Below are positions 1 to 64,000 of a stretch of DNA of 64,000 nucleotides, piece by piece. Within the stretch, counting starts at the first letter, position 1, and every line of letters begins with the position of its first letter. The notes beneath the pieces were generated by a model, which saw nothing but the letters and a program-made list of their open reading frames with translations, was not told the DNA's origin and made no database searches. The translations under genes and the position numbers were made by a program. Origin of the DNA: a candidate division WOR-3 bacterium (GTDB taxonomy: Bacteria; Hydrothermota; Tepidihabitantia; SM23-42; JAOAFX01); the NCBI GenBank assembly GCA_039802005.1, contig JBDRVV010000003.1, positions 64,595 to 128,594 of the forward strand. The letters run 5' to 3'.

Positions 1-1169
1 ACTGGTTTGAACAGTCAAATAATGCGGCAGCAAGGAAATTCTTTGATATCACCTGCCGTGATAATCTCAAAGCCTGGACCTGTGGTATTCTTGGAGAAAT
101 TACACACACAAATAATGGCGGGCAGACTTGGACCCATCAGGTTCAGGGGCTGGCAAAATATGCTACAAGAATTGAATTTATTGATGATACATTGGGATGG
201 GTAGTATGTGGAGACGGTGTCGTAGGCAGAACAACCGATGGTGGCGCATACTGGGAGCAGATATTCACACCCTGGGCACAGGCAGAACTTTATGGTGTTT
301 CATTTGCTAATGCCTATGAGGGATGGGTTGTTTCAGGATGGCCTGACAGTCTTGACACAGGGCAAGGTTTAATCATTCACACAACGGATGGTGGGTTTAA
401 TTGGAATTTACAATATTTCAGTTCTGTCTATGAAGATTTTTTTGATGTCCATTTTTTTAATGTTAACATAGGCATAGTGGTCGGTGGTAATGAACAAAAT
501 TATTCACCAATAATCTGGAAAACCATTGATGGAGGATATATCTGGACCCCAATTACTGCACCAGCAAATGCATATTATCTCCGTGCCCTTGATTTTGTAG
601 ATGATTTAAATGGCTGGGCAGTCGGGAGATTTGGTACAATAATCCACACAACTGATGGTGGAAATACCTGGAATTTTCAGACAAATCCTGCCACCACAAC
701 CTTGTTTGATGTGGATTTCTCTGATACACAACATGGAATTGCCTGCGGTCAGGGGATAATTTTGTACACAACGAATGGTGGAAATACCTGGAATACTGGT
801 ACAGGAATAGAAGAATCTTCAAATTCGCAATCCGCAATCCGAAATCCGAAATTTGAAATCTATCCCAATCCATTCAAAAATCACTGCCTAATTAAATTCC
901 AAATCCCAGATCCCAATGATCAAAAAAATTCCAATTCCCAAATTCCAAACAAATCCGAAATCCGCAATCCGAAATCCGAAATTTCTTTAAAGATCTACGA
1001 TGTTTCCGGTCGTCTGGTTAAATCATTTAACCATTTAACCAATTACCAATCTTCAATTATTTGGTCTGGTGATGATGACCTTGGTCGCAACCTACCCGCA
1101 GGTGTTTATTTAATAGAATTTGAATCTGGCAACCACGCAGCAATGGAGCAAGTAATTCTTATAGATTAG
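1..1169 (+). CDS. BNR/Asp-box (Ycf48-like) repeat protein with T9SS C-terminal sorting domain; 5' end lies outside the window
   Basis: The reading frame is open from position 3 with no upstream stop. Repeated S/T-x-D-G-G-x-x-W motifs are present (THTNNGGQTW, TTDGGAYW, HTTDGGFNW, KTIDGGYIW, HTTDGGNTW, YTTNGGNTW). The C-terminus reads YPNPF...IKFQIP...SLKIYDVSGRLV...LPAGVYLIEF, which is typical of Por/T9SS CTDs. Confidence 0.6.
   Translation, partial: WFEQSNNAAARKFFDITCRDNLKAWTCGILGEITHTNNGGQTWTHQVQGLAKYATRIEFIDDTLGWVVCGDGVVGRTTDGGAYWEQIFTPWAQAELYGVSFANAYEGWVVSGWPDSLDTGQGLIIHTTDGGFNWNLQYFSSVYEDFFDVHFFNVNIGIVVGGNEQNYSPIIWKTIDGGYIWTPITAPANAYYLRALDFVDDLNGWAVGRFGTIIHTTDGGNTWNFQTNPATTTLFDVDFSDTQHGIACGQGIILYTTNGGNTWNTGTGIEESSNSQSAIRNPKFEIYPNPFKNHCLIKFQIPDPNDQKNSNSQIPNKSEIRNPKSEISLKIYDVSGRLVKSFNHLTNYQSSIIWSGDDDLGRNLPAGVYLIEFESGNHAAMEQVILID
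822..1060 (+). repeat. T9SS-CTD coding cassette with heptanucleotide tandem tracts (copy 1 of 3 near-identical copies)
   Basis: Tracts aattcgc/aatccgc/aatccga/aatccga (822-853), aaatccg x4 (951-984) and ttaacca-like (1026-1060). The cassette is near-identical to 3928-4123 and 8730-8925. Confidence 0.7.
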
Positions 1170-1176
1170 GAGAAAA

Positions 1177-4100
1177 ATGAAAAAAATAATTTTGGTCTTA
1201 ATAATCTTTGGGTTATATTATGTTGTTGCACAAGAAATTGGTGCAAAATATTTGATTATTACCCATGATAATTTTTATGATGCAATCCTCCCCTATGCCC
1301 AATGGAAACATAAAATGGGATTGTGCACAAAGATTGTCAGGGTCCCTTCAGAACTTGCCCAGAATGCTACAATAATTAGAAATTATATCGTTAATGCCTA
1401 TAATACCTGGCAGATAAAGCCGGAATTTCTTTTGATCGTTGGTGCGCCCAATTATATTCCCTGGTCGATGACTTCACCATACAGTGATAACAATTATACA
1501 AATATGAACACCGATATTTACAATGAAATCCTTTCAGGAAGACTTACGGTTCACAATATAACCGAAGCCCAGACCGTTGTGAATAAACTGCTTTTATATG
1601 AACGTCATCCGGACACAACCAATACTGGATGGTTCATTAACGCCTGTTTGATCGTCCGCGAAGATTACGAACAATACAGCGATTCAATCTACTGGAGTGA
1701 CATAAGGCATGCCAAAAGATTGATGAATGAAAATGATTTTAATATTATTGACACCCTCTCCCGTGCGCTCGGCAACAGTTCAAGTGATGTAATCAACAGA
1801 GTAAATCAGGGTAGGGGGTTTGTTTTATACCGGGGGCAGGGTGTTGGCAACTGGTGGAACCCGTTCGCGGTTGACCCCGACCAGACTCAGAATAGTGCAA
1901 GACTACCTATTGTTCTTTCAATAACCTGTCAGACAATCGGAACTGGTTCGTCTCCTGCCACTGCTGAAAAATGGTTGCTCACTGGAACACCAACAACGCC
2001 CCGTGGTGGGGCAGGATATTTTGCCACGACAACGATTGTCACTCATGGGGCGAATTTAAGAAGTGCAGTATGTAAAGGATTCTTTGACGCACTTTTTGCT
2101 GAAAAAAAGAATAGATTTGGTGAGGCGTGTGAAAATGGCAGAAAAAGAGTCTATCAAATGTACGGAGACCAGCAGGAATATCGCGGATTTACGACACTCG
2201 GTGATCCGGCAATGCAGTTATGGACTGCAAAACCTATGTATATTAATGTTTCACACGATTCTATCATTTATACCGGGAGAGAAGATACATTAAATATCAC
2301 AGTGGAATATCAGGGAACACCAGTTGAATCTGCTTTTGTTTGTATTGTGCTGGATACATTAATATATGAGACAGGATATACTAATTCAAATGGCGAAACC
2401 TTTTTTATCGTCAATCCATCATTACCCGGAATAATGTATATAACAGTCACAGGCAGGAATCTTTATCCCTATGAAGGAACGATTCCGGTAATTACGGGTA
2501 ATGTCCACCTCAATTATATTTCATATTCGTTTAATGATTCACTGGGAAATGCCAATGATACAATCAACGCAAACGAAACAATACTTCTATGGGCAAAGAT
2601 TAAAAATATCGGATATTCTCCTGCTCATAATGTCAAAGCACTTTTGAAAACCGCTGATACAACAATTCAAATCAATGATAGTATTTCTCTTTATGGCGAA
2701 GTAATTCCCATGACTGAGCAAAATGGGTTAAATCCCTTTGTCTTTTCGGTTTCTCCGCATGCCCATTCTCACTCTATCCCTTTTGAAATTATATTGACCG
2801 ATGCACAAGGGGATACATTCATCCATAATTTTTCAGTACCGATTTTAAGTAAAGAGATTGGCCCTGTCGGGCCCGACCCTTATGGCTATTACATTTATGA
2901 TGATACTGATACATTGACGGGTAATGCACCAATTTACGAATGGTTTGAAATTGCACCCCCAGGACCCGGATTAGTTGTCAGTGAAATAACAGATGAGGAT
3001 GCTGATACAGTGACATACAATCTTCCTTTCACATTTAAATTCTATGGAATTAATTATAATTCTATTGGTCTATGCTCCAATGGATTTTTAGAATTGGGCA
3101 CATCCACACACCGATTTGGCAGCAACACAGCAATTCCATTACCCGGTGGCCCAAAGAGAATGCTCGCACCCTTCTGGGACGACCTTGATTTGAGACCCGC
3201 ACCCACTGGTAATGGCGAAGTCTATTATCACAACGATACGACAAATCACAGATGGATTGTAGAATATAAAAATTGTGCCCATTATGGTAATACATCAACC
3301 CTTGAAACTTTCCAGACGATTCTACTTGACCCCCAGTATTATCCAACGCCGACCGGAGATGGCGAAGTGCTATTCTTTTATAACACAGTCTCAAATGCTG
3401 GAGAAAATAGTGTGGGTATTGAAGACGAAACTGAAACCCGCGGTTTGCAGTATCTTTTCAATGGTAGTTATAACCCAAACGCAGCACCCATTCAAAATGG
3501 CAGGGCTTTGTTGATCACCACCAAACCACCAACAAGTCAGCATTCCCCCTGGATCAATCTTACCAATTATACGATAAATGATTCGTTGGGCGGTAACAAT
3601 AACGGCATCCCCGAGCCTGGAGAAACGATTGAATTGACAATTTATATAAGAAATGGCGGTGACACACTCGTTTCAAATGTAAATGGTATTTTAAACACAA
3701 ATTCAATGAGCGTTTCTTTAATTGATACGATTGCTGATTTTGGAGATATTGATATTGGACAGGTTGTTAACAATAGTTCAAATCCTTATATCTTGCAAAT
3801 TACAGAAAATCCAGCTGATACCCTGGTCGGATTGATTATTCATTTTTCAGGCAATGATGGAAATTACAGCACCAGTGCCTATTTAACTTTAAAGATTCAT
3901 TCTGAAGTCAAGATTGAAGAAGGTTCAAATTCGCAATCCGCAATCCGAAATCCGAAATTAGAGGTCTATCCCAATCCATTCAAAAATCACTGCGTAATTA
4001 AATTCCAAATCCCAAACAAATCCGAAATCCGAATTCCGAAATCCGAAATTTCTTTAAAGATCTACGATGTTTCCGGTCGGGTTGTTAAATCTTTTAATCC

Positions 4101-4245
4101 TGAATCCTGTATCCTGAATCATGCATCAGGTATCACCTGGTCTGGTGATGATGATATGGGTCGCAAACTTCCTTCAGGCGTATATTTTATTGATTTTAAA
4201 TCCGACGAAATAAAAGAAATGAAAAAAGTTATTATGTTGAGATAA
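1177..4245 (+). CDS. Secreted peptidase C25 (gingipain-like) family protein with CARDB-like Ig domains and T9SS CTD; catalytic His position reads Gln
   Basis: Signal peptide MKKIILVLIIFGLYYVVAQ. C25-like blocks YLIITHDNF, FLLIVGAPNYIPW, SGRLTV, LYRGQGVGNWW (gingipain has YTGHGSETAW here) and SITCQTIG (catalytic Cys block). RBS aggag at 1165-1172. CTD reads YPNPFKNHCVIKFQIP...KIYDVSGRVV...LPSGVYFIDF. Confidence 0.6.
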   Translation: MKKIILVLIIFGLYYVVAQEIGAKYLIITHDNFYDAILPYAQWKHKMGLCTKIVRVPSELAQNATIIRNYIVNAYNTWQIKPEFLLIVGAPNYIPWSMTSPYSDNNYTNMNTDIYNEILSGRLTVHNITEAQTVVNKLLLYERHPDTTNTGWFINACLIVREDYEQYSDSIYWSDIRHAKRLMNENDFNIIDTLSRALGNSSSDVINRVNQGRGFVLYRGQGVGNWWNPFAVDPDQTQNSARLPIVLSITCQTIGTGSSPATAEKWLLTGTPTTPRGGAGYFATTTIVTHGANLRSAVCKGFFDALFAEKKNRFGEACENGRKRVYQMYGDQQEYRGFTTLGDPAMQLWTAKPMYINVSHDSIIYTGREDTLNITVEYQGTPVESAFVCIVLDTLIYETGYTNSNGETFFIVNPSLPGIMYITVTGRNLYPYEGTIPVITGNVHLNYISYSFNDSLGNANDTINANETILLWAKIKNIGYSPAHNVKALLKTADTTIQINDSISLYGEVIPMTEQNGLNPFVFSVSPHAHSHSIPFEIILTDAQGDTFIHNFSVPILSKEIGPVGPDPYGYYIYDDTDTLTGNAPIYEWFEIAPPGPGLVVSEITDEDADTVTYNLPFTFKFYGINYNSIGLCSNGFLELGTSTHRFGSNTAIPLPGGPKRMLAPFWDDLDLRPAPTGNGEVYYHNDTTNHRWIVEYKNCAHYGNTSTLETFQTILLDPQYYPTPTGDGEVLFFYNTVSNAGENSVGIEDETETRGLQYLFNGSYNPNAAPIQNGRALLITTKPPTSQHSPWINLTNYTINDSLGGNNNGIPEPGETIELTIYIRNGGDTLVSNVNGILNTNSMSVSLIDTIADFGDIDIGQVVNNSSNPYILQITENPADTLVGLIIHFSGNDGNYSTSAYLTLKIHSEVKIEEGSNSQSAIRNPKLEVYPNPFKNHCVIKFQIPNKSEIRIPKSEISLKIYDVSGRVVKSFNPESCILNHASGITWSGDDDMGRKLPSGVYFIDFKSDEIKEMKKVIMLR
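3928..4123 (+). repeat. T9SS-CTD coding cassette with heptanucleotide tandem tracts (copy 2)
   Basis: aattcgc aatccgc aatccga aatccga (3928-3959); aaatccg-type x3 (4018-4050); aatcctg aatcctg tatcctg aatcatg (4096-4123). Confidence 0.7.
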
Positions 4246-4264
4246 TTTAGGAGAAGGGGGAATC

Positions 4265-7200
4265 ATGAAAAAGTTTTTGGAATTATCATTAATTTTTGCA
4301 ATCCCTTTTTTCATATCGGGTGAGGGAATTACCGGAATAAAAAGATTAAAATATGTTGATCCATATGATGTCCAGATGACATCGTATCAAGAATGGTCAG
4401 CAAAAATTACAAAAGAATCTTTCAAAATAGGCAAGGCTTACCAGAGTAAAATAAAAGATTCTCGTTTGCCAATGTTTGATATTGTCGTATATGCTCCTCT
4501 TTATCCAAACATCATTGATTCATTAAATACTTACATCACCGACCTTGAGACAGAAAATTATAATGTTCGTGTTGATACGATTCGCGGCTGGCAGGCACCA
4601 CAATTGAGGAATCATCTTGCATCACTAATAGATAGCCAGCTCGTTGGTGCGGTATTCATTGGTAATGTTCCTATCGCTTGGTATGAATATGAATCGACCG
4701 AAGGGCGCGAGGAATTTCCGATTGAATTATATTTTATGGATCTAAACGGAACCTGGGTTGATGCGGATAATGATGGTCTTTTTGACAATCATACCGGTAA
4801 CAAAGCACCTGAAATCTATGTCGGTAGAATCTATGCCAACCCTGTGACCTGGGGAAACGAAATATGGCTTGTTAATAATTATCTTTCAAAAATCCATAAA
4901 TACCGGAACATTGGCTATGCGATCCCTAAAAAAGCACTTGCTTATGTAGATGATGACTGGTATAGTTTTAATAACTGTAGTTTGAATCTCCTTTATGATA
5001 CCGTGGTCGTTATTCGACAATACAATACTACAACTGCTGCTGACTTTCGTACACGCCTTGACGACCCCTACGAATGGGTGCAAATCTGCAGTCATTCTTC
5101 GCCCTGGGGTAATACATTTAAAAATACATCTGGCTATGCAGGTACAGTCTTCAATTTTGAATTATGGTTTGCTGACCCTCCATTTCTATTCTTGAACTTA
5201 TTTCAGTGTGCAGGAACAAGATTTATTGAAGAAAATTCAGAAGGCAGCATTTATATTTTTAATACAACAAACGGACTTTTATCAATCGGTTCAACAAAAG
5301 TTGGAAGCATGCTAAATTTTGATGGATTCTATGGACCGCTAAATACAGGAATTTCAATCGGGCAGGCATTCAAACAATGGTTTACCCAATATGGTATTAA
5401 TGATGTGGATTGGTTCTATGGAATGTGTATTTTAGGAGACCCAACTTTAAAGCCAAAACGAACAGGATTGCAAATGGTGAGTCAAAATAACAAATATTAT
5501 CCATTGGAAACTTCTCTAAACTGGTCAAATCCTGCCCCGATTGATACCCATCCTGAAACCGATGCCTTTGTCACCAATACCATAGACGGTCAAGGAAGAT
5601 TATGGACAGCCTGGGTGACCGGGCGTTCAGTAACAAACGGCAGAACCGAAATCTGCGCGTCATATTATGCAAATGGAAGTTGGACACAGGCACAGATTGT
5701 GCGACCATATCTTTACTGGGATTTTTTCCCTTCAATGTCAACTGACCTCCTGGGAAATCCATACCTAACCTGGCAAAGGGCTTATGGAAGGAATTACGAT
5801 GTCTTTGGCAGCGTCTACATAGGAAACCAGTGGGGTACCGAAGAACAATTAAGTTCTAAAGCATCAAATGATATGTATCCGGCAATGACCAGGGATGGTG
5901 ATGGTAGATTATGGGTTTGCCTTGAACGATGGACACATTTGAATGGTGATATCTATTGCCGTTATTTTGACGGGACTACCTGGCAGCCAATGTTTGCAGT
6001 AACGGTAGATTCAGCCAATGATTATCGGCCCGCAATGGCAACCGACAGCAATGGAATTGCCTGGGTAACCTGGTGTAGTGAACGTTATCAATACAATAGG
6101 AATATATATGTAAAGCGTTACAATCCAACTTCAGGAAGTTGGGAAGGGTTATACAGAATCACAGGTAATCCTGCCCAGGATCAGGACCCGAAGATTGCGG
6201 TCTCGGGCGATGGCACGATCTGGGTTGTATGGACGACCTGGCGGAATGGTAATACCGATATTTACGAAAGCCATTACAATGGTTCAACCTGGTCTAATGC
6301 CCGAGCAGTAGTTGCTGACCCAAATCGCGATGAACACCCTGTGCTCGTTGTTGATAGAGATGGCTATCTCTGGTGTATCTGGCAATCCAACAGAACCGGT
6401 GATTGGGAAATATGGGCAAAATATTATAAAAATGGTGCCTGGGGAGATTCTATGGTGATAAGCAATAATCAAGCCCGGGATATATTCCCCAGTGCGATAG
6501 CAGACGACTCAGGATATATATGGGTTTTCTGGCAATCAGATAGAAGAGGAAATTGGGATATCTTTTACAGCAAACTTCTATCTGACCTTGTTGAACCCCA
6601 GGTCACTGTGATTACACCTAACGGCGGAGAAATCTGGAATATAGGACAAACTTATACAATCCGCTGGTCTGCCCAGGACAATGTAGCAGTTGATTCTGCT
6701 GTCATTGAATATTCAACAAATAACGGTAACAGCTGGAGTTATATAGCTACTTCATTTGGCAATGATTCAACTTATCTCTGGACAATACCACCCACCCCGT
6801 CAACGCGTTGTCTTGTCCGCATCCGTGCGTTTGACAGAAATAATAATATTGGAATTGATGTATCTAATGCAACCTTCACGATCTACGACCCTGTATCACC
6901 TTTAGTCAATGTGCTCATTCCTAATGGTGGTGAAATATGGTACTGGAATGAATTACATCAGATTCGTTGGAATTCGAGTGATAATATCGGTATAGACAGT
7001 TTGAACATCTATCTTTCCATTGACAGCGGTCTAACCTATCCGTACCGCATTTCTCATTTCAATACCAATGATTCTATTTATAACTGGACTATTCCCACGG
7101 TAAACTCTAATAAGTGCTTAATTAAGGTGCTTGCCTATGACCGTTCTGCAAACATCGGTTATGATGTGAGTGATAATTGTTTTACAATCGGTGCGGTCGG

Positions 7201-7489
7201 CGTTGAAGAAAATAACACGCAGCCTACACAGTTTTTTATAAATCTTTTTTCTCCTAATCCTTATGGCGTCGGACCACTGATTCAGTTAGCAATTCCTGTT
7301 CCGACATCGGTAACACTGAATCTCTACGATATAACGGGCAAATGTGTTTATTCAATTGCAAATGAAATCGTTTCGCCTGGCTATCTCTACTACGACCTCG
7401 GGAAAGAAGAATTATCTGCGGGTATTTACTTCATTTCGGTCAAAACGAAAGAATTTTCAATCGTAAGAAAAATTGTTATTCTGAAATGA
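4265..7489 (+). CDS. Secreted multidomain protein: C25-like peptidase core, WxxW/BNR-like beta-propeller repeats, two Ig-like (PNGGEIW...) domains, divergent T9SS CTD
   Basis: Signal peptide. C25-like blocks IYVGRIYA, CSHSSPWGNTF (His block) and LFQCAGTRF (Cys block). About 50-aa repeats of the form D..G..W..W...R.GN.DIY. Ig-like blocks ITPNGGEIWNIGQTYTIRWSAQDNVAVDS and LIPNGGEIWYWNELHQIRWNSSDNIGID. C-terminus LNLYDITGKCV...AGIYFISV. Confidence 0.55.
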   Translation: MKKFLELSLIFAIPFFISGEGITGIKRLKYVDPYDVQMTSYQEWSAKITKESFKIGKAYQSKIKDSRLPMFDIVVYAPLYPNIIDSLNTYITDLETENYNVRVDTIRGWQAPQLRNHLASLIDSQLVGAVFIGNVPIAWYEYESTEGREEFPIELYFMDLNGTWVDADNDGLFDNHTGNKAPEIYVGRIYANPVTWGNEIWLVNNYLSKIHKYRNIGYAIPKKALAYVDDDWYSFNNCSLNLLYDTVVVIRQYNTTTAADFRTRLDDPYEWVQICSHSSPWGNTFKNTSGYAGTVFNFELWFADPPFLFLNLFQCAGTRFIEENSEGSIYIFNTTNGLLSIGSTKVGSMLNFDGFYGPLNTGISIGQAFKQWFTQYGINDVDWFYGMCILGDPTLKPKRTGLQMVSQNNKYYPLETSLNWSNPAPIDTHPETDAFVTNTIDGQGRLWTAWVTGRSVTNGRTEICASYYANGSWTQAQIVRPYLYWDFFPSMSTDLLGNPYLTWQRAYGRNYDVFGSVYIGNQWGTEEQLSSKASNDMYPAMTRDGDGRLWVCLERWTHLNGDIYCRYFDGTTWQPMFAVTVDSANDYRPAMATDSNGIAWVTWCSERYQYNRNIYVKRYNPTSGSWEGLYRITGNPAQDQDPKIAVSGDGTIWVVWTTWRNGNTDIYESHYNGSTWSNARAVVADPNRDEHPVLVVDRDGYLWCIWQSNRTGDWEIWAKYYKNGAWGDSMVISNNQARDIFPSAIADDSGYIWVFWQSDRRGNWDIFYSKLLSDLVEPQVTVITPNGGEIWNIGQTYTIRWSAQDNVAVDSAVIEYSTNNGNSWSYIATSFGNDSTYLWTIPPTPSTRCLVRIRAFDRNNNIGIDVSNATFTIYDPVSPLVNVLIPNGGEIWYWNELHQIRWNSSDNIGIDSLNIYLSIDSGLTYPYRISHFNTNDSIYNWTIPTVNSNKCLIKVLAYDRSANIGYDVSDNCFTIGAVGVEENNTQPTQFFINLFSPNPYGVGPLIQLAIPVPTSVTLNLYDITGKCVYSIANEIVSPGYLYYDLGKEELSAGIYFISVKTKEFSIVRKIVILK

Positions 7490-9042
7490 TTAGATTGACC
7501 TTCTTGTTATCATTCATCTTGCATCTTGTATCCGGTGTATTCTTAATTGACCCTCGCTATCACACATATGCAGAAATGGTCCAGGAAATTGACTCTATTG
7601 CGTCTCACTATCCTACGATCACAAAGTTATACAATCTTGGATTTTCAACCCGCGATAGTTTACCTATTTTGGGTATAAAGATTTCGGACAATCCCGGAAT
7701 AAAAGAAGATGAACCTGCGGTTTTATTCAACGGAATTCACCACGCAGAGGAATTATTGGGGTGTGAGGTCTGTTTGTATCTTCTAAATGACCTCGTCAGT
7801 AAATACGGCATTGATTCAGCAATCACCTACTGGATAAATAATGCGGAAATCTGGATAATTCCAATTTTAAATCCTGAAGGGCATAATGTAGTAATGAACG
7901 GTATTGATTCTATATGGCGTAAGAACAAAAGGGATAATAACAATAATGGATTTTTTGACCTTGATTCAGATGGAGTTGATTTAAACCGTAATTATGACTT
8001 CAATTGGGAACAGGGTGGTAGTCCAAATCCAAATGATGAATATTATCGCGGCCCCTATCCATTTTCTGAAAATGAATCAAGAATTATTAGAGACCTTGCG
8101 TTCCAAAATCATTTTGTCTTTGATATCTGTTATCACTGTGCACGCACTGGACAGGGTGAGTTAGTCTATTACCCGTGGCGCTGGGGGAATCAATTTGCAA
8201 TAGACCATCCATTTATAAAAAGAGTTGCAGACACCCTCGCCTCAAAGATAATAAACGATGCCGGCAATGGAACTTATGTTCCGATATATGGTTATGCTAC
8301 GGAAGGAAATGCCAGGAATTACCTTTACGGAGTCTGTGGTACATTTGCTTATACAATTGAATTGAGCAGAGGTTGTTATCCACCCGGCTATAGAGTTGAT
8401 AGTATCTGTATGAGAAATCTACCTGGCGCCTATTATCTTTTGGAAAGGACATTCGGTTCAAGTATCACCGGCATAATCACAGACTCAATCACAAACCAGC
8501 CGATTGTTGCAGAAGTAAGGGTTGTTGGTTATTATGACTCAACACTAACACCCCGATTAAGCGATTCACTATTCGGCAGATACCGGAGAATTTTGAATCC
8601 AGGTACATATTCATTACAATTTAGAAAACAGGGTTATGATACTATTACAATTAATAATGTTGTTGTATCACCCGGAACTCAAACAATTTTAAATGTAAAG
8701 ATGAGACCACTTGGAATTAAAGAATCTACAAATCCGCAATCCGCAATCCGAAATCCGAAATTAGAGGTCTATCCCAATCCATTCAAAAATCACTGTGTGA
8801 TTAAATTCCAAATCCCAAACAATTCCGAAATCCGAAATCCGAAATCCGAAATTTCATTAAGTATCTATGATATTTCAGGTCGGGTTGTTAAACAATTTAA
8901 CCATTTAACCATTCAACCATTTAGCCAGGTTGCCTGGGATGGTTGTGATGATTCAGGTCGCGGATTGCCTGCAGGTGTGTATTTTATAAAATTTGCGGCG
9001 TGGGATTCCAAGAAGGTAGAGAAGGTAATACTTTTGAGATAA
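7486..9042 (+). CDS. M14 zinc carboxypeptidase with CarboxypepD_reg-like domain and T9SS CTD
   Basis: HHAEELLGCE (HxxE zinc ligands), NPEGH, WRKNKRD. A transthyretin-like block PIVAEVRVVGYYD...PGTYSLQFRKQGYD. CTD YPNPFKNHCVIKFQIP...SIYDISGRVV...LPAGVYFIKF. Start overlaps the upstream stop (ATGA). Confidence 0.7.
   Translation: MIRLTFLLSFILHLVSGVFLIDPRYHTYAEMVQEIDSIASHYPTITKLYNLGFSTRDSLPILGIKISDNPGIKEDEPAVLFNGIHHAEELLGCEVCLYLLNDLVSKYGIDSAITYWINNAEIWIIPILNPEGHNVVMNGIDSIWRKNKRDNNNNGFFDLDSDGVDLNRNYDFNWEQGGSPNPNDEYYRGPYPFSENESRIIRDLAFQNHFVFDICYHCARTGQGELVYYPWRWGNQFAIDHPFIKRVADTLASKIINDAGNGTYVPIYGYATEGNARNYLYGVCGTFAYTIELSRGCYPPGYRVDSICMRNLPGAYYLLERTFGSSITGIITDSITNQPIVAEVRVVGYYDSTLTPRLSDSLFGRYRRILNPGTYSLQFRKQGYDTITINNVVVSPGTQTILNVKMRPLGIKESTNPQSAIRNPKLEVYPNPFKNHCVIKFQIPNNSEIRNPKSEISLSIYDISGRVVKQFNHLTIQPFSQVAWDGCDDSGRGLPAGVYFIKFAAWDSKKVEKVILLR
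8730..8925 (+). repeat. T9SS-CTD coding cassette with heptanucleotide tandem tracts (copy 3)
   Basis: aaatccg caatccg caatccg aaatccg (8730-8763); aattccg aaatccg x3 (8821-8852); ttaacca-like tract 8896-8925. Confidence 0.7.
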
Positions 9043-9064
9043 TAGAAGTATTGTAAAAAATATC

Positions 9065-9727
9065 CTATTTTTTTATCTCTTCAATCTTCTTTTCTAGTTC
9101 TTTAATTTTTTTATATAATTTTTCCTGTTCTTTCATTACAAACTGTAATGCATCCGCAATCGGGTCAGGGAGCTTACCATGTTCCAGTCTGCGTATTTCC
9201 TCTGCTGAGAAACCAAGCCCGATTCTTCCTGGCACACCGATTACCGTCGCATTATCAGGAACATCCTTTACCACCACCGAACCCGCAGCAATTCTCACAT
9301 TATTTCCTACCCTTATTGGTCCAAGGACAATTGCACCAGCACCAATTTCCACATTATTTCCAATTGTAGGATGGCGTTTTTTCTTCTCCAAACTCGTCCC
9401 ACCAAGAGTGACGCCTTGATACATTAGCACATCATCTCCAATCTCAGTAGTCTCTCCAATCACTATCCCTGCACCATGGTCAATAAAAAATCTTCTTCCG
9501 ATCTTTGCCCCGGGATGGATTTCTATCCCGGTAAATAATCTACTTATATGGGATAATAATCTTGCAAATAATTTAAAATTTTTGCACCATAAAAAATGGG
9601 CAATTCTATGCAACCAGACCGCATGAAGACCAGGATAGCATAAGAGAATTTCAAGAACATGCCTTGCTGCAGGGTCGCGTGCAAATACTGTGGCAATATC
9701 TTCTTTAAGCCTCTTTAACATACTCAA
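9065..9727 (-). CDS. cysE: Serine O-acetyltransferase
   Basis: N-terminal SATase helical domain ([43 protein letters not shown]), followed by left-handed hexapeptide repeats ([41 protein letters not shown]...). Confidence 0.75.
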
Positions 9728-9779
9728 ATATAATCACAATGTATCTTGTGTCAAGATTAAATTACTATAATTTTTTATT

Positions 9780-10478
9780 CTACATTTTTTTCAAAATCAC
9801 CACCTCTCCATTTTGAAATGGTGCCTTTGCAACTATTTCGTATCTTGGTAGTCTACTCATCACATCATTCAATGTCCAATATTTTACATAAAAAGTGTGC
9901 TTCTTTGTTTCGCCCAAAAGGGCTCCTACGATAAATAGACCACCTTTAATCAATGAATTATCAACATTCATTAAAGTATTTTTAAGTTTTTTTTCACTGA
10001 CGATATGTTCTATTACATTCAGCATCAAAATAATATCAAACCTTTCATCCAAACCTTTTTTGGTAATATCGCAACAGACAAAACTATATGAAGGGAATTT
10101 TTGTTTTAAGATTGAAAACAAAGTGTCGGTAATATCCAATCCTGTATAATCAGCCACTCCCATTTCTGACATCAATTTTGTATAATAACCTGTTCCGCAG
10201 CCAATCTCGAGTACGCGTTTATCTTTGAGCATAATAGCATGATTTTTAAATAAATCTAATAGCGTCTTAACTGATTTTTCATACATTTCTATATTCTCTT
10301 GTTCGGTAAGATTAACATTCCCTGCTGCCTTTAATGACACACCATATCTTTTGAACCGTTCTGACCAGAATTTCTGTGCGTTATATCCGTCGCCTGCCTT
10401 GTATCTTAATGGCCCAATGATTTTGGTGTAAATCAATCCTTTCAAATCTTTTATCCAGGTGGCCTTCATACCTAACAT
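9780..10478 (-). CDS. Class I SAM-dependent methyltransferase
   Basis: Motif I VLEIGCGTGYYT; acidic motif II LDITD; typical Rossmann-fold MTase length. Confidence 0.6.
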   Translation of the reverse strand: MLGMKATWIKDLKGLIYTKIIGPLRYKAGDGYNAQKFWSERFKRYGVSLKAAGNVNLTEQENIEMYEKSVKTLLDLFKNHAIMLKDKRVLEIGCGTGYYTKLMSEMGVADYTGLDITDTLFSILKQKFPSYSFVCCDITKKGLDERFDIILMLNVIEHIVSEKKLKNTLMNVDNSLIKGGLFIVGALLGETKKHTFYVKYWTLNDVMSRLPRYEIVAKAPFQNGEVVILKKM

Positions 10479-10547
10479 TTCTTGTCATAGAAATTATAGA
10501 CATAAAAATATCTAAATCAAGAGTGTTATAATTTAAGGTCCTTGGAA

Positions 10548-11576
10548 CTAATCTCTATCTTCAAGCCTCTGGTCCCTGCGGAAATCCAATCTTAAATTTG
10601 AATCCCGATCAATTTTGCCGTCCTCATTTGGGAAAAAGTCTATGTGCACAATGGTATTTTCGTAAACCAATGCCGAGCCTTTCCCAGAATCCGCATTAAT
10701 CGTCAATAAATCACCTAAACCAGGCGTTCCTACTGAAACAAATTTTGCATCGTCAATTAAATCAATAAATTCTCTTACCTGTTCTTTTGTTACACTGCTC
10801 TTTTCGCCACTAATCGCATCCATAGCATAAGATTTTATCAACTTCTTCCAGAGTCTATTTAACAGGTTATTATTGGCAAAAAGGTCGAGACATATAATCT
10901 TGTCTCCTGTGGTAACAACAACACCAACTGTTGATTTAGATAGTTTAGGGATATTCCCGAATCCTTTAGTATAATCTTCAACCGTTTTCTGAACATCTTT
11001 ATCTTCGTAATTTGCCCGTACCGTCCCGGTTCCTGAAGAAATCCCAAGTTTATCCTGAGTCCGAGCAACCTCTGCCCAGACTTCGGTCTGACTTTCACTC
11101 AATTTTGCCCTCTGCCTCACTGTATTGGGCACAACCAACCCACTGCTTTCAAACTCTTTTGACACCTCCACCCATCTGCCGTGTTCCACACAATAAACCT
11201 CTACTTTTATCCAGCCGCTATTAGGTGGCAATAATATATCTGTCTTTATCATCCTATCTTGCTTGGCACCGATAATCATTTCGCCAGTAAGAATAAAGAC
11301 CGGTTCATCACCATTATTCTTTATCTCCACCTGATTTACATTACCCGAGCCAACTTCTCTAATCTTAAGCCAACCTTTGTCCATTGCCTCATCAAGGGTT
11401 ATAAAATCTTTGGCTCCTATATTCATCGCCATTTCCAGTGGATAAATTTTTAGTTTTTTGTATTCAACAGGCACGCCGATTTTGAGACGGTTCATATAAT
11501 CTTCCACTACCAGCTCTGGTTTTTTTGCAAAAAGCATCATAATGGATGCAAAAAGAATCAAAAGTCCTTTTTTCAT
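10548..11576 (-). CDS. Hypothetical secreted protein
   Basis: N-terminal signal peptide MKKGLLILFASIMMLFA. No recognisable catalytic motifs. Confidence 0.4.
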   Translation of the reverse strand: MKKGLLILFASIMMLFAKKPELVVEDYMNRLKIGVPVEYKKLKIYPLEMAMNIGAKDFITLDEAMDKGWLKIREVGSGNVNQVEIKNNGDEPVFILTGEMIIGAKQDRMIKTDILLPPNSGWIKVEVYCVEHGRWVEVSKEFESSGLVVPNTVRQRAKLSESQTEVWAEVARTQDKLGISSGTGTVRANYEDKDVQKTVEDYTKGFGNIPKLSKSTVGVVVTTGDKIICLDLFANNNLLNRLWKKLIKSYAMDAISGEKSSVTKEQVREFIDLIDDAKFVSVGTPGLGDLLTINADSGKGSALVYENTIVHIDFFPNEDGKIDRDSNLRLDFRRDQRLEDRD

Positions 11577-11647
11577 TTTGACCTCCTCTATATTTCATTA
11601 CAATATTTTGACTAAAATATTCCATACCAAATGATGGATATCCGACC

Positions 11648-11675
11648 TTGACATCAGGAATTTTACTTTTATAAT
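11648..11675 (+). promoter_or_regulatory. Sigma-70-type promoter TTGACA-N16-TATAAT for the 11694 gene
   Basis: TTGACA at 11648-11653 and TATAAT at 11670-11675. RBS aggagg at 11684-11689, ATG at 11694. Confidence 0.4.
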
Positions 11676-11693
11676 ACGATATCAGGAGGCGTT

Positions 11694-14498
11694 ATGAAAA
11701 TTCGCTTCGTTTTCTTATTAATAATGATAGAGATAGTTAATGCCCAGTATGTCACACCAAAGCAAGGCTGGTTTAATTTTACAACACCATATCCTGATAC
11801 GATTAACAATATAACACATATTGGCAAATTCATACTCCAACCACCAGCAGGAATTAACGGACGGGTTATTGTCCAATCCGATGGACATCTATATTTTGCC
11901 AATGGGCAGAGGGCAAAATTTTTTGGAACAAACCTCTGTTTTTCAGCAACCTATCCCTCGCAGACCACTGCCTTGAATGTTACACCGCATATCGCCAAAC
12001 AAGGCTTTAATCTGGTGCGCTACCATCACATTGATGGTGCATTAACGAGTGCACCAGGCTCAAATACAACAAGGAGATTGAATCACGAAGTATTGGATAA
12101 ATTTGATTATTTATTTTACCAATTAAAGCAGAAAGGAATTTATTCTGCAATTGATCTCTATAGCATAAGATATTTCAAATCTGGGGATGGAATCCCTTAT
12201 TACGACAGTGTCAACCGCTCAATGGATATCGTAAAAAGGGTTTATATGTTCTACGAACCTGCATATGCACTTTTTCGCGATTACCCTGATAGTCTGCTAA
12301 ATCACATAAATCCCTATACAGGAACTGCCTACAAGAATGACCCTGCATTGGTCTTCATTAATCCAATGAATGAAGGAACTTTGATCGACCATTATTTCTG
12401 GGATAATTGGGATAATATCCAGTCAAATTATTATCTGCCAAGATTCTATAAAAACGAACTACAGAATCAATGGAATGACTGGTTATATTATAGATATCAT
12501 TGGGATTCAACCCTTATAAGAATTTGGTCGGGCGGTGATACTACCACAGGTCCCAATAAGATAATCAACGGTGAATTTTCTGACACCCTGAATGGTGTCC
12601 CAAGATTTTGGTGGCTTAACCAATTCAGTGGTAATTCTACCTGGGGTGTGCAGAATGCAGGATTGAGCCTTGAACCCGCAGTCTTTGTACATATCTATTC
12701 ACCCGGACAATACTCCTGGCATATCCAGTTATTGCAATCAGGATTTACAATCAATACGGATTCCACCTATCGCTTAAGTTTCAAAGCAAAATCAAGCAGA
12801 AACAGGAGTATGGATATCGTCATACAAAGAAACAAGACACCCTGGACTGTTTATTATTCAACAACGATCAACCTCACAACGAGTGGACAGAGTTTTGTCT
12901 TACCATTTTATTCAGGGACATCAGACTCCGTCCAGTTAACATTTAATCTCGGACTTGATACCGGAAGGGTTTGGATTGATGATGTTCAATTGCGTCGTGC
13001 GCCATTTTCAAAAGTTCTGGACCCCGGTGAAAGCCTTGCCACGAGGACAATCAAACTTGTGCGTTGGAGCAATCGTTATGATTATAGTCCTTACCGTTAT
13101 TTTGACCAAATACGATTTTTCTATGAAAAAGAGACAAGATTTTATCAGCGTATTTCAGCCCTTTTGAATGACACATTGCATTGTCAGTCCCTTATCACCT
13201 CTTCCTTTTTCTGGGCAAACCAGCTCCATCAGTACGCCTGGGCAAATTTGGTGCCGGTGATGGACGCCCATCCATATTTTGATCATCCTGATTTTCCCAA
13301 TCAACCCTGGGATACCCTTGATTTCAGAATTACAAACGCCTATTTTGGAGAAGGCAGCAATGGAGAATGGTTCTTCACCTATATGAACCAGTGCGCTGCG
13401 GCGCAGAAACCAATGATAATAACCGAATGGCAACATCCTGCACCCTGCGAATCAAGATATGTCACACTACTGCCGTTCGCCAGTTATGCCGGATTAAGAG
13501 ATTATGATGCAATCATAAATTTTGCTTTTGCCCATTCTGAAGGCAGTTTCTCAAATAATAGGATAAGGGCTTTTTTTGATGCAGCAGGACAACCAATACA
13601 CTTTGCTTTTTTAAGAATAGCGGCACTGGCTTTTTTAAGGGATTTACAACCCGAAGACCTGGTAAGAACACCCTGGACGAGTTTCAATCTTGACCAGATA
13701 ATTAGAGATATTTATGCGGGGAACCACTGGAGCCAGGCAATACCGAGTTCACCAAGGGACCGGATCTTTAATCAGTTCCATTGGAATTCGCAGAAGGGTA
13801 TATTCAAAATTAATACAACGGGAACAAAAGGCTTTTGCGGTAGGACTGCCGGTGATACAGTAATTTTAGGCGGGATAAAAGTAATCGGCAATACCGACGG
13901 TATAATTGCATTTACAAAGATTGACAGCACCGCGGGGCAGAAGTCTTTTCTTGTCGCATCCCTTGCCCGAACCGAAAATACTAATATGGTCTGGGTTGAA
14001 CAGACCAAGACCCAAGGGATGTTGAACTGGGGAACTGCGCCCTGTCAGGTTGAAAGCGTCTCTTATTTTACCCAGTGGCATGCAGATTCATTACTTATCA
14101 GAAAATTAAGTCCTTCAGGAGATATAATAAACTCGACCAAAATAATCGGTTCAAACCATATCACGAACTGGCTTGTCAGAACCGGTATTGATTCTGTCTT
14201 CTGGTATTGTGTTACCGCCCATGGCTATTCTGATACGCTTGTTGGAATTCTGGATATAAAAGCAGTGGATAACAAAAAAATAGAAATTGCAACCATTCAT
14301 AAATCATTATTATTAAAAGACCTACCTGATAATACAGAACTTAAATTGTATTCAATAGACGGGCGACTGATATACCATCAAAAATTTGTTCAATCTCCAA
14401 AAAGGTTGGTTGTTAAAAATCTTCCAAGCGCAGTGTATTTCTACTTGCTAAAAAACAAAAATCTTGAGCAGAAAGGAAAGATAATTATTATTGATTAG
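11694..14498 (+). CDS. Secreted putative glycoside hydrolase (TIM-barrel-like N-domain) with CBM4/9-like module and T9SS-like CTD
   Basis: Signal peptide. N-terminal region FFGTNLCF...GFNLVRYHHIDG resembles GH5/GH-like barrels. Middle block IINGEFSD...RLSFKAKSS resembles CBM_4_9. C-terminus KLYSIDGRLIY...LPSAVYFYLL. Family assignment is weak. Confidence 0.45.
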   Translation: MKIRFVFLLIMIEIVNAQYVTPKQGWFNFTTPYPDTINNITHIGKFILQPPAGINGRVIVQSDGHLYFANGQRAKFFGTNLCFSATYPSQTTALNVTPHIAKQGFNLVRYHHIDGALTSAPGSNTTRRLNHEVLDKFDYLFYQLKQKGIYSAIDLYSIRYFKSGDGIPYYDSVNRSMDIVKRVYMFYEPAYALFRDYPDSLLNHINPYTGTAYKNDPALVFINPMNEGTLIDHYFWDNWDNIQSNYYLPRFYKNELQNQWNDWLYYRYHWDSTLIRIWSGGDTTTGPNKIINGEFSDTLNGVPRFWWLNQFSGNSTWGVQNAGLSLEPAVFVHIYSPGQYSWHIQLLQSGFTINTDSTYRLSFKAKSSRNRSMDIVIQRNKTPWTVYYSTTINLTTSGQSFVLPFYSGTSDSVQLTFNLGLDTGRVWIDDVQLRRAPFSKVLDPGESLATRTIKLVRWSNRYDYSPYRYFDQIRFFYEKETRFYQRISALLNDTLHCQSLITSSFFWANQLHQYAWANLVPVMDAHPYFDHPDFPNQPWDTLDFRITNAYFGEGSNGEWFFTYMNQCAAAQKPMIITEWQHPAPCESRYVTLLPFASYAGLRDYDAIINFAFAHSEGSFSNNRIRAFFDAAGQPIHFAFLRIAALAFLRDLQPEDLVRTPWTSFNLDQIIRDIYAGNHWSQAIPSSPRDRIFNQFHWNSQKGIFKINTTGTKGFCGRTAGDTVILGGIKVIGNTDGIIAFTKIDSTAGQKSFLVASLARTENTNMVWVEQTKTQGMLNWGTAPCQVESVSYFTQWHADSLLIRKLSPSGDIINSTKIIGSNHITNWLVRTGIDSVFWYCVTAHGYSDTLVGILDIKAVDNKKIEIATIHKSLLLKDLPDNTELKLYSIDGRLIYHQKFVQSPKRLVVKNLPSAVYFYLLKNKNLEQKGKIIIID

Positions 14499-16087
14499 CG
14501 AATCAAAATTGCCCTGCGGACTATCGTCATATTATCCTTCGTAAAGCCAATAAAATAAACACCAGCGGGTAAATAATTACCTGTGTCATCAGTTCCATCC
14601 CATATCACATTTTTATTATCAACAGACAAATTCCTAACAACCTGTCCAAGAGCATTGTAAACCTTTATCTTCTGCATAATTCCATTTTGATTTTGAATTA
14701 CAAACCGCCTTCCTATTGTGGGTGAAAGTAAAATATTATCAACGGCAATCCCTTTCTGTTCTTTGATTCCCACAATATGAACCGGAACCGCAAGTTTGGC
14801 TAGTGCGGCCACCCCGGTCTTTATCACCTTGGTCGCAAAAGGCAGATGATTGACCCCACAATTAGTATAAAGATGTGGTCCCAGTGTATCACCGGTCGTA
14901 TGATACGCAGGTGTCAGCTGCCTTTCAATCCCGAGCATCGCCTTATAGCCACGTTTCCAGAAACTTGCATGATCAGAAGAACCACTTGTTCCGGTGTTGC
15001 GGACCATTCTTATTTTCAACTGGGTGTAGGTATCAGCAACCGCCTTATAGAATTGAGTCACAAATACACTGCAACCTGGCACAGCAGTTGTATAATGGGC
15101 ATTCATTGTATCCCGATTGGGATTTGAAGGCGTCACATAACCGATCATATCATAATTGATTACCCCTAAGATTGTATCACCATTTCGCCAGGCGCGTGTT
15201 GCAAAGGAGTCGCTACCATATAAACCCAATTCTTCCGCATTGAATGCTACATAATATATCGTATTTTCAAATAAATAATTTCTCATCACCCTTGCCGCCT
15301 CAATCATTGCAACCGTACCTGATGCATTATCATCCGCCCCTGGTGCATAACCACTTGACGGGACATCATCCATATGTCCACCAATCAAACAGTATCTTTT
15401 AATAGTAGGATATAGATAACCCTTTTTTATTCCTACTACATTCGGTCCATAGTTATTGTTAAAATACTGAAAATATACACTGTCACAACCATAACTCAGT
15501 AATTTATTTCTAATCCAGTTAACGGCAACAATCTTATTGGAATCAGTGGTTGTATACCTTGTATACATTCTCTGCATCCTTAAGATTGATGCCTGAATCG
15601 TATCCTGTGATACTGCCGCAACCATTTTTTGTATAAGGGTATCGGGTGCAAGATTATTTAGATTCAATGGATAAGGGTCTTCATTAAGAAATCTAACTGG
15701 ATCAAATGTCAATCTCCTCAGTTCAACCCTGAGTTTATTCAATTCTATGACTTTCTCTTCAACTGTGCGCAAAAGTAAACAATCTTCATACTGGTCAATA
15801 ATATCTCCATATTGAGCAACTACCGCAGGGTCTTCACCCCAGAGATAAACAATCTGATAGTATTTATCTCTTGGATTCTCGTCAAGCAAATTATATTCAA
15901 CACCCTTGTTCTGGAGTTTGATTAAATCATTGTCAGTTGCAATAATTATTGCATGATTTTCTATCAATTCAACAATATGAAAATCTCTGTCACTCAGATT
16001 ATCCACACGAACAAGGTATTCATTTGCAAAAAGAATACCCGTGAACAAGGAAAGCACAATATTCACCGATATAAAATATTTATTCAT
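14495..16087 (-). CDS. M28 family zinc aminopeptidase with T9SS CTD
   Basis: GGHMDDV, ADDNASG and NAEELGLYGS blocks supply the M28 metal ligands. CTD IKVYNALGQVV...LPAGVYFIGF. Confidence 0.7.
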   Translation of the reverse strand: MNKYFISVNIVLSLFTGILFANEYLVRVDNLSDRDFHIVELIENHAIIIATDNDLIKLQNKGVEYNLLDENPRDKYYQIVYLWGEDPAVVAQYGDIIDQYEDCLLLRTVEEKVIELNKLRVELRRLTFDPVRFLNEDPYPLNLNNLAPDTLIQKMVAAVSQDTIQASILRMQRMYTRYTTTDSNKIVAVNWIRNKLLSYGCDSVYFQYFNNNYGPNVVGIKKGYLYPTIKRYCLIGGHMDDVPSSGYAPGADDNASGTVAMIEAARVMRNYLFENTIYYVAFNAEELGLYGSDSFATRAWRNGDTILGVINYDMIGYVTPSNPNRDTMNAHYTTAVPGCSVFVTQFYKAVADTYTQLKIRMVRNTGTSGSSDHASFWKRGYKAMLGIERQLTPAYHTTGDTLGPHLYTNCGVNHLPFATKVIKTGVAALAKLAVPVHIVGIKEQKGIAVDNILLSPTIGRRFVIQNQNGIMQKIKVYNALGQVVRNLSVDNKNVIWDGTDDTGNYLPAGVYFIGFTKDNMTIVRRAILIR

Positions 16088-16173
16088 TTTTTTCTCCTTT
16101 TTCCCTTTATAATTATAATTAATCTATAATTTAAGTCAATAGTTTATTCTTTCCGTATTTGTTCATTTAGTTA

Positions 16174-16201
16174 TTGACAAAATTTAGATTTTGAATATAA
16201 T
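16174..16201 (+). promoter_or_regulatory. Consensus sigma-70 promoter (TTGACA-N16-TATAAT) upstream of tRNA-Thr, tuf and the S10 operon
   Basis: TTGACA 16174-16179, TATAAT 16196-16201; tRNA starts at 16246. Confidence 0.5.
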
Positions 16202-16245
16202 TAAAGTCTATATCTTTTGAATAATAAAAATGCATCCGGCAGAAT

Positions 16246-16319
16246 GCCTGGATAGCTCAGTCGGTTAGAGCACCTCCTTGGTAAGGAGGAGGTCGCCGGT
16301 TCGATTCCGGCTCCAGGCT
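16246..16319 (+). tRNA. tRNA-Thr (anticodon GGU)
   Basis: Cloverleaf: acceptor GCCTGGA/TCCAGGC, anticodon stem CCTCC/GGAGG with loop TTGGTAA, T-arm GGTTCGATTCC. Located immediately upstream of tuf, as for thrT-tufB. Confidence 0.85.
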
Positions 16320-16367
16320 GGTAAAAGGGGTGCAAAAAGAAAGGAGAAAAGTTAAGGAGGATTTTTT

Positions 16368-17579
16368 ATGGCAAAGGCAAAGTTTGAGCGAACCAAGCCG
16401 CATGTGAATATCGGGACGATCGGTCATGTTGACCATGGCAAGACGGCATTGACTGCGGCAATAACCAAGGCCCTGGAGAAGAAAGGGCTGGCGAAGTATG
16501 TGAGTTATGATGAGGTGGCGAAGGCTTCTGAGGCACAGGGGCGGCGTGATGCGACGAAGATTTTGACGATTGCGATTTCGCATGTGGAGTATGAGACGGA
16601 GAAGCGGCATTATGCCCATATTGATTGTCCGGGTCATGCGGATTATATCAAGAATATGATTACGGGTGCGGCGCAGATGGATGGTGCGATATTGGTGGTG
16701 AGTGCGGTGGATGGTCCGATGCCTCAGACTCGAGAGCATATTTTGCTTGCCCGTCAGGTGAATGTGCCGGCGATTGTGGTGTTTATCAATAAGGTGGATG
16801 CGGTGGCGGATCCGGAGATTTTGGATTTAGTGGAGTTAGAGGTGCGGGAGTTGTTGACGAAGTATAATTTTCCGGGTGATGAGACGCCGGTGATTCGGGG
16901 TAGTGCGTTGAAGGCGATGCAGGCGACGGGTGGTGTGGAAGATCCGGCTTATAAGTGTATTTGGGATTTATTGGATGCGGTGGATCGGTTTATTCCGACT
17001 CCGGTGCGGGATGTGGACAAGCCGTTTTTGTTAGCGATTGAGGATATATTTTCGATTACGGGTCGTGGGACGGTGGTGACGGGTCGTGTGGAGCGTGGTA
17101 AGTTATTGCCGGGTGAGGAGGTTGAGATTGTGGGTTTTGGTAAGCAGTTTAAGACGGTGGCGACTTCTTTAGAGATGTTTCGTAAGACATTGGATAGTGC
17201 GGAGGCTGGGGATAATGTTGGGATATTATTGCGGGGTGTGGGTAAGGATGAGGTTTATCGTGGGATGGTGGTGAGTAAGCCGGGTTCGATCAATCCGCAT
17301 CATCGGTTTAAGGCAGAGGTTTATGTGTTGAAGAAAGAAGAGGGTGGTCGTCATACGCCGTTTTTCAATGGTTATCGGCCGCAGTTTTATATGCGGACGA
17401 CGGATGTGACGGGTGTGGTTAAGTTGCCTGAGGGTGTGGAGATGGTGATGCCTGGTGACAATGCGAATTTAGAGGTGGAGTTGATTTCGCCGGTGGCGAT
17501 TGAGCAGGGTTTGCGTTTTGCGATTCGTGAGGGTGGTAAGACGGTCGGTGCTGGTGTGGTAACACAGATAATTGAATAA
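16368..17579 (+). CDS. tuf: Elongation factor Tu
   Basis: [28 protein letters not shown]..., with DCPGHADY and NKVD motifs. RBS aaggagg precedes the start. Confidence 0.97.
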
Positions 17580-17588
17580 GGTTGAATA

Positions 17589-17894
17589 ATGAATAAATTA
17601 AGAATAAGATTAAAATCTTATGACCATAGAATTCTCGACCAGTCTGTGAAATCCATTGTGGAGACTGTGAAAAGATTTGGCATAAAGATATCAGGCCCTG
17701 TTCCCCTCCCTACTGAACGTTCATTATATACCGTGCTTCGCTCACCGCATGTTGATAAAAAATCAAGGGAACAATTTGAATTGAGAATTCACAAGCGTCT
17801 GATTGAATTGAACGATGTGACTCCTGATATCATTGATGCCCTTAACAAACTTGAAATTCCGGCTGGAGTTTATGTAGAGGTAAAGGCAATATGA
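17589..17894 (+). CDS. rpsJ: 30S ribosomal protein S10
   Basis: [19 protein letters not shown]...; conserved position after tuf. Confidence 0.95.
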
Positions 17895-18502
17895 TTGGAT
17901 TGATAGGCAAAAAGATATGTATGTCTCAAGTTTTTACTGAGGATGGGAAACTCATAGCAGTCACAAAGGTCGAGGCAGGACCCTGTCCTATTGTTCAGGT
18001 AAAAGATGAAAAGAAAGATGGTTATAAGGCAATACAGATTGCATTTGGGACTAAAAAGAAAGTAAACAAACCGCTTCTTGGACATCTGAAAAAGGCAAAT
18101 TTAAAATCCGCAAAGTGGCTTGCTGAATTCAAGACAGAGAATATTGAAAAATACAAACCTGGTGATGTTATTGATTCTAAAATATTTTCGGTGGGTGATA
18201 AAATAAAAGTGACAGGTTTCACAAAAGGACGGGGATTCTCCGGTGGAATGAAGAGATGGGGATGGAAAGGCGGACCTGCATCCCACGGTTCAATGTCACA
18301 CAGAAGGATTGGCTCTGCTGGACATGGACATTCTGATCCAGGTAGGATACTCAAAGGTAAAACAATGCCCGGGCATTATGGAAACGAACGCGTCTCAATT
18401 AAAAATCTCAAGATTGTAAAGATTGAAAACAACATAATCTATTTGCACGGAGCAGTGCCGGGTCCAAAGAACGGTATATTATTATTGAGCAAGGAAGAAT
18501 AG
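17891..18502 (+). CDS. rplC: 50S ribosomal protein L3
   Basis: [31 protein letters not shown]...; position in the S10 operon. Confidence 0.95.
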
Positions 18503-18504
18503 TT

Positions 18505-19137
18505 ATGGACACAAAATTATTTAATCAGAATGGTGAAGAGGTTGGCAAGATAGAATTACCAAAAAAGGTCTTTGGTGCCAAAATCAACAAAACATTGTTA
18601 TGGGAAGCACTCACAATTATATTAAACAACCAGCGGAGCGGCACCGCCAAGACAAAGACACGTGCCGAAGTCAGGGGTGGTGGCAGAAAACCATGGCGTC
18701 AGAAAGGCACAGGATTGGCAAGGCATGGTAGTATTCGTTCTCCAATCTGGCGTAAGGGCGGTGTTGTATTCGGTCCTAAGCCAAGAGATTATTACAAAAA
18801 AATGCCCCAACAGAAAAAAATTAAAGCACTTCTTTCAGCCCTCAGTGTCGCAGCCCAGGAAGATAGAATACGCATAATTGAGGATATGAACATTGAAAAA
18901 CCGAGAACTAAAGTTATTAATGAGTTGTTAAAGAAAATAAATATAGTTGGTTCCAAGATTCTTATCAGCCCTGATAAGATTAACAAAAATCTTCTGCTAT
19001 CAGTTAGAAATATACCAAAAATAAATTTAAAACGCTCAATAGACATAAATTGTTATGATGTGCTATGGGCTGATTATATATTATTCACAAAAAACGGTTT
19101 ATCCGAACTGGAGAAAAGATGCGACCAGATCAAATAA
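18505..19137 (+). CDS. rplD: 50S ribosomal protein L4
   Basis: Operon position and L4-like sequence (RSGTAKTKTRAEVRGGGRKPWRQKGTGLAR). Confidence 0.9.
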   Translation: MDTKLFNQNGEEVGKIELPKKVFGAKINKTLLWEALTIILNNQRSGTAKTKTRAEVRGGGRKPWRQKGTGLARHGSIRSPIWRKGGVVFGPKPRDYYKKMPQQKKIKALLSALSVAAQEDRIRIIEDMNIEKPRTKVINELLKKINIVGSKILISPDKINKNLLLSVRNIPKINLKRSIDINCYDVLWADYILFTKNGLSELEKRCDQIK

Positions 19138-19403
19138 TTATCAGACCAATAATTACAGAAAAGGCAGACCGTCTCAGGGAACTAAATTGCTATCAATTTT
19201 TAGTTTCAAAGAAGGCGAATAAACAGATGATTAAGGAGTCAATAGAAAAATTATTTGGTGTAAATGTTTTGGAAGTACATACCGCAAACTTCCGTGGTAA
19301 ACTGCGCAGACTCGGACGGTCAGAAGGTTATCGTCCTGGTTATAAAAAAGCATCGGTGTGGATTAAACCGGGACAGAAGATTGAAATAGTAGAAGGTGTA
19401 TGA
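19119..19403 (+). CDS. rplW: 50S ribosomal protein L23
   Basis: [10 protein letters not shown]...; operon position. Confidence 0.9.
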
Positions 19404-20224
19404 TGGGTATAAAAGTATATCGTCCTTTAACACCGGGTCGCCGTTTTTATACGGTAAATGTTCCACCAATTACAAAAACTGAACCGGAAAAGAAACTCGT
19501 TATATCTGAAAAGAAGACCGGCGGTAGAAACAACCTGGGGAGAGTTACCGCACGCCATCGTGGTGGTGGGCACCACAAGAAAATAAGGATCGTGGACTTC
19601 AAAAGAGACAAAGACAACATTCCGGCTGTAGTAAGTGCTATTGAATACGACCCGAATCGCAGTGCATACATTGCCCTGCTTACATATAAAGACGGTGAAA
19701 AAAGATATATAATATGTCCGGAAGGATTGAATGTAGGTGAAACAGTAATTTCGGGCGAGGATGTGCCAATAAAAATTGGAAACTGTCTGCCTTTGAGTAA
19801 TATCCCATTGGGTGTGGAAATTCACAATGTTGAAATTTCGCCAAAAAAAGGCGGCGAGCTCGTTCGCAGTGCAGGACTTTCCTGTCAGATTATGGCAAAA
19901 GAAGGAAAGTATGCCCATATCAAACTTCCCTCAGGTGAAGTAAGGTTAGTGGATTTGCGCTGTCGGGCAACCATCGGTAAGGTATCAAATGCTTTGCATT
20001 CAAGTGTATCAATTGGTAAGGCAGGAAGAACAAGGCATATGGGTATCAGACCCTATGTGCGTGGCGTAGCTATGAATCCAATTGACCATCCATTAGGCGG
20101 TGGTGAAGGAAGGGCACACGGTGGCAGGCATCCAACATCACCCTGGGGTTGGTTGACAAAAGGCAAGAAAACAAGAAAAAAGAAAAAGGCTTCAGATAAA
20201 TTTATCGTAAAAAGGAGAAAGTGA
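19400..20224 (+). CDS. rplB: 50S ribosomal protein L2
   Basis: [13 protein letters not shown]..., [19 protein letters not shown], and a basic C-terminal tail. Confidence 0.95.
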
Positions 20225-20517
20225 TGTCTCGTTCCTTGAAAAAAGGTCCTTATATAGACCAGAAACTTCTGAAAAAAATAATGCACCTTATCGAAACTAA
20301 AGAAAAGAAAGTGATTAAAACCTGGGCAAGGAATTCTACTATTCCGCCTGAATTTGTCGGCTTTACAATTGCGGTTCACAATGGCAATCGTTTTATTCCA
20401 GTATATATCACAGAAAGAATGGTTGGGCACAAACTCGGCGAGTTTGCACCAACAAGAACATTCCGTGCTCATTCCGGGACAAGAAAAGCCGAGAAAGAAA
20501 GAGAGTCAGAAAAATGA
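20221..20517 (+). CDS. rpsS: 30S ribosomal protein S19
   Basis: [18 protein letters not shown]...[13 protein letters not shown]. Confidence 0.95.
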
Positions 20518-20882
20518 TGACACGTGCAGTTAAAAGATACGAAAGGGCATCACCTTTAAAGGTAAGGAAGATTCTAAGAGAGATTAAAGGTAAACCTGTT
20601 CCACAGGCACGGGCAATATTGACACTGCATCATTCGCGGACAAAAATACCTATTTTGAAAACGCTTAATTCAGCGGTCGCAAATTTAAAGAATAAAGTTG
20701 GTTCAGTAAGAGTTGAAGATAATGACCTATATGTAAAAGAAGCCATTGCCAATGAAGGTCCACGGTTTAAACGTCTTCGCCCCGGTTTCAGGGGTAGTCC
20801 TTCAATAATTAAAAGACCAACCTGTCATATCACAATTATTGTTGATTCTTACAAACCAATACAATCAAAGAAAGGAGAATAA
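20514..20882 (+). CDS. rplV: 50S ribosomal protein L22
   Basis: Operon position and L22-like sequence. Confidence 0.9.
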
Positions 20883-21505
20883 TGGGTCAAAAAACACATC
20901 CTATAGGCTTCCGTCTCGGTGTAACAAAAGATTGGAAATCAAAATGGTTTGATGAAACTTCATATGCAAAATTGGTTATAGAAGATTTTAATATCCGTCG
21001 CTATTTAAATAAGCGGCTTGCAGACTGTATGGTCTCTAATATAGTAATAAAACGAGTATCAAACAAAGTAATTATCACAATCTATACTGCCCAGCCCGGT
21101 AAAATCATTGGCAAGGGTGGTGAGGAGATCAAAAAACTCCATGAAGAAATTAAAAGTCTTATAAAGAGTGAAGTTTCAATCAACATAGAAGAAGTAAGAA
21201 TTCCTGAGCTTGATGCCAATCTTGTTGCCCAGAATATAGCCCGACAGATCGAACAAAGGATTTCACATCGCAGGGCAATGAAACGATCGGTAATCTCAGC
21301 AATGAAGATTGGTGCAAAAGGAATTAAAGTAAGTTGTGGGGGCAGGCTTGGCGGTGCTGAGATTGCCCGGAGTGAATGGTATCGTGAAGGTCGTGTTCCC
21401 TTACAAACGATTAAGGCAGATATAGATTTTGCTCGTGCTACAGCATTCACAATTTATGGAACAGTTGGTGTAAAGGTCTGGATATATAGAGGAGATGCGC
21501 AATAA
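20882..21505 (+). CDS. rpsC: 30S ribosomal protein S3
   Basis: [23 protein letters not shown]... Confidence 0.95.
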
Positions 21506-21936
21506 TGTTAGAACCTAAAAAGGTAAAATATCGTAAACAACAGAGAGGTAGAAGAAAAGGAAAGGCAACAAGTGGTAGCACAATTGCCTTTGGTGAATAC
21601 GGACTCATGGCACTTGAGCCAGCCTGGATAACCGCACGTCAAATAGAAGCAGCAAGAGTCGCCATTACCCACAGTATGAGAAAAGGTGCCAAAGTCTGGA
21701 TTAGAATATTCCCTGATAAACCCGTAACGAAAAAACCAGCAGAGACGAGAATGGGAAAAGGAAAAGGAGCACCTGAATTCTGGGTCAGCGTTGTTAAACC
21801 AGGTAGAATTATTTTTGAGATTGAAGGAGTTTCAAATGAAGAAGCTCGTGAATTATTCCGTGTCGCTGCCAGTAAGTTACCGATTAAGACAAGATTTGTC
21901 AAAAGAGAAGAGGGAATAAAATATGAAGGTTTATGA
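21505..21936 (+). CDS. rplP: 50S ribosomal protein L16
   Basis: [21 protein letters not shown]... Confidence 0.95.
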
Positions 21937-22174
21937 ACTTAGAGAAAAATCACGAGAAGAATTGATTGAGATACTAAACGGATTATACCGTGAATTATTC
22001 AATCTGCGCATTCGCCACGCATCCCAGCAATTACCCAATCCAGTTAGATTACGAATTATAAAAAAAGATATCGCAAGGATAAGAACAATTCTTCGCGAAG
22101 ATGAATTAGGAAAGAGAAAATTATTACAACCCAAACAAGTTCAGACTAAGACAAAAGCAAAGAAAGGAGAATAA
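21923..22174 (+). CDS. rpmC: 50S ribosomal protein L29
   Basis: [29 protein letters not shown]... Confidence 0.85.
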
Positions 22175-22407
22175 TGCGTAAAACCAAGGTTGGTGTTGTG
22201 GTAAGTGATAAAATGCAGAAAACCGTTATCGTTAAGTTCCAAAGATTTGTTAAACATCCGCTATATAAGAAACATATCAAAAAGGCAACGAAGGTGTATG
22301 CCCATGATGAAAAAAATGAATGTAAGATTGGTGATAAGGTGTTGATTGAAGAAACACGCCCCTTATCTAAATTGAAAAGGTGGCGGGTTTTAAAGAAAAT
22401 AATATAA
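22174..22407 (+). CDS. rpsQ: 30S ribosomal protein S17
   Basis: [33 protein letters not shown]... Confidence 0.9.
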
Positions 22408-22450
22408 AAATGTTGAATTTTGAGATTAATCAAATGATAGTGAGGTTCAG

Positions 22451-22819
22451 GTGATTCAAATCTATTCAAGATTAAAGGTATGTGATAATACTGGTGCACG
22501 GGTGGCAATGTGTATGCATGTTACTGGAAGTTCGGGAAGGCGTTATGCCTATGTTGGTGATATTATTAATGTAACAATAAAAGATGCCTTGCCCCATGCA
22601 CCAATCAAAAAAGGTGATAAGGCAAAGGCAGTAATAGTCCGAACAAGAAAAGAAATTAGACGTCCTGATGGTTCTTATGTAAGGTTTGATGACAATGCCT
22701 GTGTCTTGATCAACGAGCAAAAAGAACCAAAAGGAACAAGGGTATTCGGACCTGTAGCGCGTGAATTACGCGAAAAAGGATTTACAAAAATACTTTCTTT
22801 AGCGAGTGAAGTTGTATGA
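22451..22819 (+). CDS. rplN: 50S ribosomal protein L14 (GTG start)
   Basis: [16 protein letters not shown]..., a conserved L14 N-terminus. The start codon is GTG at 22451. Confidence 0.95.
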
Positions 22820-23148
22820 AAGAAATAAAAAAAATAAAATTTGATATCAAAAAGAATGACCTGGTTGAGGTCATTTCTGGCGAAGAAAAAGGTAGAAGAG
22901 GTAGGGTGCTTGAAGTGGACCGTGAAAAAGGAAAGGCAATAGTTGAAGGAGTCAATCTTGTAAAAAAACATCAGCGCGCCCGTTCTCAGACCCAACCTTC
23001 TGGTATAATTACGAAACCAGCACCAATTCATATTTCAAATCTTGTTCTCATCTGCCCCAAATGTGGGAAAAAAGCCAAAATAAAAAGAGAAAAGGTTGAA
23101 AAAAGAAGGGTTAGAATTTGTAAAGAATGTGGGGAGATAATAGAATGA
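22816..23148 (+). CDS. rplX: 50S ribosomal protein L24 with C-terminal Cys4 zinc-ribbon-like tail
   Basis: KOW motif [25 protein letters not shown]-terminus [28 protein letters not shown] carries two CxxC pairs. Confidence 0.85.
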
Positions 23149-23705
23149 AAAAGAGTTATAAACCACGATTAAAGATTTTTTACGAAGAAACACTGCGAAA
23201 CTCATTATTAAAAAAATTAGGATATAAAAATATTTATCAAGTGCCGCAACTCAAAAAGATAGTTATTAATGTTGGTGTCGGTGAGGCAGTTTCAGATCCC
23301 AAAATATTGGAAATAATAAAAGAGGATCTGGCAAAGATAACTGGACAAGCACCGGCTTACACGCGTGCGAAAAGACCCATCTCTAATTTTAAAATTCGCA
23401 AAGGCATGACAATAGGATTAAAAGTAACGCTGAGGGGCAACCGTATGTATGAATTCTTTGATAGATTTATTAATTTCGCAGCACCCAGGATAAGAGATTT
23501 CAAAGGTTTCAAAAGGGATTCATTTGATGGTCGTGGTTCTTATAATCTGGGTTTGACTGAGCAAACCATATTTCCTGAGATTGAATATGACAAAGTGAAA
23601 AAGGTCTTCGGGATGGATATTGCGCTTGTAACTTCAGCAAAAAAAGATGAGGATGCCCTTGCATTGCTTGAAGGACTGGGCATGCCTTTTGAGAGAAAAA
23701 AATAA
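23127..23705 (+). CDS. rplE: 50S ribosomal protein L5
   Basis: L5 sequence; operon position after L24. Confidence 0.95.
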
Positions 23706-23718
23706 AAGAGGAGGCTAA

Positions 23719-23904
23719 TTGGCAAAGTTATGTTTGGTTATAAAGGCAAAAAGACCGCCAAAGTTTGCAACCCGGAAATATAACCGCTGTCAGAGGTGCG
23801 GAAGGCCAAGGGGATTTTACAGAAAATTTGGTCTGTGCCGTATTTGCTTCAGAGAGCTCGCACTTCAGGGCGAACTTCCCGGGGTTAGAAAAGCAACCTG
23901 GTAA
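23719..23904 (+). CDS. rpsZ: 30S ribosomal protein S14 type Z (zinc-binding, 61 aa)
   Basis: [16 protein letters not shown]...[25 protein letters not shown]; short C4 form of S14. Confidence 0.9.
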
Positions 23905-23908
23905 AAAA

Positions 23909-24139
23909 CTAAATTTCTTTTCTACTCAGATTCTCAATCTTCTTTTCTAATTCTTCAATCTTTGCCCTTAATTTTTCTTTTTCTGCCCGTGATATTTTTA
24001 CCCGCACTCGAATCAAAAGATAAATTGTAAACAAAATCACAATCACCTGGAAAATACTAATAGGCAGAAACTTATTAATTATAGAAAAAATTAGGGAAAC
24101 GAAAGAAAAAACTAAAATTATTATAAGAACTTCGACCAT
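23909..24139 (-). CDS. Small membrane protein with C-terminal coiled coil (hypothetical)
   Basis: Two predicted TM helices followed by AEKEKLRAKIEELEKKIENL. It converges on rpsZ with only a 4-nt gap. Confidence 0.35.
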   Translation of the reverse strand: MVEVLIIILVFSFVSLIFSIINKFLPISIFQVIVILFTIYLLIRVRVKISRAEKEKLRAKIEELEKKIENLSRKEI

Positions 24140-24154
24140 AAATCTCCTTTAAAG

Positions 24155-24433
24155 TTACTTTGACTGCGTAATCTTTATTATCTGCCCCAATTTATCCGTG
24201 GTAACAAGCAGAATCTTATTCATCCGAATATTATCCGCCATTTTAACCTTTTTTACAAACTTAAAACTGAATATGGTCTTTGTCTCTTCGGAAACTTCAA
24301 GGGAAAGTTTTTTATAAACATGCTTCTGCGGTGGCATCTTTTTCTCGTTGACCTCGGGTTTAACACCCTTAAATTCAGGAAATTTCTTCTCAACCTCCCT
24401 CTTTATTTTTTCTATTATCTTCTTATCAACCAT
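24155..24433 (-). CDS. Hypothetical lysine-rich small protein
   Basis: ORF in an operon arrangement with 24458-25492; no motif recognised. Confidence 0.35.
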   Translation of the reverse strand: MVDKKIIEKIKREVEKKFPEFKGVKPEVNEKKMPPQKHVYKKLSLEVSEETKTIFSFKFVKKVKMADNIRMNKILLVTTDKLGQIIKITQSK

Positions 24434-24457
24434 TTCACTCCCCTGGACTTTAGTCCA

Positions 24458-25492
24458 TTAAAATAATTTTAACAAGGGGTTACCGTATAGCACAAATTGT
24501 AGCAAGGTCTTCTGATCGTCATCATCAAGAAACCCGTGGCGTCTTATCATTTTACGGGCGAAATCAATTTTAGCATTTTTAAATGCCTCACCAACTGATA
24601 ACCCCTGTTTTAAATACTCAAAAAGATATTTAATAAGAAGGTCAGCCTCACTTGATGGTGGCGTTGGAGGTCCGTAAGCAATCGTCGTTGAACCGCAGAA
24701 TCCAATGATATTATTCTGTTCTAAAAATTTTAAGGAAAGCGCATTTTTCTCAGTTTTGTTTATTATATAAGCACCATAACATGCCTCGGATGCAACAAAG
24801 CCCGTCGCCGATAAAATATTAGCAGGTCTCAATGCAACGGGATATTCACCACCCTGCTGTCCGTACCAGTTTTCAGATATTGCACTACCATGCAAATTAA
24901 AATATAAAAAATCCTTTTTGTTAAGCCACTCTGAATTAAAATTTTGGGATGTTGTGGGTGGCGAAATCTTCAAGTCTTTTACATCACCTATCTGTTTGTA
25001 AACATTCTTTGATGCCTCCTTCCAAACTTCGGCACTCATACCAAATGATTTATCAAACCTTGTAAACGATTTATTCAATTGTTTGATAATAAAATCCATT
25101 TTATTATTATCCGGTATCCTTGCACAAGCTCTTTCGGGGATTAAAAAGTCATCATCCCTTGAAGCATAGGGATTATCAGATAAAACGCTCGCGTCATCAT
25201 CATCGCAAGGATTTGGCAAACGATAGAATGGTACAACGCTATCTCCTCCAATGATTAAAACTGTCTGAATATTTCCCCATTTTTTTTCCAGTTTATTAAT
25301 GAACTCCCTTATGTCCTTTGGTTTTTTCTTTACCGGTTTGATATTGAAAACGTTTTCATCATCAAAAAAAACAAATTTTATATCACAATTTTTGTTTCTC
25401 TTTTTATATCTTTCAATCTCTTCTACAAGTGGTTTCAAATCACCAACTTCTTTTTGCAATGCCTTTTTGCAACTTAAGATCAACATACGCAT
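24458..25492 (-). CDS. Cytoplasmic caspase-fold (C25/CHAT-like) putative cysteine peptidase
   Basis: No signal peptide. TVLIIGGDSVVPF resembles the gingipain LLVGD..IP block. His-Gly dyad FNLHGS and Cys block ASEACYGAYI are placed in the order of caspase-hemoglobinase-fold peptidases. Confidence 0.4.
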   Translation of the reverse strand: MRMLILSCKKALQKEVGDLKPLVEEIERYKKRNKNCDIKFVFFDDENVFNIKPVKKKPKDIREFINKLEKKWGNIQTVLIIGGDSVVPFYRLPNPCDDDDASVLSDNPYASRDDDFLIPERACARIPDNNKMDFIIKQLNKSFTRFDKSFGMSAEVWKEASKNVYKQIGDVKDLKISPPTTSQNFNSEWLNKKDFLYFNLHGSAISENWYGQQGGEYPVALRPANILSATGFVASEACYGAYIINKTEKNALSLKFLEQNNIIGFCGSTTIAYGPPTPPSSEADLLIKYLFEYLKQGLSVGEAFKNAKIDFARKMIRRHGFLDDDDQKTLLQFVLYGNPLLKLF

Positions 25493-25647
25493 AATGTATT
25501 ATAACAAAAAAATACATAAAAGTCAATCCTGTTTTTTATTGAATCATTTTTAACTACAATATCTTATCCAATAAATTGGTTAACCATAAAAAAGTTTATT
25601 GAACTCAAAAGAAGGAAAATAATTGTTTATGCAATTATAGGAGAAAT

Positions 25648-25687
25648 TGTTGCGACATTGCATAAATGATGTTGCAATTATGCAACA
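25648..25687. promoter_or_regulatory. Cluster of TTGCA/TGCAA half-sites, including the perfect palindrome TGTTGCA-ATTA-TGCAACA (25670-25687); candidate enhancer-binding-protein UAS or operator
   Basis: An 18-bp perfect inverted repeat plus a degenerate neighbour TGTTGCGACATTGCATAA (25648-25665). The core matches the LuxO/NtrC-type TTGCA-Nx-TGCAA architecture. Confidence 0.4.
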
Positions 25688-25780
25688 ATCAAATATATTC
25701 AATATCAGCGTAAATTCTCACGATTTATGGGGAAATTATGAAGTTATAATTAAAATTAAGTGTAATAATTCCAGAGGCAC

Positions 25781-25798
25781 TGTTGCAAAATTGCAACA
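25781..25798. promoter_or_regulatory. Second palindrome TGTTGCA-AAAT-TGCAACA; candidate UAS
   Basis: Perfect 7+4+7 inverted repeat, about 90 bp upstream of the -24 element at 25881. Confidence 0.45.
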
Positions 25799-25879
25799 TA
25801 TTTTAGCATATCGTTTCCGTTTTTTACTCTATCAGAGGAAAAACTTATGAAATTTCGGAGGTTTTTTAAAATTATAGAC

Positions 25880-25896
25880 GGGCACGCATTTTGCCT
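25880..25896 (+). promoter_or_regulatory. Sigma-54-type promoter (-24 GG / -12 GC): gGGCACGcattTTGCc
   Basis: GG at 25881-25882 and GC at 25893-25894 (12-nt spacing). Fits the TGGCACG-N4-TTGCW consensus except for the first T. Confidence 0.45.
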
Positions 25897-25905
25897 ATAG
25901 ATATA

Positions 25906-25982
25906 TAGGGTAGAGTAAAATAGGGCGGAAAGTGGAGAGGGGTTTGTAGAAAAACTTAGGCACTTCCGCCCTCTTTTTTGTT
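25906..25982 (+). ncRNA. Candidate ~75-nt sigma-54-dependent small RNA or leader, ending in an intrinsic terminator
   Basis: Predicted TSS about 12 nt after the -12 GC. The transcript would end at hairpin GGGCGGAAAGTG...CACTTCCGCCC (25923-25971) followed by CTCTTTTTTGTTCT. No ORF. Confidence 0.3.
25922..25982 (+). terminator. Rho-independent terminator-like hairpin plus U-tract
   Basis: 11-bp GC-rich stem with one bulge and a 26-nt loop, followed by TCTTTTTTGTTCT. Confidence 0.5.
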
Positions 25983-26001
25983 CTACTGCCAAAGGAGAGA
26001 A

Positions 26002-26214
26002 ATGAAAATGAAAACAGGAAATATTGAAGATATTCCAAATATAAATGAAATAAAAACAAAGGCCGAACAGAAATATATTGTAACGATTTTGAATACAGTA
26101 AATTGGCATATGACCGAGGCAGCGCGATTAATGGGCATAAATCGTTCAACCCTTTTTCGGAAGATAAAAAAATACGGAATAACTAAAAAGAAACCAAAAA
26201 GGTTGGCTTTTTAA
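26002..26214 (+). CDS. Small Fis-family (HTH_8) DNA-binding protein
   Basis: C-terminus TEAARLMGINRSTLFRKIKKYGI matches the Fis/NtrC C-terminal HTH. RBS aaaggagag at 25990-25998. The ORF track starts at 25978, but the ATG at 26002 has better RBS spacing. Confidence 0.6.
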   Translation: MKMKTGNIEDIPNINEIKTKAEQKYIVTILNTVNWHMTEAARLMGINRSTLFRKIKKYGITKKKPKRLAF

Positions 26215-27308
26215 TCCATCAATTCCAGATATTTTTTATTTTCTTTTAATTGGGGATAAGAAAAATAAACAAAGCCACCAAATGTTGTCTTCTTTATTAT
26301 ATCGATTTGTTTTTTGATCAAATCTGGACTCAGATTATAAATTCCAAGCCCAATCATAATTTTTTTGTGATCTTTTACATTAATTAATGTCTTATTTAGT
26401 ATTCCATCTATGTTTTTAGAATATGCCATAAGACATACAAAATCAATATAATCATTGTTGACCCAGGTAAGCCAGTCCTGATAAAATTCGTTTCGGGCAC
26501 TCGAATAATCCGGTTTAACTGCAGCCGAAAGTAAACAATCGGGTTTTTTAGATTTTATTAATTTTTGTACTTGAATTAAAAATTCAGTAAGGTCATTGTT
26601 GATAAATTGCCACCACATTCTGATTAATTCGTCATTACCTTTAATACCCAACCTTAACCTGAGTGAATCAGTGTCAAGTTCTAATGGATCATAAAAATAC
26701 TTTCTTTGAAACTTTGTCCTTAGGTGCATATCATAAACAAAATTTTCACCTGGATATCTTATGTAATCAAGATGGATACCATCAAAATTGTATTTATTCA
26801 ATACTTCTTCTATCACATTCAATAAATATATCCTGACGCTTGAATTTGCAGGCGCTAAATAATAACCTTCTATGCCCAATTTCTTGAGTTCATCAATTTG
26901 ATAATCGTAAATGGACCTCTGCTCTTTATCAAAAACGTACCAATCTGGTGCAAAATTGAACGGATGGCGATCATCGTCAATTCTTGTTCCATAACCCCAA
27001 GAATAGAAGACATTTATCCAGGCAGATACCTTAATACCTTTTGAATGTGCATGATTAAGGAAATCCTTCAGCCAGAGGTCATCTTTTATTCTCGTCGGTG
27101 CAATCTCTGATGGATAGTATGCTTCTCCGTTTCCGAATATCTGCAAAAATATATGATTGAATTTATTATCAATAACTTCAAATATCTTATGCTTATCCTG
27201 TATGGACCATCGGGGAATCCATATTCCCCTAAAATCACAGGTTCCTATAATCAATAACAACAACACATAAGAATTTAACCAAAAAAATCTGCAAGTCAAG
27301 ATTCTCAC
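26211..27308 (-). CDS. Glycoside hydrolase-like family 10 (GHL10/DUF187, YngK-like) secreted protein
   Basis: Signal-like N-terminus. FDGIHLDYIRYP and the surrounding TIM-barrel blocks are characteristic of GHL10. Confidence 0.5.
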   Translation of the reverse strand: MRILTCRFFWLNSYVLLLLIIGTCDFRGIWIPRWSIQDKHKIFEVIDNKFNHIFLQIFGNGEAYYPSEIAPTRIKDDLWLKDFLNHAHSKGIKVSAWINVFYSWGYGTRIDDDRHPFNFAPDWYVFDKEQRSIYDYQIDELKKLGIEGYYLAPANSSVRIYLLNVIEEVLNKYNFDGIHLDYIRYPGENFVYDMHLRTKFQRKYFYDPLELDTDSLRLRLGIKGNDELIRMWWQFINNDLTEFLIQVQKLIKSKKPDCLLSAAVKPDYSSARNEFYQDWLTWVNNDYIDFVCLMAYSKNIDGILNKTLINVKDHKKIMIGLGIYNLSPDLIKKQIDIIKKTTFGGFVYFSYPQLKENKKYLELMD

Positions 27309-27343
27309 TATTGACAGAGGCGAAAAAATATATAAATTATTAT

Positions 27344-28648
27344 ATGCTTATTGCTCAATTGACCTTCGGATTTTTCTGCACGGTATTTTTATTGTCACTG
27401 GGGTTATTCTATCTTTATTCTAAAAACCAGTTTGATAAAAAATTCCTTTTTGCAGGATTTTTCTTTCTCTTTGGTGCAGGATTTTTGCTTTCCAGTTATC
27501 TTATGAATTTGACATCACAACCCAGTAATACAATAATTTACTGGAATAAAATAATGTTTTCCTGTATCTTTGCTTATTTTTTTATATTTCCACAATTTGT
27601 TTATAACACGATTGGTAAAGGATATACAAAAGCATTTTGCTGGCTCACCGGACTTTTTTCTGTTATATTAATAATTTTAACACTTTTTACTGATTTATTT
27701 ATTAAAAATGAACTGATAGATTTTGCCGGCATTTACAGACCTACAAAATCAAATATAACCTATCTTTTAATCGTTCTTCTTGCAATCTGGGCAAGTTATA
27801 TATTTATAGATACAATAAAATATTACCGAAAGAACAAGCCGAAATTGATTGATGTTCGACCGATGATTATCGGCATTATTTTTGCAGTCTTATTGGGATT
27901 GCTTGACATTACGGGAACATTTTTGAACAAAACAATTATATTTAAAATAAGAGACCCATTCATATTTGGAATTTTTATCATTATGTTAACATTCGCCTGG
28001 ACATTTCTCTCACAATATTCAATGGTCTTTGCGAGTTTAAACAAATCAAAAGAAGAGATAGAAAAACTTATTGCAAAATCCAACAAAAATTTTATTGAAT
28101 TTGTCCAGTTGATTGCAAAAACCCTTGATGCCAAGGACGAATATACTGCCGGTCATTCTCTCCGTGTCCTTGATTATGCCTTAAAAATTGCTGAAGAACT
28201 AAAACTTTCGGAATCCGATAAAGAAATATTAAAGCAAGCATGCCTGCTACACGATATTGGAAAGATAGGGATACCGGACGGAATTTTGAATAAAAAAGGG
28301 AAACTTTCAGAGGATGAAAAAAGATATATAATTAATCATCCGATACTTGGACGAAAAATACTCGGCACCGTCAGTGAATTTCAACCAATCCTTGATATTG
28401 TCTATGCCCATCATGAGAGGGTTGACGGAAAAGGTTATCCCGAAGGAATTGATTGTGAAAAAATTCCTCTTCTGGCAAGAATAATTGCAGTAGCTGACAC
28501 TTATGATGCTATGATTTCAGAAAGACCTTACCGAAAGGCAAAATCCAAAGAAGAAGCAGTTAAAGAATTGCAAAATGCCAAAGATACCCAGCTTGATGGA
28601 GAAATAGTTGATCTATTTTTAAAAATACTCAATGTAAATGAAGGTTAA
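27344..28648 (+). CDS. Multi-pass membrane HD-GYP domain c-di-GMP phosphodiesterase
   Basis: About 7 TM helices, then HSLRVL...LLHDIGKIGIPDGIL...HHERVDGKGYPEGI (HD...HD...GYP). The ORF track starts at TTG 27311; the ATG at 27344 is preferred. Confidence 0.7.
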   Translation: MLIAQLTFGFFCTVFLLSLGLFYLYSKNQFDKKFLFAGFFFLFGAGFLLSSYLMNLTSQPSNTIIYWNKIMFSCIFAYFFIFPQFVYNTIGKGYTKAFCWLTGLFSVILIILTLFTDLFIKNELIDFAGIYRPTKSNITYLLIVLLAIWASYIFIDTIKYYRKNKPKLIDVRPMIIGIIFAVLLGLLDITGTFLNKTIIFKIRDPFIFGIFIIMLTFAWTFLSQYSMVFASLNKSKEEIEKLIAKSNKNFIEFVQLIAKTLDAKDEYTAGHSLRVLDYALKIAEELKLSESDKEILKQACLLHDIGKIGIPDGILNKKGKLSEDEKRYIINHPILGRKILGTVSEFQPILDIVYAHHERVDGKGYPEGIDCEKIPLLARIIAVADTYDAMISERPYRKAKSKEEAVKELQNAKDTQLDGEIVDLFLKILNVNEG

Positions 28649-29303
28649 CTTCTACCAATCTACCATTTTCAATTGTATAAATTTTTTCTGTCGTTTGTTT
28701 TAAAAAGTTGATATCCTGGGAAATTATCGCGTATGTAAATTTTTTACTATTTAAAATATTAATTACCCTTTTGACACCCTCCTCATCAAGCCCATTTGTT
28801 GGCTCATCAAGGAGCAAAATTTTTGGCTGCATTGCCAGTATAGTTGCAATTGCCAGTTTCTTTTTTTCACCCTCGGACAGTTGATACGGAGCCCTTTCTT
28901 CAAATCCTTCGAGCCCAACAAGTTCAAGAGATTTTTTTACAATGCTTTCAATCTCTTCTTTAGGAACTCTATAATTTAAAGGACCAAATGCCGTTTCCTC
29001 TCTAACACTCGGACAGAATAACTGGTCGTCAGAATTCTGAAATAAGAATCCAATCATTTCTCGCACCTTCTGAAAATCTTTTTCACCTTTTATAATCCTG
29101 CCTGCAATCTCAATTACTCCATTTGCGGGTTCAACAAATCCCATTATTATATTGAATAAAGTAGTCTTTCCTGAACCATTTGGACCAATGATACCCACAC
29201 GTTCACCCTCCAAAAGGGAAAAATGCAAATCATCAAAAAGTAGTGGTTTACCATTATACCCAAAAGTAATACTTGTTAACCTTATCAGATATTTTGCTTC
29301 CAT
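28629..29303 (-). CDS. cbiO: ECF/cobalt-nickel transporter ATPase component
   Basis: Walker A GPNGSGKTT, signature LSEGEKKKLAIA and Walker B ILLLDEPTNGLD. Start chosen at MEAKYL (29303), overlapping the cbiQ stop. Confidence 0.75.
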   Translation of the reverse strand: MEAKYLIRLTSITFGYNGKPLLFDDLHFSLLEGERVGIIGPNGSGKTTLFNIIMGFVEPANGVIEIAGRIIKGEKDFQKVREMIGFLFQNSDDQLFCPSVREETAFGPLNYRVPKEEIESIVKKSLELVGLEGFEERAPYQLSEGEKKKLAIATILAMQPKILLLDEPTNGLDEEGVKRVINILNSKKFTYAIISQDINFLKQTTEKIYTIENGRLVEVNLHLH

Positions 29304-30040
29304 CAGGCGATTATAATCAAAATGTTGCAAATGGTCAACAATATAGCACCAAAAACATCTGTAGTTTTGAATTGAAAGTGGTCTATGAGCCAGAATTTCC
29401 CACAAAATCCCCGGCATACCATTGCCCGATATAGATTATCTGCTCGGCTATAGCTTTTAACCAGTAGACTCCCGACAATATAAGCAATCGTCTTGTAGGT
29501 ATGAATAGAATTTCTCAGTTTAAACCCCCTTGCCTTTGCTGCCCGTATTATCTTTTCATATTCATCATTAAGAACCCAGAGATACCGATATATTAGAAAA
29601 AACAGGAAGACAAGTTTCTCTGGTATTTTAAGATGGAGCAGGCTATGAACAATATCAAATATACTTGATGTCGCTATAAGACTGATAAGAATCAAAAGTA
29701 TTGCATTTGCCTTTATGGTCAATAATAATGTAAACAAAAGACCTGGCTGACTTATTTTCAAACCTAATATTTTTAATAATGGTTCGCCTGGATATGTCAA
29801 AGGAAGAACAAGCCAGAGGAGTAGGAGAAATTTATCAACAATCAGTAATCTGTTTATTATCTCCAATAATCTTATCCTTGCAAGCATGACCAAAATAATG
29901 CTGATTAAAAGTCCGATTAACGAAGGAATCAATTCATTCTGTAGAGCAATAACCACAGAAAATACAAATGCATAAATGATCTTTATGCGCGGATCAAATC
30001 TGTGGATTATAGAATTACCATTTATATATTCATTAAACAT
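29303..30040 (-). CDS. cbiQ: ECF transporter transmembrane (T) component
   Basis: Typical CbiQ N-terminus IHRFDPRIKIIYAFVFSVVIAL; 5-6 TM helices; operon position between cbiM and cbiO. Confidence 0.7.
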   Translation of the reverse strand: MFNEYINGNSIIHRFDPRIKIIYAFVFSVVIALQNELIPSLIGLLISIILVMLARIRLLEIINRLLIVDKFLLLLWLVLPLTYPGEPLLKILGLKISQPGLLFTLLLTIKANAILLILISLIATSSIFDIVHSLLHLKIPEKLVFLFFLIYRYLWVLNDEYEKIIRAAKARGFKLRNSIHTYKTIAYIVGSLLVKSYSRADNLYRAMVCRGFCGKFWLIDHFQFKTTDVFGAILLTICNILIIIA

Positions 30041-30605
30041 TGTTCTTTCGCTTCATAAAAAATGCAATAATACCGACTATGCCGATGATATATCCAATAC
30101 CGCCCACGACTTCAGTAATGCCAATTTTCTCTTGCTTCTGCTCGGCGATTAATCTTAAAACCGGACGGATTTTCTCATCAACTACCCTTTCCACTATCCT
30201 TTCCAATAAGGTGGTATCAATTACCGCAGTCTCTGTCTTTGGGGCTTCTTTATACTTTTCATTTTTTTCTACCTTTACCGCAATTTCCTTTTTTATCTCC
30301 GGGAGTTCATCCGCGCTTACCACGGTCTCAGCCCGATGCCCCATACCACCGATGACCACAATCCTTAAATCATCTTTTTTAGGTATGACAAAAGAAAATT
30401 CACCAAGCGAATCAGTTTTTCCACTGAGAAGTTTATTACCACTCTTATCATAAACTTCAATCTCTCCACCCTTAATCTTACCACCATCGCTGGCATAAGA
30501 TTGGGTATAAATCTTATTTCCTTCTACTGTTGCAAAGATATTGATCTTATGTGCCAAACAAATGGGTGGTATGGATAATAAGAGAATGAAATTAATGAAC
30601 CTCAT
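30033..30605 (-). CDS. Ni/Co ECF transporter accessory membrane protein (CbiN/NikL-like topology with an extra beta-sandwich domain)
   Basis: N-terminal signal or TM segment, transthyretin-like block GGEIEVYDKSGNKLLSGKTDSLGEFSF, charged linker, C-terminal TM helix GGIGYIIGIVGIIAFF. Sits between cbiM and cbiQ. Confidence 0.35.
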   Translation of the reverse strand: MRFINFILLLSIPPICLAHKINIFATVEGNKIYTQSYASDGGKIKGGEIEVYDKSGNKLLSGKTDSLGEFSFVIPKKDDLRIVVIGGMGHRAETVVSADELPEIKKEIAVKVEKNEKYKEAPKTETAVIDTTLLERIVERVVDEKIRPVLRLIAEQKQEKIGITEVVGGIGYIIGIVGIIAFFMKRKNNV

Positions 30606-30651
30606 CTTTTCTCCTTACACCCGTTCAATCGGGTATTAATGAAAACATATT

Positions 30652-31245
30652 TCAAAGTAATTCCGGTTTAACTTTTTTTAAGAATAAAATCACAAATCCG
30701 GTAAGGATACCTTCAATAATCATCACCGGAATATGGACAATTATAATCATCTTCGCTACAGGCATAAATACCTCGCCACTAAGAGCAAGAGAGATTGCGA
30801 CGAAAAAACTGGCTAAAAGAACGCTCAAAAATCCGGTGAGAAAACCACCAACAAAATTCCAAAATCGGCTTTGAACCTCCACCAATTTCTTAAAAATCAG
30901 AAAACAAAAGACGGCTGAAGTTGCCATTGTTGCGGTATTCACCCCGAGTGTTGTCAATCCCCCGAACTGGAAGAGTATCGCCTGCAAGAATAAAGCCAGA
31001 AGAAGGGCTGGGAATGCAGCCCAGCCCAATATTATTCCTGCAAGTCCGTTGAGAATTAAATGGGCGCTTGTAGGTCCTACTGGAATATGAATTAGCGAAG
31101 CAACAAAAAAGGCAGAAGAAAGGACAGCAATCTTCGGCATATCTTTATATTCAATTTTTTTTAAACCGATTGCTGTTCCGGTTACTGTAATGGAAGCCCC
31201 ACCTATTAAAACCGGCGCAGTTAGAACACCTTCAGCGATATGCAT
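30652..31245 (-). CDS. cbiM: Ni/Co ECF transporter substrate-specific component CbiM/NikM
   Basis: Hallmark N-terminus MHIAEGVL plus a multi-TM body. Confidence 0.8.
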   Translation of the reverse strand: MHIAEGVLTAPVLIGGASITVTGTAIGLKKIEYKDMPKIAVLSSAFFVASLIHIPVGPTSAHLILNGLAGIILGWAAFPALLLALFLQAILFQFGGLTTLGVNTATMATSAVFCFLIFKKLVEVQSRFWNFVGGFLTGFLSVLLASFFVAISLALSGEVFMPVAKMIIIVHIPVMIIEGILTGFVILFLKKVKPELL

Positions 31246-31284
31246 ATAATACCTCTTCTCAACCCCAACCCAATAACCACTTTT

Positions 31285-32061
31285 TTACTTCATCTCCTCA
31301 ACATAAACCCATATCACCGCCCCAATCTCCACTGGATATTCTTTCCTGTCCTGTTTATTGAGCATCTTCGTTTCCCTTTCACTCAATGCTGCAAAACCCC
31401 ACCACCCTGGTCTGGGCATGGCATAGACAAATACACCATTGGCATCGGTCCTTGTCACCTGGGTAATATGGGGTTCTTTGGGTGCGCTATATTTTTTATC
31501 AATGTTATAGAACTCAATCTCAACATCGGTAAACGGTGCGGGTTTACCATTTACCTTTACCAATCCGCAAAATACATTTCCCGCATATAACCCATAAGGA
31601 CGGGTTAATGGTATAATTTCCGTTTCAAGCCCGATTTCCGCATCCCATCCTTCTTGCATTCCAAATCCGTTCACCACGGTCTTTGTATAATGAATAATAA
31701 ACTTTTCTTCAGCCGGTTCCCAGTAGGGTGCGGGTTCGACATAAAACACATAATCACCGGGTTGTTTTAATTTATAATTTGCGTTCCAGGTTGAAAAACC
31801 TTCAACCTTCTTTTCTGAGAGTGTATTTAAAAGATTTTCTCTTTTTTCGCCACCGATTAGAACCCCAAACTGCAAAGGTTTATCCATATTCATAATTGCC
31901 TGTTCAAAGGGATGGCAGAACATTAATTGAAGATTGATGTTTGCCGATTTCTGGTCATCTATAATATTAGTACCGGGGAGTATGATTTGAAAATGTGCAT
32001 ATAATGGAAGAATCAAACAAAACCCCACAATAATCAATAATTTTGTCCTATTTTGCAACAT
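31285..32061 (-). CDS. DUF4198-family periplasmic Ni/Co-uptake accessory protein (COG5266/NikK-like)
   Basis: Signal peptide from [22 protein letters not shown]. Start placed at 32061, which has RBS aggag; the ORF track starts at 32100. Usually encoded with cbiM/nikM. Confidence 0.55.
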
Positions 32062-32150
32062 TTTTCTCCTTTCAATTGTTTTTGTTTGCCCTACAAACAA
32101 GATTGCATCTGCATCTGTAGGGCAAGGCTTTAGCCTTTTTGAATAAATCC

Positions 32151-32765
32151 CTAAAATTCATAATGGACACCGAAAGTTGCAGTCTTTGCCTCAAATTTAA
32201 AATCACTCGCAAACCCCGCATCAACCATCAATCCATCTTTTATTGTATATCTACCTCCCAATAACCAGTTCTGAGCTTTTTTATCGCCAAGTACTTCACC
32301 GCCAAAGGCAAATTTTTCTATTGAGTAAATAAATGCACCTGCATAGGTTATACTTGAATCCCCTGTTGTATAACCAAGGTTAGCATCTAATTCTATGGGT
32401 CCAAATCCTCGAGTAAGAATACCATTCAAGGCATAAGCCGAACCACCGATTTCTGCGACAAAAGATGCAGCCAAAAAGTCAGGAACGAGGGAATATTTGA
32501 ATGCAAGTTCAGCCGGAACAAAAGAATTCTTTGGTTCTGAAACAATATTGAAACCGAATCCGATTCCAATGTCCATTTTCTCTGTCAATCCATGTTTGAA
32601 TCCCAGGTCAAACATTCCTATTTCTTTCCATATATCATAACCGACCTCCAATTCATAAGAATTTTGGGCAACCGTTCCTGCATCATCGGTTCCAAACGGT
32701 CTGGCACCATAGAGATTGGCAATTATACCAATCATTATTAAGGCAACTGCCTTAAGATTTTGCAT
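32151..32765 (-). CDS. Outer-membrane beta-barrel protein (MetA-pathway/PF13557-like transporter family)
   Basis: Signal peptide; FGTDDAGTV...YELEVGYD motif; alternating beta-strand pattern; C-terminal aromatic HYEF. Confidence 0.45.
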
Positions 32766-32777
32766 CGCACCTCCTTT

Positions 32778-32804
32778 GTGTTATTTTTTTTAAAAAAGTA
32801 ACAC
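32778..32804. promoter_or_regulatory. Inverted repeat GTGTTA-N15-TAACAC; predicted NikR operator over the transporter operon RBS/promoter
   Basis: Same 6-N15-6 palindrome and flanks as at 33325-33351 (CTCCTTnGTGTTAnTTTTTT...TAACAC). It lies 13 nt upstream of the ATG at 32765. Confidence 0.5.
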
Positions 32805-32892
32805 TATAAACAAAACCAAAAAACCAGACCATATCCCATTTCCAAACCAAAATCCATAATCGCTTTTTGTCGGTTAGATCCTTCAATTGAAT

Positions 32893-33312
32893 TCACGCAA
32901 GCCTTCTGCCCGTGCTCGTTGTTGCCACCTGTCCATGTTTTATCCCCTTTGTACTGAGTAGTCTATCCGCGATACTCTTTACTTCATCTGCCCTACCTTT
33001 TATCGCAAGAATTTCCAGACAATTATGCTCATCAAGATGGATATGCATGGTAGAAATTATTTGCTTATAATATTTATGCTGAATTTCTGTTAAACGCTCG
33101 GTGAGTTCCCTAACCTCATGGCTATAAACCATTGTAATCGTTGCCACAATCTCTTCTTTTGAAGATTCCCATTCTTTTTGAACGAGTTTTTCCCTGATCA
33201 ATTTTCTAATTGCCTCAGACCGATTTTTATACCCTTTCTCTCTTATCAACCGGTCAAATTCAACAAGCAATTTCCGACTCATTGACACCCCGAATCTCAC
33301 TGCATCAGACAT
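32893..33312 (-). CDS. nikR: Nickel-responsive regulator NikR
   Basis: N-terminal ribbon-helix-helix (RFGVSMSRKLLVEFDRLI). C-terminal ACT-like metal site HIHLDEHNCLE. Confidence 0.8.
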   Translation of the reverse strand: MSDAVRFGVSMSRKLLVEFDRLIREKGYKNRSEAIRKLIREKLVQKEWESSKEEIVATITMVYSHEVRELTERLTEIQHKYYKQIISTMHIHLDEHNCLEILAIKGRADEVKSIADRLLSTKGIKHGQVATTSTGRRLA

Positions 33313-33324
33313 ATAGTCTCCTTG

Positions 33325-33351
33325 GTGTTACTTTTTTAAAAATCATAACAC
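33325..33351. promoter_or_regulatory. Second copy of GTGTTA-N15-TAACAC; predicted NikR autoregulatory operator
   Basis: GTGTTA 33325-33330 and TAACAC 33346-33351; 13 nt upstream of the nikR ATG. Confidence 0.5.
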
Positions 33352-33392
33352 ATTATACTTAAAAAAATAAATATGTCAATAGCGCATATTTA

Positions 33393-33911
33393 TTATTTTC
33401 CGGATTTTGATCTCTCTATATCAAAATCAATAAAATCACAATGATGGATTAAGATTGCTTCAGGTGAACGCTTAACCTTCTCTCCTTCCTCTGAATGTGC
33501 AGCAACAATGTGAGCAATCTCCAGAGGTAATCCTGCCTCAAGCACAATTTGATAACCCGAAACTGGATGGCGGACAAGTTCTCCGAAACGGCTCTTTACG
33601 AATTGTCCATTCTTAAATTCATATTCCAGTAACTTCCCTACATCATGGACAAGGGCACCAGCAACAACAATATCATAATTGAGGTCCTGGCGTGTCTTGG
33701 CAATTGCCATAGCCATAGTCGTTACAGAACGCGTATGCTCAATAAGATTCTTTTTTGTTTGTATTAAAAGTGTAAATGGAATATTTTTAACAGCCCTCCA
33801 CTTCCCCTTTTTTATCGCTATGAGCCAGGCCGAGATGACACCTTTTTTCAACTTATCGTCTTTAATCTCATTTATCTCAGGAAATATTTTTTTTATATAA
33901 TTCTCATCCAT
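33393..33911 (-). CDS. HD-domain phosphohydrolase
   Basis: HTRSV...LVHDVGK...HH...D pattern of HD metal ligands; 172 aa, cytoplasmic. Confidence 0.6.
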   Translation of the reverse strand: MDENYIKKIFPEINEIKDDKLKKGVISAWLIAIKKGKWRAVKNIPFTLLIQTKKNLIEHTRSVTTMAMAIAKTRQDLNYDIVVAGALVHDVGKLLEYEFKNGQFVKSRFGELVRHPVSGYQIVLEAGLPLEIAHIVAAHSEEGEKVKRSPEAILIHHCDFIDFDIERSKSGK

Positions 33912-33917
33912 TTTTTC

Positions 33918-34439
33918 TCACCTGTATTCTGATTTCAAATAATTTAATAATCCACCCGCATTTATTATAGCTCTTTCAAGTTCTGAAATCGGTTCGGCTT
34001 TGTATATCTTACCTTGAGTGATATTTTTGATTTCGCCACTGGCAATATTTACTTCAAGAATATCACCATCATTTATCTCTTTTGCCTCTTTCAATTCAAG
34101 GGTCAATAATGCGGTATTAACACAATTACGATGGAAAATCCGGGCGAACGACTCGGCAATTACCAGACTTATACCCGCTCCTTTGATCGCTGTTGCTGCA
34201 TGCTCCCGTGAAGAACCGCAGCCAAAATTCTTTCCCGCAACAATTATATCACCCGATTTCACATTCTTTAAAAATTCCTCTCCCCTATCAGTCCCTTCCA
34301 TTGCATGTTTAGCCATCTCTGATTTATCAGTCAGAGGAAGATATTTACCAGGATAAATCTGATCGGTATCAATATCATCACCAAATCTCCAGACTCTACC
34401 CCGATAAACTAAATTATTATTAATACTATTTAATTCCAT
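33918..34439 (-). CDS. leuD: 3-isopropylmalate dehydratase small subunit (aconitase-family swivel domain)
   Basis: GRVWRFGDDIDTDQIYPGKYL and GKNFGCGSSREHA. Confidence 0.75.
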   Translation of the reverse strand: MELNSINNNLVYRGRVWRFGDDIDTDQIYPGKYLPLTDKSEMAKHAMEGTDRGEEFLKNVKSGDIIVAGKNFGCGSSREHAATAIKGAGISLVIAESFARIFHRNCVNTALLTLELKEAKEINDGDILEVNIASGEIKNITQGKIYKAEPISELERAIINAGGLLNYLKSEYR

Positions 34440-35680
34440 AATTCCATCGGTGATGTTATTACACCACGCACCGCACTGGCAGCTGCGGTAGCGGGCGAAG
34501 CGAGATAAACTTCACCGCCTTTGCCAATCTTTCCGATAAAATTGCGATTAGAAGTGGAAACCATAACTTCACCTGGTGCGAGAATTCCTGGATGCCCTGT
34601 TGTACATAAAGAACAACCCGGATTAACGACAACTGCACCGCTATGTAAAAATATCTTATAAAATCCTGCCTGCTCAGCCTGCTGGGCGACCTCGTGCGTT
34701 GCCGGTACGATTATCAACCTTACATTATTGTTGATTTTTTTGCCTTCCAGTATTTTCGCAACAATCTTCAAATCCTCAAAGCGTCCATTGGTACAGGAAC
34801 CAATAAAAACCTGGTCTATCTTTCTCCCTGCCACATCAGCAACATCTACCACATTATCTGGAGAATGAGGACAGGCAATCTGAGGTCTCAAACTTGTAAT
34901 ATCAAACTCATAAATCTTTTCATATTCTGCATCATCATCTGCATTTATGGGTTCAATATTTTCTACATTATGGGTTCTCAGAAATTCATATACGGTCTCA
35001 TCCGTTTCCATAAATCCAATATCACCCGACATCTCCGTGACCATGCTTGTCATTGTAATGCGCTCATCTAAACTCATCATCTTTATAGTTTCACCGCAAA
35101 ATTCTACTGCCCTATTTAGCGCACCACTCGTTGTCAAATTTTTAAGAATATACAATATCACATCCTTTGCTGTCACCGGATATTTTAAAATCCCGTTAAT
35201 GACCACTTTTATCGTCCTCGGTACTTTAAACCAGAGATTGCCTTTATAAAGTGCCCCGGCTATATCGGTTGTGCCCATTCCAAAACCTGCGGCACCGATT
35301 GCACCCAGCAGGTTCATATGACTATCAGTGCCGATAACAATATGCCAGGGTTTTATCAGACCGTTTTCCATTAGAATATGTTGTCCGACACCAGTATTAA
35401 CATCAAATAATTTTACGCCCTTTTCTCGGGCAAATCTTCTTAAAATCTGCTGGTTCCGTGCAACTTTTTCATCACGCGGTGGGATATGAAGATCAAAGGT
35501 GATGACAACTTTTTTATTATCAAAAACAGGCGCATTATTAAAATTTCCTTCAAATTCTTGTACCACATTCGGACCACCAAAATCCCGCATCGCCACGATG
35601 TCTACATTTGCCCATATATATTCATCCGGTTTAACTTTTTTCCCACAGGCACGGGAAAAAATTTTTTCTATTATTGTCAT
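34430..35680 (-). CDS. leuC: 3-isopropylmalate dehydratase large subunit (short archaeal-type)
   Basis: Aconitase-family motifs: GTDSHM and the cysteine ligands in GSCTNGR and GCSLCTTGHPG. Confidence 0.8.
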   Translation of the reverse strand: MTIIEKIFSRACGKKVKPDEYIWANVDIVAMRDFGGPNVVQEFEGNFNNAPVFDNKKVVITFDLHIPPRDEKVARNQQILRRFAREKGVKLFDVNTGVGQHILMENGLIKPWHIVIGTDSHMNLLGAIGAAGFGMGTTDIAGALYKGNLWFKVPRTIKVVINGILKYPVTAKDVILYILKNLTTSGALNRAVEFCGETIKMMSLDERITMTSMVTEMSGDIGFMETDETVYEFLRTHNVENIEPINADDDAEYEKIYEFDITSLRPQIACPHSPDNVVDVADVAGRKIDQVFIGSCTNGRFEDLKIVAKILEGKKINNNVRLIIVPATHEVAQQAEQAGFYKIFLHSGAVVVNPGCSLCTTGHPGILAPGEVMVSTSNRNFIGKIGKGGEVYLASPATAAASAVRGVITSPMELWN

Positions 35681-36795
35681 AATTTTTCTGCTATTGCCTT
35701 CGCCATATCAAGAGTTGTAGCACTACCACCCATATCATAGGTTTTAACTCTACCTTCTTTAATAACTTCAGCCACCGCATTCTCAAGTTTCTTTGCGAGT
35801 TCTAATTCACCCAGCCATTCAATCATCATCTTCGCCGCAAGTATGGTTGCAATCGGATTAACTTTATACATACCTGCATACTTTGGTGCTGAACCATGAG
35901 TTGGCTCAAATACCGCAAGTTTTTCACCAATATTTCCCGAACAACCAAATCCCAAGCCACCAACCATCTGCGCACACAAGTCAGAAACAATATCACCATA
36001 AAGATTGGGTGCCACAAGCACATCATAATTATGAGGATTTTTTAATAACCACATCATAATCGCATCAACATTGGCATCTTCAAATTGGATTTCCGGATAC
36101 TCCTTTGCCACCTCTCGGGCGGTCTCTAAGAATAATCCATCAGTCGCCCGGACGACATTTGCTTTGTGAATGACCGTTACCTTTTTTCTTTTATTTTTTC
36201 TGGCATATTCAAATGCGGCACGGATAATTTTCTCTGAACCCTTGCGGGTATTAATTTTGCAGGATATAGCTAATTCCTGTGCACTAAAATTTTTGAATGG
36301 TTCAAAATTTTTGGAAAGATTAATTAGTAAATTTGATAATTCTTCGGGCACCGGATAAAATTCAACACCAGAATATAGGTCTTCTGTATTTTCCCTGAAA
36401 ACAACAAGGTCAATACCTTCTTTATAATTTAAATTATTGCCCGGATATGCCTTACAGGGTCTCAAACATATATAAAGGTCAAACAACTGTCGCATTCTGA
36501 CAATCGGCGAGCGATAAACAAATCCCTTTCCTTTTAATTCTGGAACCAATTCAGCCTCAGCCTGTTTTGTGGGTTTTGAAGTAATTGCACCGAAAAGTGC
36601 TGCATCCACATTCTTTAACAAATCAATCGTCCTTTTTGGTAATGGATCTCCTTCTTTACACCAGAATTCCCAGCCAATATCACCATAAATATATTCAGCA
36701 TCAAGTTCTAATTTATCAAGCACTATCTTTGCTGCATCCAGAACATCCTTGCCAATTCCATCTCCTGGCAACCAGGCAATCTTATATTTTGGCAT
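35677..36795 (-). CDS. leuB: 3-isopropylmalate/isocitrate dehydrogenase family protein
   Basis: IAWLPGDGIGKDV N-terminus and NLYGDIVSD motif. In an operon with leuCD. Confidence 0.6.
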   Translation of the reverse strand: MPKYKIAWLPGDGIGKDVLDAAKIVLDKLELDAEYIYGDIGWEFWCKEGDPLPKRTIDLLKNVDAALFGAITSKPTKQAEAELVPELKGKGFVYRSPIVRMRQLFDLYICLRPCKAYPGNNLNYKEGIDLVVFRENTEDLYSGVEFYPVPEELSNLLINLSKNFEPFKNFSAQELAISCKINTRKGSEKIIRAAFEYARKNKRKKVTVIHKANVVRATDGLFLETAREVAKEYPEIQFEDANVDAIMMWLLKNPHNYDVLVAPNLYGDIVSDLCAQMVGGLGFGCSGNIGEKLAVFEPTHGSAPKYAGMYKVNPIATILAAKMMIEWLGELELAKKLENAVAEVIKEGRVKTYDMGGSATTLDMAKAIAEKL

Positions 36796-36940
36796 TACAC
36801 CTCCTCTCAGGTTATCATTAAAAACTTAAATATTCTACACAAAAATTTAAATAAGTCAATGATTATTAAAAAAACAAAATAAAGATTTAGCCTTGACTTA
36901 AATATCTTTTTATATATCATTATTATGATAAGGGGGTAAA

Positions 36941-37273
36941 ATGGAAAAAAAGTTCACAGCATTGCGCGTCGTTTCGGTTATCTTTAAGGTACTCGCATGG
37001 ATTGTTGCAGTGCTAACGGTAATCGGATTTATTGTAATGCTCGTTGGTGGAGCAGCAATGAGCAGTATGATGAGCAGGGGTTATGGCGGCTATGGTGGTT
37101 ATGGCGGTTTAGGTGCGTTGGGTGCCTTTGGCGGAATTGGAATGGCATTTTTTATACTTATCTACGGAGCCCTCGCCTTTGTCAGTCTGCTCGCGGCAGC
37201 AGATATGATTCTTGTAATCCTCGCGATTGAAGAGAATACAAGGGCTTTGAAACCACCTCAGGCCGGTGCATAA
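36941..37273 (+). CDS. Small glycine-rich membrane protein (hypothetical)
   Basis: Two TM helices flanking a GYGGYGGYGGLGALGAFGG tract. Confidence 0.4.
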   Translation: MEKKFTALRVVSVIFKVLAWIVAVLTVIGFIVMLVGGAAMSSMMSRGYGGYGGYGGLGALGAFGGIGMAFFILIYGALAFVSLLAAADMILVILAIEENTRALKPPQAGA

Positions 37274-37294
37274 TGATTCATCTATGAAACTTCA

Positions 37295-37322
37295 GGGGCA
37301 GAAAAATCTGCCCCTTTTTTAT
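37295..37322. terminator. Intrinsic terminator GGGGCAGA-aaaatc-TCTGCCCC + T6 between convergent genes
   Basis: Perfect 8-bp GC-rich stem followed by TTTTTT at 37315-37320. Confidence 0.6.
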
Positions 37323-37337
37323 TCTAAATAAGAATTT

Positions 37338-40300
37338 TTACCGTGCTATTATAAACTTCTCAATTTTTTTATCAGTTCCGGAATTTCCCTCAGCAAGGAT
37401 ATTAACCAAATATACACCATTACTCAAATCATCCCCATACTCATCTCTGCCATCCCAGAATTTTTGATTATAGCCCGCATGACAGGAAAGTTCTGGTAAG
37501 ACCTTAACCAATCTGCCTGCAATCGTATAGATTTTTATCGTTACCTTTGCGCTTTGCGAAAGGACAAATGTAATCCATATACCTTTATGATGTTTTACAG
37601 GATTAGGATATATCAGAACATTCTCTATTGAAATGCGCTCATAGATATTAGCATTCAATAGAATCTTTTCAATGGTTTGATTATAACAATTATCACTTAC
37701 ATAGACGGTTATAGATTCTTGTGGATTATCAAGTGTAATTTCGGTTTTGAATTCTCCTTCTGAATAGGAATTTTGATTGTAGATAAAATTATTACGCAAA
37801 TCAACACGATTTAAGACATTATCCTTGCCCACATACAAAAAGAAACCACGTGCGTCTTCTTTAGAATTTAAAAGGTTAATTCCACTTTCATCAGAGACAA
37901 TTCCGGTAAGCGTAAAAGTCTTATCCACCCAGTCTCCATTTTTTAATTGTCGTGCACCATCATAGAATAATACTTTAGGACCCTCCTGGTCAGTAGTAGG
38001 CATTACAGTCCCCCAGACACGGATAGAATCAAGTGTACTACTTGTTTGGTCTTTATAACCACTCAATTTAATCACAGGTAAATGAGTTGTTGAAATAATT
38101 GGTACAGCAAATTGTGCGGTATCAATCGTCCAGTAACCATTATAAACTTCTTTACCTTCTATTCGATAATCAAAAATTAAAGTATCCTGGGTGTTAGGGC
38201 CTACACGCACCGTGCGTCTTATATGGCTGCTTATTTTATTTACGGTAGTAGGATCAATCCATTTGATATGCGTGGTATCTTTAATATATGCAGTCAAATA
38301 ATATGGTTTTTTATCAGAAAGTACTTTCAATTTCTCTAATGGCCTTATTGAGTCTTGAACTGTTTGAATATTGAAATTCTGTTTTACCTTTCTTATTTTA
38401 GTCGCCGGGTCACCAAGCATCAAATAGGTGGATATACCATTCCCTCTGTGTTTGGCAATATAATAACATTCACCCATTGTCAGATTTGTATCGGGATGCG
38501 TAAAGAGTCTAAAAAGTTCAATACCAATCGGTTGATTTGTACTTGTATTTGAAGCAGCGTGTGCACCCATTGTGCCGATCGCCCCCTGTTTCATTCTCAC
38601 AAATTCTTCAGCAATACACTCATGGTCTGAGTCATCAAATCTACCCACTGTGCAGGAAGCAAAATAGAAGAAGAAAAATCTCCTTCCATTATTCACCCTT
38701 GGTATATCGGTTTCTATAAATAATTTTTCATGGGCAAGTTGATGGGTATTACCATGCCCAAAGAAACAACCAATCAAGGCACCCTTATTGAGTTCCTTGA
38801 TAAAATCTTCTGTCGCAAGGGGTTTCACGGTATTCACATCATGAGGAGGAAATGGTAAATAACTCAGCATATATATTTTAGCCCGATCATATAACAGATT
38901 TGAGACAAAAGAATTAACTGCCTCACAGGCAGAAGAATGTGTAGTTCCTTCCCACCCATTTGCATATTCATCATCTGCAGAAAGTATGATTCTTCTATTC
39001 CATGTTCCATCTATATCACTATTCTCATAGGCAAATACTTTATCAATAAAATCACGGACTTCCTTGTTGGTACGGACAGTTATTCTGCCAAGAACCATTG
39101 CCTCAGTCCCGAAGAAATTCACATACTCACCCTCGTAGATATAGTTAGGTGGGATCCCTGGATTACCCGAAAGTGTTGTCCCGGTCTCATACATTGGGAC
39201 ATAATTCGGTGGATTCTCCTTGCCGAGGTTATTTTTGTAATCATAGGTAGCATCGCCAACGATAAGGACATACTTTGGAATAGTAGACCAGTTATTGTAT
39301 GTATGATAAAGAAAATGTTTAATTGCCAATGGGTCATATTTTCCGAAAGAAAAGTCATCAAATATTGCATCTACAGTTACCACCTTTGTAGTATATTCCT
39401 GCCGGCGATAATTGACCAAAGGCATTATTGAGTTATAAAAATTTTTGTGGGTTATGATCAAATATTCAGATCCATTGTCCACAGTTCTCAAACGACCCGG
39501 ACTGACTGGAATTAGTTTTGCATCAATTGCTGATTTTAATTGGGCAGCATACAATAACTGAAAAGAATCACAATTGCTGGAAAATGTGATATTCTTCCCA
39601 CTCATCAAAAAGTTATCAAGCATCTTTGGCTGGCGTAAGTCGGTTATATCAATGATAAATGGTTTAGAATTAACATTCTTGCATCTTATTGAATAATCAA
39701 CAGGATTTTTGAAAAAACAATGAAAAGGCTCAGTCATATCCGCCAAACGATTGTATTCTATATCAAAACAATTCAGGTAAACTGTAAGTCTTGTCGTGTC
39801 GGGTGGTAACCTTCTAACCCAGAATTCAAAAATAGAGGAATCCTTATTTAAAACACAGGTTCCTGATAATTTGACCGGGGGTAAAGACATCGTCTGCGGC
39901 AGGACAATAGTATCATTGAAAAAAGATTGACCGTCCAGAATTAACCTATACCAGAATGGCTGGGGACTCGGACTCATAGAATCAAATATTGATACAATAA
40001 TATTTGCATTACCAGAAGCATATTTATGGTTTAGGGGGACTCTCACAACCGTACTTTCAGCAGTGCCCAATGAAAAATCCATCCAGTACCAGTTTATTCC
40101 AGAACGTGTCGGATTATGAATATCCTCTTCAAAATGCAGAATTTCTTTAACGACGGTATCCGGGTTTGAATTATTCGAGGTTGCATTCACCTTTTCCATT
40201 CTCTTTCCTAACGCACCACCAAATGTAAACCAATATACATTATTTTTTGCATAGCCATTTTCATACCATTTCAAAAATGTATCTGGAACAAAATGGCTTG

Positions 40301-41180
40301 CAGGGAAACCGTAGAATATTAAATAATCATCTTTATCAAAACTATGGTCTTCTTCACCCTCAACAAATACAGGAATTTCTATGAGGGAATCAGGGAACTG
40401 CTGGAGCACATTTTTGGGCAATAGTTCAAATGCTGCATTGTATACCTTCATTGTTTGCGGGTCAAGTTGCCGCGGGTTTATCCCTGCCTTTTTTAGCTCA
40501 TCATACCCTATTTTATATAAACCTTCTTTATCTACTTCAATCTTAAACCATATGTTACTGACTGAAAATGGATTCTTTATTGTTTGTTCTAACCTTTCTC
40601 TACGCCAATATTTACACTGATCATAATTTATTATTACCCTCTTATAAATTTCCTCAAAAGAATCATTAAAGAGCGGTACCACCTTTGGTTTACCTTTAAA
40701 TTTGACTGTGATCTTCAAAACCCGCGAAATTATAATTTCTTTTTTAATAGGGTTATAGCGTACCGGATTTATTTTTAAACTAACTGTATTAATATCACGG
40801 AAATAATTAGGAGCAGATACTTCAATTATGTTTTCGGGATAGAGATGGTCTTTCTGATAGACTTTAGATACCTGATTATTAATCTCACCATAATCTCCCT
40901 CATATATTGCAAGTGACGGTACCGGCTTTATATCTATTCCAGAGTAAATTTCAGTATGATGTTCTATGACTCTCACATCCACATCGCCTTCCTGGGGAAT
41001 GCCTACAAATAAATTTAAAGAAGGTACATCGGGTTCACCGGGCTGGGCAAATGATGTCGCCCCGCTGAATTTTAAATTATTTAGTTCTATTTCTCTCCCG
41101 TAAAAATTAATCTGGATGCCCGCATCGCCCAGATTATTTACACTAACGGCAGAAATGATAAAGAAAGAAATGACAAACAT
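37338..41180 (-). CDS. Peptidase C25 (gingipain-like) cysteine peptidase, 1280 aa, with Ig-like modules and T9SS CTD
   Basis: YLIITHKNFY, YVLIVGDATYDY, GCFFGHGNTHQ (catalytic His) and FYFASCTVGRFD (catalytic Cys). CTD YPNPVKHHKGIWITF...KIYTIAGRLV...GVYLVNI. Confidence 0.75.
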   Translation of the reverse strand: MFVISFFIISAVSVNNLGDAGIQINFYGREIELNNLKFSGATSFAQPGEPDVPSLNLFVGIPQEGDVDVRVIEHHTEIYSGIDIKPVPSLAIYEGDYGEINNQVSKVYQKDHLYPENIIEVSAPNYFRDINTVSLKINPVRYNPIKKEIIISRVLKITVKFKGKPKVVPLFNDSFEEIYKRVIINYDQCKYWRRERLEQTIKNPFSVSNIWFKIEVDKEGLYKIGYDELKKAGINPRQLDPQTMKVYNAAFELLPKNVLQQFPDSLIEIPVFVEGEEDHSFDKDDYLIFYGFPASHFVPDTFLKWYENGYAKNNVYWFTFGGALGKRMEKVNATSNNSNPDTVVKEILHFEEDIHNPTRSGINWYWMDFSLGTAESTVVRVPLNHKYASGNANIIVSIFDSMSPSPQPFWYRLILDGQSFFNDTIVLPQTMSLPPVKLSGTCVLNKDSSIFEFWVRRLPPDTTRLTVYLNCFDIEYNRLADMTEPFHCFFKNPVDYSIRCKNVNSKPFIIDITDLRQPKMLDNFLMSGKNITFSSNCDSFQLLYAAQLKSAIDAKLIPVSPGRLRTVDNGSEYLIITHKNFYNSIMPLVNYRRQEYTTKVVTVDAIFDDFSFGKYDPLAIKHFLYHTYNNWSTIPKYVLIVGDATYDYKNNLGKENPPNYVPMYETGTTLSGNPGIPPNYIYEGEYVNFFGTEAMVLGRITVRTNKEVRDFIDKVFAYENSDIDGTWNRRIILSADDEYANGWEGTTHSSACEAVNSFVSNLLYDRAKIYMLSYLPFPPHDVNTVKPLATEDFIKELNKGALIGCFFGHGNTHQLAHEKLFIETDIPRVNNGRRFFFFYFASCTVGRFDDSDHECIAEEFVRMKQGAIGTMGAHAASNTSTNQPIGIELFRLFTHPDTNLTMGECYYIAKHRGNGISTYLMLGDPATKIRKVKQNFNIQTVQDSIRPLEKLKVLSDKKPYYLTAYIKDTTHIKWIDPTTVNKISSHIRRTVRVGPNTQDTLIFDYRIEGKEVYNGYWTIDTAQFAVPIISTTHLPVIKLSGYKDQTSSTLDSIRVWGTVMPTTDQEGPKVLFYDGARQLKNGDWVDKTFTLTGIVSDESGINLLNSKEDARGFFLYVGKDNVLNRVDLRNNFIYNQNSYSEGEFKTEITLDNPQESITVYVSDNCYNQTIEKILLNANIYERISIENVLIYPNPVKHHKGIWITFVLSQSAKVTIKIYTIAGRLVKVLPELSCHAGYNQKFWDGRDEYGDDLSNGVYLVNILAEGNSGTDKKIEKFIIAR

Positions 41181-41183
41181 AAT

Positions 41184-41351
41184 TTATCCTATCTTTTTTG
41201 CTTCATCAATAAGCATTATTGGAATGTCATCCTTTATAGGATAAGCAAGTTTACAATTGTGGCATAGAAGTTCTTCTTTTTCTTTATCATATTCAAGGTC
41301 ACCTTTACATTTCGGACAGCATAAAATTTCTAAGAGTTCTCTCTTGAGCAT
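41184..41351 (-). CDS. Trm112-like (DUF343/YcaR family) small zinc-ribbon protein, 55 aa; not in the ORF track
   Basis: Own translation [55 protein letters not shown]. CPxC...CxxC plus the IKDDIPIML motif typical of Trm112. RBS ggagg at 41355-41359. Confidence 0.55.
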
Positions 41352-42817
41352 AATACCTCCTGTGGTTTTGTTAAAACAAATTTATCTTTAAATGAATTAT
41401 AGCCGAGGTGTAAATAACCAAAACCGTATGCGCCCAAAAACGGCAAAAGAATATACTGACTATTGAAGAGCGCATACAAAAAGGTAAAAAAGATATAAAA
41501 ACCAATAGAAATTTCTAAAAACGGAATTAAACTATTAACCTCAATTATATATCTTTTATTTTTTACCCCGCCACTCTTCGGAGTTCTTGTAAAAACAATG
41601 TTTTTATTTAGCAATGCTTCAATGACTGCCTTGGTATTTGAGATTGTCAATCCCATACTATAGGCAATAACACTTGCGATATATGGAATTCGTCTTTTGT
41701 AATCAGTATAACTGAATTTTTGAGAGAAGAAATAAAGCAAAGGATAGCCAAATGCACCGATCGTAAAGAAAGAAGCGAATGTGTAGTAGGAATCAGCAAC
41801 AATCTTCTCTACCTTGAAATAAATTATCGGGAAGGAAAGCAAACCTAAAAGTAACATTGCAATAAAATTTATGTGGCAGGTAAGGTGAACAAATGCTTCG
41901 TATTTAACGAGAGGTTTCAAATCGCTTCTGAGCACATCTTTGAGCAATTTAAGTGCAACCTGGAATGTTCCTTTTGCCCACCTGTTTTGCTGAATGCGAA
42001 AACTATCCGCATCATCGGGTAATTCTCCAGGGACGACAACATCACCACGATATTTTATTCGCCAGCCCTTCAACTGCACCCGATATGAAAGGTCGAGATC
42101 CTCGGCAAGTGTATCCCCTGCCCAGCCGCCACCATCCATTATTGCAGCCTTGCGCCATACTCCGCAGGTTCCATTGAAATTTATAAAAAGCCCAGCCTTA
42201 TTCCTTAATTCCTGTTCATTGATAAAATGGTTATCAAGTCCAACCGCCTGACTCTTTGTAAGTAGCGATTCTTCCACATTAAGATGTCCCCATCTTGCCT
42301 GAACCGCTCCAACCACTGGATCATCAAATTCGGGCAAGAGTTTTTTGAGAAAATCTCTTGGTGGAACAAAATCAGCATCAAAGACTGCAATGAACTCACC
42401 CTTAGCAATCATCAAACCATATTGAAGTGCACCCGCCTTGAACCCCTGCCTTGTGCCTCTTCTTATATGTTTAATATCATAACCGATTTCTAATTTTTCT
42501 TTCAAGATATCATCAATTATTCTCGTAGTCTCATCATTAGAATCATCAAGAATCTGAATTTCAAGTTTCTCTTTTGGATAATCAATCATTAACACGCTAT
42601 TTATCAACCGTCTCACGACAAATTTTTCATTATAAACAGGCAATTGTATGGTGACATTGGGATATGTTTTTAAAATCCCAGGGACTCCAATTATTGTTTT
42701 ATCACCTTTTTTCTTCCTGAATTTGAAATGTAAATAAAGCAATACATAAGAGTGCATTGAATAAAATAATAAGACAAAGAGTACTATTGTATAGACAAAA
42801 AGTACCAAACTGGTCAA
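41330..42817 (-). CDS. Processive family-2 glycosyltransferase (cellulose/chitin-synthase-like) with C-terminal TM helices
   Basis: ILDDSND, FDADF (DxD) and QNRWAKG (QxxRW). N- and C-terminal TM segments. Confidence 0.7.
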
Positions 42818-43989
42818 TCAGACCCCTTGGTTGCTGGCAGTATCTCCATTTTAAATAAGGGTTGAGACATAAATGCCTTGTATTTAAGAATTTCAAGATA
42901 TTCCATATCAGGATATATGATAATTTTATCCATTTTTTTATCTTTGTCAAGTCTTGCGGTTGCAATTAGAACGCTGTCTATCTCAATGGCAATCTCCTCT
43001 GCCGGCTCAATCTTCTTTTTTAATTTTATTGTGATATAAGGGCGGGAAAAAGCGTCAAAACTCAAATTAGTAGATTTTATAATTCCGTAATCATATTTGA
43101 TATCTTTTAAGTAGATTGTCTGATTAACATTTCCTTTAAGATAGGAAATACGGGATGCTTCGTTGCTATTGCGGGCTACATGATAAATTGTGGTGATTCC
43201 AGGGGCGAGTAAATCCCTAATATCATGAATATTATATTCTCCAGGTACTCTAAGAATTATCTTACTACCTTCTTTATTCAATCTCCAATTTAGTTTTAAT
43301 AATTTTAAACGATTCTTTATTTTCTTGACAGCCTGTTTCTGGTTTATTGAACTATCAGGTTTAATTTCATAATTTTTTATATCAATATAAGGCGGTGTAA
43401 TAATTCTGTTATGATTATAATCATCAATTTTCAATCTCCAGTAAACACTTGAATCAGGTAATCCCACCCAGAGCATTTCAGGTAGATATGTTTTGCGTGA
43501 GATCTCAATATAACCAATCATCTCCCGCCACCTATCCGGTGCGAGAAAGGGCAAAGTAGCATTAGAACGGAATAGAAATTTATCATTTTCACTTAAAAGT
43601 TCAAATTTGTTAAACTCAAGAATCCTTTTGACTTGGGCATATATATTTGATTCTTCACCCCTTGCGGATTCTATCCACCTACCTTCCTTTTTTGACCATT
43701 CCCTGTCGTTTATCCCGATATATTCAAAATCAATTATCGTATCGCCATAATCCCAAGTTCCTTTAATATATTCCGCCCGACCAATAATACAATCGCCCTT
43801 TGCAGATATTCTTGCATAAGCTGTATTCAGCTCATACTCATATCGGAAGGATTTTTGATAGGAAAGATTCTTCATCCAGAACTTTACATCTTCCTTGGGG
43901 TCAGGTGAATAGACAAATTTCGGGGCACAATGCATTAGCAAAGAAAAAGCCAAGAAAATTATCAATCTTCTTCCATATTTTATCTGCAT
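42814..43989 (-). CDS. Hypothetical secreted/lipoprotein, translationally coupled upstream partner of the GT2
   Basis: Signal peptide with Cys (LLMHCAP). Stop overlaps the GT2 start. Confidence 0.4.
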   Translation of the reverse strand: MQIKYGRRLIIFLAFSLLMHCAPKFVYSPDPKEDVKFWMKNLSYQKSFRYEYELNTAYARISAKGDCIIGRAEYIKGTWDYGDTIIDFEYIGINDREWSKKEGRWIESARGEESNIYAQVKRILEFNKFELLSENDKFLFRSNATLPFLAPDRWREMIGYIEISRKTYLPEMLWVGLPDSSVYWRLKIDDYNHNRIITPPYIDIKNYEIKPDSSINQKQAVKKIKNRLKLLKLNWRLNKEGSKIILRVPGEYNIHDIRDLLAPGITTIYHVARNSNEASRISYLKGNVNQTIYLKDIKYDYGIIKSTNLSFDAFSRPYITIKLKKKIEPAEEIAIEIDSVLIATARLDKDKKMDKIIIYPDMEYLEILKYKAFMSQPLFKMEILPATKGSD

Positions 43990-44078
43990 AGCTTATTATA
44001 GCCAAAAATGATAGAATATCAAGTCAGAAGTGCCCCTTGACAAAAAGATTTTTATAGGTAACATATATACATTAGGGG

Positions 44079-44798
44079 GTGGCAATGAAAAAGTTAAAAA
44101 TAATTTTCCCAATATTATATTTTGTAAGCGTTATTTTATTGATAATACATTCTGATTGCAAAAATCCGGACGAATACAAACCGAAAGGTGATTCATTGCT
44201 TCCACCTCCTGCTCCACCAAGACTACTTACCCCACCCGACAGTTTTGTTCATATGCCATTTGGTAGCCCAAGGCTCATTATTTCATGGGAAAATATAGAA
44301 GATGCAGAAATATACGAAATCAATTTTGTTGCAGAAAAAGGCCGCACATGGACATTACAATTAGATACTAATGCATTAATCCAGAGTTGGGCAGATACTT
44401 TACTTTTTGATAAGTATAAATGGAAGGTAAGGGCATACAGTTCAAAATGGGATTATTATACAAACTGGTCTGAAGAATGGCATTTTGAGGTGAATTTTCG
44501 TTTTTTGCCACCGACTCCACTTTTTCCAAAATTTGACACAAGTTTATATTTTGACTCTTTACCCGCACCTATAACATTCCACTGGACAGAGGTGACCAAC
44601 GCACAGTATTATAATATTAGATTGTATAGAGACACTACATATCTATTTGATTATAATGTATCTACTAACTCGGAAACTATAATAATTGATACAAGCGGAA
44701 TTTACTACTGGCAGGTCCTCGCTGGAAATAAAAACTGGCAATACGACACAGGATGGTCTTTTAAATCTCGCTTTAGAGTATTTATAGGGAAAAAATAG
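44079..44798 (+). CDS. Hypothetical lipoprotein with two Fn3-like repeats
   Basis: Lipobox-like IHSDC; proline-rich linker; two repeats each carrying W...A.Y.I motifs. Confidence 0.4.
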   Translation: MAMKKLKIIFPILYFVSVILLIIHSDCKNPDEYKPKGDSLLPPPAPPRLLTPPDSFVHMPFGSPRLIISWENIEDAEIYEINFVAEKGRTWTLQLDTNALIQSWADTLLFDKYKWKVRAYSSKWDYYTNWSEEWHFEVNFRFLPPTPLFPKFDTSLYFDSLPAPITFHWTEVTNAQYYNIRLYRDTTYLFDYNVSTNSETIIIDTSGIYYWQVLAGNKNWQYDTGWSFKSRFRVFIGKK

Positions 44799-44825
44799 TT
44801 TAGATTTCTGACGCAAATCTTGTCC

Positions 44826-44853
44826 TTGACATCAAAAATCCTTTAGATATAAT
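44826..44853 (+). promoter_or_regulatory. Sigma-70 promoter TTGACA-N16-TATAAT
   Basis: TTGACA 44826-44831 and TATAAT 44848-44853; ATG at 44872. Confidence 0.4.
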
Positions 44854-44871
44854 CAATTGAAAGGGGGCTAA

Positions 44872-47619
44872 ATGTTCAGGTTTATTGTCTTTATTTTCGT
44901 TATTGGTTTTGCCTTTTCAGGCATACTTAAAGATGATAATCTACCCGGAATAGATATAGAAATTTCTAATAACGAGACGAGATACATAACACCTACTGCT
45001 ATGATACCAAAATTTTTGCCCCAGACGGTTAAATATAATCCTTCCCGCGCCGAGACTTTATGGGTTGACCGCAATCATCAATATGCTATTGCAGAACATG
45101 TTTCAATTACTGGAAATGGTATGTTTATCCAGGCAGGTTGGTGGTTAAATAATAAAAGGACAAGTTTATATAGAACACTCGGAAATAACACTCCATTATG
45201 GACTTTTCCCTTACCGCTTACCGAATGGTATATTCCGGTTGATGTATCTTCAACCGGAGAAGATATAGCCGTCGGCTCTACGGGTGAGCCATTTTATAGT
45301 TTTACTGCGAATAGTGCGGCTCCTAAATGGCGTTTTAACCTTCCACCAGGTTACAAAATTGCTACAAGTTCTCAGGGAACATGCGTTGCAGTTAGTGAAA
45401 ATGGTTCAATCTATGGGGTACTTGCAAGTGCATCGGATGTAGCTAAATTATTTATCTTCAATCAAAACGGTGACACAATACGCACAATCACATTTTCTCC
45501 CAATAGCGGTATTTACGGACTTGATATTTCCAATGATGGCAATGTATTTTGTATCTCAACTTATTATGCAACATATATTTATAATCTTAATGGGACAAGA
45601 CGCGACTCGCTCTATAATTACGGACAGAGCAGTGCAAAAATTTCTGGCGATGGAAAATATCTCGTAAAAGGACATTTCAATGGAAGAGTGTATCTCTATC
45701 GCTGGACCGGTTCTAATTATACATTAAAATGGGAACATTACACGGGTCACCCCTGGGTTACTGCTGTAGCAATATCTGATAACGGTGCCACAATCATGGC
45801 GGGGACATTCCAGTATAGCCCGACTTATTCCGGAAAGGTTTTGATGTATGATTCAACATCCTCAACACCGCTCTGGGAATATAGTCAGTATGGCGATTAT
45901 ATTGATGAGTGTGCCCTTTCTGCCAACGGAGAAAGGGGTGCTGCAGTATCATGGGGACAATACCAGGGAACATTTGGAGATGTACTCACAGTCTTTAATA
46001 AATCATCCTCCACGCCAATATTTCAGTTATTAGACGACATTGATGAACCTGGTTCATTAACTTCAGTAGATATTTCAAAGGATGGTTCATTCGTTACTGC
46101 TGGCGGGAAAGCAGTCCACGCAAGAGAATTTGGAAACGGTGGCGAGTTATATGCTATTAGGATAATTGACCAATTAGCAAACGATGTCGGCGTGAAGAGT
46201 ATTAACTCGCCAGGGAATTTTTTACAGGTTGGACAGTCAATCGCACCGCAGGCAACGGTAAAAAATTATGGAACTGCTTCTGCCAGTTTTTCTACATACT
46301 ATTTTATTTATGATTCTCTCGGCGCTGTTCTTTATCAATCAACCGCTTCAGTAAACAATCTCCAGAGCGGTGCAGAACAGGTACTGAACTTCTCGCCCAA
46401 CTGGACAGTCCCTGCTTACGGCAGATATACGACCGTTGCCTATACTGCTCTTTCAGGGGATCAATATCCTGCAAATGATACACTAAAAAAGGGTAGTATC
46501 TGTTTCCATGATGGTGCAGTATCAAGGATTGAATTTCCATTCGATGAACTGACTTTGAATTATACAAGAGCGCCTCGTGTTACAATCACAAATAACGGCA
46601 GTTATTCAGAAAATATACCCGTGGTATGTAAAATCTATGATGCTGGTAATAACCTTGTTTACACAGGTAATGGCCAGGCATATCTTACACCGCTCCAGTC
46701 CAACACGATCTGGTTAAACCCTGCCTGGGCACCTGCAACAACCCAGATACATTCTGTTTATTTCTACACTAATGTAAATGACGATTATAATCGTAGTAAT
46801 GATACATTAATGAAACAGGTCAACATAACGACGGAAATTTTATATGATGATGGTAACCTTGATGTCTATGGTTATGTATCCCCGAACTTCTATGATAACA
46901 AGTTTGCCCAGAAAATGATTCCCTGTTTGTCCGCACCATTTGTTATAACCCAGGCAAGGTTTTTTGCAAGCACATCTTCACCCATGCTCATATCATTAAA
47001 TGCTGATTCTTCAGGACTACCAGGGCTTACCCCTGATTATTACATTGCACCACCTGAAACGATATTTCCTCCAGGGAGCGGCTGGGCAGTAAAAAGCTAT
47101 TCACCACCAATCGTTATAAATAACTCAAATCCCTTCTGGCTTGTCCTTCACTGGCTCTCAAATTCACCAAGTGCCCCTTATGTCGGAATGGATAACGCAA
47201 TCCCAAGGGACAGCGTATCATACTGGTACTGGACCGAACCGTCAAATTATGGATGGCATACCTGGTATCCCTATGATTTTATGATGCGCGTCACTACAGA
47301 CTATGCACCAGGTATATCTGATAATAAAAAAACATCTGCGGAAAAATTTATGCTCTACCATCCTTTTCCCAATCCGTTTACTAATAAAGTCAGAATCTTA
47401 TTCTATTCACCAGAGCAAAGAGAGATTAAACTAAATGTCTATGATGCAACAGGCCGTCTGGTAAGGTCATTAATAAATGGGAAAATAGAAAATGGAAGAC
47501 ATCTGATTATATGGAATGGAAAAGATAACGAAAATCGAGAAGTGAGTTCTGGGATCTATTTTATTAAAGCGGATTACGCAAACAAAGTTTATACTGAAAA
47601 GGTCATTTTAATGAAATAG
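44872..47619 (+). CDS. Secreted beta-propeller + CARDB-domain protein with T9SS CTD
   Basis: Signal peptide. Repeated propeller blades of roughly 45 aa (e.g. ISNDGNVFC, SGDGKYLV, ISDNGATIM). Two CARDB-like blocks, e.g. NDVGVKSINSPG...ATVKNYG. CTD YHPFPNPFTNKVRILF...KLNVYDATGRLV...GIYFIKA. Confidence 0.5.
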   Translation: MFRFIVFIFVIGFAFSGILKDDNLPGIDIEISNNETRYITPTAMIPKFLPQTVKYNPSRAETLWVDRNHQYAIAEHVSITGNGMFIQAGWWLNNKRTSLYRTLGNNTPLWTFPLPLTEWYIPVDVSSTGEDIAVGSTGEPFYSFTANSAAPKWRFNLPPGYKIATSSQGTCVAVSENGSIYGVLASASDVAKLFIFNQNGDTIRTITFSPNSGIYGLDISNDGNVFCISTYYATYIYNLNGTRRDSLYNYGQSSAKISGDGKYLVKGHFNGRVYLYRWTGSNYTLKWEHYTGHPWVTAVAISDNGATIMAGTFQYSPTYSGKVLMYDSTSSTPLWEYSQYGDYIDECALSANGERGAAVSWGQYQGTFGDVLTVFNKSSSTPIFQLLDDIDEPGSLTSVDISKDGSFVTAGGKAVHAREFGNGGELYAIRIIDQLANDVGVKSINSPGNFLQVGQSIAPQATVKNYGTASASFSTYYFIYDSLGAVLYQSTASVNNLQSGAEQVLNFSPNWTVPAYGRYTTVAYTALSGDQYPANDTLKKGSICFHDGAVSRIEFPFDELTLNYTRAPRVTITNNGSYSENIPVVCKIYDAGNNLVYTGNGQAYLTPLQSNTIWLNPAWAPATTQIHSVYFYTNVNDDYNRSNDTLMKQVNITTEILYDDGNLDVYGYVSPNFYDNKFAQKMIPCLSAPFVITQARFFASTSSPMLISLNADSSGLPGLTPDYYIAPPETIFPPGSGWAVKSYSPPIVINNSNPFWLVLHWLSNSPSAPYVGMDNAIPRDSVSYWYWTEPSNYGWHTWYPYDFMMRVTTDYAPGISDNKKTSAEKFMLYHPFPNPFTNKVRILFYSPEQREIKLNVYDATGRLVRSLINGKIENGRHLIIWNGKDNENREVSSGIYFIKADYANKVYTEKVILMK

Positions 47620-47695
47620 TTCATATTTTTAAAAAACATAACCATAATTAAAACCCTTTCAAAGTGGTAATAATAAATAATAGAAAGGAGCAACT

Positions 47696-49108
47696 ATGCG
47701 TTTTGATAAAATCATTTTGCGTATAACAACGCTGTCATTTATGTGTCTTTTCCCTGGCTATTGCCAGTACCTTAAAGACGCTGGGATAAACACCGTGATA
47801 CTTAACGAATTGAGGTCTTCACTCAATCTAAGTATAGAAGACACAGCACTAATCAACGCCCTGACCAATAACGATCTCCATGAATTGACATTGAATAGAG
47901 AATTTCTAAAGAACCATAATACACTGTTCAGTAATAAGATTGAGACCAAAGGGATTACCGACCAGAAGAATAGTGGTAGATGCTGGATATTTGCAGGATT
48001 AAATCTGTTAAGGCCTGGTGTTATAAAAAAATACAATCTAAAAAATTTCGAATTTTCTCAGTCCTATATCGCATTTTACGATAAACTTGAGAAGGCAAAT
48101 TTCGTCCTTGAATTTGTGATACAGACAAAAGACCGCGACATATTAGACCGGGAACTAAGCGAAATCCTTGATGAAGGTGTCCAGGACGGTGGATACTGGA
48201 GTTGGTTTGTTTCCCTTGTCGAAAAGTATGGTCTGGTGCCAAAGGATGTCTATCCTGAAACTTATCCTACAAGTAATACCTGGTTGATGAACAGGGTGAT
48301 TAATGAACAGGTCCTCGCTGGAGCAAGCATGATAAGAAAAATGGCAAAAGAAGGGTCGGATGATAATGACCTTAGAGCCCATAAGTTAAAAATACTAAAA
48401 GAAATCTATAAAATTCTTGTGATGAATTTCACAGAACCACCAGAAAAATTTATCTGGCGATATGAAGATAAAAATGGGAAAATATTCGAGACAAAAATTT
48501 ATACTCCTCTTGATTTCTATAAAGAGACAGTCGGGGTCAATTTAAATGATTATGTCTCATTGATACATTATCCAGGGCGGGAGTTTAATCGTCTTTATGA
48601 ATTTGATAATTGTCGCAATGTCTTTGATCTACCCAATCCACAAAGTGCCAATGTTAATATTGAAATCATAAAGGAGTTGGTAAAAAAATCTATTTTGAAT
48701 AATGAACCTGTATGGTTCGCCTGTGATATAGGAAAAGGGAGTGACCGTAAAACAGGGATCTTGAGTTCAAAGATTTATAATTATGATGCCCTATTCAAGC
48801 CAGCATTCAAAATGGATAAAGAAAATAGAATATTTTATAGATTTAGTTCTTCCAACCACGCAATGGTGCTACTGGGAGTGGATATTAAAGACAATAAAAT
48901 TGTTAAATGGCTTGTTGAGAATAGTCATGGTAATGATGAAGGTGAACAGGGTTTTTATACAATGTATAATGATTGGTTTGATGATTATGTTTATGAAGTA
49001 ATAATTAATGTAAAATATTTGCCTGACGAAATAAGAAAAATTTTTGAGCAAAAACCAATCCATCTACCCCTTTGGGACCCTATGGCTGAATTGCTGAAAG
49101 TAGAATAG
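47696..49108 (+). CDS. pepC: Aminopeptidase C / bleomycin hydrolase (C1B) with N-terminal signal-like segment
   Basis: Active-site block QKNSGRCWIFAGLNLLR; His/Asn region NHAMVLLGV...ENSHG. Confidence 0.75.
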   Translation: MRFDKIILRITTLSFMCLFPGYCQYLKDAGINTVILNELRSSLNLSIEDTALINALTNNDLHELTLNREFLKNHNTLFSNKIETKGITDQKNSGRCWIFAGLNLLRPGVIKKYNLKNFEFSQSYIAFYDKLEKANFVLEFVIQTKDRDILDRELSEILDEGVQDGGYWSWFVSLVEKYGLVPKDVYPETYPTSNTWLMNRVINEQVLAGASMIRKMAKEGSDDNDLRAHKLKILKEIYKILVMNFTEPPEKFIWRYEDKNGKIFETKIYTPLDFYKETVGVNLNDYVSLIHYPGREFNRLYEFDNCRNVFDLPNPQSANVNIEIIKELVKKSILNNEPVWFACDIGKGSDRKTGILSSKIYNYDALFKPAFKMDKENRIFYRFSSSNHAMVLLGVDIKDNKIVKWLVENSHGNDEGEQGFYTMYNDWFDDYVYEVIINVKYLPDEIRKIFEQKPIHLPLWDPMAELLKVE

Positions 49109-49117
49109 TATCATTAG

Positions 49118-50356
49118 ATGAAATTAGATTCAGTTTTGCCCCGAGGTTTTTCCAGGGATATCTGGGCACTTTTCACCACAAGTGTCATAAGTGCAATTGG
49201 TTTTTCAATAACAATGCCCTATATGAGTCTTTATTTAAATAATGTTTTGCATATTCCAATGACCATTGTCGGCACAATATTAATGTTTGCCCAGATAATT
49301 GGAGCAACCGTAGGTTTGTATGGCGGTGAAATAAGCGACAAATTTGGTAGAAAATTTATAATGGTTCGCTCATTATCAGGAAGATTTATTCTATTTGCCT
49401 CAATGGGTTTTATTATCCTACACTGGCACAATGTTTATACTATATTTGCCTTTCTCATTTTAAACTCAATATTATTTTCATTCTATATACCCGCGTCCCA
49501 GGCATATATAGCCGATTTGACCGAAACAAACGAACGATTAAAGGCATATGGTTTACTGCGGATGGGTGGAAATCTGGGCTGGGCTCTCGGTCCAGCACTC
49601 GGCGGATTACTTGCATCTATAGAATATGCCTACCTTTTTTTTGTTACTGCATTATGTATGTTAATTGCCACGATTATTTTAGTAAATTACTGTAAGGAAT
49701 CTTTATTCCATAAAAAAAATTTTGAGAATAATGCTCTATCACAAAACCAGAAAAACTTTATTATATCAATCAATCTGAAAGAAATATTTTCAGTAATTAA
49801 TGACCAGAAATTCTTAATTTTCACATTGATTTCCCTCAGCATATTTATTGTATGGGGACAACTTGTATCACCATTATCAATTTATACAGTCAATCGCATT
49901 GGAATAACCAAAAGCCAACTTGGAATATTATTCTCTATCAATGGATTTATGGTTGTCTTATTTCAATATTTCATAACCCACTTAATTCCCGATAAAAAAG
50001 AACTATCTGCACTATGGATTGGTTCATTAATATATGGCATAGGCTATCTATCACTCGGTTTTGCTAATGGTTTCTCCGCTCTTATTTTTTCAATGATCTT
50101 AATAACAATCGCCGAAATGGTGATAACACCTTCAAGTCAAAGTTATGCGTCTAAAATTGCACGCCCTGAGAATAGAGGTAGATATCTTGCGTTCTATAAT
50201 CTTGCTCAGACCTTTGGCTGGGCATTTGGTCCAATGCTTGGTGGAATTCTACTTGATACATTTCCTGGTCGTTCAATCTTCATCTGGGGTATAATTACTT
50301 TCATTGCTTTATTCTCGGCGGTGGGATTTATAATCTACAAAAATAACGAGAAATAA
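49118..50356 (+). CDS. MFS transporter
   Basis: 12 predicted TM helices; the MFS loop motifs G.ISDKFGRK and RPENRGR. Confidence 0.65.
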   Translation: MKLDSVLPRGFSRDIWALFTTSVISAIGFSITMPYMSLYLNNVLHIPMTIVGTILMFAQIIGATVGLYGGEISDKFGRKFIMVRSLSGRFILFASMGFIILHWHNVYTIFAFLILNSILFSFYIPASQAYIADLTETNERLKAYGLLRMGGNLGWALGPALGGLLASIEYAYLFFVTALCMLIATIILVNYCKESLFHKKNFENNALSQNQKNFIISINLKEIFSVINDQKFLIFTLISLSIFIVWGQLVSPLSIYTVNRIGITKSQLGILFSINGFMVVLFQYFITHLIPDKKELSALWIGSLIYGIGYLSLGFANGFSALIFSMILITIAEMVITPSSQSYASKIARPENRGRYLAFYNLAQTFGWAFGPMLGGILLDTFPGRSIFIWGIITFIALFSAVGFIIYKNNEK

Positions 50357-50358
50357 AA

Positions 50359-51297
50359 ATGTTTCAGAAGGCCAAAGTAATAATTAATGCCAAAGCTGGT
50401 GCATATCTTGCCGGCAGGAGATTTAAGGATATTCAGAAACGTCTTAAAGAATCGGGTTGTGAACCTTACATCAGCGAAACAAGGTATCGCTACCACGCAA
50501 AAGAACTGGCAATAGATGGAGTGAAAAAGCATTTCGATTTAATCATAAGTGTTGGTGGCGATGGCACAATAAATGAAATCATAAATGGAATAATGGAATG
50601 CAAGGATTCATTTAACAATCTCCCCGCCCTCGGATTCATTTCGGTAGGAACAGGTGCTGATTTATGCAGAAGCCTAAACATTCCATTCGATTACCAGAAG
50701 GCGATTGAAATAATACTTAAAGGAAATTTGGCAGCGATAGATATCGGCATTGTTAAATTTAAATTAGGGGATAAATTCTGGATAAGATATTTTGCCAATG
50801 TCTTTGATGTCGGTCTTGGTGGCAATGTGGTGAGAATCGCCAATCATATTCCTAAATGTTTTGGTGGCTTTTTAACATTTCTCTTATCCAGTTTCGTAGG
50901 GATCATGATATCCAAGCCCGTTTATTTAAAGATAAATATAGATGGCACAGATAAAGATGAAGGCAATATTAACATTCTTGGTACGGCAAATGGTAAATAT
51001 TTTGGTGGCGGAATGAAAATCGCACCAATGGCGAACATAAGCGACGGCTATCTTGAAGTACTATATGTAAAAGATACAAATACTTTTAAATTCATTAAAA
51101 ATGTTCTACTTCCTGTGTATGATGCCAGACATCTGTTTTATAAAAAATTATTTCAAGTGCGTGCCAGAAAAGTAAAAATTATCTCAAATAAAGTATTTCT
51201 TGCAGATATTGACGGTGAAGAAGAAAGGGCAGAGGAAGTAGAAATCACAATAATTCCCAAGGCATTAAATGTCATTGTTCCCGATAAATCCTTATAA
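50359..51297 (+). CDS. Diacylglycerol-kinase-family lipid kinase (YegS/DgkA catalytic-domain type)
   Basis: DAGK_cat motif ISVGGDGTINEIINGI. Confidence 0.7.
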   Translation: MFQKAKVIINAKAGAYLAGRRFKDIQKRLKESGCEPYISETRYRYHAKELAIDGVKKHFDLIISVGGDGTINEIINGIMECKDSFNNLPALGFISVGTGADLCRSLNIPFDYQKAIEIILKGNLAAIDIGIVKFKLGDKFWIRYFANVFDVGLGGNVVRIANHIPKCFGGFLTFLLSSFVGIMISKPVYLKINIDGTDKDEGNINILGTANGKYFGGGMKIAPMANISDGYLEVLYVKDTNTFKFIKNVLLPVYDARHLFYKKLFQVRARKVKIISNKVFLADIDGEEERAEEVEITIIPKALNVIVPDKSL

Positions 51298-51355
51298 TTT
51301 AATCCAGCCGTTGACTTCTTTGTTCGTTTGATTAAAATATTGAAATGGAGATTTT

Positions 51356-52189
51356 ATGAAAAAAACACATATAATAATAATTGTCGTCTTAATAGTGGCA
51401 GTTATACTTGGACTTTTGATAGGATTAAGTTCAAGGGGTGCCATGTTTACTCCGAGCGGTAATATAGGTGTAATAGAAATTGAAGGGGTTATTTCATCAT
51501 CCAAAAGGACAGTCCGTGATATAAAGCGTTTTGCAGAAGACCCGAATATTCAGGGGATACTTGTCCGTGTAGATTCTCCAGGTGGTGGTGTTGCCGCATC
51601 ACAGGAAATATACGAAGAACTTAAGAAATGCCGTGGGCAGAAAAAGGTAGTCATTTCTATGGGTGCACTTGCCGCATCCGGTGGGTATTATGTTTCACTA
51701 CCTGCAGATTTAATCGTTGCCAATCCCGGCACGATCACCGGTTCAATTGGTGTAATTATGCAATTTCCGATTTTTGAAGAATTGATGAAGAAGATTGGTA
51801 TCAATTACGAAGTCATAAAATCAAAAGAACATAAAGATATTGGTTCGCCATTCCGTAAAATGGATGAAAAAGAAAAAAGGTTACTTCAGGATGTTGTCAC
51901 TGATGTATACGAACAATTTGTTCAGGCAACCTGTGAAGCCCGTAATCTACCCAGGGATAGTGTTTTAAAATTTGCTGATGGCAGGATAATAACCGGAAGT
52001 CAGGCAAAAAAATTAGGCTTGGTAGATACCCTTGGTTCTTTTGAAGACGCAGTAAAAATTATTGGTGATATGCTGGGTATAGCAAAACCCAACCTAATAT
52101 ATCCCCAAAAACGTCTCAGCCTTATTGAACTATTGACCGAACCTGTGGAACAAATGCTCATTCCCAAATTATCTTATCTGTGGCAGTAA
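51356..52189 (+). CDS. sppA: Signal peptide peptidase SppA (36K type)
   Basis: N-terminal TM helix; SPGGGV, ALAASGGYY (catalytic Ser) and ITGSIGV blocks. Confidence 0.8.
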   Translation: MKKTHIIIIVVLIVAVILGLLIGLSSRGAMFTPSGNIGVIEIEGVISSSKRTVRDIKRFAEDPNIQGILVRVDSPGGGVAASQEIYEELKKCRGQKKVVISMGALAASGGYYVSLPADLIVANPGTITGSIGVIMQFPIFEELMKKIGINYEVIKSKEHKDIGSPFRKMDEKEKRLLQDVVTDVYEQFVQATCEARNLPRDSVLKFADGRIITGSQAKKLGLVDTLGSFEDAVKIIGDMLGIAKPNLIYPQKRLSLIELLTEPVEQMLIPKLSYLWQ

Positions 52190-52449
52190 ATTTAAAAAAA
52201 CCAAATATTATTTTAATCATAGTACTTGCTTTTTTCTTTAGTTGTAAAAGCAGCGAATACAATCCAAAACTTGTTGATTATTTAAATGCAGAACGAGAAA
52301 TGAGAAAGCGTGTTAGTCAGGGTTTAGAGGATTCGCTATATGTATTACAAAAAAATTTTAAAATTGATCTTAAAAAAGAATTGAAAAAGATAGAAAAAAA
52401 TCCTGAAGCCTGGACAAAATTACTTAAAGCAATAGATGGAGAAAAATAA
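52180..52449 (+). CDS. Small hypothetical lipoprotein
   Basis: Lipobox-like FFFSCKS, then a helical Lys/Glu-rich tail. Start uncertain. Confidence 0.3.
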   Translation: MAVNLKKPNIILIIVLAFFFSCKSSEYNPKLVDYLNAEREMRKRVSQGLEDSLYVLQKNFKIDLKKELKKIEKNPEAWTKLLKAIDGEK

Positions 52450-53302
52450 CAAAATCTACGGAGTGATTGAAGGATTTTATGGTAAAACATATTCGTTCTA
52501 TGAGCGTTGTGATTTAATAAAATTTCTTTCTTTCCTGAAATTGAATACATATGTATATGGTCCTAAATCAGACCCATACCACAGGGCAGAATACCATAAA
52601 TTATACCCAGCCATTCAAATGAAAGAATTTGAGGCACTAAATAACCTCGCCCGGAAGCATAAAATAAAATTCAACTACGCGCTCTCCCCAGGCACAAAGC
52701 CTAACACAGAGCTGATTATCAGAAAAATCAAATCAATGATGAAAATTGGCGTTGAAAACTATAGTATATTTTATGACGACATAGAAATAACATTAGACTC
52801 AAATTCCGCATTAAAACAGACGGCCAGCGCAAATGAAGTATATGAAATATTAAAAGAAAAGTTTAAAAATCCAGACCTATTCTTCTGCCCCACCCAGTAT
52901 CGTGGTTTTGAAAAAACAGAATATATTTTAACCATTGCAAAAACATTACACAAAAATGTTAAAATATTCTGGACCGGGAAAAATATAATTTCGCATGAAA
53001 TAACTGTGAGCGATATTGAGCGTATCACCGGAATATTGGGTAGACCACCACTAATATGGGATAATATCTTTGCCAATGACTACATCCCCGGAATTATATT
53101 AAGATTTCCGTATCGCAATCGTGAGCCGGGTATAATAAATAAAGTAAGCGGTATTTTGCTCAATCCAATGAATCAGTATTTACAATCAAAACCTTTAATC
53201 TGTAGTGCCTCAAAATTTTTTAAGAACCCGTATAATTATGATTCTAAAAATTTTGAGTTCAAATGCCGAAGATTTTATCGACCCAATATTACCGAAGAAT
53301 AA
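52436..53302 (+). CDS. GH84-family beta-N-acetylglucosaminidase (O-GlcNAcase-like), catalytic domain only
   Basis: IYGVIEGFYGKTYS, LNTYVYGPKSDPYHR and catalytic FYDDIE (Asp-Asp). Closely parallels the GH84 N-terminal barrel. Confidence 0.65.
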   Translation: MEKNNKIYGVIEGFYGKTYSFYERCDLIKFLSFLKLNTYVYGPKSDPYHRAEYHKLYPAIQMKEFEALNNLARKHKIKFNYALSPGTKPNTELIIRKIKSMMKIGVENYSIFYDDIEITLDSNSALKQTASANEVYEILKEKFKNPDLFFCPTQYRGFEKTEYILTIAKTLHKNVKIFWTGKNIISHEITVSDIERITGILGRPPLIWDNIFANDYIPGIILRFPYRNREPGIINKVSGILLNPMNQYLQSKPLICSASKFFKNPYNYDSKNFEFKCRRFYRPNITEE

Positions 53303-53310
53303 AAAAATTT

Positions 53311-53985
53311 TTATCTTGGTCTGAAGGCCTGTCCAAGCCCGAGTCCCAATAATATTGAAGCAAACCAGATTATAAAGACAAGAATAAATGCTTTTTCTTT
53401 CTTTAAATTATTAGTAATACTGATTCCTATTGCTACAAGTATCATTTCCCAGATAATAAAAAAATCAAAACTTGACAACAATCTATAGGCGATTGAATTA
53501 ACCGGAAGATTGGGAACAAAAAGGGCCAAAGAAGTACTCACCTGTAAAGAATTTTTTATCATAATTAATATCCACCGGAGAATATGGGCAGGAATTTTAA
53601 TCAGTGCTGCATATGAGACAACCGAGAAGACAACTTTATATGAACCCTCACCACCCACCATAGGGATAAAAATGTTCAATAACAAGGCGAATAACAGCAG
53701 AATAGCACTTACACCCAATATTGTTCCTATCAAAGCAGAGACATAAATAAAGGGGCCAGAAGTAAATTTAATTGCCTGTTCTATCTGCTCTTCAGTCATA
53801 TTACGCTCTTTCATTGCCTCTATCTGCTGAGCGGTTATCAAATTACTTGTTGTTGAGATACTTAAAATTGATAGAATTGACAATCCAAGCAGCACAACAA
53901 TAAAGGGTTTTAACCATTCGGGCTTTTCTTTTATACCTCTAAAAACTGCAGTAGGATTAATAAGGATATCTATTAAGTTTTTCAT
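53311..53985 (-). CDS. Yip1-domain multi-pass membrane protein
   Basis: Five TM helices; Yip1-like N-terminus NLIDILINPTAVF. Confidence 0.5.
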   Translation of the reverse strand: MKNLIDILINPTAVFRGIKEKPEWLKPFIVVLLGLSILSILSISTTSNLITAQQIEAMKERNMTEEQIEQAIKFTSGPFIYVSALIGTILGVSAILLLFALLLNIFIPMVGGEGSYKVVFSVVSYAALIKIPAHILRWILIMIKNSLQVSTSLALFVPNLPVNSIAYRLLSSFDFFIIWEMILVAIGISITNNLKKEKAFILVFIIWFASILLGLGLGQAFRPR

Positions 53986-54129
53986 ATAAAATTATACACA
54001 CTATAACACCAAAGTCAATAAAAAAAACGTAATTTCTTGCTATTTTCGGTTGACAAAATGTAGATTATAACTATAATTTAAAAGGATTAAAAAAAGGCAT
54101 CTATGTCTGATAACCAATGACGTCTTTTA

Positions 54130-54213
54130 GCCGGGGTGGCGGAATTGGGAGACGCACCAGGTTCAGGACCTGGCGCTGGCAACAGCATAGGGGTTCAAAT
54201 CCCCTCTCCGGCA
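54130..54213 (+). tRNA. tRNA-Leu (anticodon CAG), class II with long variable arm
   Basis: Acceptor GCCGGGG/CTCCGGC; anticodon stem CCAGG/CCTGG with loop TTCAGGA; 16-nt variable arm; T-arm AGGGGTTCAAATCCCCT. Confidence 0.85.
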
Positions 54214-54299
54214 CTTTTGGAGATGATATTTGAAAGAATGTCTTACAAAAACTTTTGGTTCTTAAGAAATAATTAAGGCTATCACTGTGATAAACAATA

Positions 54300-55706
54300 A
54301 TGAATAAATTAAAACTACTCATATCTGCTGGTTTGATAATCTATACATTGTTTTATCTTATCCAATCTTCAACTATAATTACATATCCTTACCAGGTCTC
54401 GTATCCAGAAGGATTAATTCTTAATCAGATAAAACTCTTATTAGAAGGTAAACCAATATATAAAAGTATCAACGATTACCCACTCATTGTCACAAATTAC
54501 CCCCCGGTCTATCTTTTACTATGTGCCGGGTTTGTGAAATTATTTGGTCTTTCATTTATTTGGGGAAGATTGATTACATTTCTTGCCACAATTTTTGTTG
54601 TCTTTATGATATACAAAATTCTTCACCAAAAAACTCAAAAAGAAATCGCCATTATTTCTGCCCTTTTATTTATCTCATCTTCTTATATTTACAAAGATAC
54701 ACCCTTTATGCGCGTTGATATGTTAGGATTACTATGTAGCCTGCTTGGATTTTATATCTTTCTCCGCGTTGACCTGAAGAATAGCACCCTGTATTCAATA
54801 CCTTTCTTTATTTTATCCCTATACACAAAACAGACCTTTATTTCCGCTCCCATAGCCATTGCAATATCATTATTATTCAGACTGAGAAAAAGGGCGTTAA
54901 TATTTATTCTTTTGATGATAATCTCCTATCTGTTTATATTCTTTATAATAAATCAATCGACCCATGGCGAATTCTTTCGTCACAATATTTTATATAATTT
55001 TAATATCTTTGACTTAAAACAGGCATTTAAATTTTATATTCGTTTTTTACAGAACCATGCAATATTATTTTTTTTCTCTGTATTATTTATCCTTGATACA
55101 TTTAGAAAGAAGGAATTTTCTTTCTGGAGCGTATATTTTATTATTGCCGCAATCAATGGATTTTCAGTAGGAAAGGTCGGTGCGAATACAAATTATTTTT
55201 TTGAACTGATCGCCCTCAATTGTATTCTTGCTGGTCTCTCAATTGAAAGATTAAAAAATTATATTGATGAAAAGAAATATCCTCTTTTTATAAACGGTGC
55301 ATTACTTACCCAATTGATATTATTTCTTCATATGCCTTTCTATAGTGAACCAGCAATAACCAAAACCGACTGGCGAAATTTTGCGCAACTTTCGCAGGTC
55401 ATATTAAATACTGATGGTAAAATAATTTCTGAAGACGCCGGGATAATTGTGGTTAACAAAAAACAAGTTTTATTTCAGCCTTTTGAACTCACCCAGCTTG
55501 CCAATCAAAAACTCTGGAATCAGGATAAGTTTGTGAATGACATTAAAAACAGGCGTTTTTCACTTCTTGTTTTTAGTTTCAATGTCAATTGCTCTTTTGA
55601 TAAAGAACGTTTAACATCTGAAATGGCAGATGCAATAAAAGAAAATTATTATATAGAAAGAATTATTGGCGATTATTTTTTGTATAAACCACTTTCTACT
55701 CCATAG
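54300..55706 (+). CDS. Polytopic membrane protein, putative GT-C-fold glycosyltransferase (PMT/ArnT-like)
   Basis: At least 10 TM helices in the N-terminal 350 aa and a soluble C-terminal domain. Family assignment is tentative. Confidence 0.45.
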   Translation: MNKLKLLISAGLIIYTLFYLIQSSTIITYPYQVSYPEGLILNQIKLLLEGKPIYKSINDYPLIVTNYPPVYLLLCAGFVKLFGLSFIWGRLITFLATIFVVFMIYKILHQKTQKEIAIISALLFISSSYIYKDTPFMRVDMLGLLCSLLGFYIFLRVDLKNSTLYSIPFFILSLYTKQTFISAPIAIAISLLFRLRKRALIFILLMIISYLFIFFIINQSTHGEFFRHNILYNFNIFDLKQAFKFYIRFLQNHAILFFFSVLFILDTFRKKEFSFWSVYFIIAAINGFSVGKVGANTNYFFELIALNCILAGLSIERLKNYIDEKKYPLFINGALLTQLILFLHMPFYSEPAITKTDWRNFAQLSQVILNTDGKIISEDAGIIVVNKKQVLFQPFELTQLANQKLWNQDKFVNDIKNRRFSLLVFSFNVNCSFDKERLTSEMADAIKENYYIERIIGDYFLYKPLSTP

Positions 55707-55810
55707 GAGTTTAACTGGCTAACTTAAATAAAATACGTTTAAAAATTTTCATAATTGGCAAATTTTTTTATAGATATAGAAGTATTATTGCGATTGCTGC
55801 ATTTTTACTA

Positions 55811-56239
55811 ATGCTTTATTTTAGCAAGCCGAATTCGACATTTTTTTTGTCTCATATCCTCATTATTTCTGGACTTTCAATCAGACTCTGGGCAACGGGT
55901 TATATTGGAGAAAAGGCGAGAACGAAAGAACTAAATGCTTTTTATAGAATTGTAAGTGGACCATATCGTATATTAAGACATCCGTTATACATTGGCAACT
56001 TTTTTCTTGTCATGGGCACTGTCTTTCTGTACAATCCACCATTTTGGTTAAAAATAATCATAATACTTGCCTTCTTAATTGAATATTCTATAATAATAAT
56101 TACTGAAGAAGAATATTTAAAAGGGTTGCCCGCCCTTATTATAAAATTTTCATTTAAAAAGTTGAAATTTGAGTTATCAACTATTTTAATAATGGTGGTG
56201 ATTTATTTAATCTATTTCTGGATTCTAAGTTCAAAATAA
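55811..56239 (+). CDS. Isoprenylcysteine carboxyl methyltransferase (ICMT/PEMT) family membrane protein
   Basis: YRIVSGPYRILRHPLYIGNFF motif. Confidence 0.6.
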   Translation: MLYFSKPNSTFFLSHILIISGLSIRLWATGYIGEKARTKELNAFYRIVSGPYRILRHPLYIGNFFLVMGTVFLYNPPFWLKIIIILAFLIEYSIIIITEEEYLKGLPALIIKFSFKKLKFELSTILIMVVIYLIYFWILSSK

Positions 56240-56327
56240 ACACAAATCAAGAGGGCTGGGGAATGGCCCCAGATTGGAGAAAAAACACCCAGCCCCCTTG
56301 CCGGCAAGATCTTTACATAGCACAACT

Positions 56328-56939
56328 TTATTTTGTAATCGCCCTCCTTACATATTCACAAGGCAGTTTTAGAAATACATCAGCAAGTTCAGGGTCAAAT
56401 TGTTTGCCTTTGCATTCTTGAATTTCTATTTTAGCATCCTCTTCACTAATTGATTTTTTATATGGCCTATCAGAAACCATTGCTGAATAGGAATCACAGA
56501 CTGCAAGAATCCTTGCACAGAATGGAATTTCTTCCTTTTTCAAACCTTCTGGATAACCTGTACCATCGTATTTTTCGTGGTGATAAAGTATCCATTGTTT
56601 AACTTCCTTTAATCCATCCACTGTTTTTATCATATCTGAACCTTTTTTCGGATGTTGTTTCATTATATCCCACTCGTACTTGTTAAGTGAACCTGGTTTG
56701 TTAAAAATTTCTTCGGGAATAACGATCTTTCCTATGTCGTGTAATAGACCAGCCAATTTTATCAACATTAGTTCTTTTTCTGATAAACCAATAAATTTTC
56801 CCATCAAAAAAGCAAGTTCAGCGACCTGAAAAGAATGATTTTTCGTATAAATATCAGTCAATTCCATTAATTTAACGAAAGATAGAACCGATGCTATATT
56901 TATATTTTTTATGTTTTTAAAATATATGCTGCTATCCAT
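56328..56939 (-). CDS. Cytoplasmic HD-GYP domain c-di-GMP phosphodiesterase
   Basis: HSFQVAE...LLHDIGKIVIPEEIF...HHEKYDGTGYPEGL. Confidence 0.75.
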   Translation of the reverse strand: MDSSIYFKNIKNINIASVLSFVKLMELTDIYTKNHSFQVAELAFLMGKFIGLSEKELMLIKLAGLLHDIGKIVIPEEIFNKPGSLNKYEWDIMKQHPKKGSDMIKTVDGLKEVKQWILYHHEKYDGTGYPEGLKKEEIPFCARILAVCDSYSAMVSDRPYKKSISEEDAKIEIQECKGKQFDPELADVFLKLPCEYVRRAITK

Positions 56940-57037
56940 TATTTAACTCCCCAATCTTTCATTAAAACAAAAATTATAATGCATGCTTCCCTTTTTTCTA
57001 TTCAAATATAAATTCTTTTATAACCATTTTTTATATA

Positions 57038-57053
57038 TGCAAAAATCGTGCCT
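57038..57053 (-). promoter_or_regulatory. Near-consensus sigma-54 promoter driving the HD-GYP gene (minus strand: tAGGCACGATTTTTGCAt)
   Basis: On the minus strand, GG lies at 57052-57051 and GC at 57040-57039 (12-nt spacing). GGCACG-N4-TTGCA matches TGGCACG-N4-TTGCW. About 88 nt upstream of the ATG at 56939. Confidence 0.55.
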
Positions 57054-57104
57054 ACAAAAAGTATTGAAATTTCAGTGGATTCGATTGCATACAATTATCA
57101 AAAA

Positions 57105-57121
57105 TGCGACAAATTGTCGCA
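57105..57121. promoter_or_regulatory. Palindrome TGCGACA-AAT-TGTCGCA flanked by A5/T5; candidate EBP UAS and/or bidirectional terminator
   Basis: Perfect 7+3+7 inverted repeat, about 60 bp upstream of the sigma-54 -24 element. Second copy at 57175-57193. Confidence 0.45.
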
Positions 57122-57174
57122 TTTTTAATTGTTTTTAGAATGTCACGAAATTACATGGGGTTTGCAGCATATAA

Positions 57175-57193
57175 GTGCGACAAATTGTCGCAC
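57175..57193. promoter_or_regulatory. Second copy GTGCGACA-AAT-TGTCGCAC, plus half-site TGTCGCA at 57203-57209
   Basis: Identical core 72 bp from the first copy; 42 nt past the stop of the activator gene. Confidence 0.45.
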
Positions 57194-57234
57194 TTTTTGA
57201 CCTGTCGCATTGAGTTTCAAATCTAAACAATGCT

Positions 57235-60200
57235 CTAATTTTTATTTAAATTAAATTTTTTAATATATCTCTCAATCGTTCTCCTGCTCACACCAAGAAT
57301 CTTCGCAGTCTCTTTTATGCTCCAATTTGTCGTATTAAGGGCATTTCTTACTGCCTCTTTTGTAATTTCCCTAATGGGTAGCATCTCTCGTTCCCTGTTA
57401 AAACCTATATCTCCCACCCTGATTATTTTAGATTTTGCGAGAACCGCAGCCCGCTCAACAATATTCTGTAATTCTCTAACATTCCCGGGCCAGGGATATT
57501 CCTTCAATAATTTTAAAGCATCGTCACTAAAACCTTCTATTGTTTTATTTAATTCTTTACATTTCAATTGTAAGAAAAAATTTGCAAGCAATGGTATGTC
57601 TTCAATACGTTCCCTCAAACTTGGGACTTTAATAATAAAAACATTTATCCGATAATAAAGGTCTCTTCTAAATCTTCCTTCTTCAACCTCAATATCAATC
57701 TCTTTATTTGTAGCAAACAGAAATCGCACATCAATCTTCCTTGTCTGAGTCTCACCAAGCCGTCTTATGACTTTATCTTCTATCGCCTCAAGCATTTTTG
57801 CTTGAAATGCTGGACTTGTATTTGTAATTTCATCAAGAAAAACAGTACCCCCATTAGCCTCTTCCAGAAGTCCTTTTTTATCAGCTACAGCGCCGGTGAA
57901 GGCTCCTTTCTTATATCCAAACAATTCCGATTCCAACAATGTTTCTGGAATCGTACCGCAATTTATATTCACAAATTTCTTATCTTTTCGCCTGCTTTTT
58001 AAATGAATCAGTCTGGCAATCATTCCCTTCCCTACCCCAGTTTCCCCAGTAATAAGCACGGGTGTGTCTGTTGGTGCAACATCATTGATAAGATTATAAA
58101 TCTTTTTCAAAACCCTTGATTTGCCCATAATATATCCTTTTCCAATTTCGAGAACCGTCCCATCTCTTAATTGCACAAATTCTTCGCGTAAATTTTTGAA
58201 AGACATTGACTTATCAATGACCGATGCGAGTATCTTTGACACGGTTATCAAAAAATCTCTATCTTGTTCACCAAACATTGAACCCGGAAGTGTAGAGTCC
58301 AAGTAAATTGCACCAACAATTCGGTCTCCGATTATAAGCGGGATACATAATATTGTCCGAATTTGATTAAGCAAGACACTCCTCCTTATATTAAACCTTG
58401 AATCCTGCAGTGCATCAGGTACAAAAACAATATGATTTTTGTTGACCTCATCAATTGCTGTTTTGGAAAGTTCACCTGCATCTCTGATTGTCCTTTTATC
58501 CATATTCCTGCCTGCCGCCAGTTCCATACCTTCTTCTGTACTGATAAACAATGCTCCGCGTTCTGCATTTGTAGTATTAATAACTAAATCAAGAATGCTC
58601 GCTATAAAATCCTCATCCCCCAAATGAGAATTTATCAGTTCAGCAAGATTTGAAAAAGTATTTAAATAACGATCTGGCATCTTCCGCCTTTCATAATCCT
58701 TCAAAATCTGCGGATAAAATTCTACCATTATTTCCCGGATTTTAGTAAGTTCATATTTTGCGCCAATCGTTTTCAAAATATTTTCTGTTGCATAAATCTG
58801 TTCTGCAATATCCTTAATTTTTTCTGGTTCAATTCCGCGTTCAAGGATTGCTTCGATTTTTAACCTTTGCAAGAAAGCATAATCAAATAAATAATCATTC
58901 TCTCTTAGTTTACTCAATGTTTCTTCAATATCAAGTTCATCGATCTGTTTACTCCTGAATTTAACAATCTTCACAAGTGATGTCGCTACTTTTCTCTCTC
59001 TGCTCAGAGGGGTGCTGAGCTCTTCCGCCTTAGATGCATAGGTGAGTGCGCGAGATAAATCACTATTGCCAAGATAAAAATCAGAAGCAATTAAAAAAAC
59101 TTCAATCTTTAATGGCTGCAAGATCTTTTCTTCTTTCATTCTATTTAGTGCCTTATCCATATAATCTTCTGCCATTTTTTGCTTACCCAATGCAGCATAA
59201 ATTTTACCCAAACCCGCAAGATAAACAACTTCCTCCTTTGTTTTTATCTGTTCTTCCAGAATATCCTTTGCCTTCTCAATTTCGCCGAGTCTATAATAAT
59301 TCATTGCAAGCCCATAGAATGCATAGACCGAATCAGGTTCAATATTCAATGCCATATTGAAATATTCTATGGCACGGGCAAATTTACAGGTATCCTGATA
59401 TAGTCCGGCGAGATAGATAAGAACCGCATGTTGCATAGGTTTGATATTTGCCTTCTGTACACCTTTTAAAGCAATCTCAAAATCACTCACCGCCTCAGTA
59501 ATTTGTCCTTTATCTATGAATAGAAAAGCCCTGTTAATCAGAGAAGATAAATAGCCGTTGTATATTTTCTCGTTTTCAAACTCTTTGATTGCCTTATCAA
59601 TATATTTCATACTCTCATCTATATCCCCTAATTGTGCATAAATTGAACTTAGCATATTTGCTGCGTATGCATACTGCTTTTTTAAATTGTTTTGCTCACA
59701 GAATTCCAACAAATTAAAACATATATCCTTTGCCTTTTTGTAATCTTCTCTGAACCACTCAAGGGTAGTAAAATAATACATTGTACTTGCCAGGGATTCA
59801 TAATCTTTGATTTCGGTGCAAAGGTTTAACAAATCATTCAAAATTTTTTCACTATCTTCAAATCTGTTAATATTCATATAACAATAAGCGAGGCGATGAG
59901 CATTATCAATATAATCTTTCGTATCTGTGCTTTTAGATAAATCTAATACCTCTATGGCATTATGAAAATACCCCATATTTGTATATGCACGACCCAACCC
60001 TGACAGACACTTATTTCTAACCTCGGGGAAATTCAGCCCTGATTTATAATACTCAATCGCCTTTTGATTGTCCCCTTGATTTGCATACAAATTTCCCAAT
60101 TTCAAAAGAATATTTTGATACGCTGACGGTTCTATACTTTGACAACAATTGATTATTTTTTCATAATAAAAAATCGCCTCTTTAATATCATTCATTGTCT

Positions 60201-62109
60201 CAGCTCTTTTTGCTGAAAGACTGAAATACTTGTAGGCACTTTCATATCCACCGGTCTGTTCATAAAGTGTACCAAGCAACGGATAGTAATCCTTTATAAT
60301 GTCCGAAGATTCTATTACCTTTATAAGTTTATGAGAAATCTCGTTGTATTCTTCTTTATTCATAATCTGTAAAATAACCACTTTAATTATCTGGTTCGCC
60401 AATGAACATAATATTTTCCCCTGCGAAATATCTAATTTTATAAAGCCATTAATCTTTAGGAATTCAATTAAAGAATTAATATTTTCAGGTGCAAAATTGC
60501 TTAAAACAGACAAAGGCAATGAATGGTTTGCTATACTTAGTACTTTCAAAATGAGAAGTTGATTGTGATTTAAACAAGAAAGCCTTGATGACATTATTTC
60601 CTCAAGTTTAGCGGAAATTTCTAATTTTGTTAATAATTTCAAATCTACAACCCATTTATATCCTTTATATTTTAAAATTTCCTTTTGATAAAGTGTTTTG
60701 AGTGTTTCCACTATAAATAACGGATTGCCACCTGAATGTTTATGGAGCCAGAGTATAAATTCATAAAGATTGTTTTCATCTTCGGTTACAACATCTAATA
60801 AAGTTTTTTCGATTAATAATTTAATCTCATCAACGGAAAAGGGCATCAAATTTATTTTAGCAAAATTCAACTCCTCAATTTTGGGGGAAAATTTCGCACT
60901 CCCTATAATGATTGCCTCGGTATTTTCCAGACTGTGACTTATGTAACGGAATAATCCGAACTCATATTCACTCAAATTATCAATGTCATCAACAAGAATT
61001 GCCACTCTTTTATTTTTTGCAAATTCCAGGAATTTTTCTGTTATATTCATATAAATCTGTAACCGTTCAATGTCATCTCCAAAATTTACATTTTTATAAT
61101 TTATAAAATCGCCAAGGGCTTCATAAAAATGTCTTTCTGAACCAGTTGTAAAAAATAAAACATCATAACCTTTGAAAAGAAATTTATACTTCAATTCCTT
61201 TAATAATCTTGTCTTTCCTGCGCCCATCCCGCCCATCACTATAACTGCCTCGCCTTTCAAATTAAGTAATCTTTCTGTTATATCAGATATTTCTATAAAT
61301 ACAGTTGGTGGCAGATAAACTTTATAAGTAAGAATTTCGGCTTTCTTTCCTGGTAAAAATTTATTAAAAATTGCATAAAGTTCAGGAGCAGTGGGTCTCA
61401 AATTAGGTTCTTCTGCAAGGAGTTTAGCGATTGCGTTATTTATTTCTTCAGGTATGTCTTTTATCGGTCTAAAGGGCATAACTGCCTTGTTATGTGAGAT
61501 GATCTTATATATAATCATACCAAGAGAATATAAATCGCTCCTTTGGTCAGGACCAATTCCCTTAAATATCTCGGGTGCAATGTATCCGATTGTGCCCGAT
61601 GCCTTGATTTGTTGGCTCGTTATTCCTGCAAAACCAAAGTCAATGAGCACAGCCTTTTTTTGTGCGGTATCGTAAATAATATGCTCGGGTTTTAAATCGC
61701 TGTGCACATAACCCTTGTTATGAAAGGCGGACAGTGCGTTGATTACCTGAATCATTGCCTCCAACAAATCGTTATTAAAACCGACAAAACACTCATCTAT
61801 AGGTCTCCCATTTATATATTCCATAGTAAAAAAAGAAAAACCATCCTTTGTTGTTGCATATTCATATACAGATACAATATTGGGATGATGAAACTGCGAA
61901 AGAATCTGAAATTCTCGGGCAATCAATTGATTAAACTCAGGAACATTGTCTTTCGCTATCTTTAATATTATATCTTTATTTTTCTCCCTAACTCTGAAAA
62001 CAACTGAATAATTCCCAACCTCCAATCTTTCCAGTATTTCATATCCATTTATTTTCTTTGGGATATTATCCATTGTAGAATAGTCTATTTCTTTTTTAGA
62101 TTTTGTCAA
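57235..62109 (-). CDS. 1624-aa multidomain regulator: Hanks-type Ser/Thr kinase + STAND/AAA_16 P-loop NTPase + TPR array + GAF + sigma-54 activator AAA+ domain (GAFTGA) + Fis-type HTH
   Basis: Kinase motifs ILKIAK, HSDLKPEH, DFGFAG and GTIGYIAPE. P-loop GGMGAGKT with Walker B LVDDID. More than 10 TPR-like repeats. GAF block LVINTTNAERGALFI. EBP core VLITGETGVGKG, GAFTGA, TVFLDEI and NVRELQN. C-terminal HTH TAKILGVSRRTIERYIKK. Confidence 0.8.
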   Translation of the reverse strand: MTKSKKEIDYSTMDNIPKKINGYEILERLEVGNYSVVFRVREKNKDIILKIAKDNVPEFNQLIAREFQILSQFHHPNIVSVYEYATTKDGFSFFTMEYINGRPIDECFVGFNNDLLEAMIQVINALSAFHNKGYVHSDLKPEHIIYDTAQKKAVLIDFGFAGITSQQIKASGTIGYIAPEIFKGIGPDQRSDLYSLGMIIYKIISHNKAVMPFRPIKDIPEEINNAIAKLLAEEPNLRPTAPELYAIFNKFLPGKKAEILTYKVYLPPTVFIEISDITERLLNLKGEAVIVMGGMGAGKTRLLKELKYKFLFKGYDVLFFTTGSERHFYEALGDFINYKNVNFGDDIERLQIYMNITEKFLEFAKNKRVAILVDDIDNLSEYEFGLFRYISHSLENTEAIIIGSAKFSPKIEELNFAKINLMPFSVDEIKLLIEKTLLDVVTEDENNLYEFILWLHKHSGGNPLFIVETLKTLYQKEILKYKGYKWVVDLKLLTKLEISAKLEEIMSSRLSCLNHNQLLILKVLSIANHSLPLSVLSNFAPENINSLIEFLKINGFIKLDISQGKILCSLANQIIKVVILQIMNKEEYNEISHKLIKVIESSDIIKDYYPLLGTLYEQTGGYESAYKYFSLSAKRAETMNDIKEAIFYYEKIINCCQSIEPSAYQNILLKLGNLYANQGDNQKAIEYYKSGLNFPEVRNKCLSGLGRAYTNMGYFHNAIEVLDLSKSTDTKDYIDNAHRLAYCYMNINRFEDSEKILNDLLNLCTEIKDYESLASTMYYFTTLEWFREDYKKAKDICFNLLEFCEQNNLKKQYAYAANMLSSIYAQLGDIDESMKYIDKAIKEFENEKIYNGYLSSLINRAFLFIDKGQITEAVSDFEIALKGVQKANIKPMQHAVLIYLAGLYQDTCKFARAIEYFNMALNIEPDSVYAFYGLAMNYYRLGEIEKAKDILEEQIKTKEEVVYLAGLGKIYAALGKQKMAEDYMDKALNRMKEEKILQPLKIEVFLIASDFYLGNSDLSRALTYASKAEELSTPLSRERKVATSLVKIVKFRSKQIDELDIEETLSKLRENDYLFDYAFLQRLKIEAILERGIEPEKIKDIAEQIYATENILKTIGAKYELTKIREIMVEFYPQILKDYERRKMPDRYLNTFSNLAELINSHLGDEDFIASILDLVINTTNAERGALFISTEEGMELAAGRNMDKRTIRDAGELSKTAIDEVNKNHIVFVPDALQDSRFNIRRSVLLNQIRTILCIPLIIGDRIVGAIYLDSTLPGSMFGEQDRDFLITVSKILASVIDKSMSFKNLREEFVQLRDGTVLEIGKGYIMGKSRVLKKIYNLINDVAPTDTPVLITGETGVGKGMIARLIHLKSRRKDKKFVNINCGTIPETLLESELFGYKKGAFTGAVADKKGLLEEANGGTVFLDEITNTSPAFQAKMLEAIEDKVIRRLGETQTRKIDVRFLFATNKEIDIEVEEGRFRRDLYYRINVFIIKVPSLRERIEDIPLLANFFLQLKCKELNKTIEGFSDDALKLLKEYPWPGNVRELQNIVERAAVLAKSKIIRVGDIGFNREREMLPIREITKEAVRNALNTTNWSIKETAKILGVSRRTIERYIKKFNLNKN

Positions 62110-62125
62110 CTGGTTTTCTTACTCT

Positions 62126-62154
62126 AAAAAAAAGGGCAGGGTGTAGCCCTGCCC
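62126..62154 (-). terminator. Intrinsic terminator of the OmpA-family gene (GGGCAGGGC-taca-CCCTGCCC + U8 on the minus strand)
   Basis: 8-bp GC stem at 62134-62154 followed, on the minus strand, by the T8 run encoded at 62126-62133. Confidence 0.6.
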
Positions 62155-62172
62155 TATAGAGAAAAGAAGTTT

Positions 62173-64000
62173 TTAGTCTACGCTGAGTATCTTGAATTCA
62201 ATCCTTCGGTTCAAATCCCTGCCCGACTTTGTGCGATTATCAGCAACTGGCTGTGTTTCACCATAACCACGCACTTCAAGGCGGGATGGATCAATATTAT
62301 GATACCTCACAAGATATTCTTTTACTGCATTTGCCCTTTCATAAGAGAGTTTCATATTATAAGAATCAGAACCGATGCTATCTGTATGGCCGCCAATCTC
62401 TATCCTCATTTTGGGTTTTGCAATCAGGACCTTTGCTGCATCATCAAGAACAGGATAAGATTCAGGTTTAATCACTGCCGAATTGAATTCAAAATAGATA
62501 CCCCGTAAGATGATCTTTTCACCCGCTTTCGGCTCTTTCCTTAATGAGAAATTTTGGACTTTTGTTTCATCTTTGGCAATCACTACTGGAGCGGTTTCGA
62601 CTATATAACCCTGTGCCTCTACTTTCAATACATAAGTGCCCGGGGCAAGTGTAACCTTATATATGCCCGTTGCGGGGTCAGTGGAGATTGCGGGGATATT
62701 CGCATCAACGAATGAAATTTGTGCGAGGATTGGCTTTTCATCATCTTTATCCACTACTTTTCCTACAAGAGTCCCCTGGGCAAGAACGACTTTATTGAGC
62801 GCGACATCTATAACTTTTGTATCACCTTCCTGGAGACTAACCACCTTTTCATCAAATTGATAACCAGTTGCCTCTACGCGAATTCGGAAAGTTCCGGGGA
62901 CAAGAATTGCGGAATACATTCCAGAAGTATCTGATGTAATTGATGGAAACTGGGTTTGTGGAAAAGTTATTGTTGCAACGATCGGCTGCTTAGTCTCCGC
63001 ATCAAATATCTTACCAATTACTTTTGCTACTTCTTTTTTGTTCAAGGCAAAATCAAGGATTATCTGATCTCCATCTTTCAAAACAACACCTTGCTCTTTC
63101 CAGCGATAACCTTCGGATTCAACATGGATCCTAAAACTTCCCGGTGAAAATGAAGTCTCGTAAGTACCATTTGCGGAGGTTTGAACCGCTTCTTTATCTG
63201 AACCGGGGAATGTAATTGTAGCAATAATCGGTTCACCGGTTTTTGCATCGTAAACCCTTCCAGAAACCTTGGCAATCGGGATATGGACTTCAACTTTCTT
63301 TATCAAATCCGCACCACCTGAAATATTGAAAAATGCCTTCCACCAGAAATCGGGATTTCTTTCTGGATTCAGTATTCCTAATTCACATCCCATATCAAAA
63401 CTAACGCTGCGCGCACCGAATCTTAATCCTGGCGTAACCCATAGTGATTCAACTTTACTATTCATATCAAAATAGCCAAAAGCCTCAAAAAGAAGTCTTA
63501 CATCTTCCGAAGGAATCAATTCAATTCCTCCACCATGAATCACATAATTGGGTCTTTGAGAAAAATCCGCATCAGCAACATAATCAGGTTTATGATCAAT
63601 CCCTACACGTAAATATCCTGCATTCAGATGGGTAGCAAACGGTCCAATACGGAAATCAAACAGGCCGGTTCCTATGATATCAGGGTCATGAGGTATATGG
63701 GGTGGGAAATGCGGTGGATATGGACTTCCACCTGGCGCATATGCTTCAGGAAATGAATCTGAATAAAATCTTTTATCACATTCATAGGCATTGTTAAAAT
63801 ACTCGCGAGATAGCCCGGGACCAAAATTAACTGCACAATGAACACCGAATGCGTATAGCAGTGGTGTCTGTTTATCAACAATAATTGGATAACCTATCTT
63901 TCCACCAACTTCAATCGTCTCAAAACCAATCACTGGGTCAGGGTCTCCTCTATCCTGTGGGTAATTATTCATTTCAAACCATTTCGTATAAGGTGTAGCA
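62173..64000 (-). CDS. OmpA-family outer-membrane protein with three CarboxypepD_reg-like repeats; 5' end likely beyond the window
   Basis: C-terminal OmpA domain (FEFNSAVIKPESYPVLD...IEIGGHTDSIGSDSYNMKLSYERANAV...RRIEFKI). Three GKVxDxxTxxPIxATITF...GTYxxxxxPGxFRIxVEAxGY repeats. The reading frame stays open upstream of the M at 63972 to the window edge. Confidence 0.7.
   Translation of the reverse strand, partial: ATPYTKWFEMNNYPQDRGDPDPVIGFETIEVGGKIGYPIIVDKQTPLLYAFGVHCAVNFGPGLSREYFNNAYECDKRFYSDSFPEAYAPGGSPYPPHFPPHIPHDPDIIGTGLFDFRIGPFATHLNAGYLRVGIDHKPDYVADADFSQRPNYVIHGGGIELIPSEDVRLLFEAFGYFDMNSKVESLWVTPGLRFGARSVSFDMGCELGILNPERNPDFWWKAFFNISGGADLIKKVEVHIPIAKVSGRVYDAKTGEPIIATITFPGSDKEAVQTSANGTYETSFSPGSFRIHVESEGYRWKEQGVVLKDGDQIILDFALNKKEVAKVIGKIFDAETKQPIVATITFPQTQFPSITSDTSGMYSAILVPGTFRIRVEATGYQFDEKVVSLQEGDTKVIDVALNKVVLAQGTLVGKVVDKDDEKPILAQISFVDANIPAISTDPATGIYKVTLAPGTYVLKVEAQGYIVETAPVVIAKDETKVQNFSLRKEPKAGEKIILRGIYFEFNSAVIKPESYPVLDDAAKVLIAKPKMRIEIGGHTDSIGSDSYNMKLSYERANAVKEYLVRYHNIDPSRLEVRGYGETQPVADNRTKSGRDLNRRIEFKILSVD

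Follow-up and report, generated by a model that had tools for sequence, protein, structure and literature searches.

The three cargo genes near the start of the window (the whole stretch of DNA analyzed, 64,000 nt from a candidate division WOR-3 bacterium) that encode a BNR protein, a peptidase C25 paralog and an M14 carboxypeptidase end in copies of one cassette, a genuine C-terminal domain (CTD) of the T9SS type-A class. We lean toward a reading in which the copies represent one CTD subfamily of a WOR-3 lineage, homogenized by recombination, with loops that derive from past slippage and repeats that probably have no regulatory role.

A shared sorting domain in three cargo genes

Tandem arrays were called with Tandem Repeats Finder (TRF), and the genes and cassette copies are as follows:

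1-1169, + strand: BNR/Ycf48-like beta-propeller cargo gene (Pfam PSII_BNR, Por_Secre_tail)
807-1169, + strand: cassette copy 1, CTD of the BNR protein (TIGR04183 28.1 bits, cut-off 23; PF18962 35.2 bits)
1177-4245, + strand: peptidase C25 paralog, 1022 aa, with signal peptide and CTD (PF01364 156 bits)
3913-4245, + strand: cassette copy 2, CTD of the C25 protein (TIGR04183 34.9 bits; TRF; AF2 model)
4265-7489, + strand: intervening cargo gene, 1074 aa (TIGR04183 30.8 bits)
7486-9042, + strand: M14 carboxypeptidase cargo gene, 518 aa (PF00246 158 bits; CarboxypepD_reg, Por_Secre_tail)
8716-9042, + strand: cassette copy 3, CTD of the M14 protein (TRF; ortholog homology ending at 8717)
37338-41180, - strand: PorU, the T9SS sortase cleaving CTDs (NF033707 478 bits, cut-off 420)

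Profile searches placed the BNR, C25 and M14 proteins above the TIGR04183/PF18962 cut-off, with the match in the BNR gene at 804-1166. The 5' end of this gene lies outside the window, and the ORF list begins at an internal TTG (192); its ortholog (L003, 309-1721) encodes 470 aa with a signal peptide. The C25 paralog scores below the PorU cut-off (88 bits against 420). PorU itself lies at 37338-41180, which puts CTD-processing secretion machinery and the cassette genes together in the window.

The sequence-only reading had described a common 3' cassette in the BNR, C25 and M14 genes, and both its placement, checked by sequence reading and alignment, and the peptide strings quoted for it were correct. 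The nucleotide alignment that it had proposed gave 87-93% identity between block 1 and the '...GR(V/L)VK' strand; its phrase "almost identical" holds for C25/BNR (93.4%) and C25/M14 (91.6%) but is generous for BNR/M14 (87.3%). This high-identity segment starts ~10 nt upstream of the first heptamer and ends with the '...GR(V/L)VK' strand, past which identity is only 58-66%. The longest exact stretches common to copies measure 61, 45 and 28 nt, and every copy has private SNPs; therefore, the identity is not an assembly collapse, which had been named as a possible refutation. The five other CTDs in the window are divergent, as had also been noted, and carry no arrays, including that of the intervening gene (7196-7486; TRF and CTD HMM).

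Tandem arrays in the linker and loops

Each cassette copy contains three array blocks:

821-860, + strand: copy 1 block 1, AATYCGM heptamers (TRF period 7, 5.7 copies), pre-CTD linker SNSQSAIRNPK
894-982, + strand: copy 1 block 2, degenerate AAATCCC run followed by an AAATCCG x4 core (951-982), predicted s2-s3 loop
1024-1045, + strand: copy 1 block 3 (type B), CATTTAAC 8-mers x2.8 followed by CAATNNN 7-mers, predicted s4-s5 loop
3927-3958, + strand: copy 2 block 1 (TRF)
4006-4049, + strand: copy 2 block 2 (TRF)
4096-4120, + strand: copy 2 block 3 (type A), AATCCTG x3.6 (TRF)
8730-8761, + strand: copy 3 block 1 (TRF)
8804-8852, + strand: copy 3 block 2, with the sole perfect 4.1-unit tract (8824-8852)
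8891-8927, + strand: copy 3 block 3 (type C), AACCATTT x4.6 (TRF, period 8)

AAATCCG-type 7-mer arrays were called at 821-860, 951-982, 3927-3958, 4018-4049, 8730-8761 and 8824-8852, and 21 of the 22 sites in the window that match AAATCCGAAATCCG with at most two mismatches fall within the three cassettes (0.96 expected; the observed count was reached in 0 of 100 shuffles). The earlier description of the cassettes as tandem 7-mers stands for blocks 1 and 2 and for block 3 of copy 2, but in copies 1 and 3 the period of block 3 is 8. The insertion reported for copy 1 as 48 nt is actually 39 nt, or 13 aa (DPNDQKNSNSQIP; a 39-column alignment gap), and is itself part of the degenerate AAATCCC heptamer run (TRF 894-982, period 7, 67% matches). 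Perfect tracts reach 2.4 units in eight of the nine window arrays and 4.1 units in block 2 of the M14 gene. In CTD-coding DNA, all 55 distinct tandem arrays are non-triplet (period 7, n = 49; period 8, n = 5; period 14, n = 1), while 38 non-triplet and 25 triplet arrays were counted outside CTDs. Other CTD subfamilies have unrelated units (NGATACA, TTCCGCN, GTNAACG) at the same three sites, and loop-length classes differ by 18, 21, 39 or ~42 nt.

The AlphaFold2 (AF2) model of the copy 2 CTD (pLDDT 81.6) found its best PDB matches in the CTDs of PorZ, NucA (translocon complex), mirolase, PorU and RgpB, and it places all three arrays outside the predicted beta-sandwich core, in the pre-CTD linker and two loops. 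Block 1 corresponds to residues 4-14 (pLDDT ~52, a predicted disordered linker), block 2 to residues 31-45 between strands 26-30 and 46-50 (pLDDT ~60), and block 3 to residues 61-71. This mapping fits the topology of the RgpB CTD, the linker of which tolerates insertions (PMC4804311). In a repeat-free ortholog, the loops are just shorter.

Once cargo has been exported by Sec, the CTD most likely takes it through the T9SS translocon and would then be removed by PorU, which may cut in the linker encoded by block 1, with blocks 2 and 3 forming the s2-s3 crossover loop and the s4-s5 loop, respectively. The arrays resemble what replication slippage in the past would leave behind if only in-frame combinations were retained, and they are now short, interrupted and fixed in length. 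This origin does not account for the non-triplet periods, since triplets should be favored when in-frame slippage is subject to constant purifying selection. In-frame slippage is also not easily able to build 4-6 units of a 7-mer.

Exchange between CTD copies and genomes

The suggestion that CTDs were exchanged by gene conversion or as modules is well supported by a repeat-free ortholog, by swapped block-3 alleles and by the presence of all six combinations of loop-length class and block-3 type. The M14 CTD is ~92% identical to the C25 CTD 4.8 kb upstream, while the syntenic M14 ortholog (L126, MAG JBDRWD) has a homologous CTD without arrays that is 9 aa shorter; window/L126 synteny at 80% identity stops at 8717, the 5' edge of the cassette. 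The sorting domain of the window's M14 gene is a non-orthologous replacement. Block-3 alleles are discrete, with 93-100% identity within types and ~41-56% between types, and in sister WOR-3 MAGs the block-3 type is uncoupled from the tail and from the loop-length class (6/6 combinations present). Orthologous CTDs also differ in block-3 allele: the C25 CTD of the window and its L126 ortholog (w_C25 and L126_C25) have different block-3 types and tails that are 98% identical. Many homologs lie at contig ends as 'partial' proteins, so the cassette is a multi-copy sequence.

Silent sites are conserved in the 5' half of the cassette. At third codon positions, block 1 and core 1 are 84-86% identical and the block-2 core is 84% identical, compared to 50-60% for orthologous genes between the same two genomes. 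The next gene opens with a visible recombination tract between genomes, with third-position identity at 97% and then 83%. We propose that unrelated cargo genes would owe their high DNA identity to recombination, probably both gene conversion among CTD copies inside a genome, neighbors especially, and homologous exchange across related genomes, giving mosaics with breakpoints that tend to fall at arrays. Silent-site identity is equal within and between genomes, and this counts against conversion, as copies would be expected to cluster by genome under within-genome concerted evolution. Conversion should be rarest at the 5' boundary of homology, yet identity peaks there, which likewise counts against it.

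This silent-site pattern, with the peak of identity at the 5' boundary, is also what would be expected if the 5' ~125 nt (block 1, core 1 and block 2) were a functional nucleotide element under silent-site selection, either a recombination or template-switch joint for swaps of sorting segments, possibly from silent cassettes, or a DNA or mRNA motif with a binding or regulatory function. Breakpoints at arrays are consistent with such an element: M14/L126 homology ends at block 1, the two C25 orthologs differ in block 3 only, and an orphan CTD remnant (L124, 3995-4246) begins at block 2. So are an AAATCCG array kept in the same loop of a distant CTD (L034) despite diverged flanks, and a sense RNA that is C-rich, G-poor and less structured than 200 of 200 shuffles. 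However, neither strand of the cassette gave an Rfam match or significant RNA structure, and the cassette had no consistent promoter or terminator signal, no inverted partner and no recombinase candidate nearby. Only one orphan cassette was found, and frequent recombination in a multi-copy family can yield the same silent-site pattern; we therefore regard an element of this kind as doubtful. A contingency switch, as put forward in the sequence-only reading, is unlikely. Under this scenario, slippage of a single 7- or 8-nt unit in blocks 1-3 would reversibly frameshift the CTD, the cargo would still be made without export or attachment, and reversion would turn it back on. The arrays are indeed non-triplet units inside ORFs of secreted or surface proteins, and their exclusively non-triplet periods in CTDs are a classical contingency-locus signature. 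Such a switch would work in principle: all 18 simulated ±1-unit changes truncated the CTD soon after the array (mostly within 0-20 codons), so that proteins would be 35-102 residues short and lack the last CTD strands. Block-2 loop classes of +21 nt (3 units, DNA alignment) and ~+42 nt (6 units, inferred from the P0005 protein alone) would also fit, and block 2 of the M14 gene, with 4.1 uninterrupted units, passes the permissive threshold of at least 3 units for Haemophilus influenzae heptanucleotide SSRs (PMC2651432). In contrast, the 2.4 perfect units of the remaining arrays are far from the 13-38 of documented heptanucleotide switches (PMC2651432). The comparison of sister MAGs suggested earlier revealed no unit-number polymorphism in block 1, in the block-2 core or within block-3 types among 15-17 copies from at least 7 MAGs, with block 1 and the block-2 core constant in length in 15 copies, even though silent sites elsewhere have diverged by ~40-50%, and the conserved order of variant units inside block 1 indicates that the arrays behave as fixed sequence. 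Neither predicted out-of-frame tail (NFFKDLRCFRSGC, EIRGLSQSIQKSLRN) occurred among 5.8 billion proteins searched, and the sole frameshifted copy (L003, 1-310) has an additional T outside the units and lies at a contig end. ORF P0015, considered as a frameshifted gene, is instead an orphan CTD remnant.

Two further readings concern where the arrays or their similarity came from. Rickettsia palindromic elements land in permissive protein loops, and the heptamer arrays could likewise have arisen when a promiscuous simple-repeat or palindromic element, present across phyla, inserted there and was then spread by the cassette. The 20-mer AATCCGAAATCCGAAATTTC is present in more than 120 metagenome contigs, its contexts including in-frame arrays in genes for RluD-like, LepA, Tgt and RimO-like proteins and, in Acidobacteria-like contigs, a ~140-nt palindromic element, and in-frame, hairpin-bearing inserts adjoin block 2 in L003 and L002. 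However, the cassette has no similarity to the AATCCGAAATCCGAAATTTC elements beyond the array, its arrays lack an inverted partner, and the window has no copy outside CTDs; the different units of other CTD subfamilies at the same sites argue for a local origin, making insertion quite improbable. Because exact shared stretches reach 61 nt, mosaicism could partly reflect short-read assembly chimeras. Many sister-MAG contigs terminate inside the cassette, and window positions 1-52 are identical to the end of contig L002, resembling a graph overlap of ~k-1. That metagenome assembly, by collapse or by chimeric joins across the repeat, made the similarity or mosaicism is nevertheless barely credible: private SNPs and indels separate the three copies, one contig traverses all of them, independently assembled MAGs have the same gene order with cassettes, the reading frame is kept in all copies, and the junction between M14 body and cassette is unique sequence.

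Comparison with known systems

The cassette agrees with T9SS type-A CTDs such as those of RgpB, PorZ and mirolase (TIGR04183/PF18962) in its HMM scores above cut-off, its C-terminal position on Sec-signal cargo, its predicted seven-strand beta-sandwich matching solved CTDs (PMC4804311), its YPNP, (I/V)YD..G(R/K) and G(V/I)YF motifs, and the PorU encoded nearby. Unlike in other type-A CTDs, 7-8-nt tandem arrays encode its linker and its s2-s3 and s4-s5 loops, its s2-s3 loop is ~7-20 aa longer than in array-free CTDs, and silent sites in its 5' half are conserved between genomes and between cargo genes that are otherwise unrelated. Cyanobacterial short tandemly repeated repetitive (STRR) heptanucleotides are lineage-typical tandem 7-nt units of several sequences, mostly intergenic; the CTD arrays are similarly lineage-typical and of several different sequences, but belong to another phylum and occur at just three sites, all within a single protein domain.

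Silent-cassette gene conversion systems are known from Neisseria pilE/pilS and Borrelia vlsE. They resemble the present case in short-tract mosaic conversion among many partial homologous copies, of which one here is promoterless (L124, 3995-4246), but only this one orphan copy was seen, no dedicated recombination machinery was identified, and the variable product is a cleaved-off signal domain and not an exposed antigen. In Neisseria opa, translated CTCTT pentamers in the leader-peptide region cause translational phase variation, as gaining or losing one unit leaves an otherwise intact protein unexported; these arrays are long, perfect and different in number between cells and strains. The cassette shares a translated non-triplet repeat inside the export-signal part of the ORF, but its arrays have ~2.4-4 perfect units of invariant number and its signal is C-terminal. 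H. influenzae has heptanucleotide SSRs in the hmw1A/hmw2A promoters and an intragenic (AATTTTG)14 in hmw1A that causes frameshifts (PMC2651432). The 7-nt unit, the location in genes for surface or secreted proteins and the intragenic case are similar, but those arrays have 13-38 units and vary among strains (PMC2651432), in contrast to the four or so perfect units at most, without variation, of the cassette.

In Porphyromonas gingivalis, Kgp, RgpA and HagA exchange near-identical C-terminal adhesin modules among T9SS cargo (PMC5266723). Tandem non-triplet arrays like those of the cassette are not described for these modules (PMC5266723). Both cases involve recombination-driven mosaic modules that are common to different T9SS cargo and unrelated to strain phylogeny (PMC5266723); P. 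gingivalis swaps adhesin domains upstream of the CTD, whereas here the sorting domain itself is swapped, in sub-domain segments of ~40-130 nt.

A sorting-domain cassette at the ends of unrelated cargo genes

The multi-copy T9SS C-terminal sorting domain (CTD) cassette of this WOR-3 clade is genuine, and T9SS machinery is represented in this genome by PorU, encoded in the window. The genes concerned are as follows.

Up to 1169, + strand: BNR/Ycf48-like propeller gene, 5' end cut off by the window start, co-oriented with the next three genes (ORF map)
1177-4245, + strand: peptidase C25 paralog gene (ORF map)
4265-7489, + strand: gene for a 1074-aa protein (ORF map)
7486-9042, + strand: M14 carboxypeptidase gene (ORF map)
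37338-41180, - strand: PorU sortase gene (NF033707, 478 bits; cut-off 420)

All four left-end genes encode a T9SS type-A CTD above the curated cut-offs of both PF18962 and TIGR04183. The BNR, C25, and M14 CTDs scored 28.1, 34.9, and 36.8 bits with the TIGR04183 profile HMM (cut-off 23) and 35.2, 35.1, and 30.9 bits with PF18962 (cut-off 27), and their profile matches stop 3 residues short of the stop codon. Putative Sec signal peptides were judged by eye at the N-termini of the C25 (MKKIILVLIIFGLYYVVAQE) and M14 (MIRLTFLLSFILHLVSG) proteins; the BNR N-terminus falls outside the window, and its ortholog in L003, a locus of the sister MAG JBDRWI, has MKIKYMALFLILCNVLFA, likewise judged a signal peptide by eye. 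The cassette-bearing C25 paralog (1177-4245, +) reached 88 bits on the PorU model vs. 478 for the full PorU, and the corresponding region of L003 contains a tandem pair of C25 paralogs.

The BNR, C25, and M14 genes (copies 1, 2, and 3) can be aligned over their final ~330 nt (alignment A1), and the near-identical 3' cassette that the sequence-only reading had described in them stands: between ~10 nt 5' of the first heptamer and the '...GR(V/L)VK' strand, the three pairs are 93.4, 91.6, and 87.3% identical (C25/M14, 91.6%), while the 3' remainder of ~110 nt is only 58-66% identical. The longest exact stretches common to copy pairs are 61, 45, and 28 nt. TRF reported two arrays of AAATCCG-type 7-mers in each copy, an AATCCTG x3.6 array in copy 2, and period-8 arrays in copies 1 (CATTTAAC) and 3 (AACCATTT). 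The claim that all blocks consist of 7-mers therefore needs correction, as block 3 has a period of 8 in two copies, and the copy-1 insert, given as 48 nt, is in fact 39 nt long and represents a decayed AAATCCC heptamer run. The 14-mer AAATCCGAAATCCG had 22 matches in the window with at most two mismatches, 21 of them inside cassettes, where 0.96 were expected. Assembly collapse was rejected, since private SNPs and indels distinguish every copy and sister MAGs have the same arrangement.

Exact-sequence look-ups gave no record for the window M14 protein or for protein P0005. A search with the cassette peptide returned 26 proteins, nearly all from 'candidate division WOR-3' MAGs. Most are 'partial' and lie at contig ends, indicating a multi-copy repeat that breaks short-read assemblies. 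We compared DNA from other contigs and from MAGs JBDRWB, WD, WE, WF, WH, WI, and WJ; the window is 80-92% identical to these MAGs where regions are in common. In L003, synteny covers an upstream CTD, the BNR gene, and the two C25 paralogs, and the cassette ends all four. Window positions 1-52 are 100% identical to positions 52-1 of the cassette-bearing locus L002, a 52-nt overlap at the end of contig JBDRWI010000103; the window probably begins where a contig ends, with L002, possibly mis-binned, lying next upstream in the assembly graph.

Repeat arrays on the sorting-domain fold and elsewhere

We modeled the C25 CTD with AlphaFold2, using an alignment of 24 sequences (A3); the model has seven strands (pLDDT 81.6, pTM 0.74) arranged as the Ig-like beta-sandwich of this domain type. 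Its top Foldseek PDB matches were 5m11 (PorZ), 8glk_D (NucA CTD in the translocon), 8qb1 (mirolase CTD), 6za2 (PorU), and 5ag8 (RgpB CTD). The three repeat blocks fall at the following places in the model.

Block 1 (SNSQSAIRNPK), residues 4-14: disordered linker between domains, ahead of strand 1, in the region cut by PorU in P. gingivalis; pLDDT ~52
Block 2, residues 31-45: loop between strands 2 and 3; pLDDT ~60
Block 3, residues 61-71: loop between strands 4 and 5; pLDDT ~75

These positions match the topology of the RgpB CTD, in which the linker tolerates insertions and substitutions (PMC4804311), and in alignment A3 the s2-s3 loop is ~7-8 residues shorter in array-free CTDs. As modeled, the linker and loops of the cassette are coded by short 7-8-nt arrays.

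At the nucleotide level, Rfam returned no family for the cassette, whether with gathering scores or with E allowed to reach 1, and gave only meaningless miRNA and lncRNA matches. The cassette sense RNA has 25-28% C and 8-11% G (19 and 18% in the window), and none of 200 dinucleotide shuffles folded as poorly as positions 3922-4070 and 8724-8872 (+) (z +2.5 and +1.9); antisense folding was not significant. This C-rich, G-poor mRNA resembles a Rho-utilisation (rut) site in composition. A hairpin or MITE structure was rejected, as the cassette has just trivial inverted repeats of 9-12 nt, and so was an internal promoter or terminator, since sigma-70-like and terminator-like matches were no commoner than in shuffles and none was common to the copies.

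The 20-mer AATCCGAAATCCGAAATTTC occurs in at least 120 metagenome contigs (loci L004-L123). Among the matches listed, most lie in contexts unrelated to the cassette, which makes the scan of little use for counting cassette repeat-number variants. About one third of the matches listed, by eye, sit in a near-perfect palindromic element of ~140 nt ('gggggaattttgaaattggacgaatcctgcatctcaAATCCGAAATCCGAAATTTC...gaaatttcggatttcggatttgagatgcaggattcgtccaatttcaaaattccccc') on Acidobacteria-like soil contigs (for example L060 5540-5760, L079 1830-2080, L021, and L066); two such contigs among these matches also carry Acido-Lenti-1 RNA, and no Rfam family covers the element. Also among the matches listed, an AAATCCG array of 3.5-5 units with an AAATTTC end lies in frame within housekeeping genes of unrelated uncultivated bacteria (L006 and L054, RluD-like; L020, LepA; L025, Tgt; L078, RimO-like; L105; L115). 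In the RluD-like orthologs L006 and L054, the array is intact with an equal number of units and the flanks have diverged.

Mosaic copies and exchange within and between genomes

L126, a locus of MAG JBDRWD, is syntenic with window positions 3931-8717 at 80% identity, and the alignment halts at 8717, the 5' edge of the M14 cassette. The L126 ortholog encodes 509 aa vs. 518 aa in the window, and its CTD is homologous but without arrays ('...ISEVLKKEKVQNRLEIYPNPFNDHCVIKFPKSWCREKILIYDIYGRTVKKFDLTSSTPFPLGIVWFG...'). The 5' half of the window M14 CTD matches the window C25 CTD at 91.6% identity and has no blastn alignment to the CTD of the syntenic ortholog; the window M14 CTD thus resembles its neighbouring paralog far more than its ortholog.

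In a 12-copy alignment (A2), extended to 17 copies (A4) and drawn from short-read MAGs, block 3 takes four forms: type A, AATCCTG 7-mers; type B, CATTTAAC followed by CAATNNN; type C, AACCATTT 8-mers; and type D, GTNAACG 7-mers, in locus L131. Identity in this block is 93-100% within types (88% in type C) and ~41-56% between types. Types do not follow orthology: the window C25 copy is of type A and its L126 ortholog of type B, with tails nonetheless 98% identical, and the window BNR copy is of type B and its L003 ortholog of type A. All six combinations of the loop class before block 2 (short or +39 nt) and block-3 type (A, B, or C) were found in these short-read MAGs, and cassette tails are uncoupled from block-3 type. 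The proposal of gene conversion or modular CTD exchange is thus supported by an M14 CTD closer to its paralog than to its ortholog and by the six mosaic combinations, and we read the cassette as evolving by recombination.

Silent sites extend this picture. Third-codon-position identity between window genes and their L126 orthologs is 60% for the 1074-aa gene and 49% for M14, and along the cassette it falls from the 5' end to the tail.

Third-codon-position identity along the cassette
Block 1 and core 1: 84-86% (86 within, 84 between genomes)
Block-2 core: 84% (84 within, 84 between genomes)
Core 2: 62-66%
Core 3: 62-69%
Cassette tail: 37-43%

These identities are the same for within-genome and between-genome pairs, and copies do not cluster by genome in block 1 plus core 1 or in block 2, which points to inter-genome exchange or to selection on nucleotides. 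Another comparison, of window 4130-4600 with L126 200-670, gave a third-position identity of 97% and then 83% over the first ~100-120 codons of the 1074-aa gene, a C25 CTD tail that is 98% identical, and ~55% third-position identity in the 1074-aa gene beyond this tract. The C25 CTD tail and the start of the 1074-aa gene thus lie in a distinct tract of recent recombination between genomes, whose end is at block 3. Taken together, mosaicism and silent sites show reticulate exchange both within and between genomes, and the 5' ~125 nt of the cassette may also be under nucleotide-level selection. A diversity-generating retroelement was rejected, given that substitutions among copies are mixed (T/A, T/C, C/T, and A/G) and not adenine-specific.

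Partial and altered copies were also observed. Positions 3995-4246 of L124 (contig JBDRWH010000030) hold an orphan, promoterless CTD fragment that begins at block 2 and covers CTD model positions 20-89; it has no upstream cargo gene, sits in a non-coding gap of ~360 nt between two other CTD genes, and may represent either a silent cassette or the relic of a recombination event. Among database proteins, P0015, P0023, and P0020 were rejected as frameshifted genes, P0015 being the orphan CTD remnant in a non-coding gap and P0023 starting at a contig end. Block 2 is directly followed by an in-frame insert in L003 (1500-1535; 33 nt) and in L002 (minus strand, ~455-525; 69 nt), both flanked by the hairpin GCAAGGCT..AGCCTTGC; the 69-nt insert has an 18-nt tandem duplication, and locus L127 carries a different insert at the same place.

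Unit number, non-triplet periods, and possible roles of the arrays

The sequence-only reading had seen in the arrays a contingency switch, in which slippage by one unit would turn CTD export on or off. Such a switch is feasible in principle, since all 18 simulated changes of plus or minus one unit truncate the protein, ending 35-102 residues short of wild-type. Perfect tracts in most of the arrays span 17-19 nt (2.2-2.4 units), and only that at 8824-8852 reaches 29 nt (4.1 units); three units is only a permissive screening threshold, and heptanucleotide switches on record have 13-38 (PMC2651432). Sister MAGs, where the sequence-only reading had proposed to look for repeat-number variation, offered none: across the window and MAGs JBDRWB, WD, WE, WH, WI, and WJ, the aligned copies were free of gaps in block 1 (n = 10), in the four-unit block-2 core (n = 15), and within block-3 type A (n = 9), type B (n = 3), and type C (n = 3), and the order of variant units inside block 1 is conserved. 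Length classes (18, +21, +39, and ~+42 nt, the last from the database protein P0005) occur only in the old degenerate part of the loop upstream of the block-2 core, where they fit old slippage filtered for reading frame. The predicted out-of-frame tails were absent from 5.8 billion proteins, a weak test given the few genomes of this clade included, and the matches obtained were generic heptamer-array peptides from other contexts only. With perfect tracts mostly short, a constant number of units among copies, and no OFF alleles found, we consider the switch as proposed unlikely.

One frameshifted copy was observed, at L003 1-310 (start of contig JBDRWI010000057), where one extra T (aaatTtccaaatccc) lies outside the repeat units and yields '...IRNFFKDLRCCRSGC*'; given its place at a contig end, the copy reflects a sequencing error or is a true pseudogene.

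The array periods stand out as odd. In a TRF census of ~141 kb of WOR-3-type DNA, of which CTD-coding sequence makes up 7.8% of bases, CTD-coding DNA held 55 distinct arrays with periods of 7 (49), 8 (5), and 14 (1), and none with a multiple of 3. Outside CTDs, 38 arrays were non-triplet and 25 triplet, and those of period 7 or 8 had at most 3.4 copies. Fisher's test on the difference gave p = 1.5e-8, with counts that are not independent because copies are homologous and loci were chosen through the cassette. Loci L129, L130, L125, and L131 represent other CTD subfamilies with different units at the same three sites: TTCCGCN in block 1, NGATACA in block 2, and AATCNTG-like or GTNAACG in block 3. 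Given that four 7-nt units code for just ~9 residues, there is no protein-level reason for the period, and an exclusive non-triplet bias is not predicted by simple in-frame slippage.

It is conceivable, although we regard it as unlikely, that the CTD arrays are maintained parts of a cassette system acting on the secretion signal, either as exchange joints or as a slow export switch. As joints, the arrays would be sites of slippage or template switching through which cargo genes trade sorting-domain segments, some of them drawn from partial copies that are silent; as a switch, single-unit changes would slowly toggle export on and off. Either version would account for the periods of 7, 8, and 14, the unrelated units at three sites, and the silent-site conservation across genomes. 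A further option for the periodicity, part of the same unlikely case, is that arrays grow in silent or inactivated copies and are then moved by conversion.

T9SS CTDs are usually treated as divergent protein-level signals. This CTD subfamily instead behaves as a DNA-level module, common to unrelated cargo genes and swapped between paralogs and genomes. Should the repeats do no more than mark permissive loops, the practical lessons are that these cassettes break up MAG assemblies and give rise to 'partial' proteins, that CTD trees do not follow cargo trees, and that the linker, s2-s3, and s4-s5 loops take 7-20 extra residues, which is useful for T9SS-tag engineering. If they are maintained for exchange or switching, they would represent the first programmed variation acting on a T9SS export signal, found moreover in a candidate phylum of free-living bacteria and not in a pathogen adapted to a host. 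It is the recurrence of non-triplet periods that deserves further attention. Our literature search returned nothing on the heptamer, on WOR-3 T9SS CTDs, or on CTD gene conversion or phase variation, and the published case most like this exchange is that of P. gingivalis T9SS cargo, whose adhesin domains undergo modular rearrangement (PMC5266723).

Follow-up and report, generated by a model that had tools for sequence, protein, structure and literature searches.

A probable sigma-54-dependent control region with a structured, terminator-like 5′ leader before a small Fis-type gene in candidate division WOR-3

In the 64,000-nucleotide stretch analysed here (the window), which comes from an uncultivated bacterium of candidate division WOR-3, a 510-bp gap separates a divergent C25-like gene from a small gene coding for a Fis-type helix-turn-helix (HTH) protein. 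A sequence-only reading had placed in this gap two perfect palindromes with a degenerate third copy, a -24/-12 promoter element and a hairpin followed by a T-tract, and had seen in them the source of a Qrr-type small RNA. All these elements were recovered where they had been flagged (Table 1). The sigma-70-type promoter of the C25-like gene stands apart from the sigma-54 island. Regulation of that gene by the palindromes was considered and rejected, because it has its own promoter and the sites persist at loci where the gene is missing.

Table 1. Positions of the features in and around the 510-bp gap, numbered along the window.
Feature	Positions	Strand	Remarks
Sigma-70-type promoter TTGACT-17-TATAAT of the divergent C25-like gene (24458-25492)	25498-25526	-	
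Enhancer site 1 (distal, degenerate), TGTTGCGACATTGCATAA	25648-25665	.	centre 22 bp from site 2
Enhancer site 2, perfect 18-bp palindrome TGTTGCA-ATTA-TGCAACA, TGTTGCAATTATGCAACA	25670-25687	.	
Weaker conserved island, GATTT.T.G...TTT-like, between sites 2 and 3	25721-25737	.	from the conservation profile
Enhancer site 3, perfect 18-bp palindrome TGTTGCA-AAAT-TGCAACA, TGTTGCAAAATTGCAACA	25781-25798	.	
GAAATTTC-N5-TTTTTT motif, candidate DNA-bending (IHF-like) site between enhancer and promoter	25849-25867	.	
Sigma-54 promoter GGGCACG-CATT-TTGCC, GGGCACGcattTTGCc	25880-25896	+	GG 25881-2, GC 25893-4
Invariant 5′ leader tail, GGGTAGAGTAAAA, 5′ strand of closing helix P1	25908-25920	+	column identity 0.92
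GC-rich hairpin P2, AGGGCGGAA-A-GTG ... CAC-TTCCGCCCT	25922-25972	+	26-nt loop with conserved GAGGG
T-rich tract and P1 3′ strand, CTTTTTTGTTCTAC	25973-25987	+	sequence poorly conserved, complementarity to the 5′ tail kept
Shine-Dalgarno AAGGAG of the HTH gene	25992-25997	+	unpaired in predicted folds
Small Fis-type HTH gene, DNA-binding domain only	26002-26214	+	70 aa, or 68 aa from 26008

The two perfect palindromes and the degenerate copy upstream of them were borne out. The arms of site 2 are invariant in 18 of the 18 loci scanned around a variable N4 spacer (column identity 0.78-0.87), and site 3 is found in all ingroup loci, 93-111 bp (mostly 108-111 bp) from site 2 and 88-104 bp before the GG of the -24 element. 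An equivalent of site 1, 21-22 bp upstream of site 2, has at most one core mismatch in 10 of these 18 loci and is degenerate or absent in the others. The three centres lie about 91, 202 and 224 bp before the GG (91.5 bp for site 3 at the window locus), within the distances expected of enhancers (about 80-250 bp). A genome search for further copies had been suggested; run over the 64 kb window, it returned sites 2 and 3 as the sole zero-mismatch matches and no other convincing copy. A palindrome-like site at 29323, intragenic and with 2 mismatches, was discarded. The sites had been described as LuxO/NtrC-like. This holds for the TTGCA half-site, which equals that of the LuxO consensus, TTGCAW3TGCAA (PMC11443567), but not for the spacer, which has 4 nt instead of 3 in every site at every locus.

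Between the enhancer and the promoter, the GAAATTTC-N5-T5 motif is kept in all ingroup loci and recurs at the other sigma-54 promoter found in the window. Its distance to the GG is 13, 23 or 32-35 nt, that is, it varies by 10-bp steps. The weaker island between sites 2 and 3, with an identity of about 0.6 vs 0.3 in the flanks, is possibly a second architectural-protein site. The -24/-12 element proved sound. Indeed, GGGCACGCATTTTGCC (25880-25895) has one mismatch to TGGCACN5TTGC with GG and GC exactly 10 bp apart, and the spacing of GGCAYR-N4-TTGC is invariant in 16 loci (family consensus GGCACGAAATTTGCATATA). Transcription is predicted to start at about 25905-25908, some 17 nt before the conserved hairpin. 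Among the other sigma-54-like sites of the window, only 57039-57053 on the minus strand proved real; one at 13242 was rejected as intragenic.

The HTH gene is conserved, its profile showing a 3-base period, and its open reading frame, preceded by a strong Shine-Dalgarno sequence, starts 20-35 nt past the hairpin. The product matches Pfam HTH_8 (E = 2.6e-12, 46.7 bits) and no other domain. It aligns to residues 45-97 of Fis (E = 8e-6; best solved-structure matches) and to DNA-binding domains of the NtrC family. It thus has the C-terminal HTH_8 fold of Fis, whereas the N-terminal beta-hairpin arm (about residues 1-44) is missing, only about 8-20 residues preceding the aligned part. In addition, it has no AAA+ sigma-54 interaction domain of the kind that marks bacterial enhancer-binding proteins. 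The reading frame has no other promoter, no sigma-70-like site having been found between the hairpin and the ATG. Expression of the HTH gene would therefore require read-through of the hairpin.

The regulatory island, which combines enhancer sites of the NtrC/LuxO type with a sigma-54 promoter, is genuine and strongly conserved. Its layout (three sites, GAAATTTC-N5-T5, GGCACG-N4-TTGC and an element of about 65 nt, at fixed spacing) recurs in 16 distinct orthologous WOR-3 loci regardless of the left-hand gene, although the independence of these loci is overstated by the conservation statistics because they are phylogenetically related. The surrounding spacers are merely 20-40% identical among loci. 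Where the left neighbour is replaced by PorV, EF-Tu or others, the island stays with the HTH gene. In two outgroup loci (L036 and L044), the HTH gene directly follows TATTGCA-N4-TGCAA(T/C)A sites and a sigma-54 promoter, and the hairpin is lacking. The HTH gene of these loci adjoins those of a histidine kinase and of a REC-Sigma54_activat-HTH_8 activator. The DNA-binding domain of this REC-AAA+-HTH activator is 52% identical to the small HTH protein, and the recognition helix RSTLFRK is the same in both proteins, the identity extending over RSTLFRKIKK. A profile search for full-length activators sharing this DNA-binding domain returned short proteins or fragments only. No cognate activator turned up in the 64 kb window, where a single Sigma54_activat protein is encoded (57235-62109), with a different helix; rpoN was not found there either.

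From the predicted start site onward runs the conserved element of about 65 nt, whose covariance model matches 25908-25974 at 84 bits. As had been claimed, the stretch from promoter to hairpin holds no ORF. The arms of the hairpin, GGGCGGAA(A)GTG (25923-34) and CACTTCCGCCC (25961-71), followed by TCTTTTTTGTTCT, form a stem of 11 bp, 8 of them G-C, so that a GC-rich stem precedes a U-tract as in a terminator. Folding of the segment, one of the checks proposed, gave -33.7 kcal/mol (z = -3.5), and none of 200 shuffled sequences did as well. At least five T among the first 8 nt past the stem were counted in 14 of 17 flank sequences, which represent the 16 distinct loci and the near-duplicate L010; the tract ranges from 3/8 T in L009 to 7/8 in the window. 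On the other hand, the loop has 19-26 nt across loci, well above the 3-8 nt of a terminator loop, and a consensus terminator scan did not call the hairpin on the plus strand. In every locus the 5′ tail begins 13-15 nt past TTGC; in the minimum-energy fold it pairs with 25976-25987. This closing helix P1 was obtained in 13 of 15 folds, and the summed energy of the tail-linker duplexes has z = -6.7, with 0 of 1000 shuffled linkers as good; L012 and L009 gave no significant P1. In one further locus (L045), an insert of about 175 nt separates the hairpin from the Shine-Dalgarno sequence; P1 is not predicted there and the hairpin is still conserved. Thus, the element need not abut the ribosome-binding site.

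Conservation of the hairpin in related genomes, on which the first proposal had been staked, held. The 3′ arm of P2 is 0.99 identical in the conservation profile and, with the 13-nt 5′ segment, outranks the coding sequence. The covariation check gave a divided answer: complementarity between tail and linker is kept, but the P2 stem (92.7% paired) shows 0 compensatory double changes. Hence, the support for P2 comes from invariance and thermodynamics, not from covariation. Since G-U pairs are tolerated and A-C are not, the plus strand is taken as the RNA strand. A purely structural role would not demand that 5′ tail, GAGGG loop and 3′ arm be almost invariant, which points to a sequence-specific partner. 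The Rfam search gave no family match at gathering score or E <= 10, the best sub-threshold hits being miRNA models (<=23 bits); the leader is an undescribed conserved RNA motif without an Rfam family. A leader peptide in the loop was rejected, as the frames are broken by indels. The hairpin was also rejected as the terminator of a minus-strand gene, because the HTH gene intervenes before the nearest one.

Several readings of this RNA may be envisaged. In the first, a stand-alone, trans-acting RNA of 65-80 nt, dependent on sigma-54, would end at the T-tract and carry in its tail GGGUAGAGUAAA a seed for distant mRNAs, similarly to Qrr downstream of LuxO. Expression of the HTH gene would then be incidental read-through, or the locus would have a dual function. 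A sigma-54 promoter together with LuxO-like half-sites (PMC11443567), an invariant 5′ segment, a 3′ arm more conserved than coding sequence, and a hairpin kept in L045 about 175 nt away from the ORF would all suit such a molecule. Because the T-rich tract past the stem is preserved in 14 of the 17 flanks, substantial termination with a short RNA product is plausible, and this reading keeps some weight. However, the hairpin is followed within 20-35 nt by a Shine-Dalgarno sequence and an ORF devoid of a promoter of its own, so that it does not form an independent transcription unit, and the outgroups run the ORF from the same promoter without any hairpin. The leader is single-copy in seven WOR-3 species genomes and is never found away from the HTH gene: a pattern scan covering 185,579 species genomes gave these seven matches, one per genome, and 8 further chance matches in GC-rich genomes. 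Moreover, P1 draws on nucleotides past the place where termination would be expected, which are present only in the read-through transcript, and the long loop is atypical for an intrinsic terminator. No similarity to Qrr, Rfam or any other described family was detected, and over the window and the +/-6 kb flanks, the complements of tail, arm and loop did not recur close to ribosome-binding sites. The discrete Qrr-like RNA of about 75 nt ending at 25982 is thus not favoured, and a free-standing RNA of this kind appears quite unlikely. Most likely, the hairpin RNA is a structured 5′ leader of the HTH gene. A leader or attenuator role had been mentioned in the sequence-only reading as its own alternative; it fits better, given the need for read-through and the hairpin-free outgroups.

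A second reading would make hairpin and T-tract a conditional terminator, where a protein, a ligand or the HTH product sets the level of read-through as a second checkpoint after sigma-54 activation. This would agree with the conserved terminator-like shape and T-richness, with a downstream gene that needs read-through, and with invariant loop and tail nucleotides suggestive of a sequence-specific partner. Nevertheless, no conserved antiterminator pairing was found, P1 and P2 being compatible rather than competing; the strength of the T-tract differs widely between loci; the loop is long; and no riboswitch or leader family was matched. A regulated attenuator is accordingly regarded as unlikely, if a possibility to bear in mind. 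A third reading would dispense with RNA function, the element being a quasi-palindromic domesticated insertion of about 80 bp, or a repressor operator past the start site. Its absence from the outgroups would then mean that it was gained once. The arms are invariant without covariation and the element is nearly palindromic: in a covariance-model search of 245 kb, which gave one match per locus, antisense matches reached 30 bits. Against this, a single copy per genome does not make a repeat family, acceptance of G-U but not of A-C indicates pairing in plus-strand RNA, the P1 partner shifts in sequence and register yet stays complementary, and arms 26 nt apart are unlike the sites of dimeric operator proteins. 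Such a DNA-level element is very improbable.

Altogether, we consider it probable, though far from assured, that the gap is the control region of the HTH gene, in which an NtrC-type activator would drive, through a sigma-54 promoter, a paralogue reduced to the DNA-binding domain and preceded by a structured, terminator-like 5′ leader. From the computed elements, their conservation and spacing, the gene linkage, the folds and the helix identity, we infer binding, start, read-through, stabilisation and feedback as follows. Dimers of a phosphorylated REC-AAA+-HTH regulator, presumably encoded outside the window in this genome, would bind the three sites, centred about -115, -225 and -247. Bending at GAAATTTC-N5-T5 would bring the regulator to the sigma-54 RNA polymerase at GGCACG-N4-TTGC, and transcription would start near 25906. 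The first 80 nt or so would fold into one long closed hairpin made of P1 and P2, ending a few nucleotides before a free Shine-Dalgarno sequence. This structure would act in cis as the 5′ leader of the HTH mRNA. Because its 5′ end is base-paired, it likely serves to stabilise the mRNA; being shaped like a terminator, it probably also ends some of the transcripts early, as in a leaky attenuator. As its recognition helix equals that of the activator, the HTH product probably binds the same TTGCA-N4-TGCAA sites and would either feed back on its own promoter or serve as an output regulator.

5′-terminal stem-loops that stabilise bacterial mRNAs are exemplified by the 5′ UTR of E. coli ompA. The WOR-3 hairpin resembles them in lying 0-3 nt from the predicted 5′ end and in stopping shortly before a free Shine-Dalgarno sequence. 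It differs by a primary sequence far more conserved than such a putative function needs and by the terminator-like T-tract. More speculatively, the RNA could be dual-function: termination or processing would yield a riboregulator of about 70 nt, dependent on sigma-54 and acting through the GGGUAGAGUAAA tail on distant mRNAs, and read-through would yield a paralogue competing with its own activator at TTGCA-N4-TGCAA. We hold this to be distinctly improbable. If true, one two-component system would have RNA and protein outputs with built-in negative feedback, and a Qrr-like circuit would have arisen independently of that of Vibrio.

The likeness to the LuxO/qrr system of Vibrio concerns a response regulator of the NtrC family, inverted TTGCA/TGCAA half-sites that precede the start by about 90-120 bp, a -24/-12 promoter and, as predicted here, a short RNA that is structured and runs from +1. 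In addition, the helix-3 contact residues of LuxO, S-x-I-Y-R-K-L (PMC11407668), resemble S-T-L-F-R-K-I of the WOR-3 protein. However, the WOR-3 sites extend to 18 bp and are three in number, with 22-bp and ~110-bp spacing; the transcript would run into a protein-coding gene, with one copy per genome; and the leader, from another phylum, has neither Qrr sequence nor Rfam similarity. Classical NtrC/IHF sigma-54 promoters of the glnAp2 or nifH type have paired activator sites, a helically phased bending site and GG-N10-GC (PMC5095919). The same geometry is seen here with paired upstream sites and a phased intervening candidate bending site, whereas the half-site and GAAATTTC-N5-T5 differ from the enterobacterial NtrC and IHF sequences. 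Unlike in these promoters, the controlled gene encodes a paralogue of the activator's DNA-binding domain and nothing more. Fis itself is thought to derive from the C-terminal domain of NtrC (Morett and Bork 1998, as cited in PMC7166090), and the Fis-like NinH of phage lambda, 68 aa long, binds and bends DNA (PMC7166090). The WOR-3 protein shares with them the design of a small dimeric HTH_8-type protein but lacks the N-terminal beta-hairpin arms of Fis, has the helix NRSTLFRK instead of NRGTLRKK, and is encoded under a sigma-54 promoter bearing sites that match its own likely specificity.

These findings do not overturn known principles. They provide a clean comparative-genomics example of enhancer-dependent (sigma-54) regulation, with a phased candidate bending site, in WOR-3, a phylum without a genetic system; none of the papers covered by the literature search joins WOR-3 with sigma-54. 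The activator seems to control a free-standing duplicate of its DNA-binding domain. Such an arrangement would be a simple, testable design for competitive feedback, parallel to the proposed NtrC origin of Fis; in a limited literature search, no earlier case came up of an enhancer-binding protein with a competitor reduced to the DNA-binding domain. As for the leader, its near-invariant sequence implies a partner. Finally, the comparison defines the half-site of the activator, TGTTGCA-N4-TGCAACA. The other activator of the window, with the helix RRTIERYIKK, goes with a different palindrome, TGCGACA-N4-TGTCGCA, and the two pairs make up a small natural specificity table for Fis-type HTH domains.

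Inspection of the window bore out the palindromes, the promoter element and the stem with its tail that a sequence-only reading had described upstream of the small HTH gene (see table). The search for further palindrome copies that it had proposed was made in the 64-kb window, where a pattern scan found just the two perfect ones at zero mismatch. Orthologous loci (L numbers) came from three routes, namely lookup of exact proteins, a scan of species genomes with a DNA pattern and a scan of metagenomes with a protein profile; together they gave 16 distinct ingroup sequences. Close homologues of the HTH protein are confined to candidate division WOR-3 in homologue searches. Its Fis-type character, also proposed earlier, is supported by the HTH_8 domain and by the nearest solved structures, Fis residues 45-97 and NtrC-family DNA-binding domains. 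The whole island accompanies the HTH gene in every locus, whatever the left neighbour. In most loci this neighbour is a C25-like gene that follows the r-protein operon; L009, L010 and L045 have PorV, and L007 and L013 have other genes. Right-hand synteny is constant (convergent GHL10 gene, HD-GYP gene, CbiMNQO genes).

Features of the island and of its surroundings (window positions)
Feature	Position	Strand
Degenerate palindrome copy (site 1)	25648-25665	
Perfect 18-bp palindromes TGTTGCA-N4-TGCAACA (sites 2 and 3)	25670-25687 and 25781-25798	
-24/-12 element, GGGCACGcattTTGCc	25880-25896	
11-bp GC-rich stem, one bulge, then TCTTTTTTGTTCT	25923-34 / 25961-71	
Small HTH ORF, 70 aa, Pfam HTH_8	26002-26214	
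Sigma-70-type promoter TTGACT-17-TATAAT, the divergent C25-like gene's own	25526-25498	-
Second sigma-54 promoter, same style, AGGCACGATTTTTGCATATATAA	57053-57039	-
Secreted proteases and 915-aa protein	1177-4245, 7486-9042, 14495-16087, 37338-41180, 44872-47619	

Identity between loci is 80-99% in the conserved elements (sites, motif, promoter) versus 20-40% in the spacers. Within the sites, half-sites are invariant whereas the 4-nt spacers vary freely, a pattern that is the mark of a dimeric protein site and not of an RNA hairpin. Of the 18 loci scanned, 10 have a recognisable site 1 (at most one core mismatch); the distance from site 1 to site 2 is 21-22 bp. Between sites 2 and 3 it is 93-111 bp, mostly 108-111 bp, and from the centre of site 3 to the -24 GG downstream it is 88-104 bp. 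The promoter, GGCAYR-N4-TTGC, has a constant spacing in all loci (family consensus GGCACGAAATTTGCATATA). All ingroup loci also carry a GAAATTTC-N5-TTTTT motif, 23 nt upstream of GG in the window (25849-25867) and 32-35 nt in relatives; the motif recurs at the second promoter (57077-57059(-)), 13 nt before GG. These distances, in 10-bp steps, fit a site for a face-of-helix-dependent architectural (IHF-like) protein. A weaker island resembling the motif is seen at 25721-25737, between sites 2 and 3. In addition, the leader 5′ tail, GGGTAGAGTAAAA (25908-25920), has an inverted repeat, TTTTTTACTCTATC (25820-25833), on the upstream side of the promoter. The pair flanks motif and promoter, and TTTTTTACTCTATC is weakly conserved among relatives (TTCTAT core).

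The second sigma-54 promoter is located between the gene of a 1624-aa activator (57235-62109(-)), with Ser/Thr-kinase, AAA16/TPR, GAF, Sigma54_activat and HTH_8 domains, and an HD-GYP gene (56328-56939(-)). Since it is accompanied by two TGCGACA-N4-TGTCGCA palindromes (region 57039-57193(-)) and by the adjoining activator, enhancer-dependent transcription is clearly used in this genome. That activator and the small HTH protein have different recognition helices (RRTIERYIKK in the activator), in step with the differing half-site.

For the island, no NtrC/LuxO-like regulator is encoded in the 64-kb window. In the outgroup L036 (HTH protein identity 47%), a histidine kinase and a 452-aa REC-AAA+-HTH activator precede two TATTGCA-N4-YGCAATA sites, a sigma-54 promoter and the small HTH gene. 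In L044, a WOR-3 outgroup (59%), three TATTGCA-N4-TGCAA(C/T)A sites, with spacings again of 22 bp and 109 bp, stand upstream of the small HTH gene together with a promoter-like GGCACG-N4-TTCC, whose -12 element is TTCC, not TTGC; an FG-GAP histidine kinase and a 452-aa REC-AAA+-HTH activator follow ~1.4 kb downstream. Between the window HTH protein and the DNA-binding domain of the L044 activator, identity is 52%, and both have the recognition helix RSTLFRKIKK. In LuxO, the helix 3 contact residues follow the pattern S-x-I-Y-R-K-L (PMC11407668), and the consensus site TTGCAW3TGCAA (PMC11443567) shares its half-site with the island but has a spacer of 3 nt instead of 4 nt. We infer that an NtrC/LuxO-like response regulator would activate the island promoter and that the small HTH protein would be able to occupy the same enhancer sites.

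In both outgroups, the promoter lies ~5-20 nt upstream of the small HTH ATG (L036, 2840-2990; L044, 5720-6005), so that the predicted mRNA would be nearly leaderless. A covariance-model search (245 kb) found the leader element once per locus and did not find it in L036 and L044. Because the outgroups have the promoter just before the ATG and no hairpin, the ancestral job of the promoter would be HTH gene expression, the hairpin having been added later in one clade. A pattern scan of species genomes found the element in 7 WOR-3 species representatives, with a single copy in each, and Rfam has no family matching it.

Conservation of the leader sets in at the predicted transcription start, 13-15 nt past TTGC. 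Identity is 92% in the 5′ tail, GGGTAGAGTAAA, about 80% in the 5′ arm, 70% in the loop part GAGGG, 99% in the 3′ arm, CACTTCCGCCCT, and only 24-56% in the linker to the Shine-Dalgarno. The folding check proposed earlier gave a hairpin stable beyond shuffles (-33.7 kcal/mol, z = -3.5, 0 of 200 as good). In the covariance check, the GC stem is 92.7% paired across loci, but the aligned loci show no compensatory changes. G-U variants occur without A-C ones, which points to the + strand as the one that forms the RNA; a purely DNA-level element is considered highly improbable.

In the minimum-energy fold of 13 of 15 sequences, the invariant 5′ tail pairs with the non-conserved linker, closing the whole leader into one predicted hairpin that ends 3-10 nt before the unpaired Shine-Dalgarno. 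The summed duplex energy, compared with shuffled linkers (z = -6.7; 0 of 1000 as good), is supportive but not decisive because the loci are related. In several loci (L002, L003, L032) the predicted partner of the tail is 9-17 nt past the stem, which would be beyond the expected end of a terminated RNA. A tally of 17 flank sequences (16 distinct loci and the near-duplicate L010) gave 14 with at least 5 T among the 8 nt that follow the stem, so that resemblance to a terminator is conserved as well. At 19-26 nt, the loop is unusual for a terminator, and a consensus terminator scan did not call the hairpin. That the hairpin would be a regulated attenuator, controlling transcription into the HTH gene, is rather unlikely, as no alternative pairing was found. 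As for the stand-alone Qrr-like sRNA first proposed, the conserved T-richness, the invariance of the leader sequence and L045, where a ~175-nt insert separates the leader hairpin from the Shine-Dalgarno (5828-6000), speak for it; however, the outgroup promoter would directly serve the HTH gene, and such an sRNA now appears unlikely. L045 belongs to a clade with a 59-aa HTH protein; its insert holds GC-rich hairpins, such as CCCGAAGGGACTCTCGTCCCATCGGGACGG, and its 5′ tail has no predicted pairing.

We rather favour, as the probable mechanism, an NtrC-type activator that would drive the small HTH gene with sigma-54. Transcription would run through the conserved structured leader, in which the 5′ end would be base-paired, probably as a means of stabilisation; the leader may also abort a share of transcripts. 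The gene product would be a paralogue consisting of the DNA-binding domain only and would probably bind these same enhancer sites. The extreme invariance of tail, loop and 3′ arm is accounted for by none of the four readings and implies a sequence-specific partner. The promoter and enhancer logic of the island is textbook. The half-site with its spacer, the phased GAAATTTC-N5-T5 motif, an activator driving its own DNA-binding domain and the leader motif appear undescribed; a limited literature search found no paper tying WOR-3 to sigma-54.

On the other side of the island, the divergent 344-aa product has no Pfam match of its own; its orthologues have precomputed Peptidase_C25 matches, several of them weak. 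The promoter of this gene stops 5 nt before its ATG (25492-25526(-)), suggesting a leaderless mRNA. The ribosomal-protein gene run (17891-23904; in the window L29, S17, L14, L24, L5 and zinc-type S14 were read, and in syntenic loci L2 to L5 were called) halts after S14 and gives way to minus-strand genes without known function, so that S8, L6, L18 and S5 are not contiguous with it; the run breaks off in the same way in L001-L006 and L012. Finally, sorting domains for type IX secretion (Por_Secre_tail / FlgD_ig) are present on many of the large proteins encoded in the window, namely secreted proteases (C25 gingipain-like, M14, M28), and on a secreted WD40/beta-propeller-like protein of 915 aa, which suggests a proteolytic lifestyle.

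Follow-up and report, generated by a model that had tools for sequence, protein, structure and literature searches.

Several described kinds of regulator come close to the protein encoded at the locus analyzed here. MalT of E. coli carries a C-terminal LuxR-type HTH and acts at sigma-70 promoters, and PknK of Mycobacterium tuberculosis, in which we know of no sigma-54 AAA+ or HTH module, affects transcription indirectly, via phosphorylation of other regulators. The RRNPP peptide receptors (PlcR-PapR, NprR-NprX), found in Firmicutes, are small and of the TPR-HTH type. For Myxococcus, enhancer-binding proteins that have an FHA domain and are coupled to Ser/Thr kinases were reportedly described by Jelsbak, Givskov and Kaiser in 2005. 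PknK has been named as a member of the MalT-type STAND subfamily (PMC4381067). The N-terminal domains of enhancer-binding proteins exert control in cis, and the enhancers to which these proteins bind lie about 100-150 bp upstream (PMC7057263). NorR, for which three enhancer sites are known (PMC2831303), has a GAF domain that represses its AAA+ core (PMC2941729).

We analyzed a stretch of 64,000 nucleotides from a candidate division WOR-3 bacterium, hereafter the window, for which an earlier note had claimed that one protein, here called the megaprotein, joins a Ser/Thr kinase, a STAND NTPase, TPRs, a GAF domain, a sigma-54 activator core and an HTH. All of these were found by a Pfam scan, in this order, and each of the motifs named for them (HSDLKPEH, DFG, APE, GETGVGK, GAFTGA, RELQN) is present. 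The ORF analysis gave a single unbroken frame with a TTG start, and the NCBI entry MEO0122752.1 ('sigma 54-interacting transcriptional regulator [candidate division WOR-3 bacterium]', 1612 aa), which starts at Met13, is 100% identical to it. The gene and its parts are as follows.

57235..62109, minus strand: megaprotein gene, 1624 aa from TTG or 1612 aa from the ATG at 62073
61345..62043, minus strand: Hanks-type Ser/Thr kinase domain, aa 23-255 (Pkinase, PDB sequence matches)
60355..61272, minus strand: STAND nucleotide-binding oligomerization domain (NOD), aa ~280-585 (AAA_16, AAA_22; AF2/Foldseek)
58810..60342, minus strand: arm and TPR array, the presumed sensor, aa ~590-1100 (TPR Pfam matches)
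58213..58614, minus strand: GAF domain, aa 1166-1299 (Pfam GAF, GAF_2, GAF_3)
57406..58131, minus strand: sigma-54 activator AAA+ core and lid, aa 1327-1568 (Sigma54_activat, AAA_lid_14)
57253..57375, minus strand: Fis-type HTH, aa 1579-1619 (HTH_8, 2.6e-8), with the recognition helix SRRTIERYI

The same domain set occurs in more than 100 full-length homologues with 25-76% identity. When the domain order was sought in other genomes, the same Pfam set was common to all of the best 120 homologues listed, 111 of which are 1500-1900 aa long; the named ones come from WOR-3, Stahlbacteria, one TA06 MAG and one Cloacimonadota-labelled MAG. In an alignment of 112 sequences, the catalytic motifs of the kinase, the STAND NTPase and the activator AAA+ core are nearly invariant. 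Paralogues occur side by side within WOR-3 genomes, with two each in CP070664.1, SKW300 and A3_metabat1, and on one metagenome contig (L065) the kinase was called as its own gene, overlapping the remainder. No description of the kinase-STAND-TPR-GAF-sigma-54 activator architecture was found in the literature searched; the sole database label for it is "sigma 54-interacting transcriptional regulator".

The NOD carries the STAND motifs GGMGAGKT (Walker A), ILVDD (Walker B) and GGNPLF and matched AAA_16 (aa 285-395, 37.9 bits vs a cut-off of 32.6) as well as AAA_22 in Pfam. The pattern G296-x-G298-K299-[TS] with hhhhDD is conserved, and the Walker A lysine K299 is present in 111/112 sequences. 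The best Foldseek match of an AF2 model of this domain (pLDDT 90) is the STAND-TPR protein 6mfv (E 2e-13), after which come Apaf-1, CED-4, NRC2 and MalT 8bob, the last only in 11th place (TMq 0.53, TMt 0.57). As modelled, the NOD thus has the STAND fold. Many TPR families were matched over aa ~667-994 (TPR_12, TPR_2, TPR_8, TPR_19), with TPR_MalT remaining under its cut-off (34.6 vs 45 bits), and the PDB matches of the arm/TPR region are TPR proteins only. With repeats that follow the NOD, a kinase that opens the protein and GAF-AAA+-HTH that close it, the megaprotein fits the STAND scheme of a repeat sensor with effectors at the ends (PMC4381067). It shares with MalT the NOD, the arm, a sensor of TPR-like repeats and a DNA-binding effector at the C-terminus, and inducer-dependent multimerization is the likely logic for both (PMC4381067); unlike in MalT, this effector is a sigma-54 activator ring driven by ATP, and a kinase is added N-terminally. 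With PknK, as far as the domain make-up goes, the megaprotein has in common an N-terminal Hanks kinase ahead of a STAND NTPase of the MalT type and its repeats.

The C-terminal ~470 aa, consisting of GAF, a sigma-54 AAA+ domain with GAFTGA and a Fis-type HTH, resemble NifA, NorR and FhlA, to which the megaprotein adds ~1150 N-terminal residues with the kinase and the STAND NTPase with TPRs; its proposed target, a c-di-GMP phosphodiesterase, also sets it apart from these three. In Pfam, GAF was matched at aa 1167-1296 (3.7e-11), Sigma54_activat in full length at aa 1327-1493 (3.9e-65, profile positions 1-167 of 168) and AAA_lid_14 at aa 1499-1568 (6.5e-25). The AAA+ core carries GETGVGKG, GAFTGA, DE, the R-fingers and sensor II; GETGVGKG, DE, FRRD..YR and NVRELQN are kept in 105-112/112 sequences, the R-fingers in 112/112, and GAFTGA (aa 1402-1407) is similarly conserved (G 110, F 106, T 112, G 105 and A 108 of 112). 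Among NCBIfam models, that of NifA (TIGR01817) scored best, aligning aa 1154-1576 with 340 bits vs a cut-off of 529, and NorR and FhlA reached 307 vs 476 and 239 vs 830, respectively; an assignment as equivalog of any of the three was rejected, since all scores lie under the curated cut-offs. By sequence, the megaprotein meets what is expected of an enhancer-binding protein, namely the AAA+ core, GAFTGA and the HTH together with predicted enhancers and a -24/-12 promoter. No rpoN was found among the window ORFs scanned, and related DNA totalling 0.99 Mb contained no RpoN box, which weighs against the sigma-54 circuit proposed below. The megaprotein combines two known kinds of protein, a GAF-type enhancer-binding protein and a MalT/PknK-type STAND protein.

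The adjacent 203-aa ORF had been read as an HD-GYP phosphodiesterase. Indeed, it matches HD_5 (4e-39, profile positions 5-170 of 170) and meets the HD-GYP criterion with the HD dyad LLHDIGK and the HHExxDGxGYP motif HHEKYDGTGYP (YHHEKYDGTGYPEG in the translation). Together with this gene, the following elements make up the locus.

56328..56939, minus strand: stand-alone HD-GYP phosphodiesterase gene, 203 aa, the proposed target
56289..56304, minus strand: terminator-like hairpin with T-run after the HD-GYP gene
57038..57053, minus strand: predicted sigma-54 (-24/-12) promoter AGGCACGATTTTTGCA, predicted start site near 57027
57065..57074, minus strand: A/T-rich element TGAAATTTCA, ~15-20 bp upstream of the -24 GG
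57105..57121, no strand assigned: proximal predicted enhancer palindrome, centre ~-85 from the predicted start, flanked by A5/T5
57176..57192, no strand assigned: distal predicted enhancer palindrome TGCGACA-N3-TGTCGCA, centre ~-156 from the predicted start
57203..57209, minus strand: isolated half-site TGCGACA, also present in L001 and L002

The promoter GGCACG-N4-TTGCA, the two palindromes (expected at about -85 and -155) and the third half-site had all been pointed out in the earlier note and could be confirmed. The GG of the promoter lies at 57051-57052 and its GC at 57039-57040, GGCACGATTTTTGC spanning 57039-57052 on the minus strand. On its own, the promoter pattern does not exceed chance expectation in the window (3 matches at ≤1 mismatch vs 1.39 expected); its significance derives from conservation in related loci. 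Both palindromes are perfect 17-bp copies of TGCGACA-N3-TGTCGCA, 71 bp apart, and the palindrome is absent elsewhere in the 64 kb (search at ≤2 mismatches; 0.12 matches expected). By eye, AAATTTCA-like strings are found at the position of the A/T-rich element in the window, L001-L004, L006 and L012; we infer that this element may be a DNA-bending (IHF/HU-type) site. A second sigma-54 module, without an adjoining activator gene, is located at 25.6-26.2 kb of the window.

We consider it probable, in the absence of experimental evidence, that the megaprotein, as an enhancer-binding protein of the one-component kind for sigma-54, switches on the adjacent HD-GYP gene. In the proposed circuit, a regulatory part composed of the Hanks kinase and the MalT/PknK-type STAND module (NOD, arm and TPR sensor) would replace a receiver domain and precede a NifA/NorR-like GAF-AAA+-HTH activator. 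An unidentified inducer would bind the TPR sensor, upon which the NOD, closed in its ADP form, would pass into the open ATP form and multimerize, and the GAF domain would act as a second, probably repressive gate; these steps are inferred from the component families. Multimerization might then raise the local concentration of GAF-AAA+ and lead to an activator ring on the enhancers, which is inference only. Dimers of the C-terminal HTH would bind the two TGCGACA-N3-TGTCGCA enhancers just 3' of the megaprotein's own gene, which has comparative support but no binding data, and the AAA+ ring would touch the sigma-54 holoenzyme held at GGCACG-N4-TTGCA, likewise supported by comparison. ATP hydrolysis would open the promoter, the 203-aa HD-GYP protein would be made, and the level of c-di-GMP or a related cyclic dinucleotide would fall. 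The kinases, gathered on the same platform, could provide a second output by phosphorylating either the megaprotein or other substrates, again as inferred from the family. As in the Myxococcus FHA enhancer-binding proteins, eukaryote-type kinase signalling would thus feed into a sigma-54 activator; there, kinase and activator are separate with an FHA phospho-threonine reader between them, whereas the megaprotein is one polypeptide without FHA and with STAND in between.

Pkinase was matched at aa 23-211 (1.4e-32, 113.6 bits vs a cut-off of 31.7), the PDB sequence matches include CaMKIV, ULK1/2 and PknB, and the Hanks kinase-fold criterion (VAIK Lys, helix-C Glu, catalytic Asp, DFG, APE) is met, with K50 kept in 111/112 sequences, D138 in 112/112, E66, D157-F-G and A178PE in 109-112/112, and R238 in 111-112/112. 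Not met are a canonical GxGxxG loop, the HRD arginine and the catalytic-loop Asn: the Gly-loop is degenerate (VGNYSVV here; E-x-G/S-N-Y-A in the family), the kinase is non-RD (triad HSD; S/G/C/T in place of the Arg in the family), and the Mg-binding Asn is replaced by His in 80/112 members including the megaprotein. The kinase may therefore not phosphorylate, and it is possible, if rather unlikely, that the circuit operates as described with a dead pseudokinase, whose role would be limited to scaffolding or to sensing a nucleotide. However, little or no variation is seen in the VAIK Lys, the helix-C Glu, the Asp and Lys of HxDLK, the Asp of DFG, the Arg of subdomain XI and the GT..Y.APE segment, a retention down to 25% identity that is unusual for pseudokinases, and the Asn itself is retained in 32/112 members.

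The activation of the adjacent gene by the megaprotein, our preferred reading, rests on three independent lines of comparison, which concern the promoter, the palindrome arrays with their covarying half-sites, and the HD-GYP gene downstream. Using the pattern GG[CT]A[CT]-N5-TTG[CT] (background 0.072 per kb per strand), a -24/-12 promoter was found in 13/15 related loci on the same strand, 165-406 nt past the stop codon of the megaprotein homologue. The two loci without a promoter inside 520 nt are L024, in which it lies at +679, and L025, for which just 288 nt of downstream sequence are available. The -12 element is TTGT instead of TTGC in L002 and L016, which counts against the circuit; L064 matched the regex as well, and L063 carries the -24/-12-like variant TGGCATAGAATATGCA, which the regex missed. 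In every lineage, the promoter is preceded by two to three 17-bp palindromes at a spacing of 69-71 bp, the last one 60-61 or 73-75 bp from the promoter GG, and the position equivalent to the distal site is occupied in L001, L002, L003, L006, L012 and L016-L022 as well as in L004 (CGCGACATTTTGTCGCG). Several upstream palindromic enhancers, here predicted, are also a feature of NorR; unlike those of GAF-type activators, the sites at the megaprotein locus are 70 bp apart and not adjacent, and this spacing, unusual for enhancer-binding proteins, speaks against the circuit.

It is quite improbable that the palindromes are only intrinsic terminators and that the HD-GYP promoter is fortuitous or served by another activator. 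They do lie directly past the stop codon, and both fold well (-15.7 and -17.3 kcal/mol; z-scores -4.4 and -6.2), but two to three sequence-identical copies at fixed spacing in every lineage, a lone half-site that cannot make a hairpin, and half-sites that follow the HTH recognition helix are not accounted for in this way; at the proximal site of L003, moreover, the hairpin is lost (-4.4 kcal/mol, z -0.05) and the position of the site kept. The caveat of the earlier note that the palindromes could terminate the activator gene is fair for the promoter-proximal copy, which folds at -17.3 kcal/mol, was called terminator-like and is the only one in the window with a T-run. Because of its A5/T5 flanks, this copy may double as a terminator, and a dual role as enhancer and terminator is possible.

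The half-site differs between lineages, in step with a single residue of the HTH recognition helix. Over 13 loci (the window, L001-L004, L006, L012, L016-L019, L021 and L022), TGCGACA pairs with the helix ..T(I/V)(E/Q)R.., the half-sites TGTGNCA, TGTGCAA and TGTATAC pair with ..Y.., and GTTTCA pairs with ..W..; L063 fits this pattern, and L064 fits its extension from the F residue of that protein. The covariation ties every protein to its neighboring sites. Paralogues in three genomes and the window's second sigma-54 module without its own activator gene could point to a megaprotein that acts at distant promoters, with the neighboring promoter under a different activator and the adjacency merely conserved synteny; given this covariation and a palindrome that is found nowhere else in the window, we regard such an arrangement as very improbable. 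An HD_5 gene lies downstream in 10/13 loci with the promoter, and GGDEF and MshEN neighbors occur in other related loci. The self-contained module proposed in the earlier note, in which the megaprotein controls c-di-GMP turnover, is hence supported by comparison and not by experiment, because the fusion is real and the cis-module, including promoter, palindromes and, in most loci, the proposed target gene, is conserved.

A STAND NTPase together with a kinase, and kinase-level PADLOC/NCBIfam matches to mad6/MADS6 and PD-T4-6, might also suggest a system for defence against phages, based on STAND (Avs-like) or on the kinase; this is highly improbable, as the PADLOC matches are generic domain matches, no Avs or other STAND defence model was matched in PADLOC, the effector at the C-terminus is a full sigma-54 activator that comes with a promoter and enhancers of its own, and the neighborhood is conserved and chromosomal with housekeeping neighbors. 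Despite the separate kinase call in L065, an assembly or frameshift artefact fusing two genes is practically excluded by the continuous frame in the window and by the length and shared domain set of the homologues from many independent assemblies, so that the kinase-STAND-activator fusion, as read from the sequences, is real.

In L003, L004, L006, L017, L019-L022 and L063, a small secreted-peptide gene directly follows the megaprotein homologue and is placed under the regulator's own promoter; ORF A, encoding a small exported proline-rich peptide, is the first gene under the activator promoter in most relatives. These relatives, and only these, resemble the RRNPP systems in that a TPR-regulator gene is followed by a secreted-peptide gene under its own promoter, peptide binding being hypothetical; unlike in RRNPP systems, the peptide gene is not present at the megaprotein locus in the window's own clade. 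Since ORF A comes first behind the activator's promoter in most relatives, an ancestral peptide autoinduction of the RRNPP kind is possible, which would have been sensed by the TPR array and ended in c-di-GMP breakdown, and the window's clade would have lost the peptide gene at this locus. We put forward only as a doubtful speculation that the family represents an undescribed sigma-54 switch, ancestrally a peptide loop, in which signal-induced STAND multimerization replaces receiver phosphorylation or a GAF ligand alone and templates the AAA+ ring on enhancers separated by one ~70-bp DNA turn, the DNA possibly being wrapped on the platform, and in which the kinase provides a second output. If this were true, STAND multimerization would be a previously undescribed route to sigma-54 transcription.

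The minus-strand reading frame at 57235-62109 is unbroken over 1624 codons from a TTG start; the identical protein in NCBI (MEO0122752.1, 1612 aa) has its start placed at Met13. A Pfam scan of this megaprotein confirmed the domain order that had been read from the sequence in the earlier note, i.e. a single kinase-STAND-TPR-GAF-sigma-54 activator fusion, and all coordinates and motifs reported there were found to be correct by ORF, Pfam and motif searches.

Domains of the megaprotein (Pfam, aa positions)
23-211: Pkinase (1.4e-32)
285-405: AAA_16 / AAA_22
667-994: best matches of a long TPR array
1167-1296: GAF
1327-1493: Sigma54_activat (3.9e-65, full length)
1499-1568: AAA_lid_14
1579-1619: HTH_8

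The megaprotein works like the GAF-type activators NifA, NorR and FhlA, yet it fails their equivalog cut-offs: the top NCBIfam model, NifA (aa 1154-1576), scored under its curated cut-off, as did all other named activator models.

In an alignment of 112 family sequences, kinase, STAND and activator all show near-invariant catalytic residues. Within the kinase, K50 and E66 are kept in 111/112 sequences, H136, D138 and R238 in 112/112, and D157-F-G as well as APE in 109-112/112. The same alignment revealed conservation of the STAND motifs GxxGxGK[TS], hhhhDD and GGNPLF, and of Walker A, GAFTGA, DE, both arginine fingers and sensor II of the activator. The kinase is atypical in three respects: it is non-RD, its Gly-rich loop is degenerate, and the Mg-binding catalytic-loop Asn (HRDLKPxN) is replaced by His in 80 of the 112 sequences, with Asn in 32 (His143 in the window, codon at 61681-61683, minus strand). 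Because of these features, a pseudokinase, i.e. a catalytically dead domain, stays a live variant of the model. In the absence of activity data, we lean towards an active kinase domain.

A sequence search of the NOD-TPR region (NOD, the STAND oligomerisation domain) against the PDB returned TPR matches only and no STAND match, so that a fold search was needed. The AlphaFold model of aa 255-700 (pLDDT 90, pTM 0.80) shows an NBD, a helical domain and a winged helix, then helical repeats, and its top PDB fold matches are STAND proteins (6mfv, E 2e-13; Apaf-1; CED-4; NRC2; MalT 8bob; NOD2). According to this model, the middle of the megaprotein has a STAND fold, and it works like the STAND proteins MalT and PknK. 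As to the MalT clade, TPR_MalT scores under its cut-off, and MalT comes 11th in the list of fold matches.

The next same-strand ORF after the megaprotein gene is a stand-alone HD-GYP gene. The elements between the two genes are located as the earlier note had described them.

57203-57209: TGCGACA half-site
57176-57192: distal perfect palindrome TGCGACA-N3-TGTCGCA, predicted enhancer
57105-57121: proximal perfect palindrome TGCGACA-N3-TGTCGCA, predicted enhancer
57038-57053: predicted sigma-54 promoter AGGCACGATTTTTGCA
56328-56939, minus strand: HD-GYP gene, 203 aa (HD_5 4e-39; LLHDIGK and YHHEKYDGTGYP)

The two palindromes are 71 bp apart centre to centre, and no further copy with up to 2 mismatches was found in the 64-kb window, where 0.12 matches are expected. 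For comparison, the DNA 3' of each stop codon was examined in fetched orthologues and paralogues (related loci with L numbers), using the pattern GG[CT]A[CT]-N5-TTG[CT]. This pattern is located 165-406 nt past the stop, on the same strand, in 13 of 15 distinct loci, the background being 39 matches in 543 kb on both strands with true sites included (0.072 per kb). The two exceptions are L024, with its promoter at +679, and L025, for which there are just 288 nt of post-gene sequence. L064 (25% identity) also harbors a match, and L063 (29% identity) has a -24/-12-like variant, TGGCATAGAATATGCA, which is missed by the regular expression.

Two or three 17-bp palindromes precede each promoter, with centres 69-71 bp apart (L001-L022 and the window); three in a row occur in Stahlbacteria and L063. 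Between the last palindrome and the -24 GG, the distance is either 60-61 or 73-75 bp. The 69-71 bp periodicity is much longer than usual for adjacent enhancer-binding-protein sites. The half-site differs by lineage and tracks one recognition-helix residue of the Fis-type HTH in the adjacent protein: at half-site position 3, C pairs with E or Q and T pairs with an aromatic residue.

Half-sites and recognition helices of the adjacent megaproteins
TGCGACA: ..RT(I/V)ERYI or ..TIQR(Y/L).. (window, L001, L002, L004, L006, L063)
TGTG(N)CA: ..YRY.. (L003, L019, L021, L022)
TGTGCAA: ..YNY.. (L012)
TGTATAC: ..YKY.. (L017, L018)
GTTTCA: ..WRY.. (L016)

This covariation is the strongest argument, in the absence of binding data, that each megaprotein would bind the sites beside its own gene. 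The palindromes could also be terminators of the activator gene, a possibility already raised in the earlier note, since in the window they form stable hairpins (-15.7 and -17.3 kcal/mol) and the proximal copy is flanked by A5/T5. However, a function as terminators only is disfavoured by the repetition of identical copies at a fixed spacing, by the lone half-site, by the fact that L003 has lost its hairpin (-4.4 kcal/mol, z -0.05), and by the covariation with the HTH. The evidence thus favours protein binding, and a dual role as terminator and protein site remains possible for the proximal palindrome. That a different activator serves the HD-GYP promoter is unlikely, again because of the covariation.

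Approximately 15-20 bp upstream of the -24 element, the window harbors TGAAATTTCA (57065-57074, minus strand). An A/T-rich AAATTTCA-like string recurs at about this distance in several orthologous loci and may, by inference, represent an IHF/HU-type bending site. No riboswitch or known RNA was detected in the window's intergenic region or 5' UTR, where Rfam gave sub-threshold chance matches only (MicX, 24.9 bits vs 75; DapZ, 22.9 vs 56), and in seven related loci only tRNAs were found. A search for sigma-70 promoter-like sites of the HD-GYP gene was uninformative because their number was at chance level (5 vs 5.6 expected). rpoN was not found among the 20 window ORFs scanned, and neither the window nor any of the fetched related loci has an RpoN box.

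An HD-GYP gene is located downstream in 10 of the 13 loci with the promoter. The control of the HD-GYP gene by the megaprotein, as proposed in the earlier note, therefore has comparative support from promoter, downstream gene and covariation, but no experimental support.

HD-GYP proteins behind the promoter
Bare HD-GYP, 203 aa: window, L001, L002
HD-GYP, 256 aa: L012
Membrane-GAF-HD-GYP, 446 aa: L003, L017
GAF-HD-GYP, 395 aa: L019, L021, L022 (the last two assigned by homology to L021)
PAS-HD-GYP: L006

In L004, the neighbours are a receiver protein and, upstream, a GAF-GGDEF gene; downstream in L065, there are a T2SS-type ATPase and the c-di-GMP-binding domain MshEN. By their predicted domains, these neighbours again point to c-di-GMP. 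Most relatives have two further small genes, ORF A and ORF B, between promoter and HD-GYP gene.

ORF A/B regions
L003: 5129-5581
L004: 9835-10246
L006: 10080-10492
L017: 5078-5495
L021: 6600-7449
L063: ~9368-9505

The product of ORF A (45-75 aa) is hydrophobic at its N-terminus, contains an A-x-A-D-like motif, ends in a proline-rich tail and may be exported as a peptide. ORF B (60-71 aa) shows strong conservation; its similarity to Sm/Hfq proteins is weak and does not reach the threshold (Hfq_1 in 4/8, with E 0.0039 at best), and there was no PDB match. In Stahlbacteria, a second -24/-12 promoter precedes an additional copy of ORF B. By tblastn, both ORFs are absent from the entire 64-kb window, whose clade is without them; the circuit is reduced here to activator, enhancers, promoter and HD-GYP gene.

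A search of 5.8 billion proteins yielded 407 homologues of the megaprotein at E <= 1e-10. Among the best 120, 111 are 1500-1900 aa long and all have the identical Pfam set, down to 25% identity. An assembly artefact or a frameshift joining two genes is excluded as the origin of the long ORF because the family shares this full-length architecture; judging from these homologues, the fusion is genuine and under selection. Scanning one genome per GTDB species, we found 21 family loci in WOR-3, Stahlbacteria, TA06 DG_78 and one Cloacimonadota-labelled MAG, with two paralogues apiece in three genomes. All family members found are from MAGs and have generic names in public databases, e.g. in JGI annotations. 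An exception within the family is the metagenome contig L065 (220-5032): its gene calls set the kinase apart as a 231-aa gene, which shares a 20-nt overlap with the remainder of the megaprotein. A sequencing frameshift or a natural split appears to be the cause. The homologue P0060 was rejected as a natural kinase-less variant on such grounds, since its contig has the kinase as a separate overlapping gene, which makes it a frameshift or split gene. A role in anti-phage STAND defence was also rejected, as PADLOC returned generic kinase and RtcR-type AAA+ matches only and no Avs/STAND defence model.

A second sigma-54 module is located in the window at 25647-26214 (plus strand), about 1 kb from a second HD-GYP gene.

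25647-25665 (approximate), plus strand: weaker palindrome
25670-25687 and 25781-25798, plus strand: TGTTGCA-N4-TGCAACA palindromes
25881-25894, plus strand: predicted sigma-54 promoter GGCACGCATTTTGC
26002-26214, plus strand: 70-aa ORF behind this promoter, Fis-type HTH only
27311-28648, plus strand: HD-GYP protein, 445 aa (HD_5 4.8e-40; N-terminal half without assignment)

No activator gene lies beside this module. The 70-aa protein is 50% identical (1e-14) to a small protein encoded after a paralogous megaprotein in L024, behind similar palindromes and a sigma-54 promoter (L024 5519-5778). A second megaprotein paralogue is probably encoded elsewhere in the genome. A tRNA-Leu(CAG) is located at 54130-54214 (plus strand), and a 73-aa ORF at 54101-54322 (minus strand) was rejected as a gene, being merely an antisense reading of this region. 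A C25 gingipain-like peptidase (37338-41180, minus strand) and a WD40/beta-propeller protein (44872-47619, plus strand), both large and secreted, carry type IX secretion C-terminal sorting domains and agree with an FCB-group affiliation such as WOR-3.

Although experimental support is lacking, we consider it likely that the megaprotein is a sigma-54 enhancer-binding protein, which would bind the palindromes at about -85 and -156 and activate the -24/-12 promoter of the HD-GYP gene, so that a signal leads to breakdown of c-di-GMP or a related dinucleotide. STAND proteins become active once an inducer on the repeat sensor opens the NOD. Inferring from family knowledge, we propose four steps: the TPR array would bind an inducer, NOD multimerisation would concentrate the GAF-AAA+-HTH modules, the paired enhancers would carry activator ring assembly, and kinase domains in proximity would phosphorylate the megaprotein itself or other substrates. 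The link from the STAND and kinase modules to the activator is still inference, and the STAND-templated ring step in particular is tentative. Enhancer-binding proteins are controlled in cis by their N-terminal domains and require ring oligomerisation (PMC7057263), and the GAF domain of NorR can keep the AAA+ core inactive (PMC2941729).

The literature searched, including sigma-54 surveys, contains no description of a kinase/STAND module fused to an enhancer-binding protein, with an earlier passing mention not excluded, and does not treat sigma-54 in WOR-3. The usual gate of an enhancer-binding protein is a receiver, PAS, GAF or V4R domain or a partner protein, and STAND proteins usually end in simple effectors. 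In Myxococcus, kinases are coupled to activators in trans via FHA-domain activators, whereas the megaprotein lacks an FHA domain.

Each part is individually familiar, and the organism is known from metagenome assemblies only. The architecture would nevertheless surprise sigma-54 and STAND specialists and would offer a ready-made testable target. One chain unites an oligomerisation-driven STAND switch, a Hanks phosphorylation engine and an oligomerisation-dependent sigma-54 AAA+ motor, and its predicted target can be read beside its gene, so that the question of whether assembly of a STAND platform can control AAA+ ring assembly becomes directly testable. The HD-GYP gene with its -24/-12 promoter and palindromes represents a compact reporter, and the pairing of HTH helix and half-site position 3 amounts to a natural specificity code. 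Should the kinase be active, eukaryote-type kinase signalling would here be joined in cis to sigma-54, a first case within the literature searched. For WOR-3, Stahlbacteria and TA06, phyla known from metagenome bins, the module would represent the first regulatory circuit for c-di-GMP turnover.
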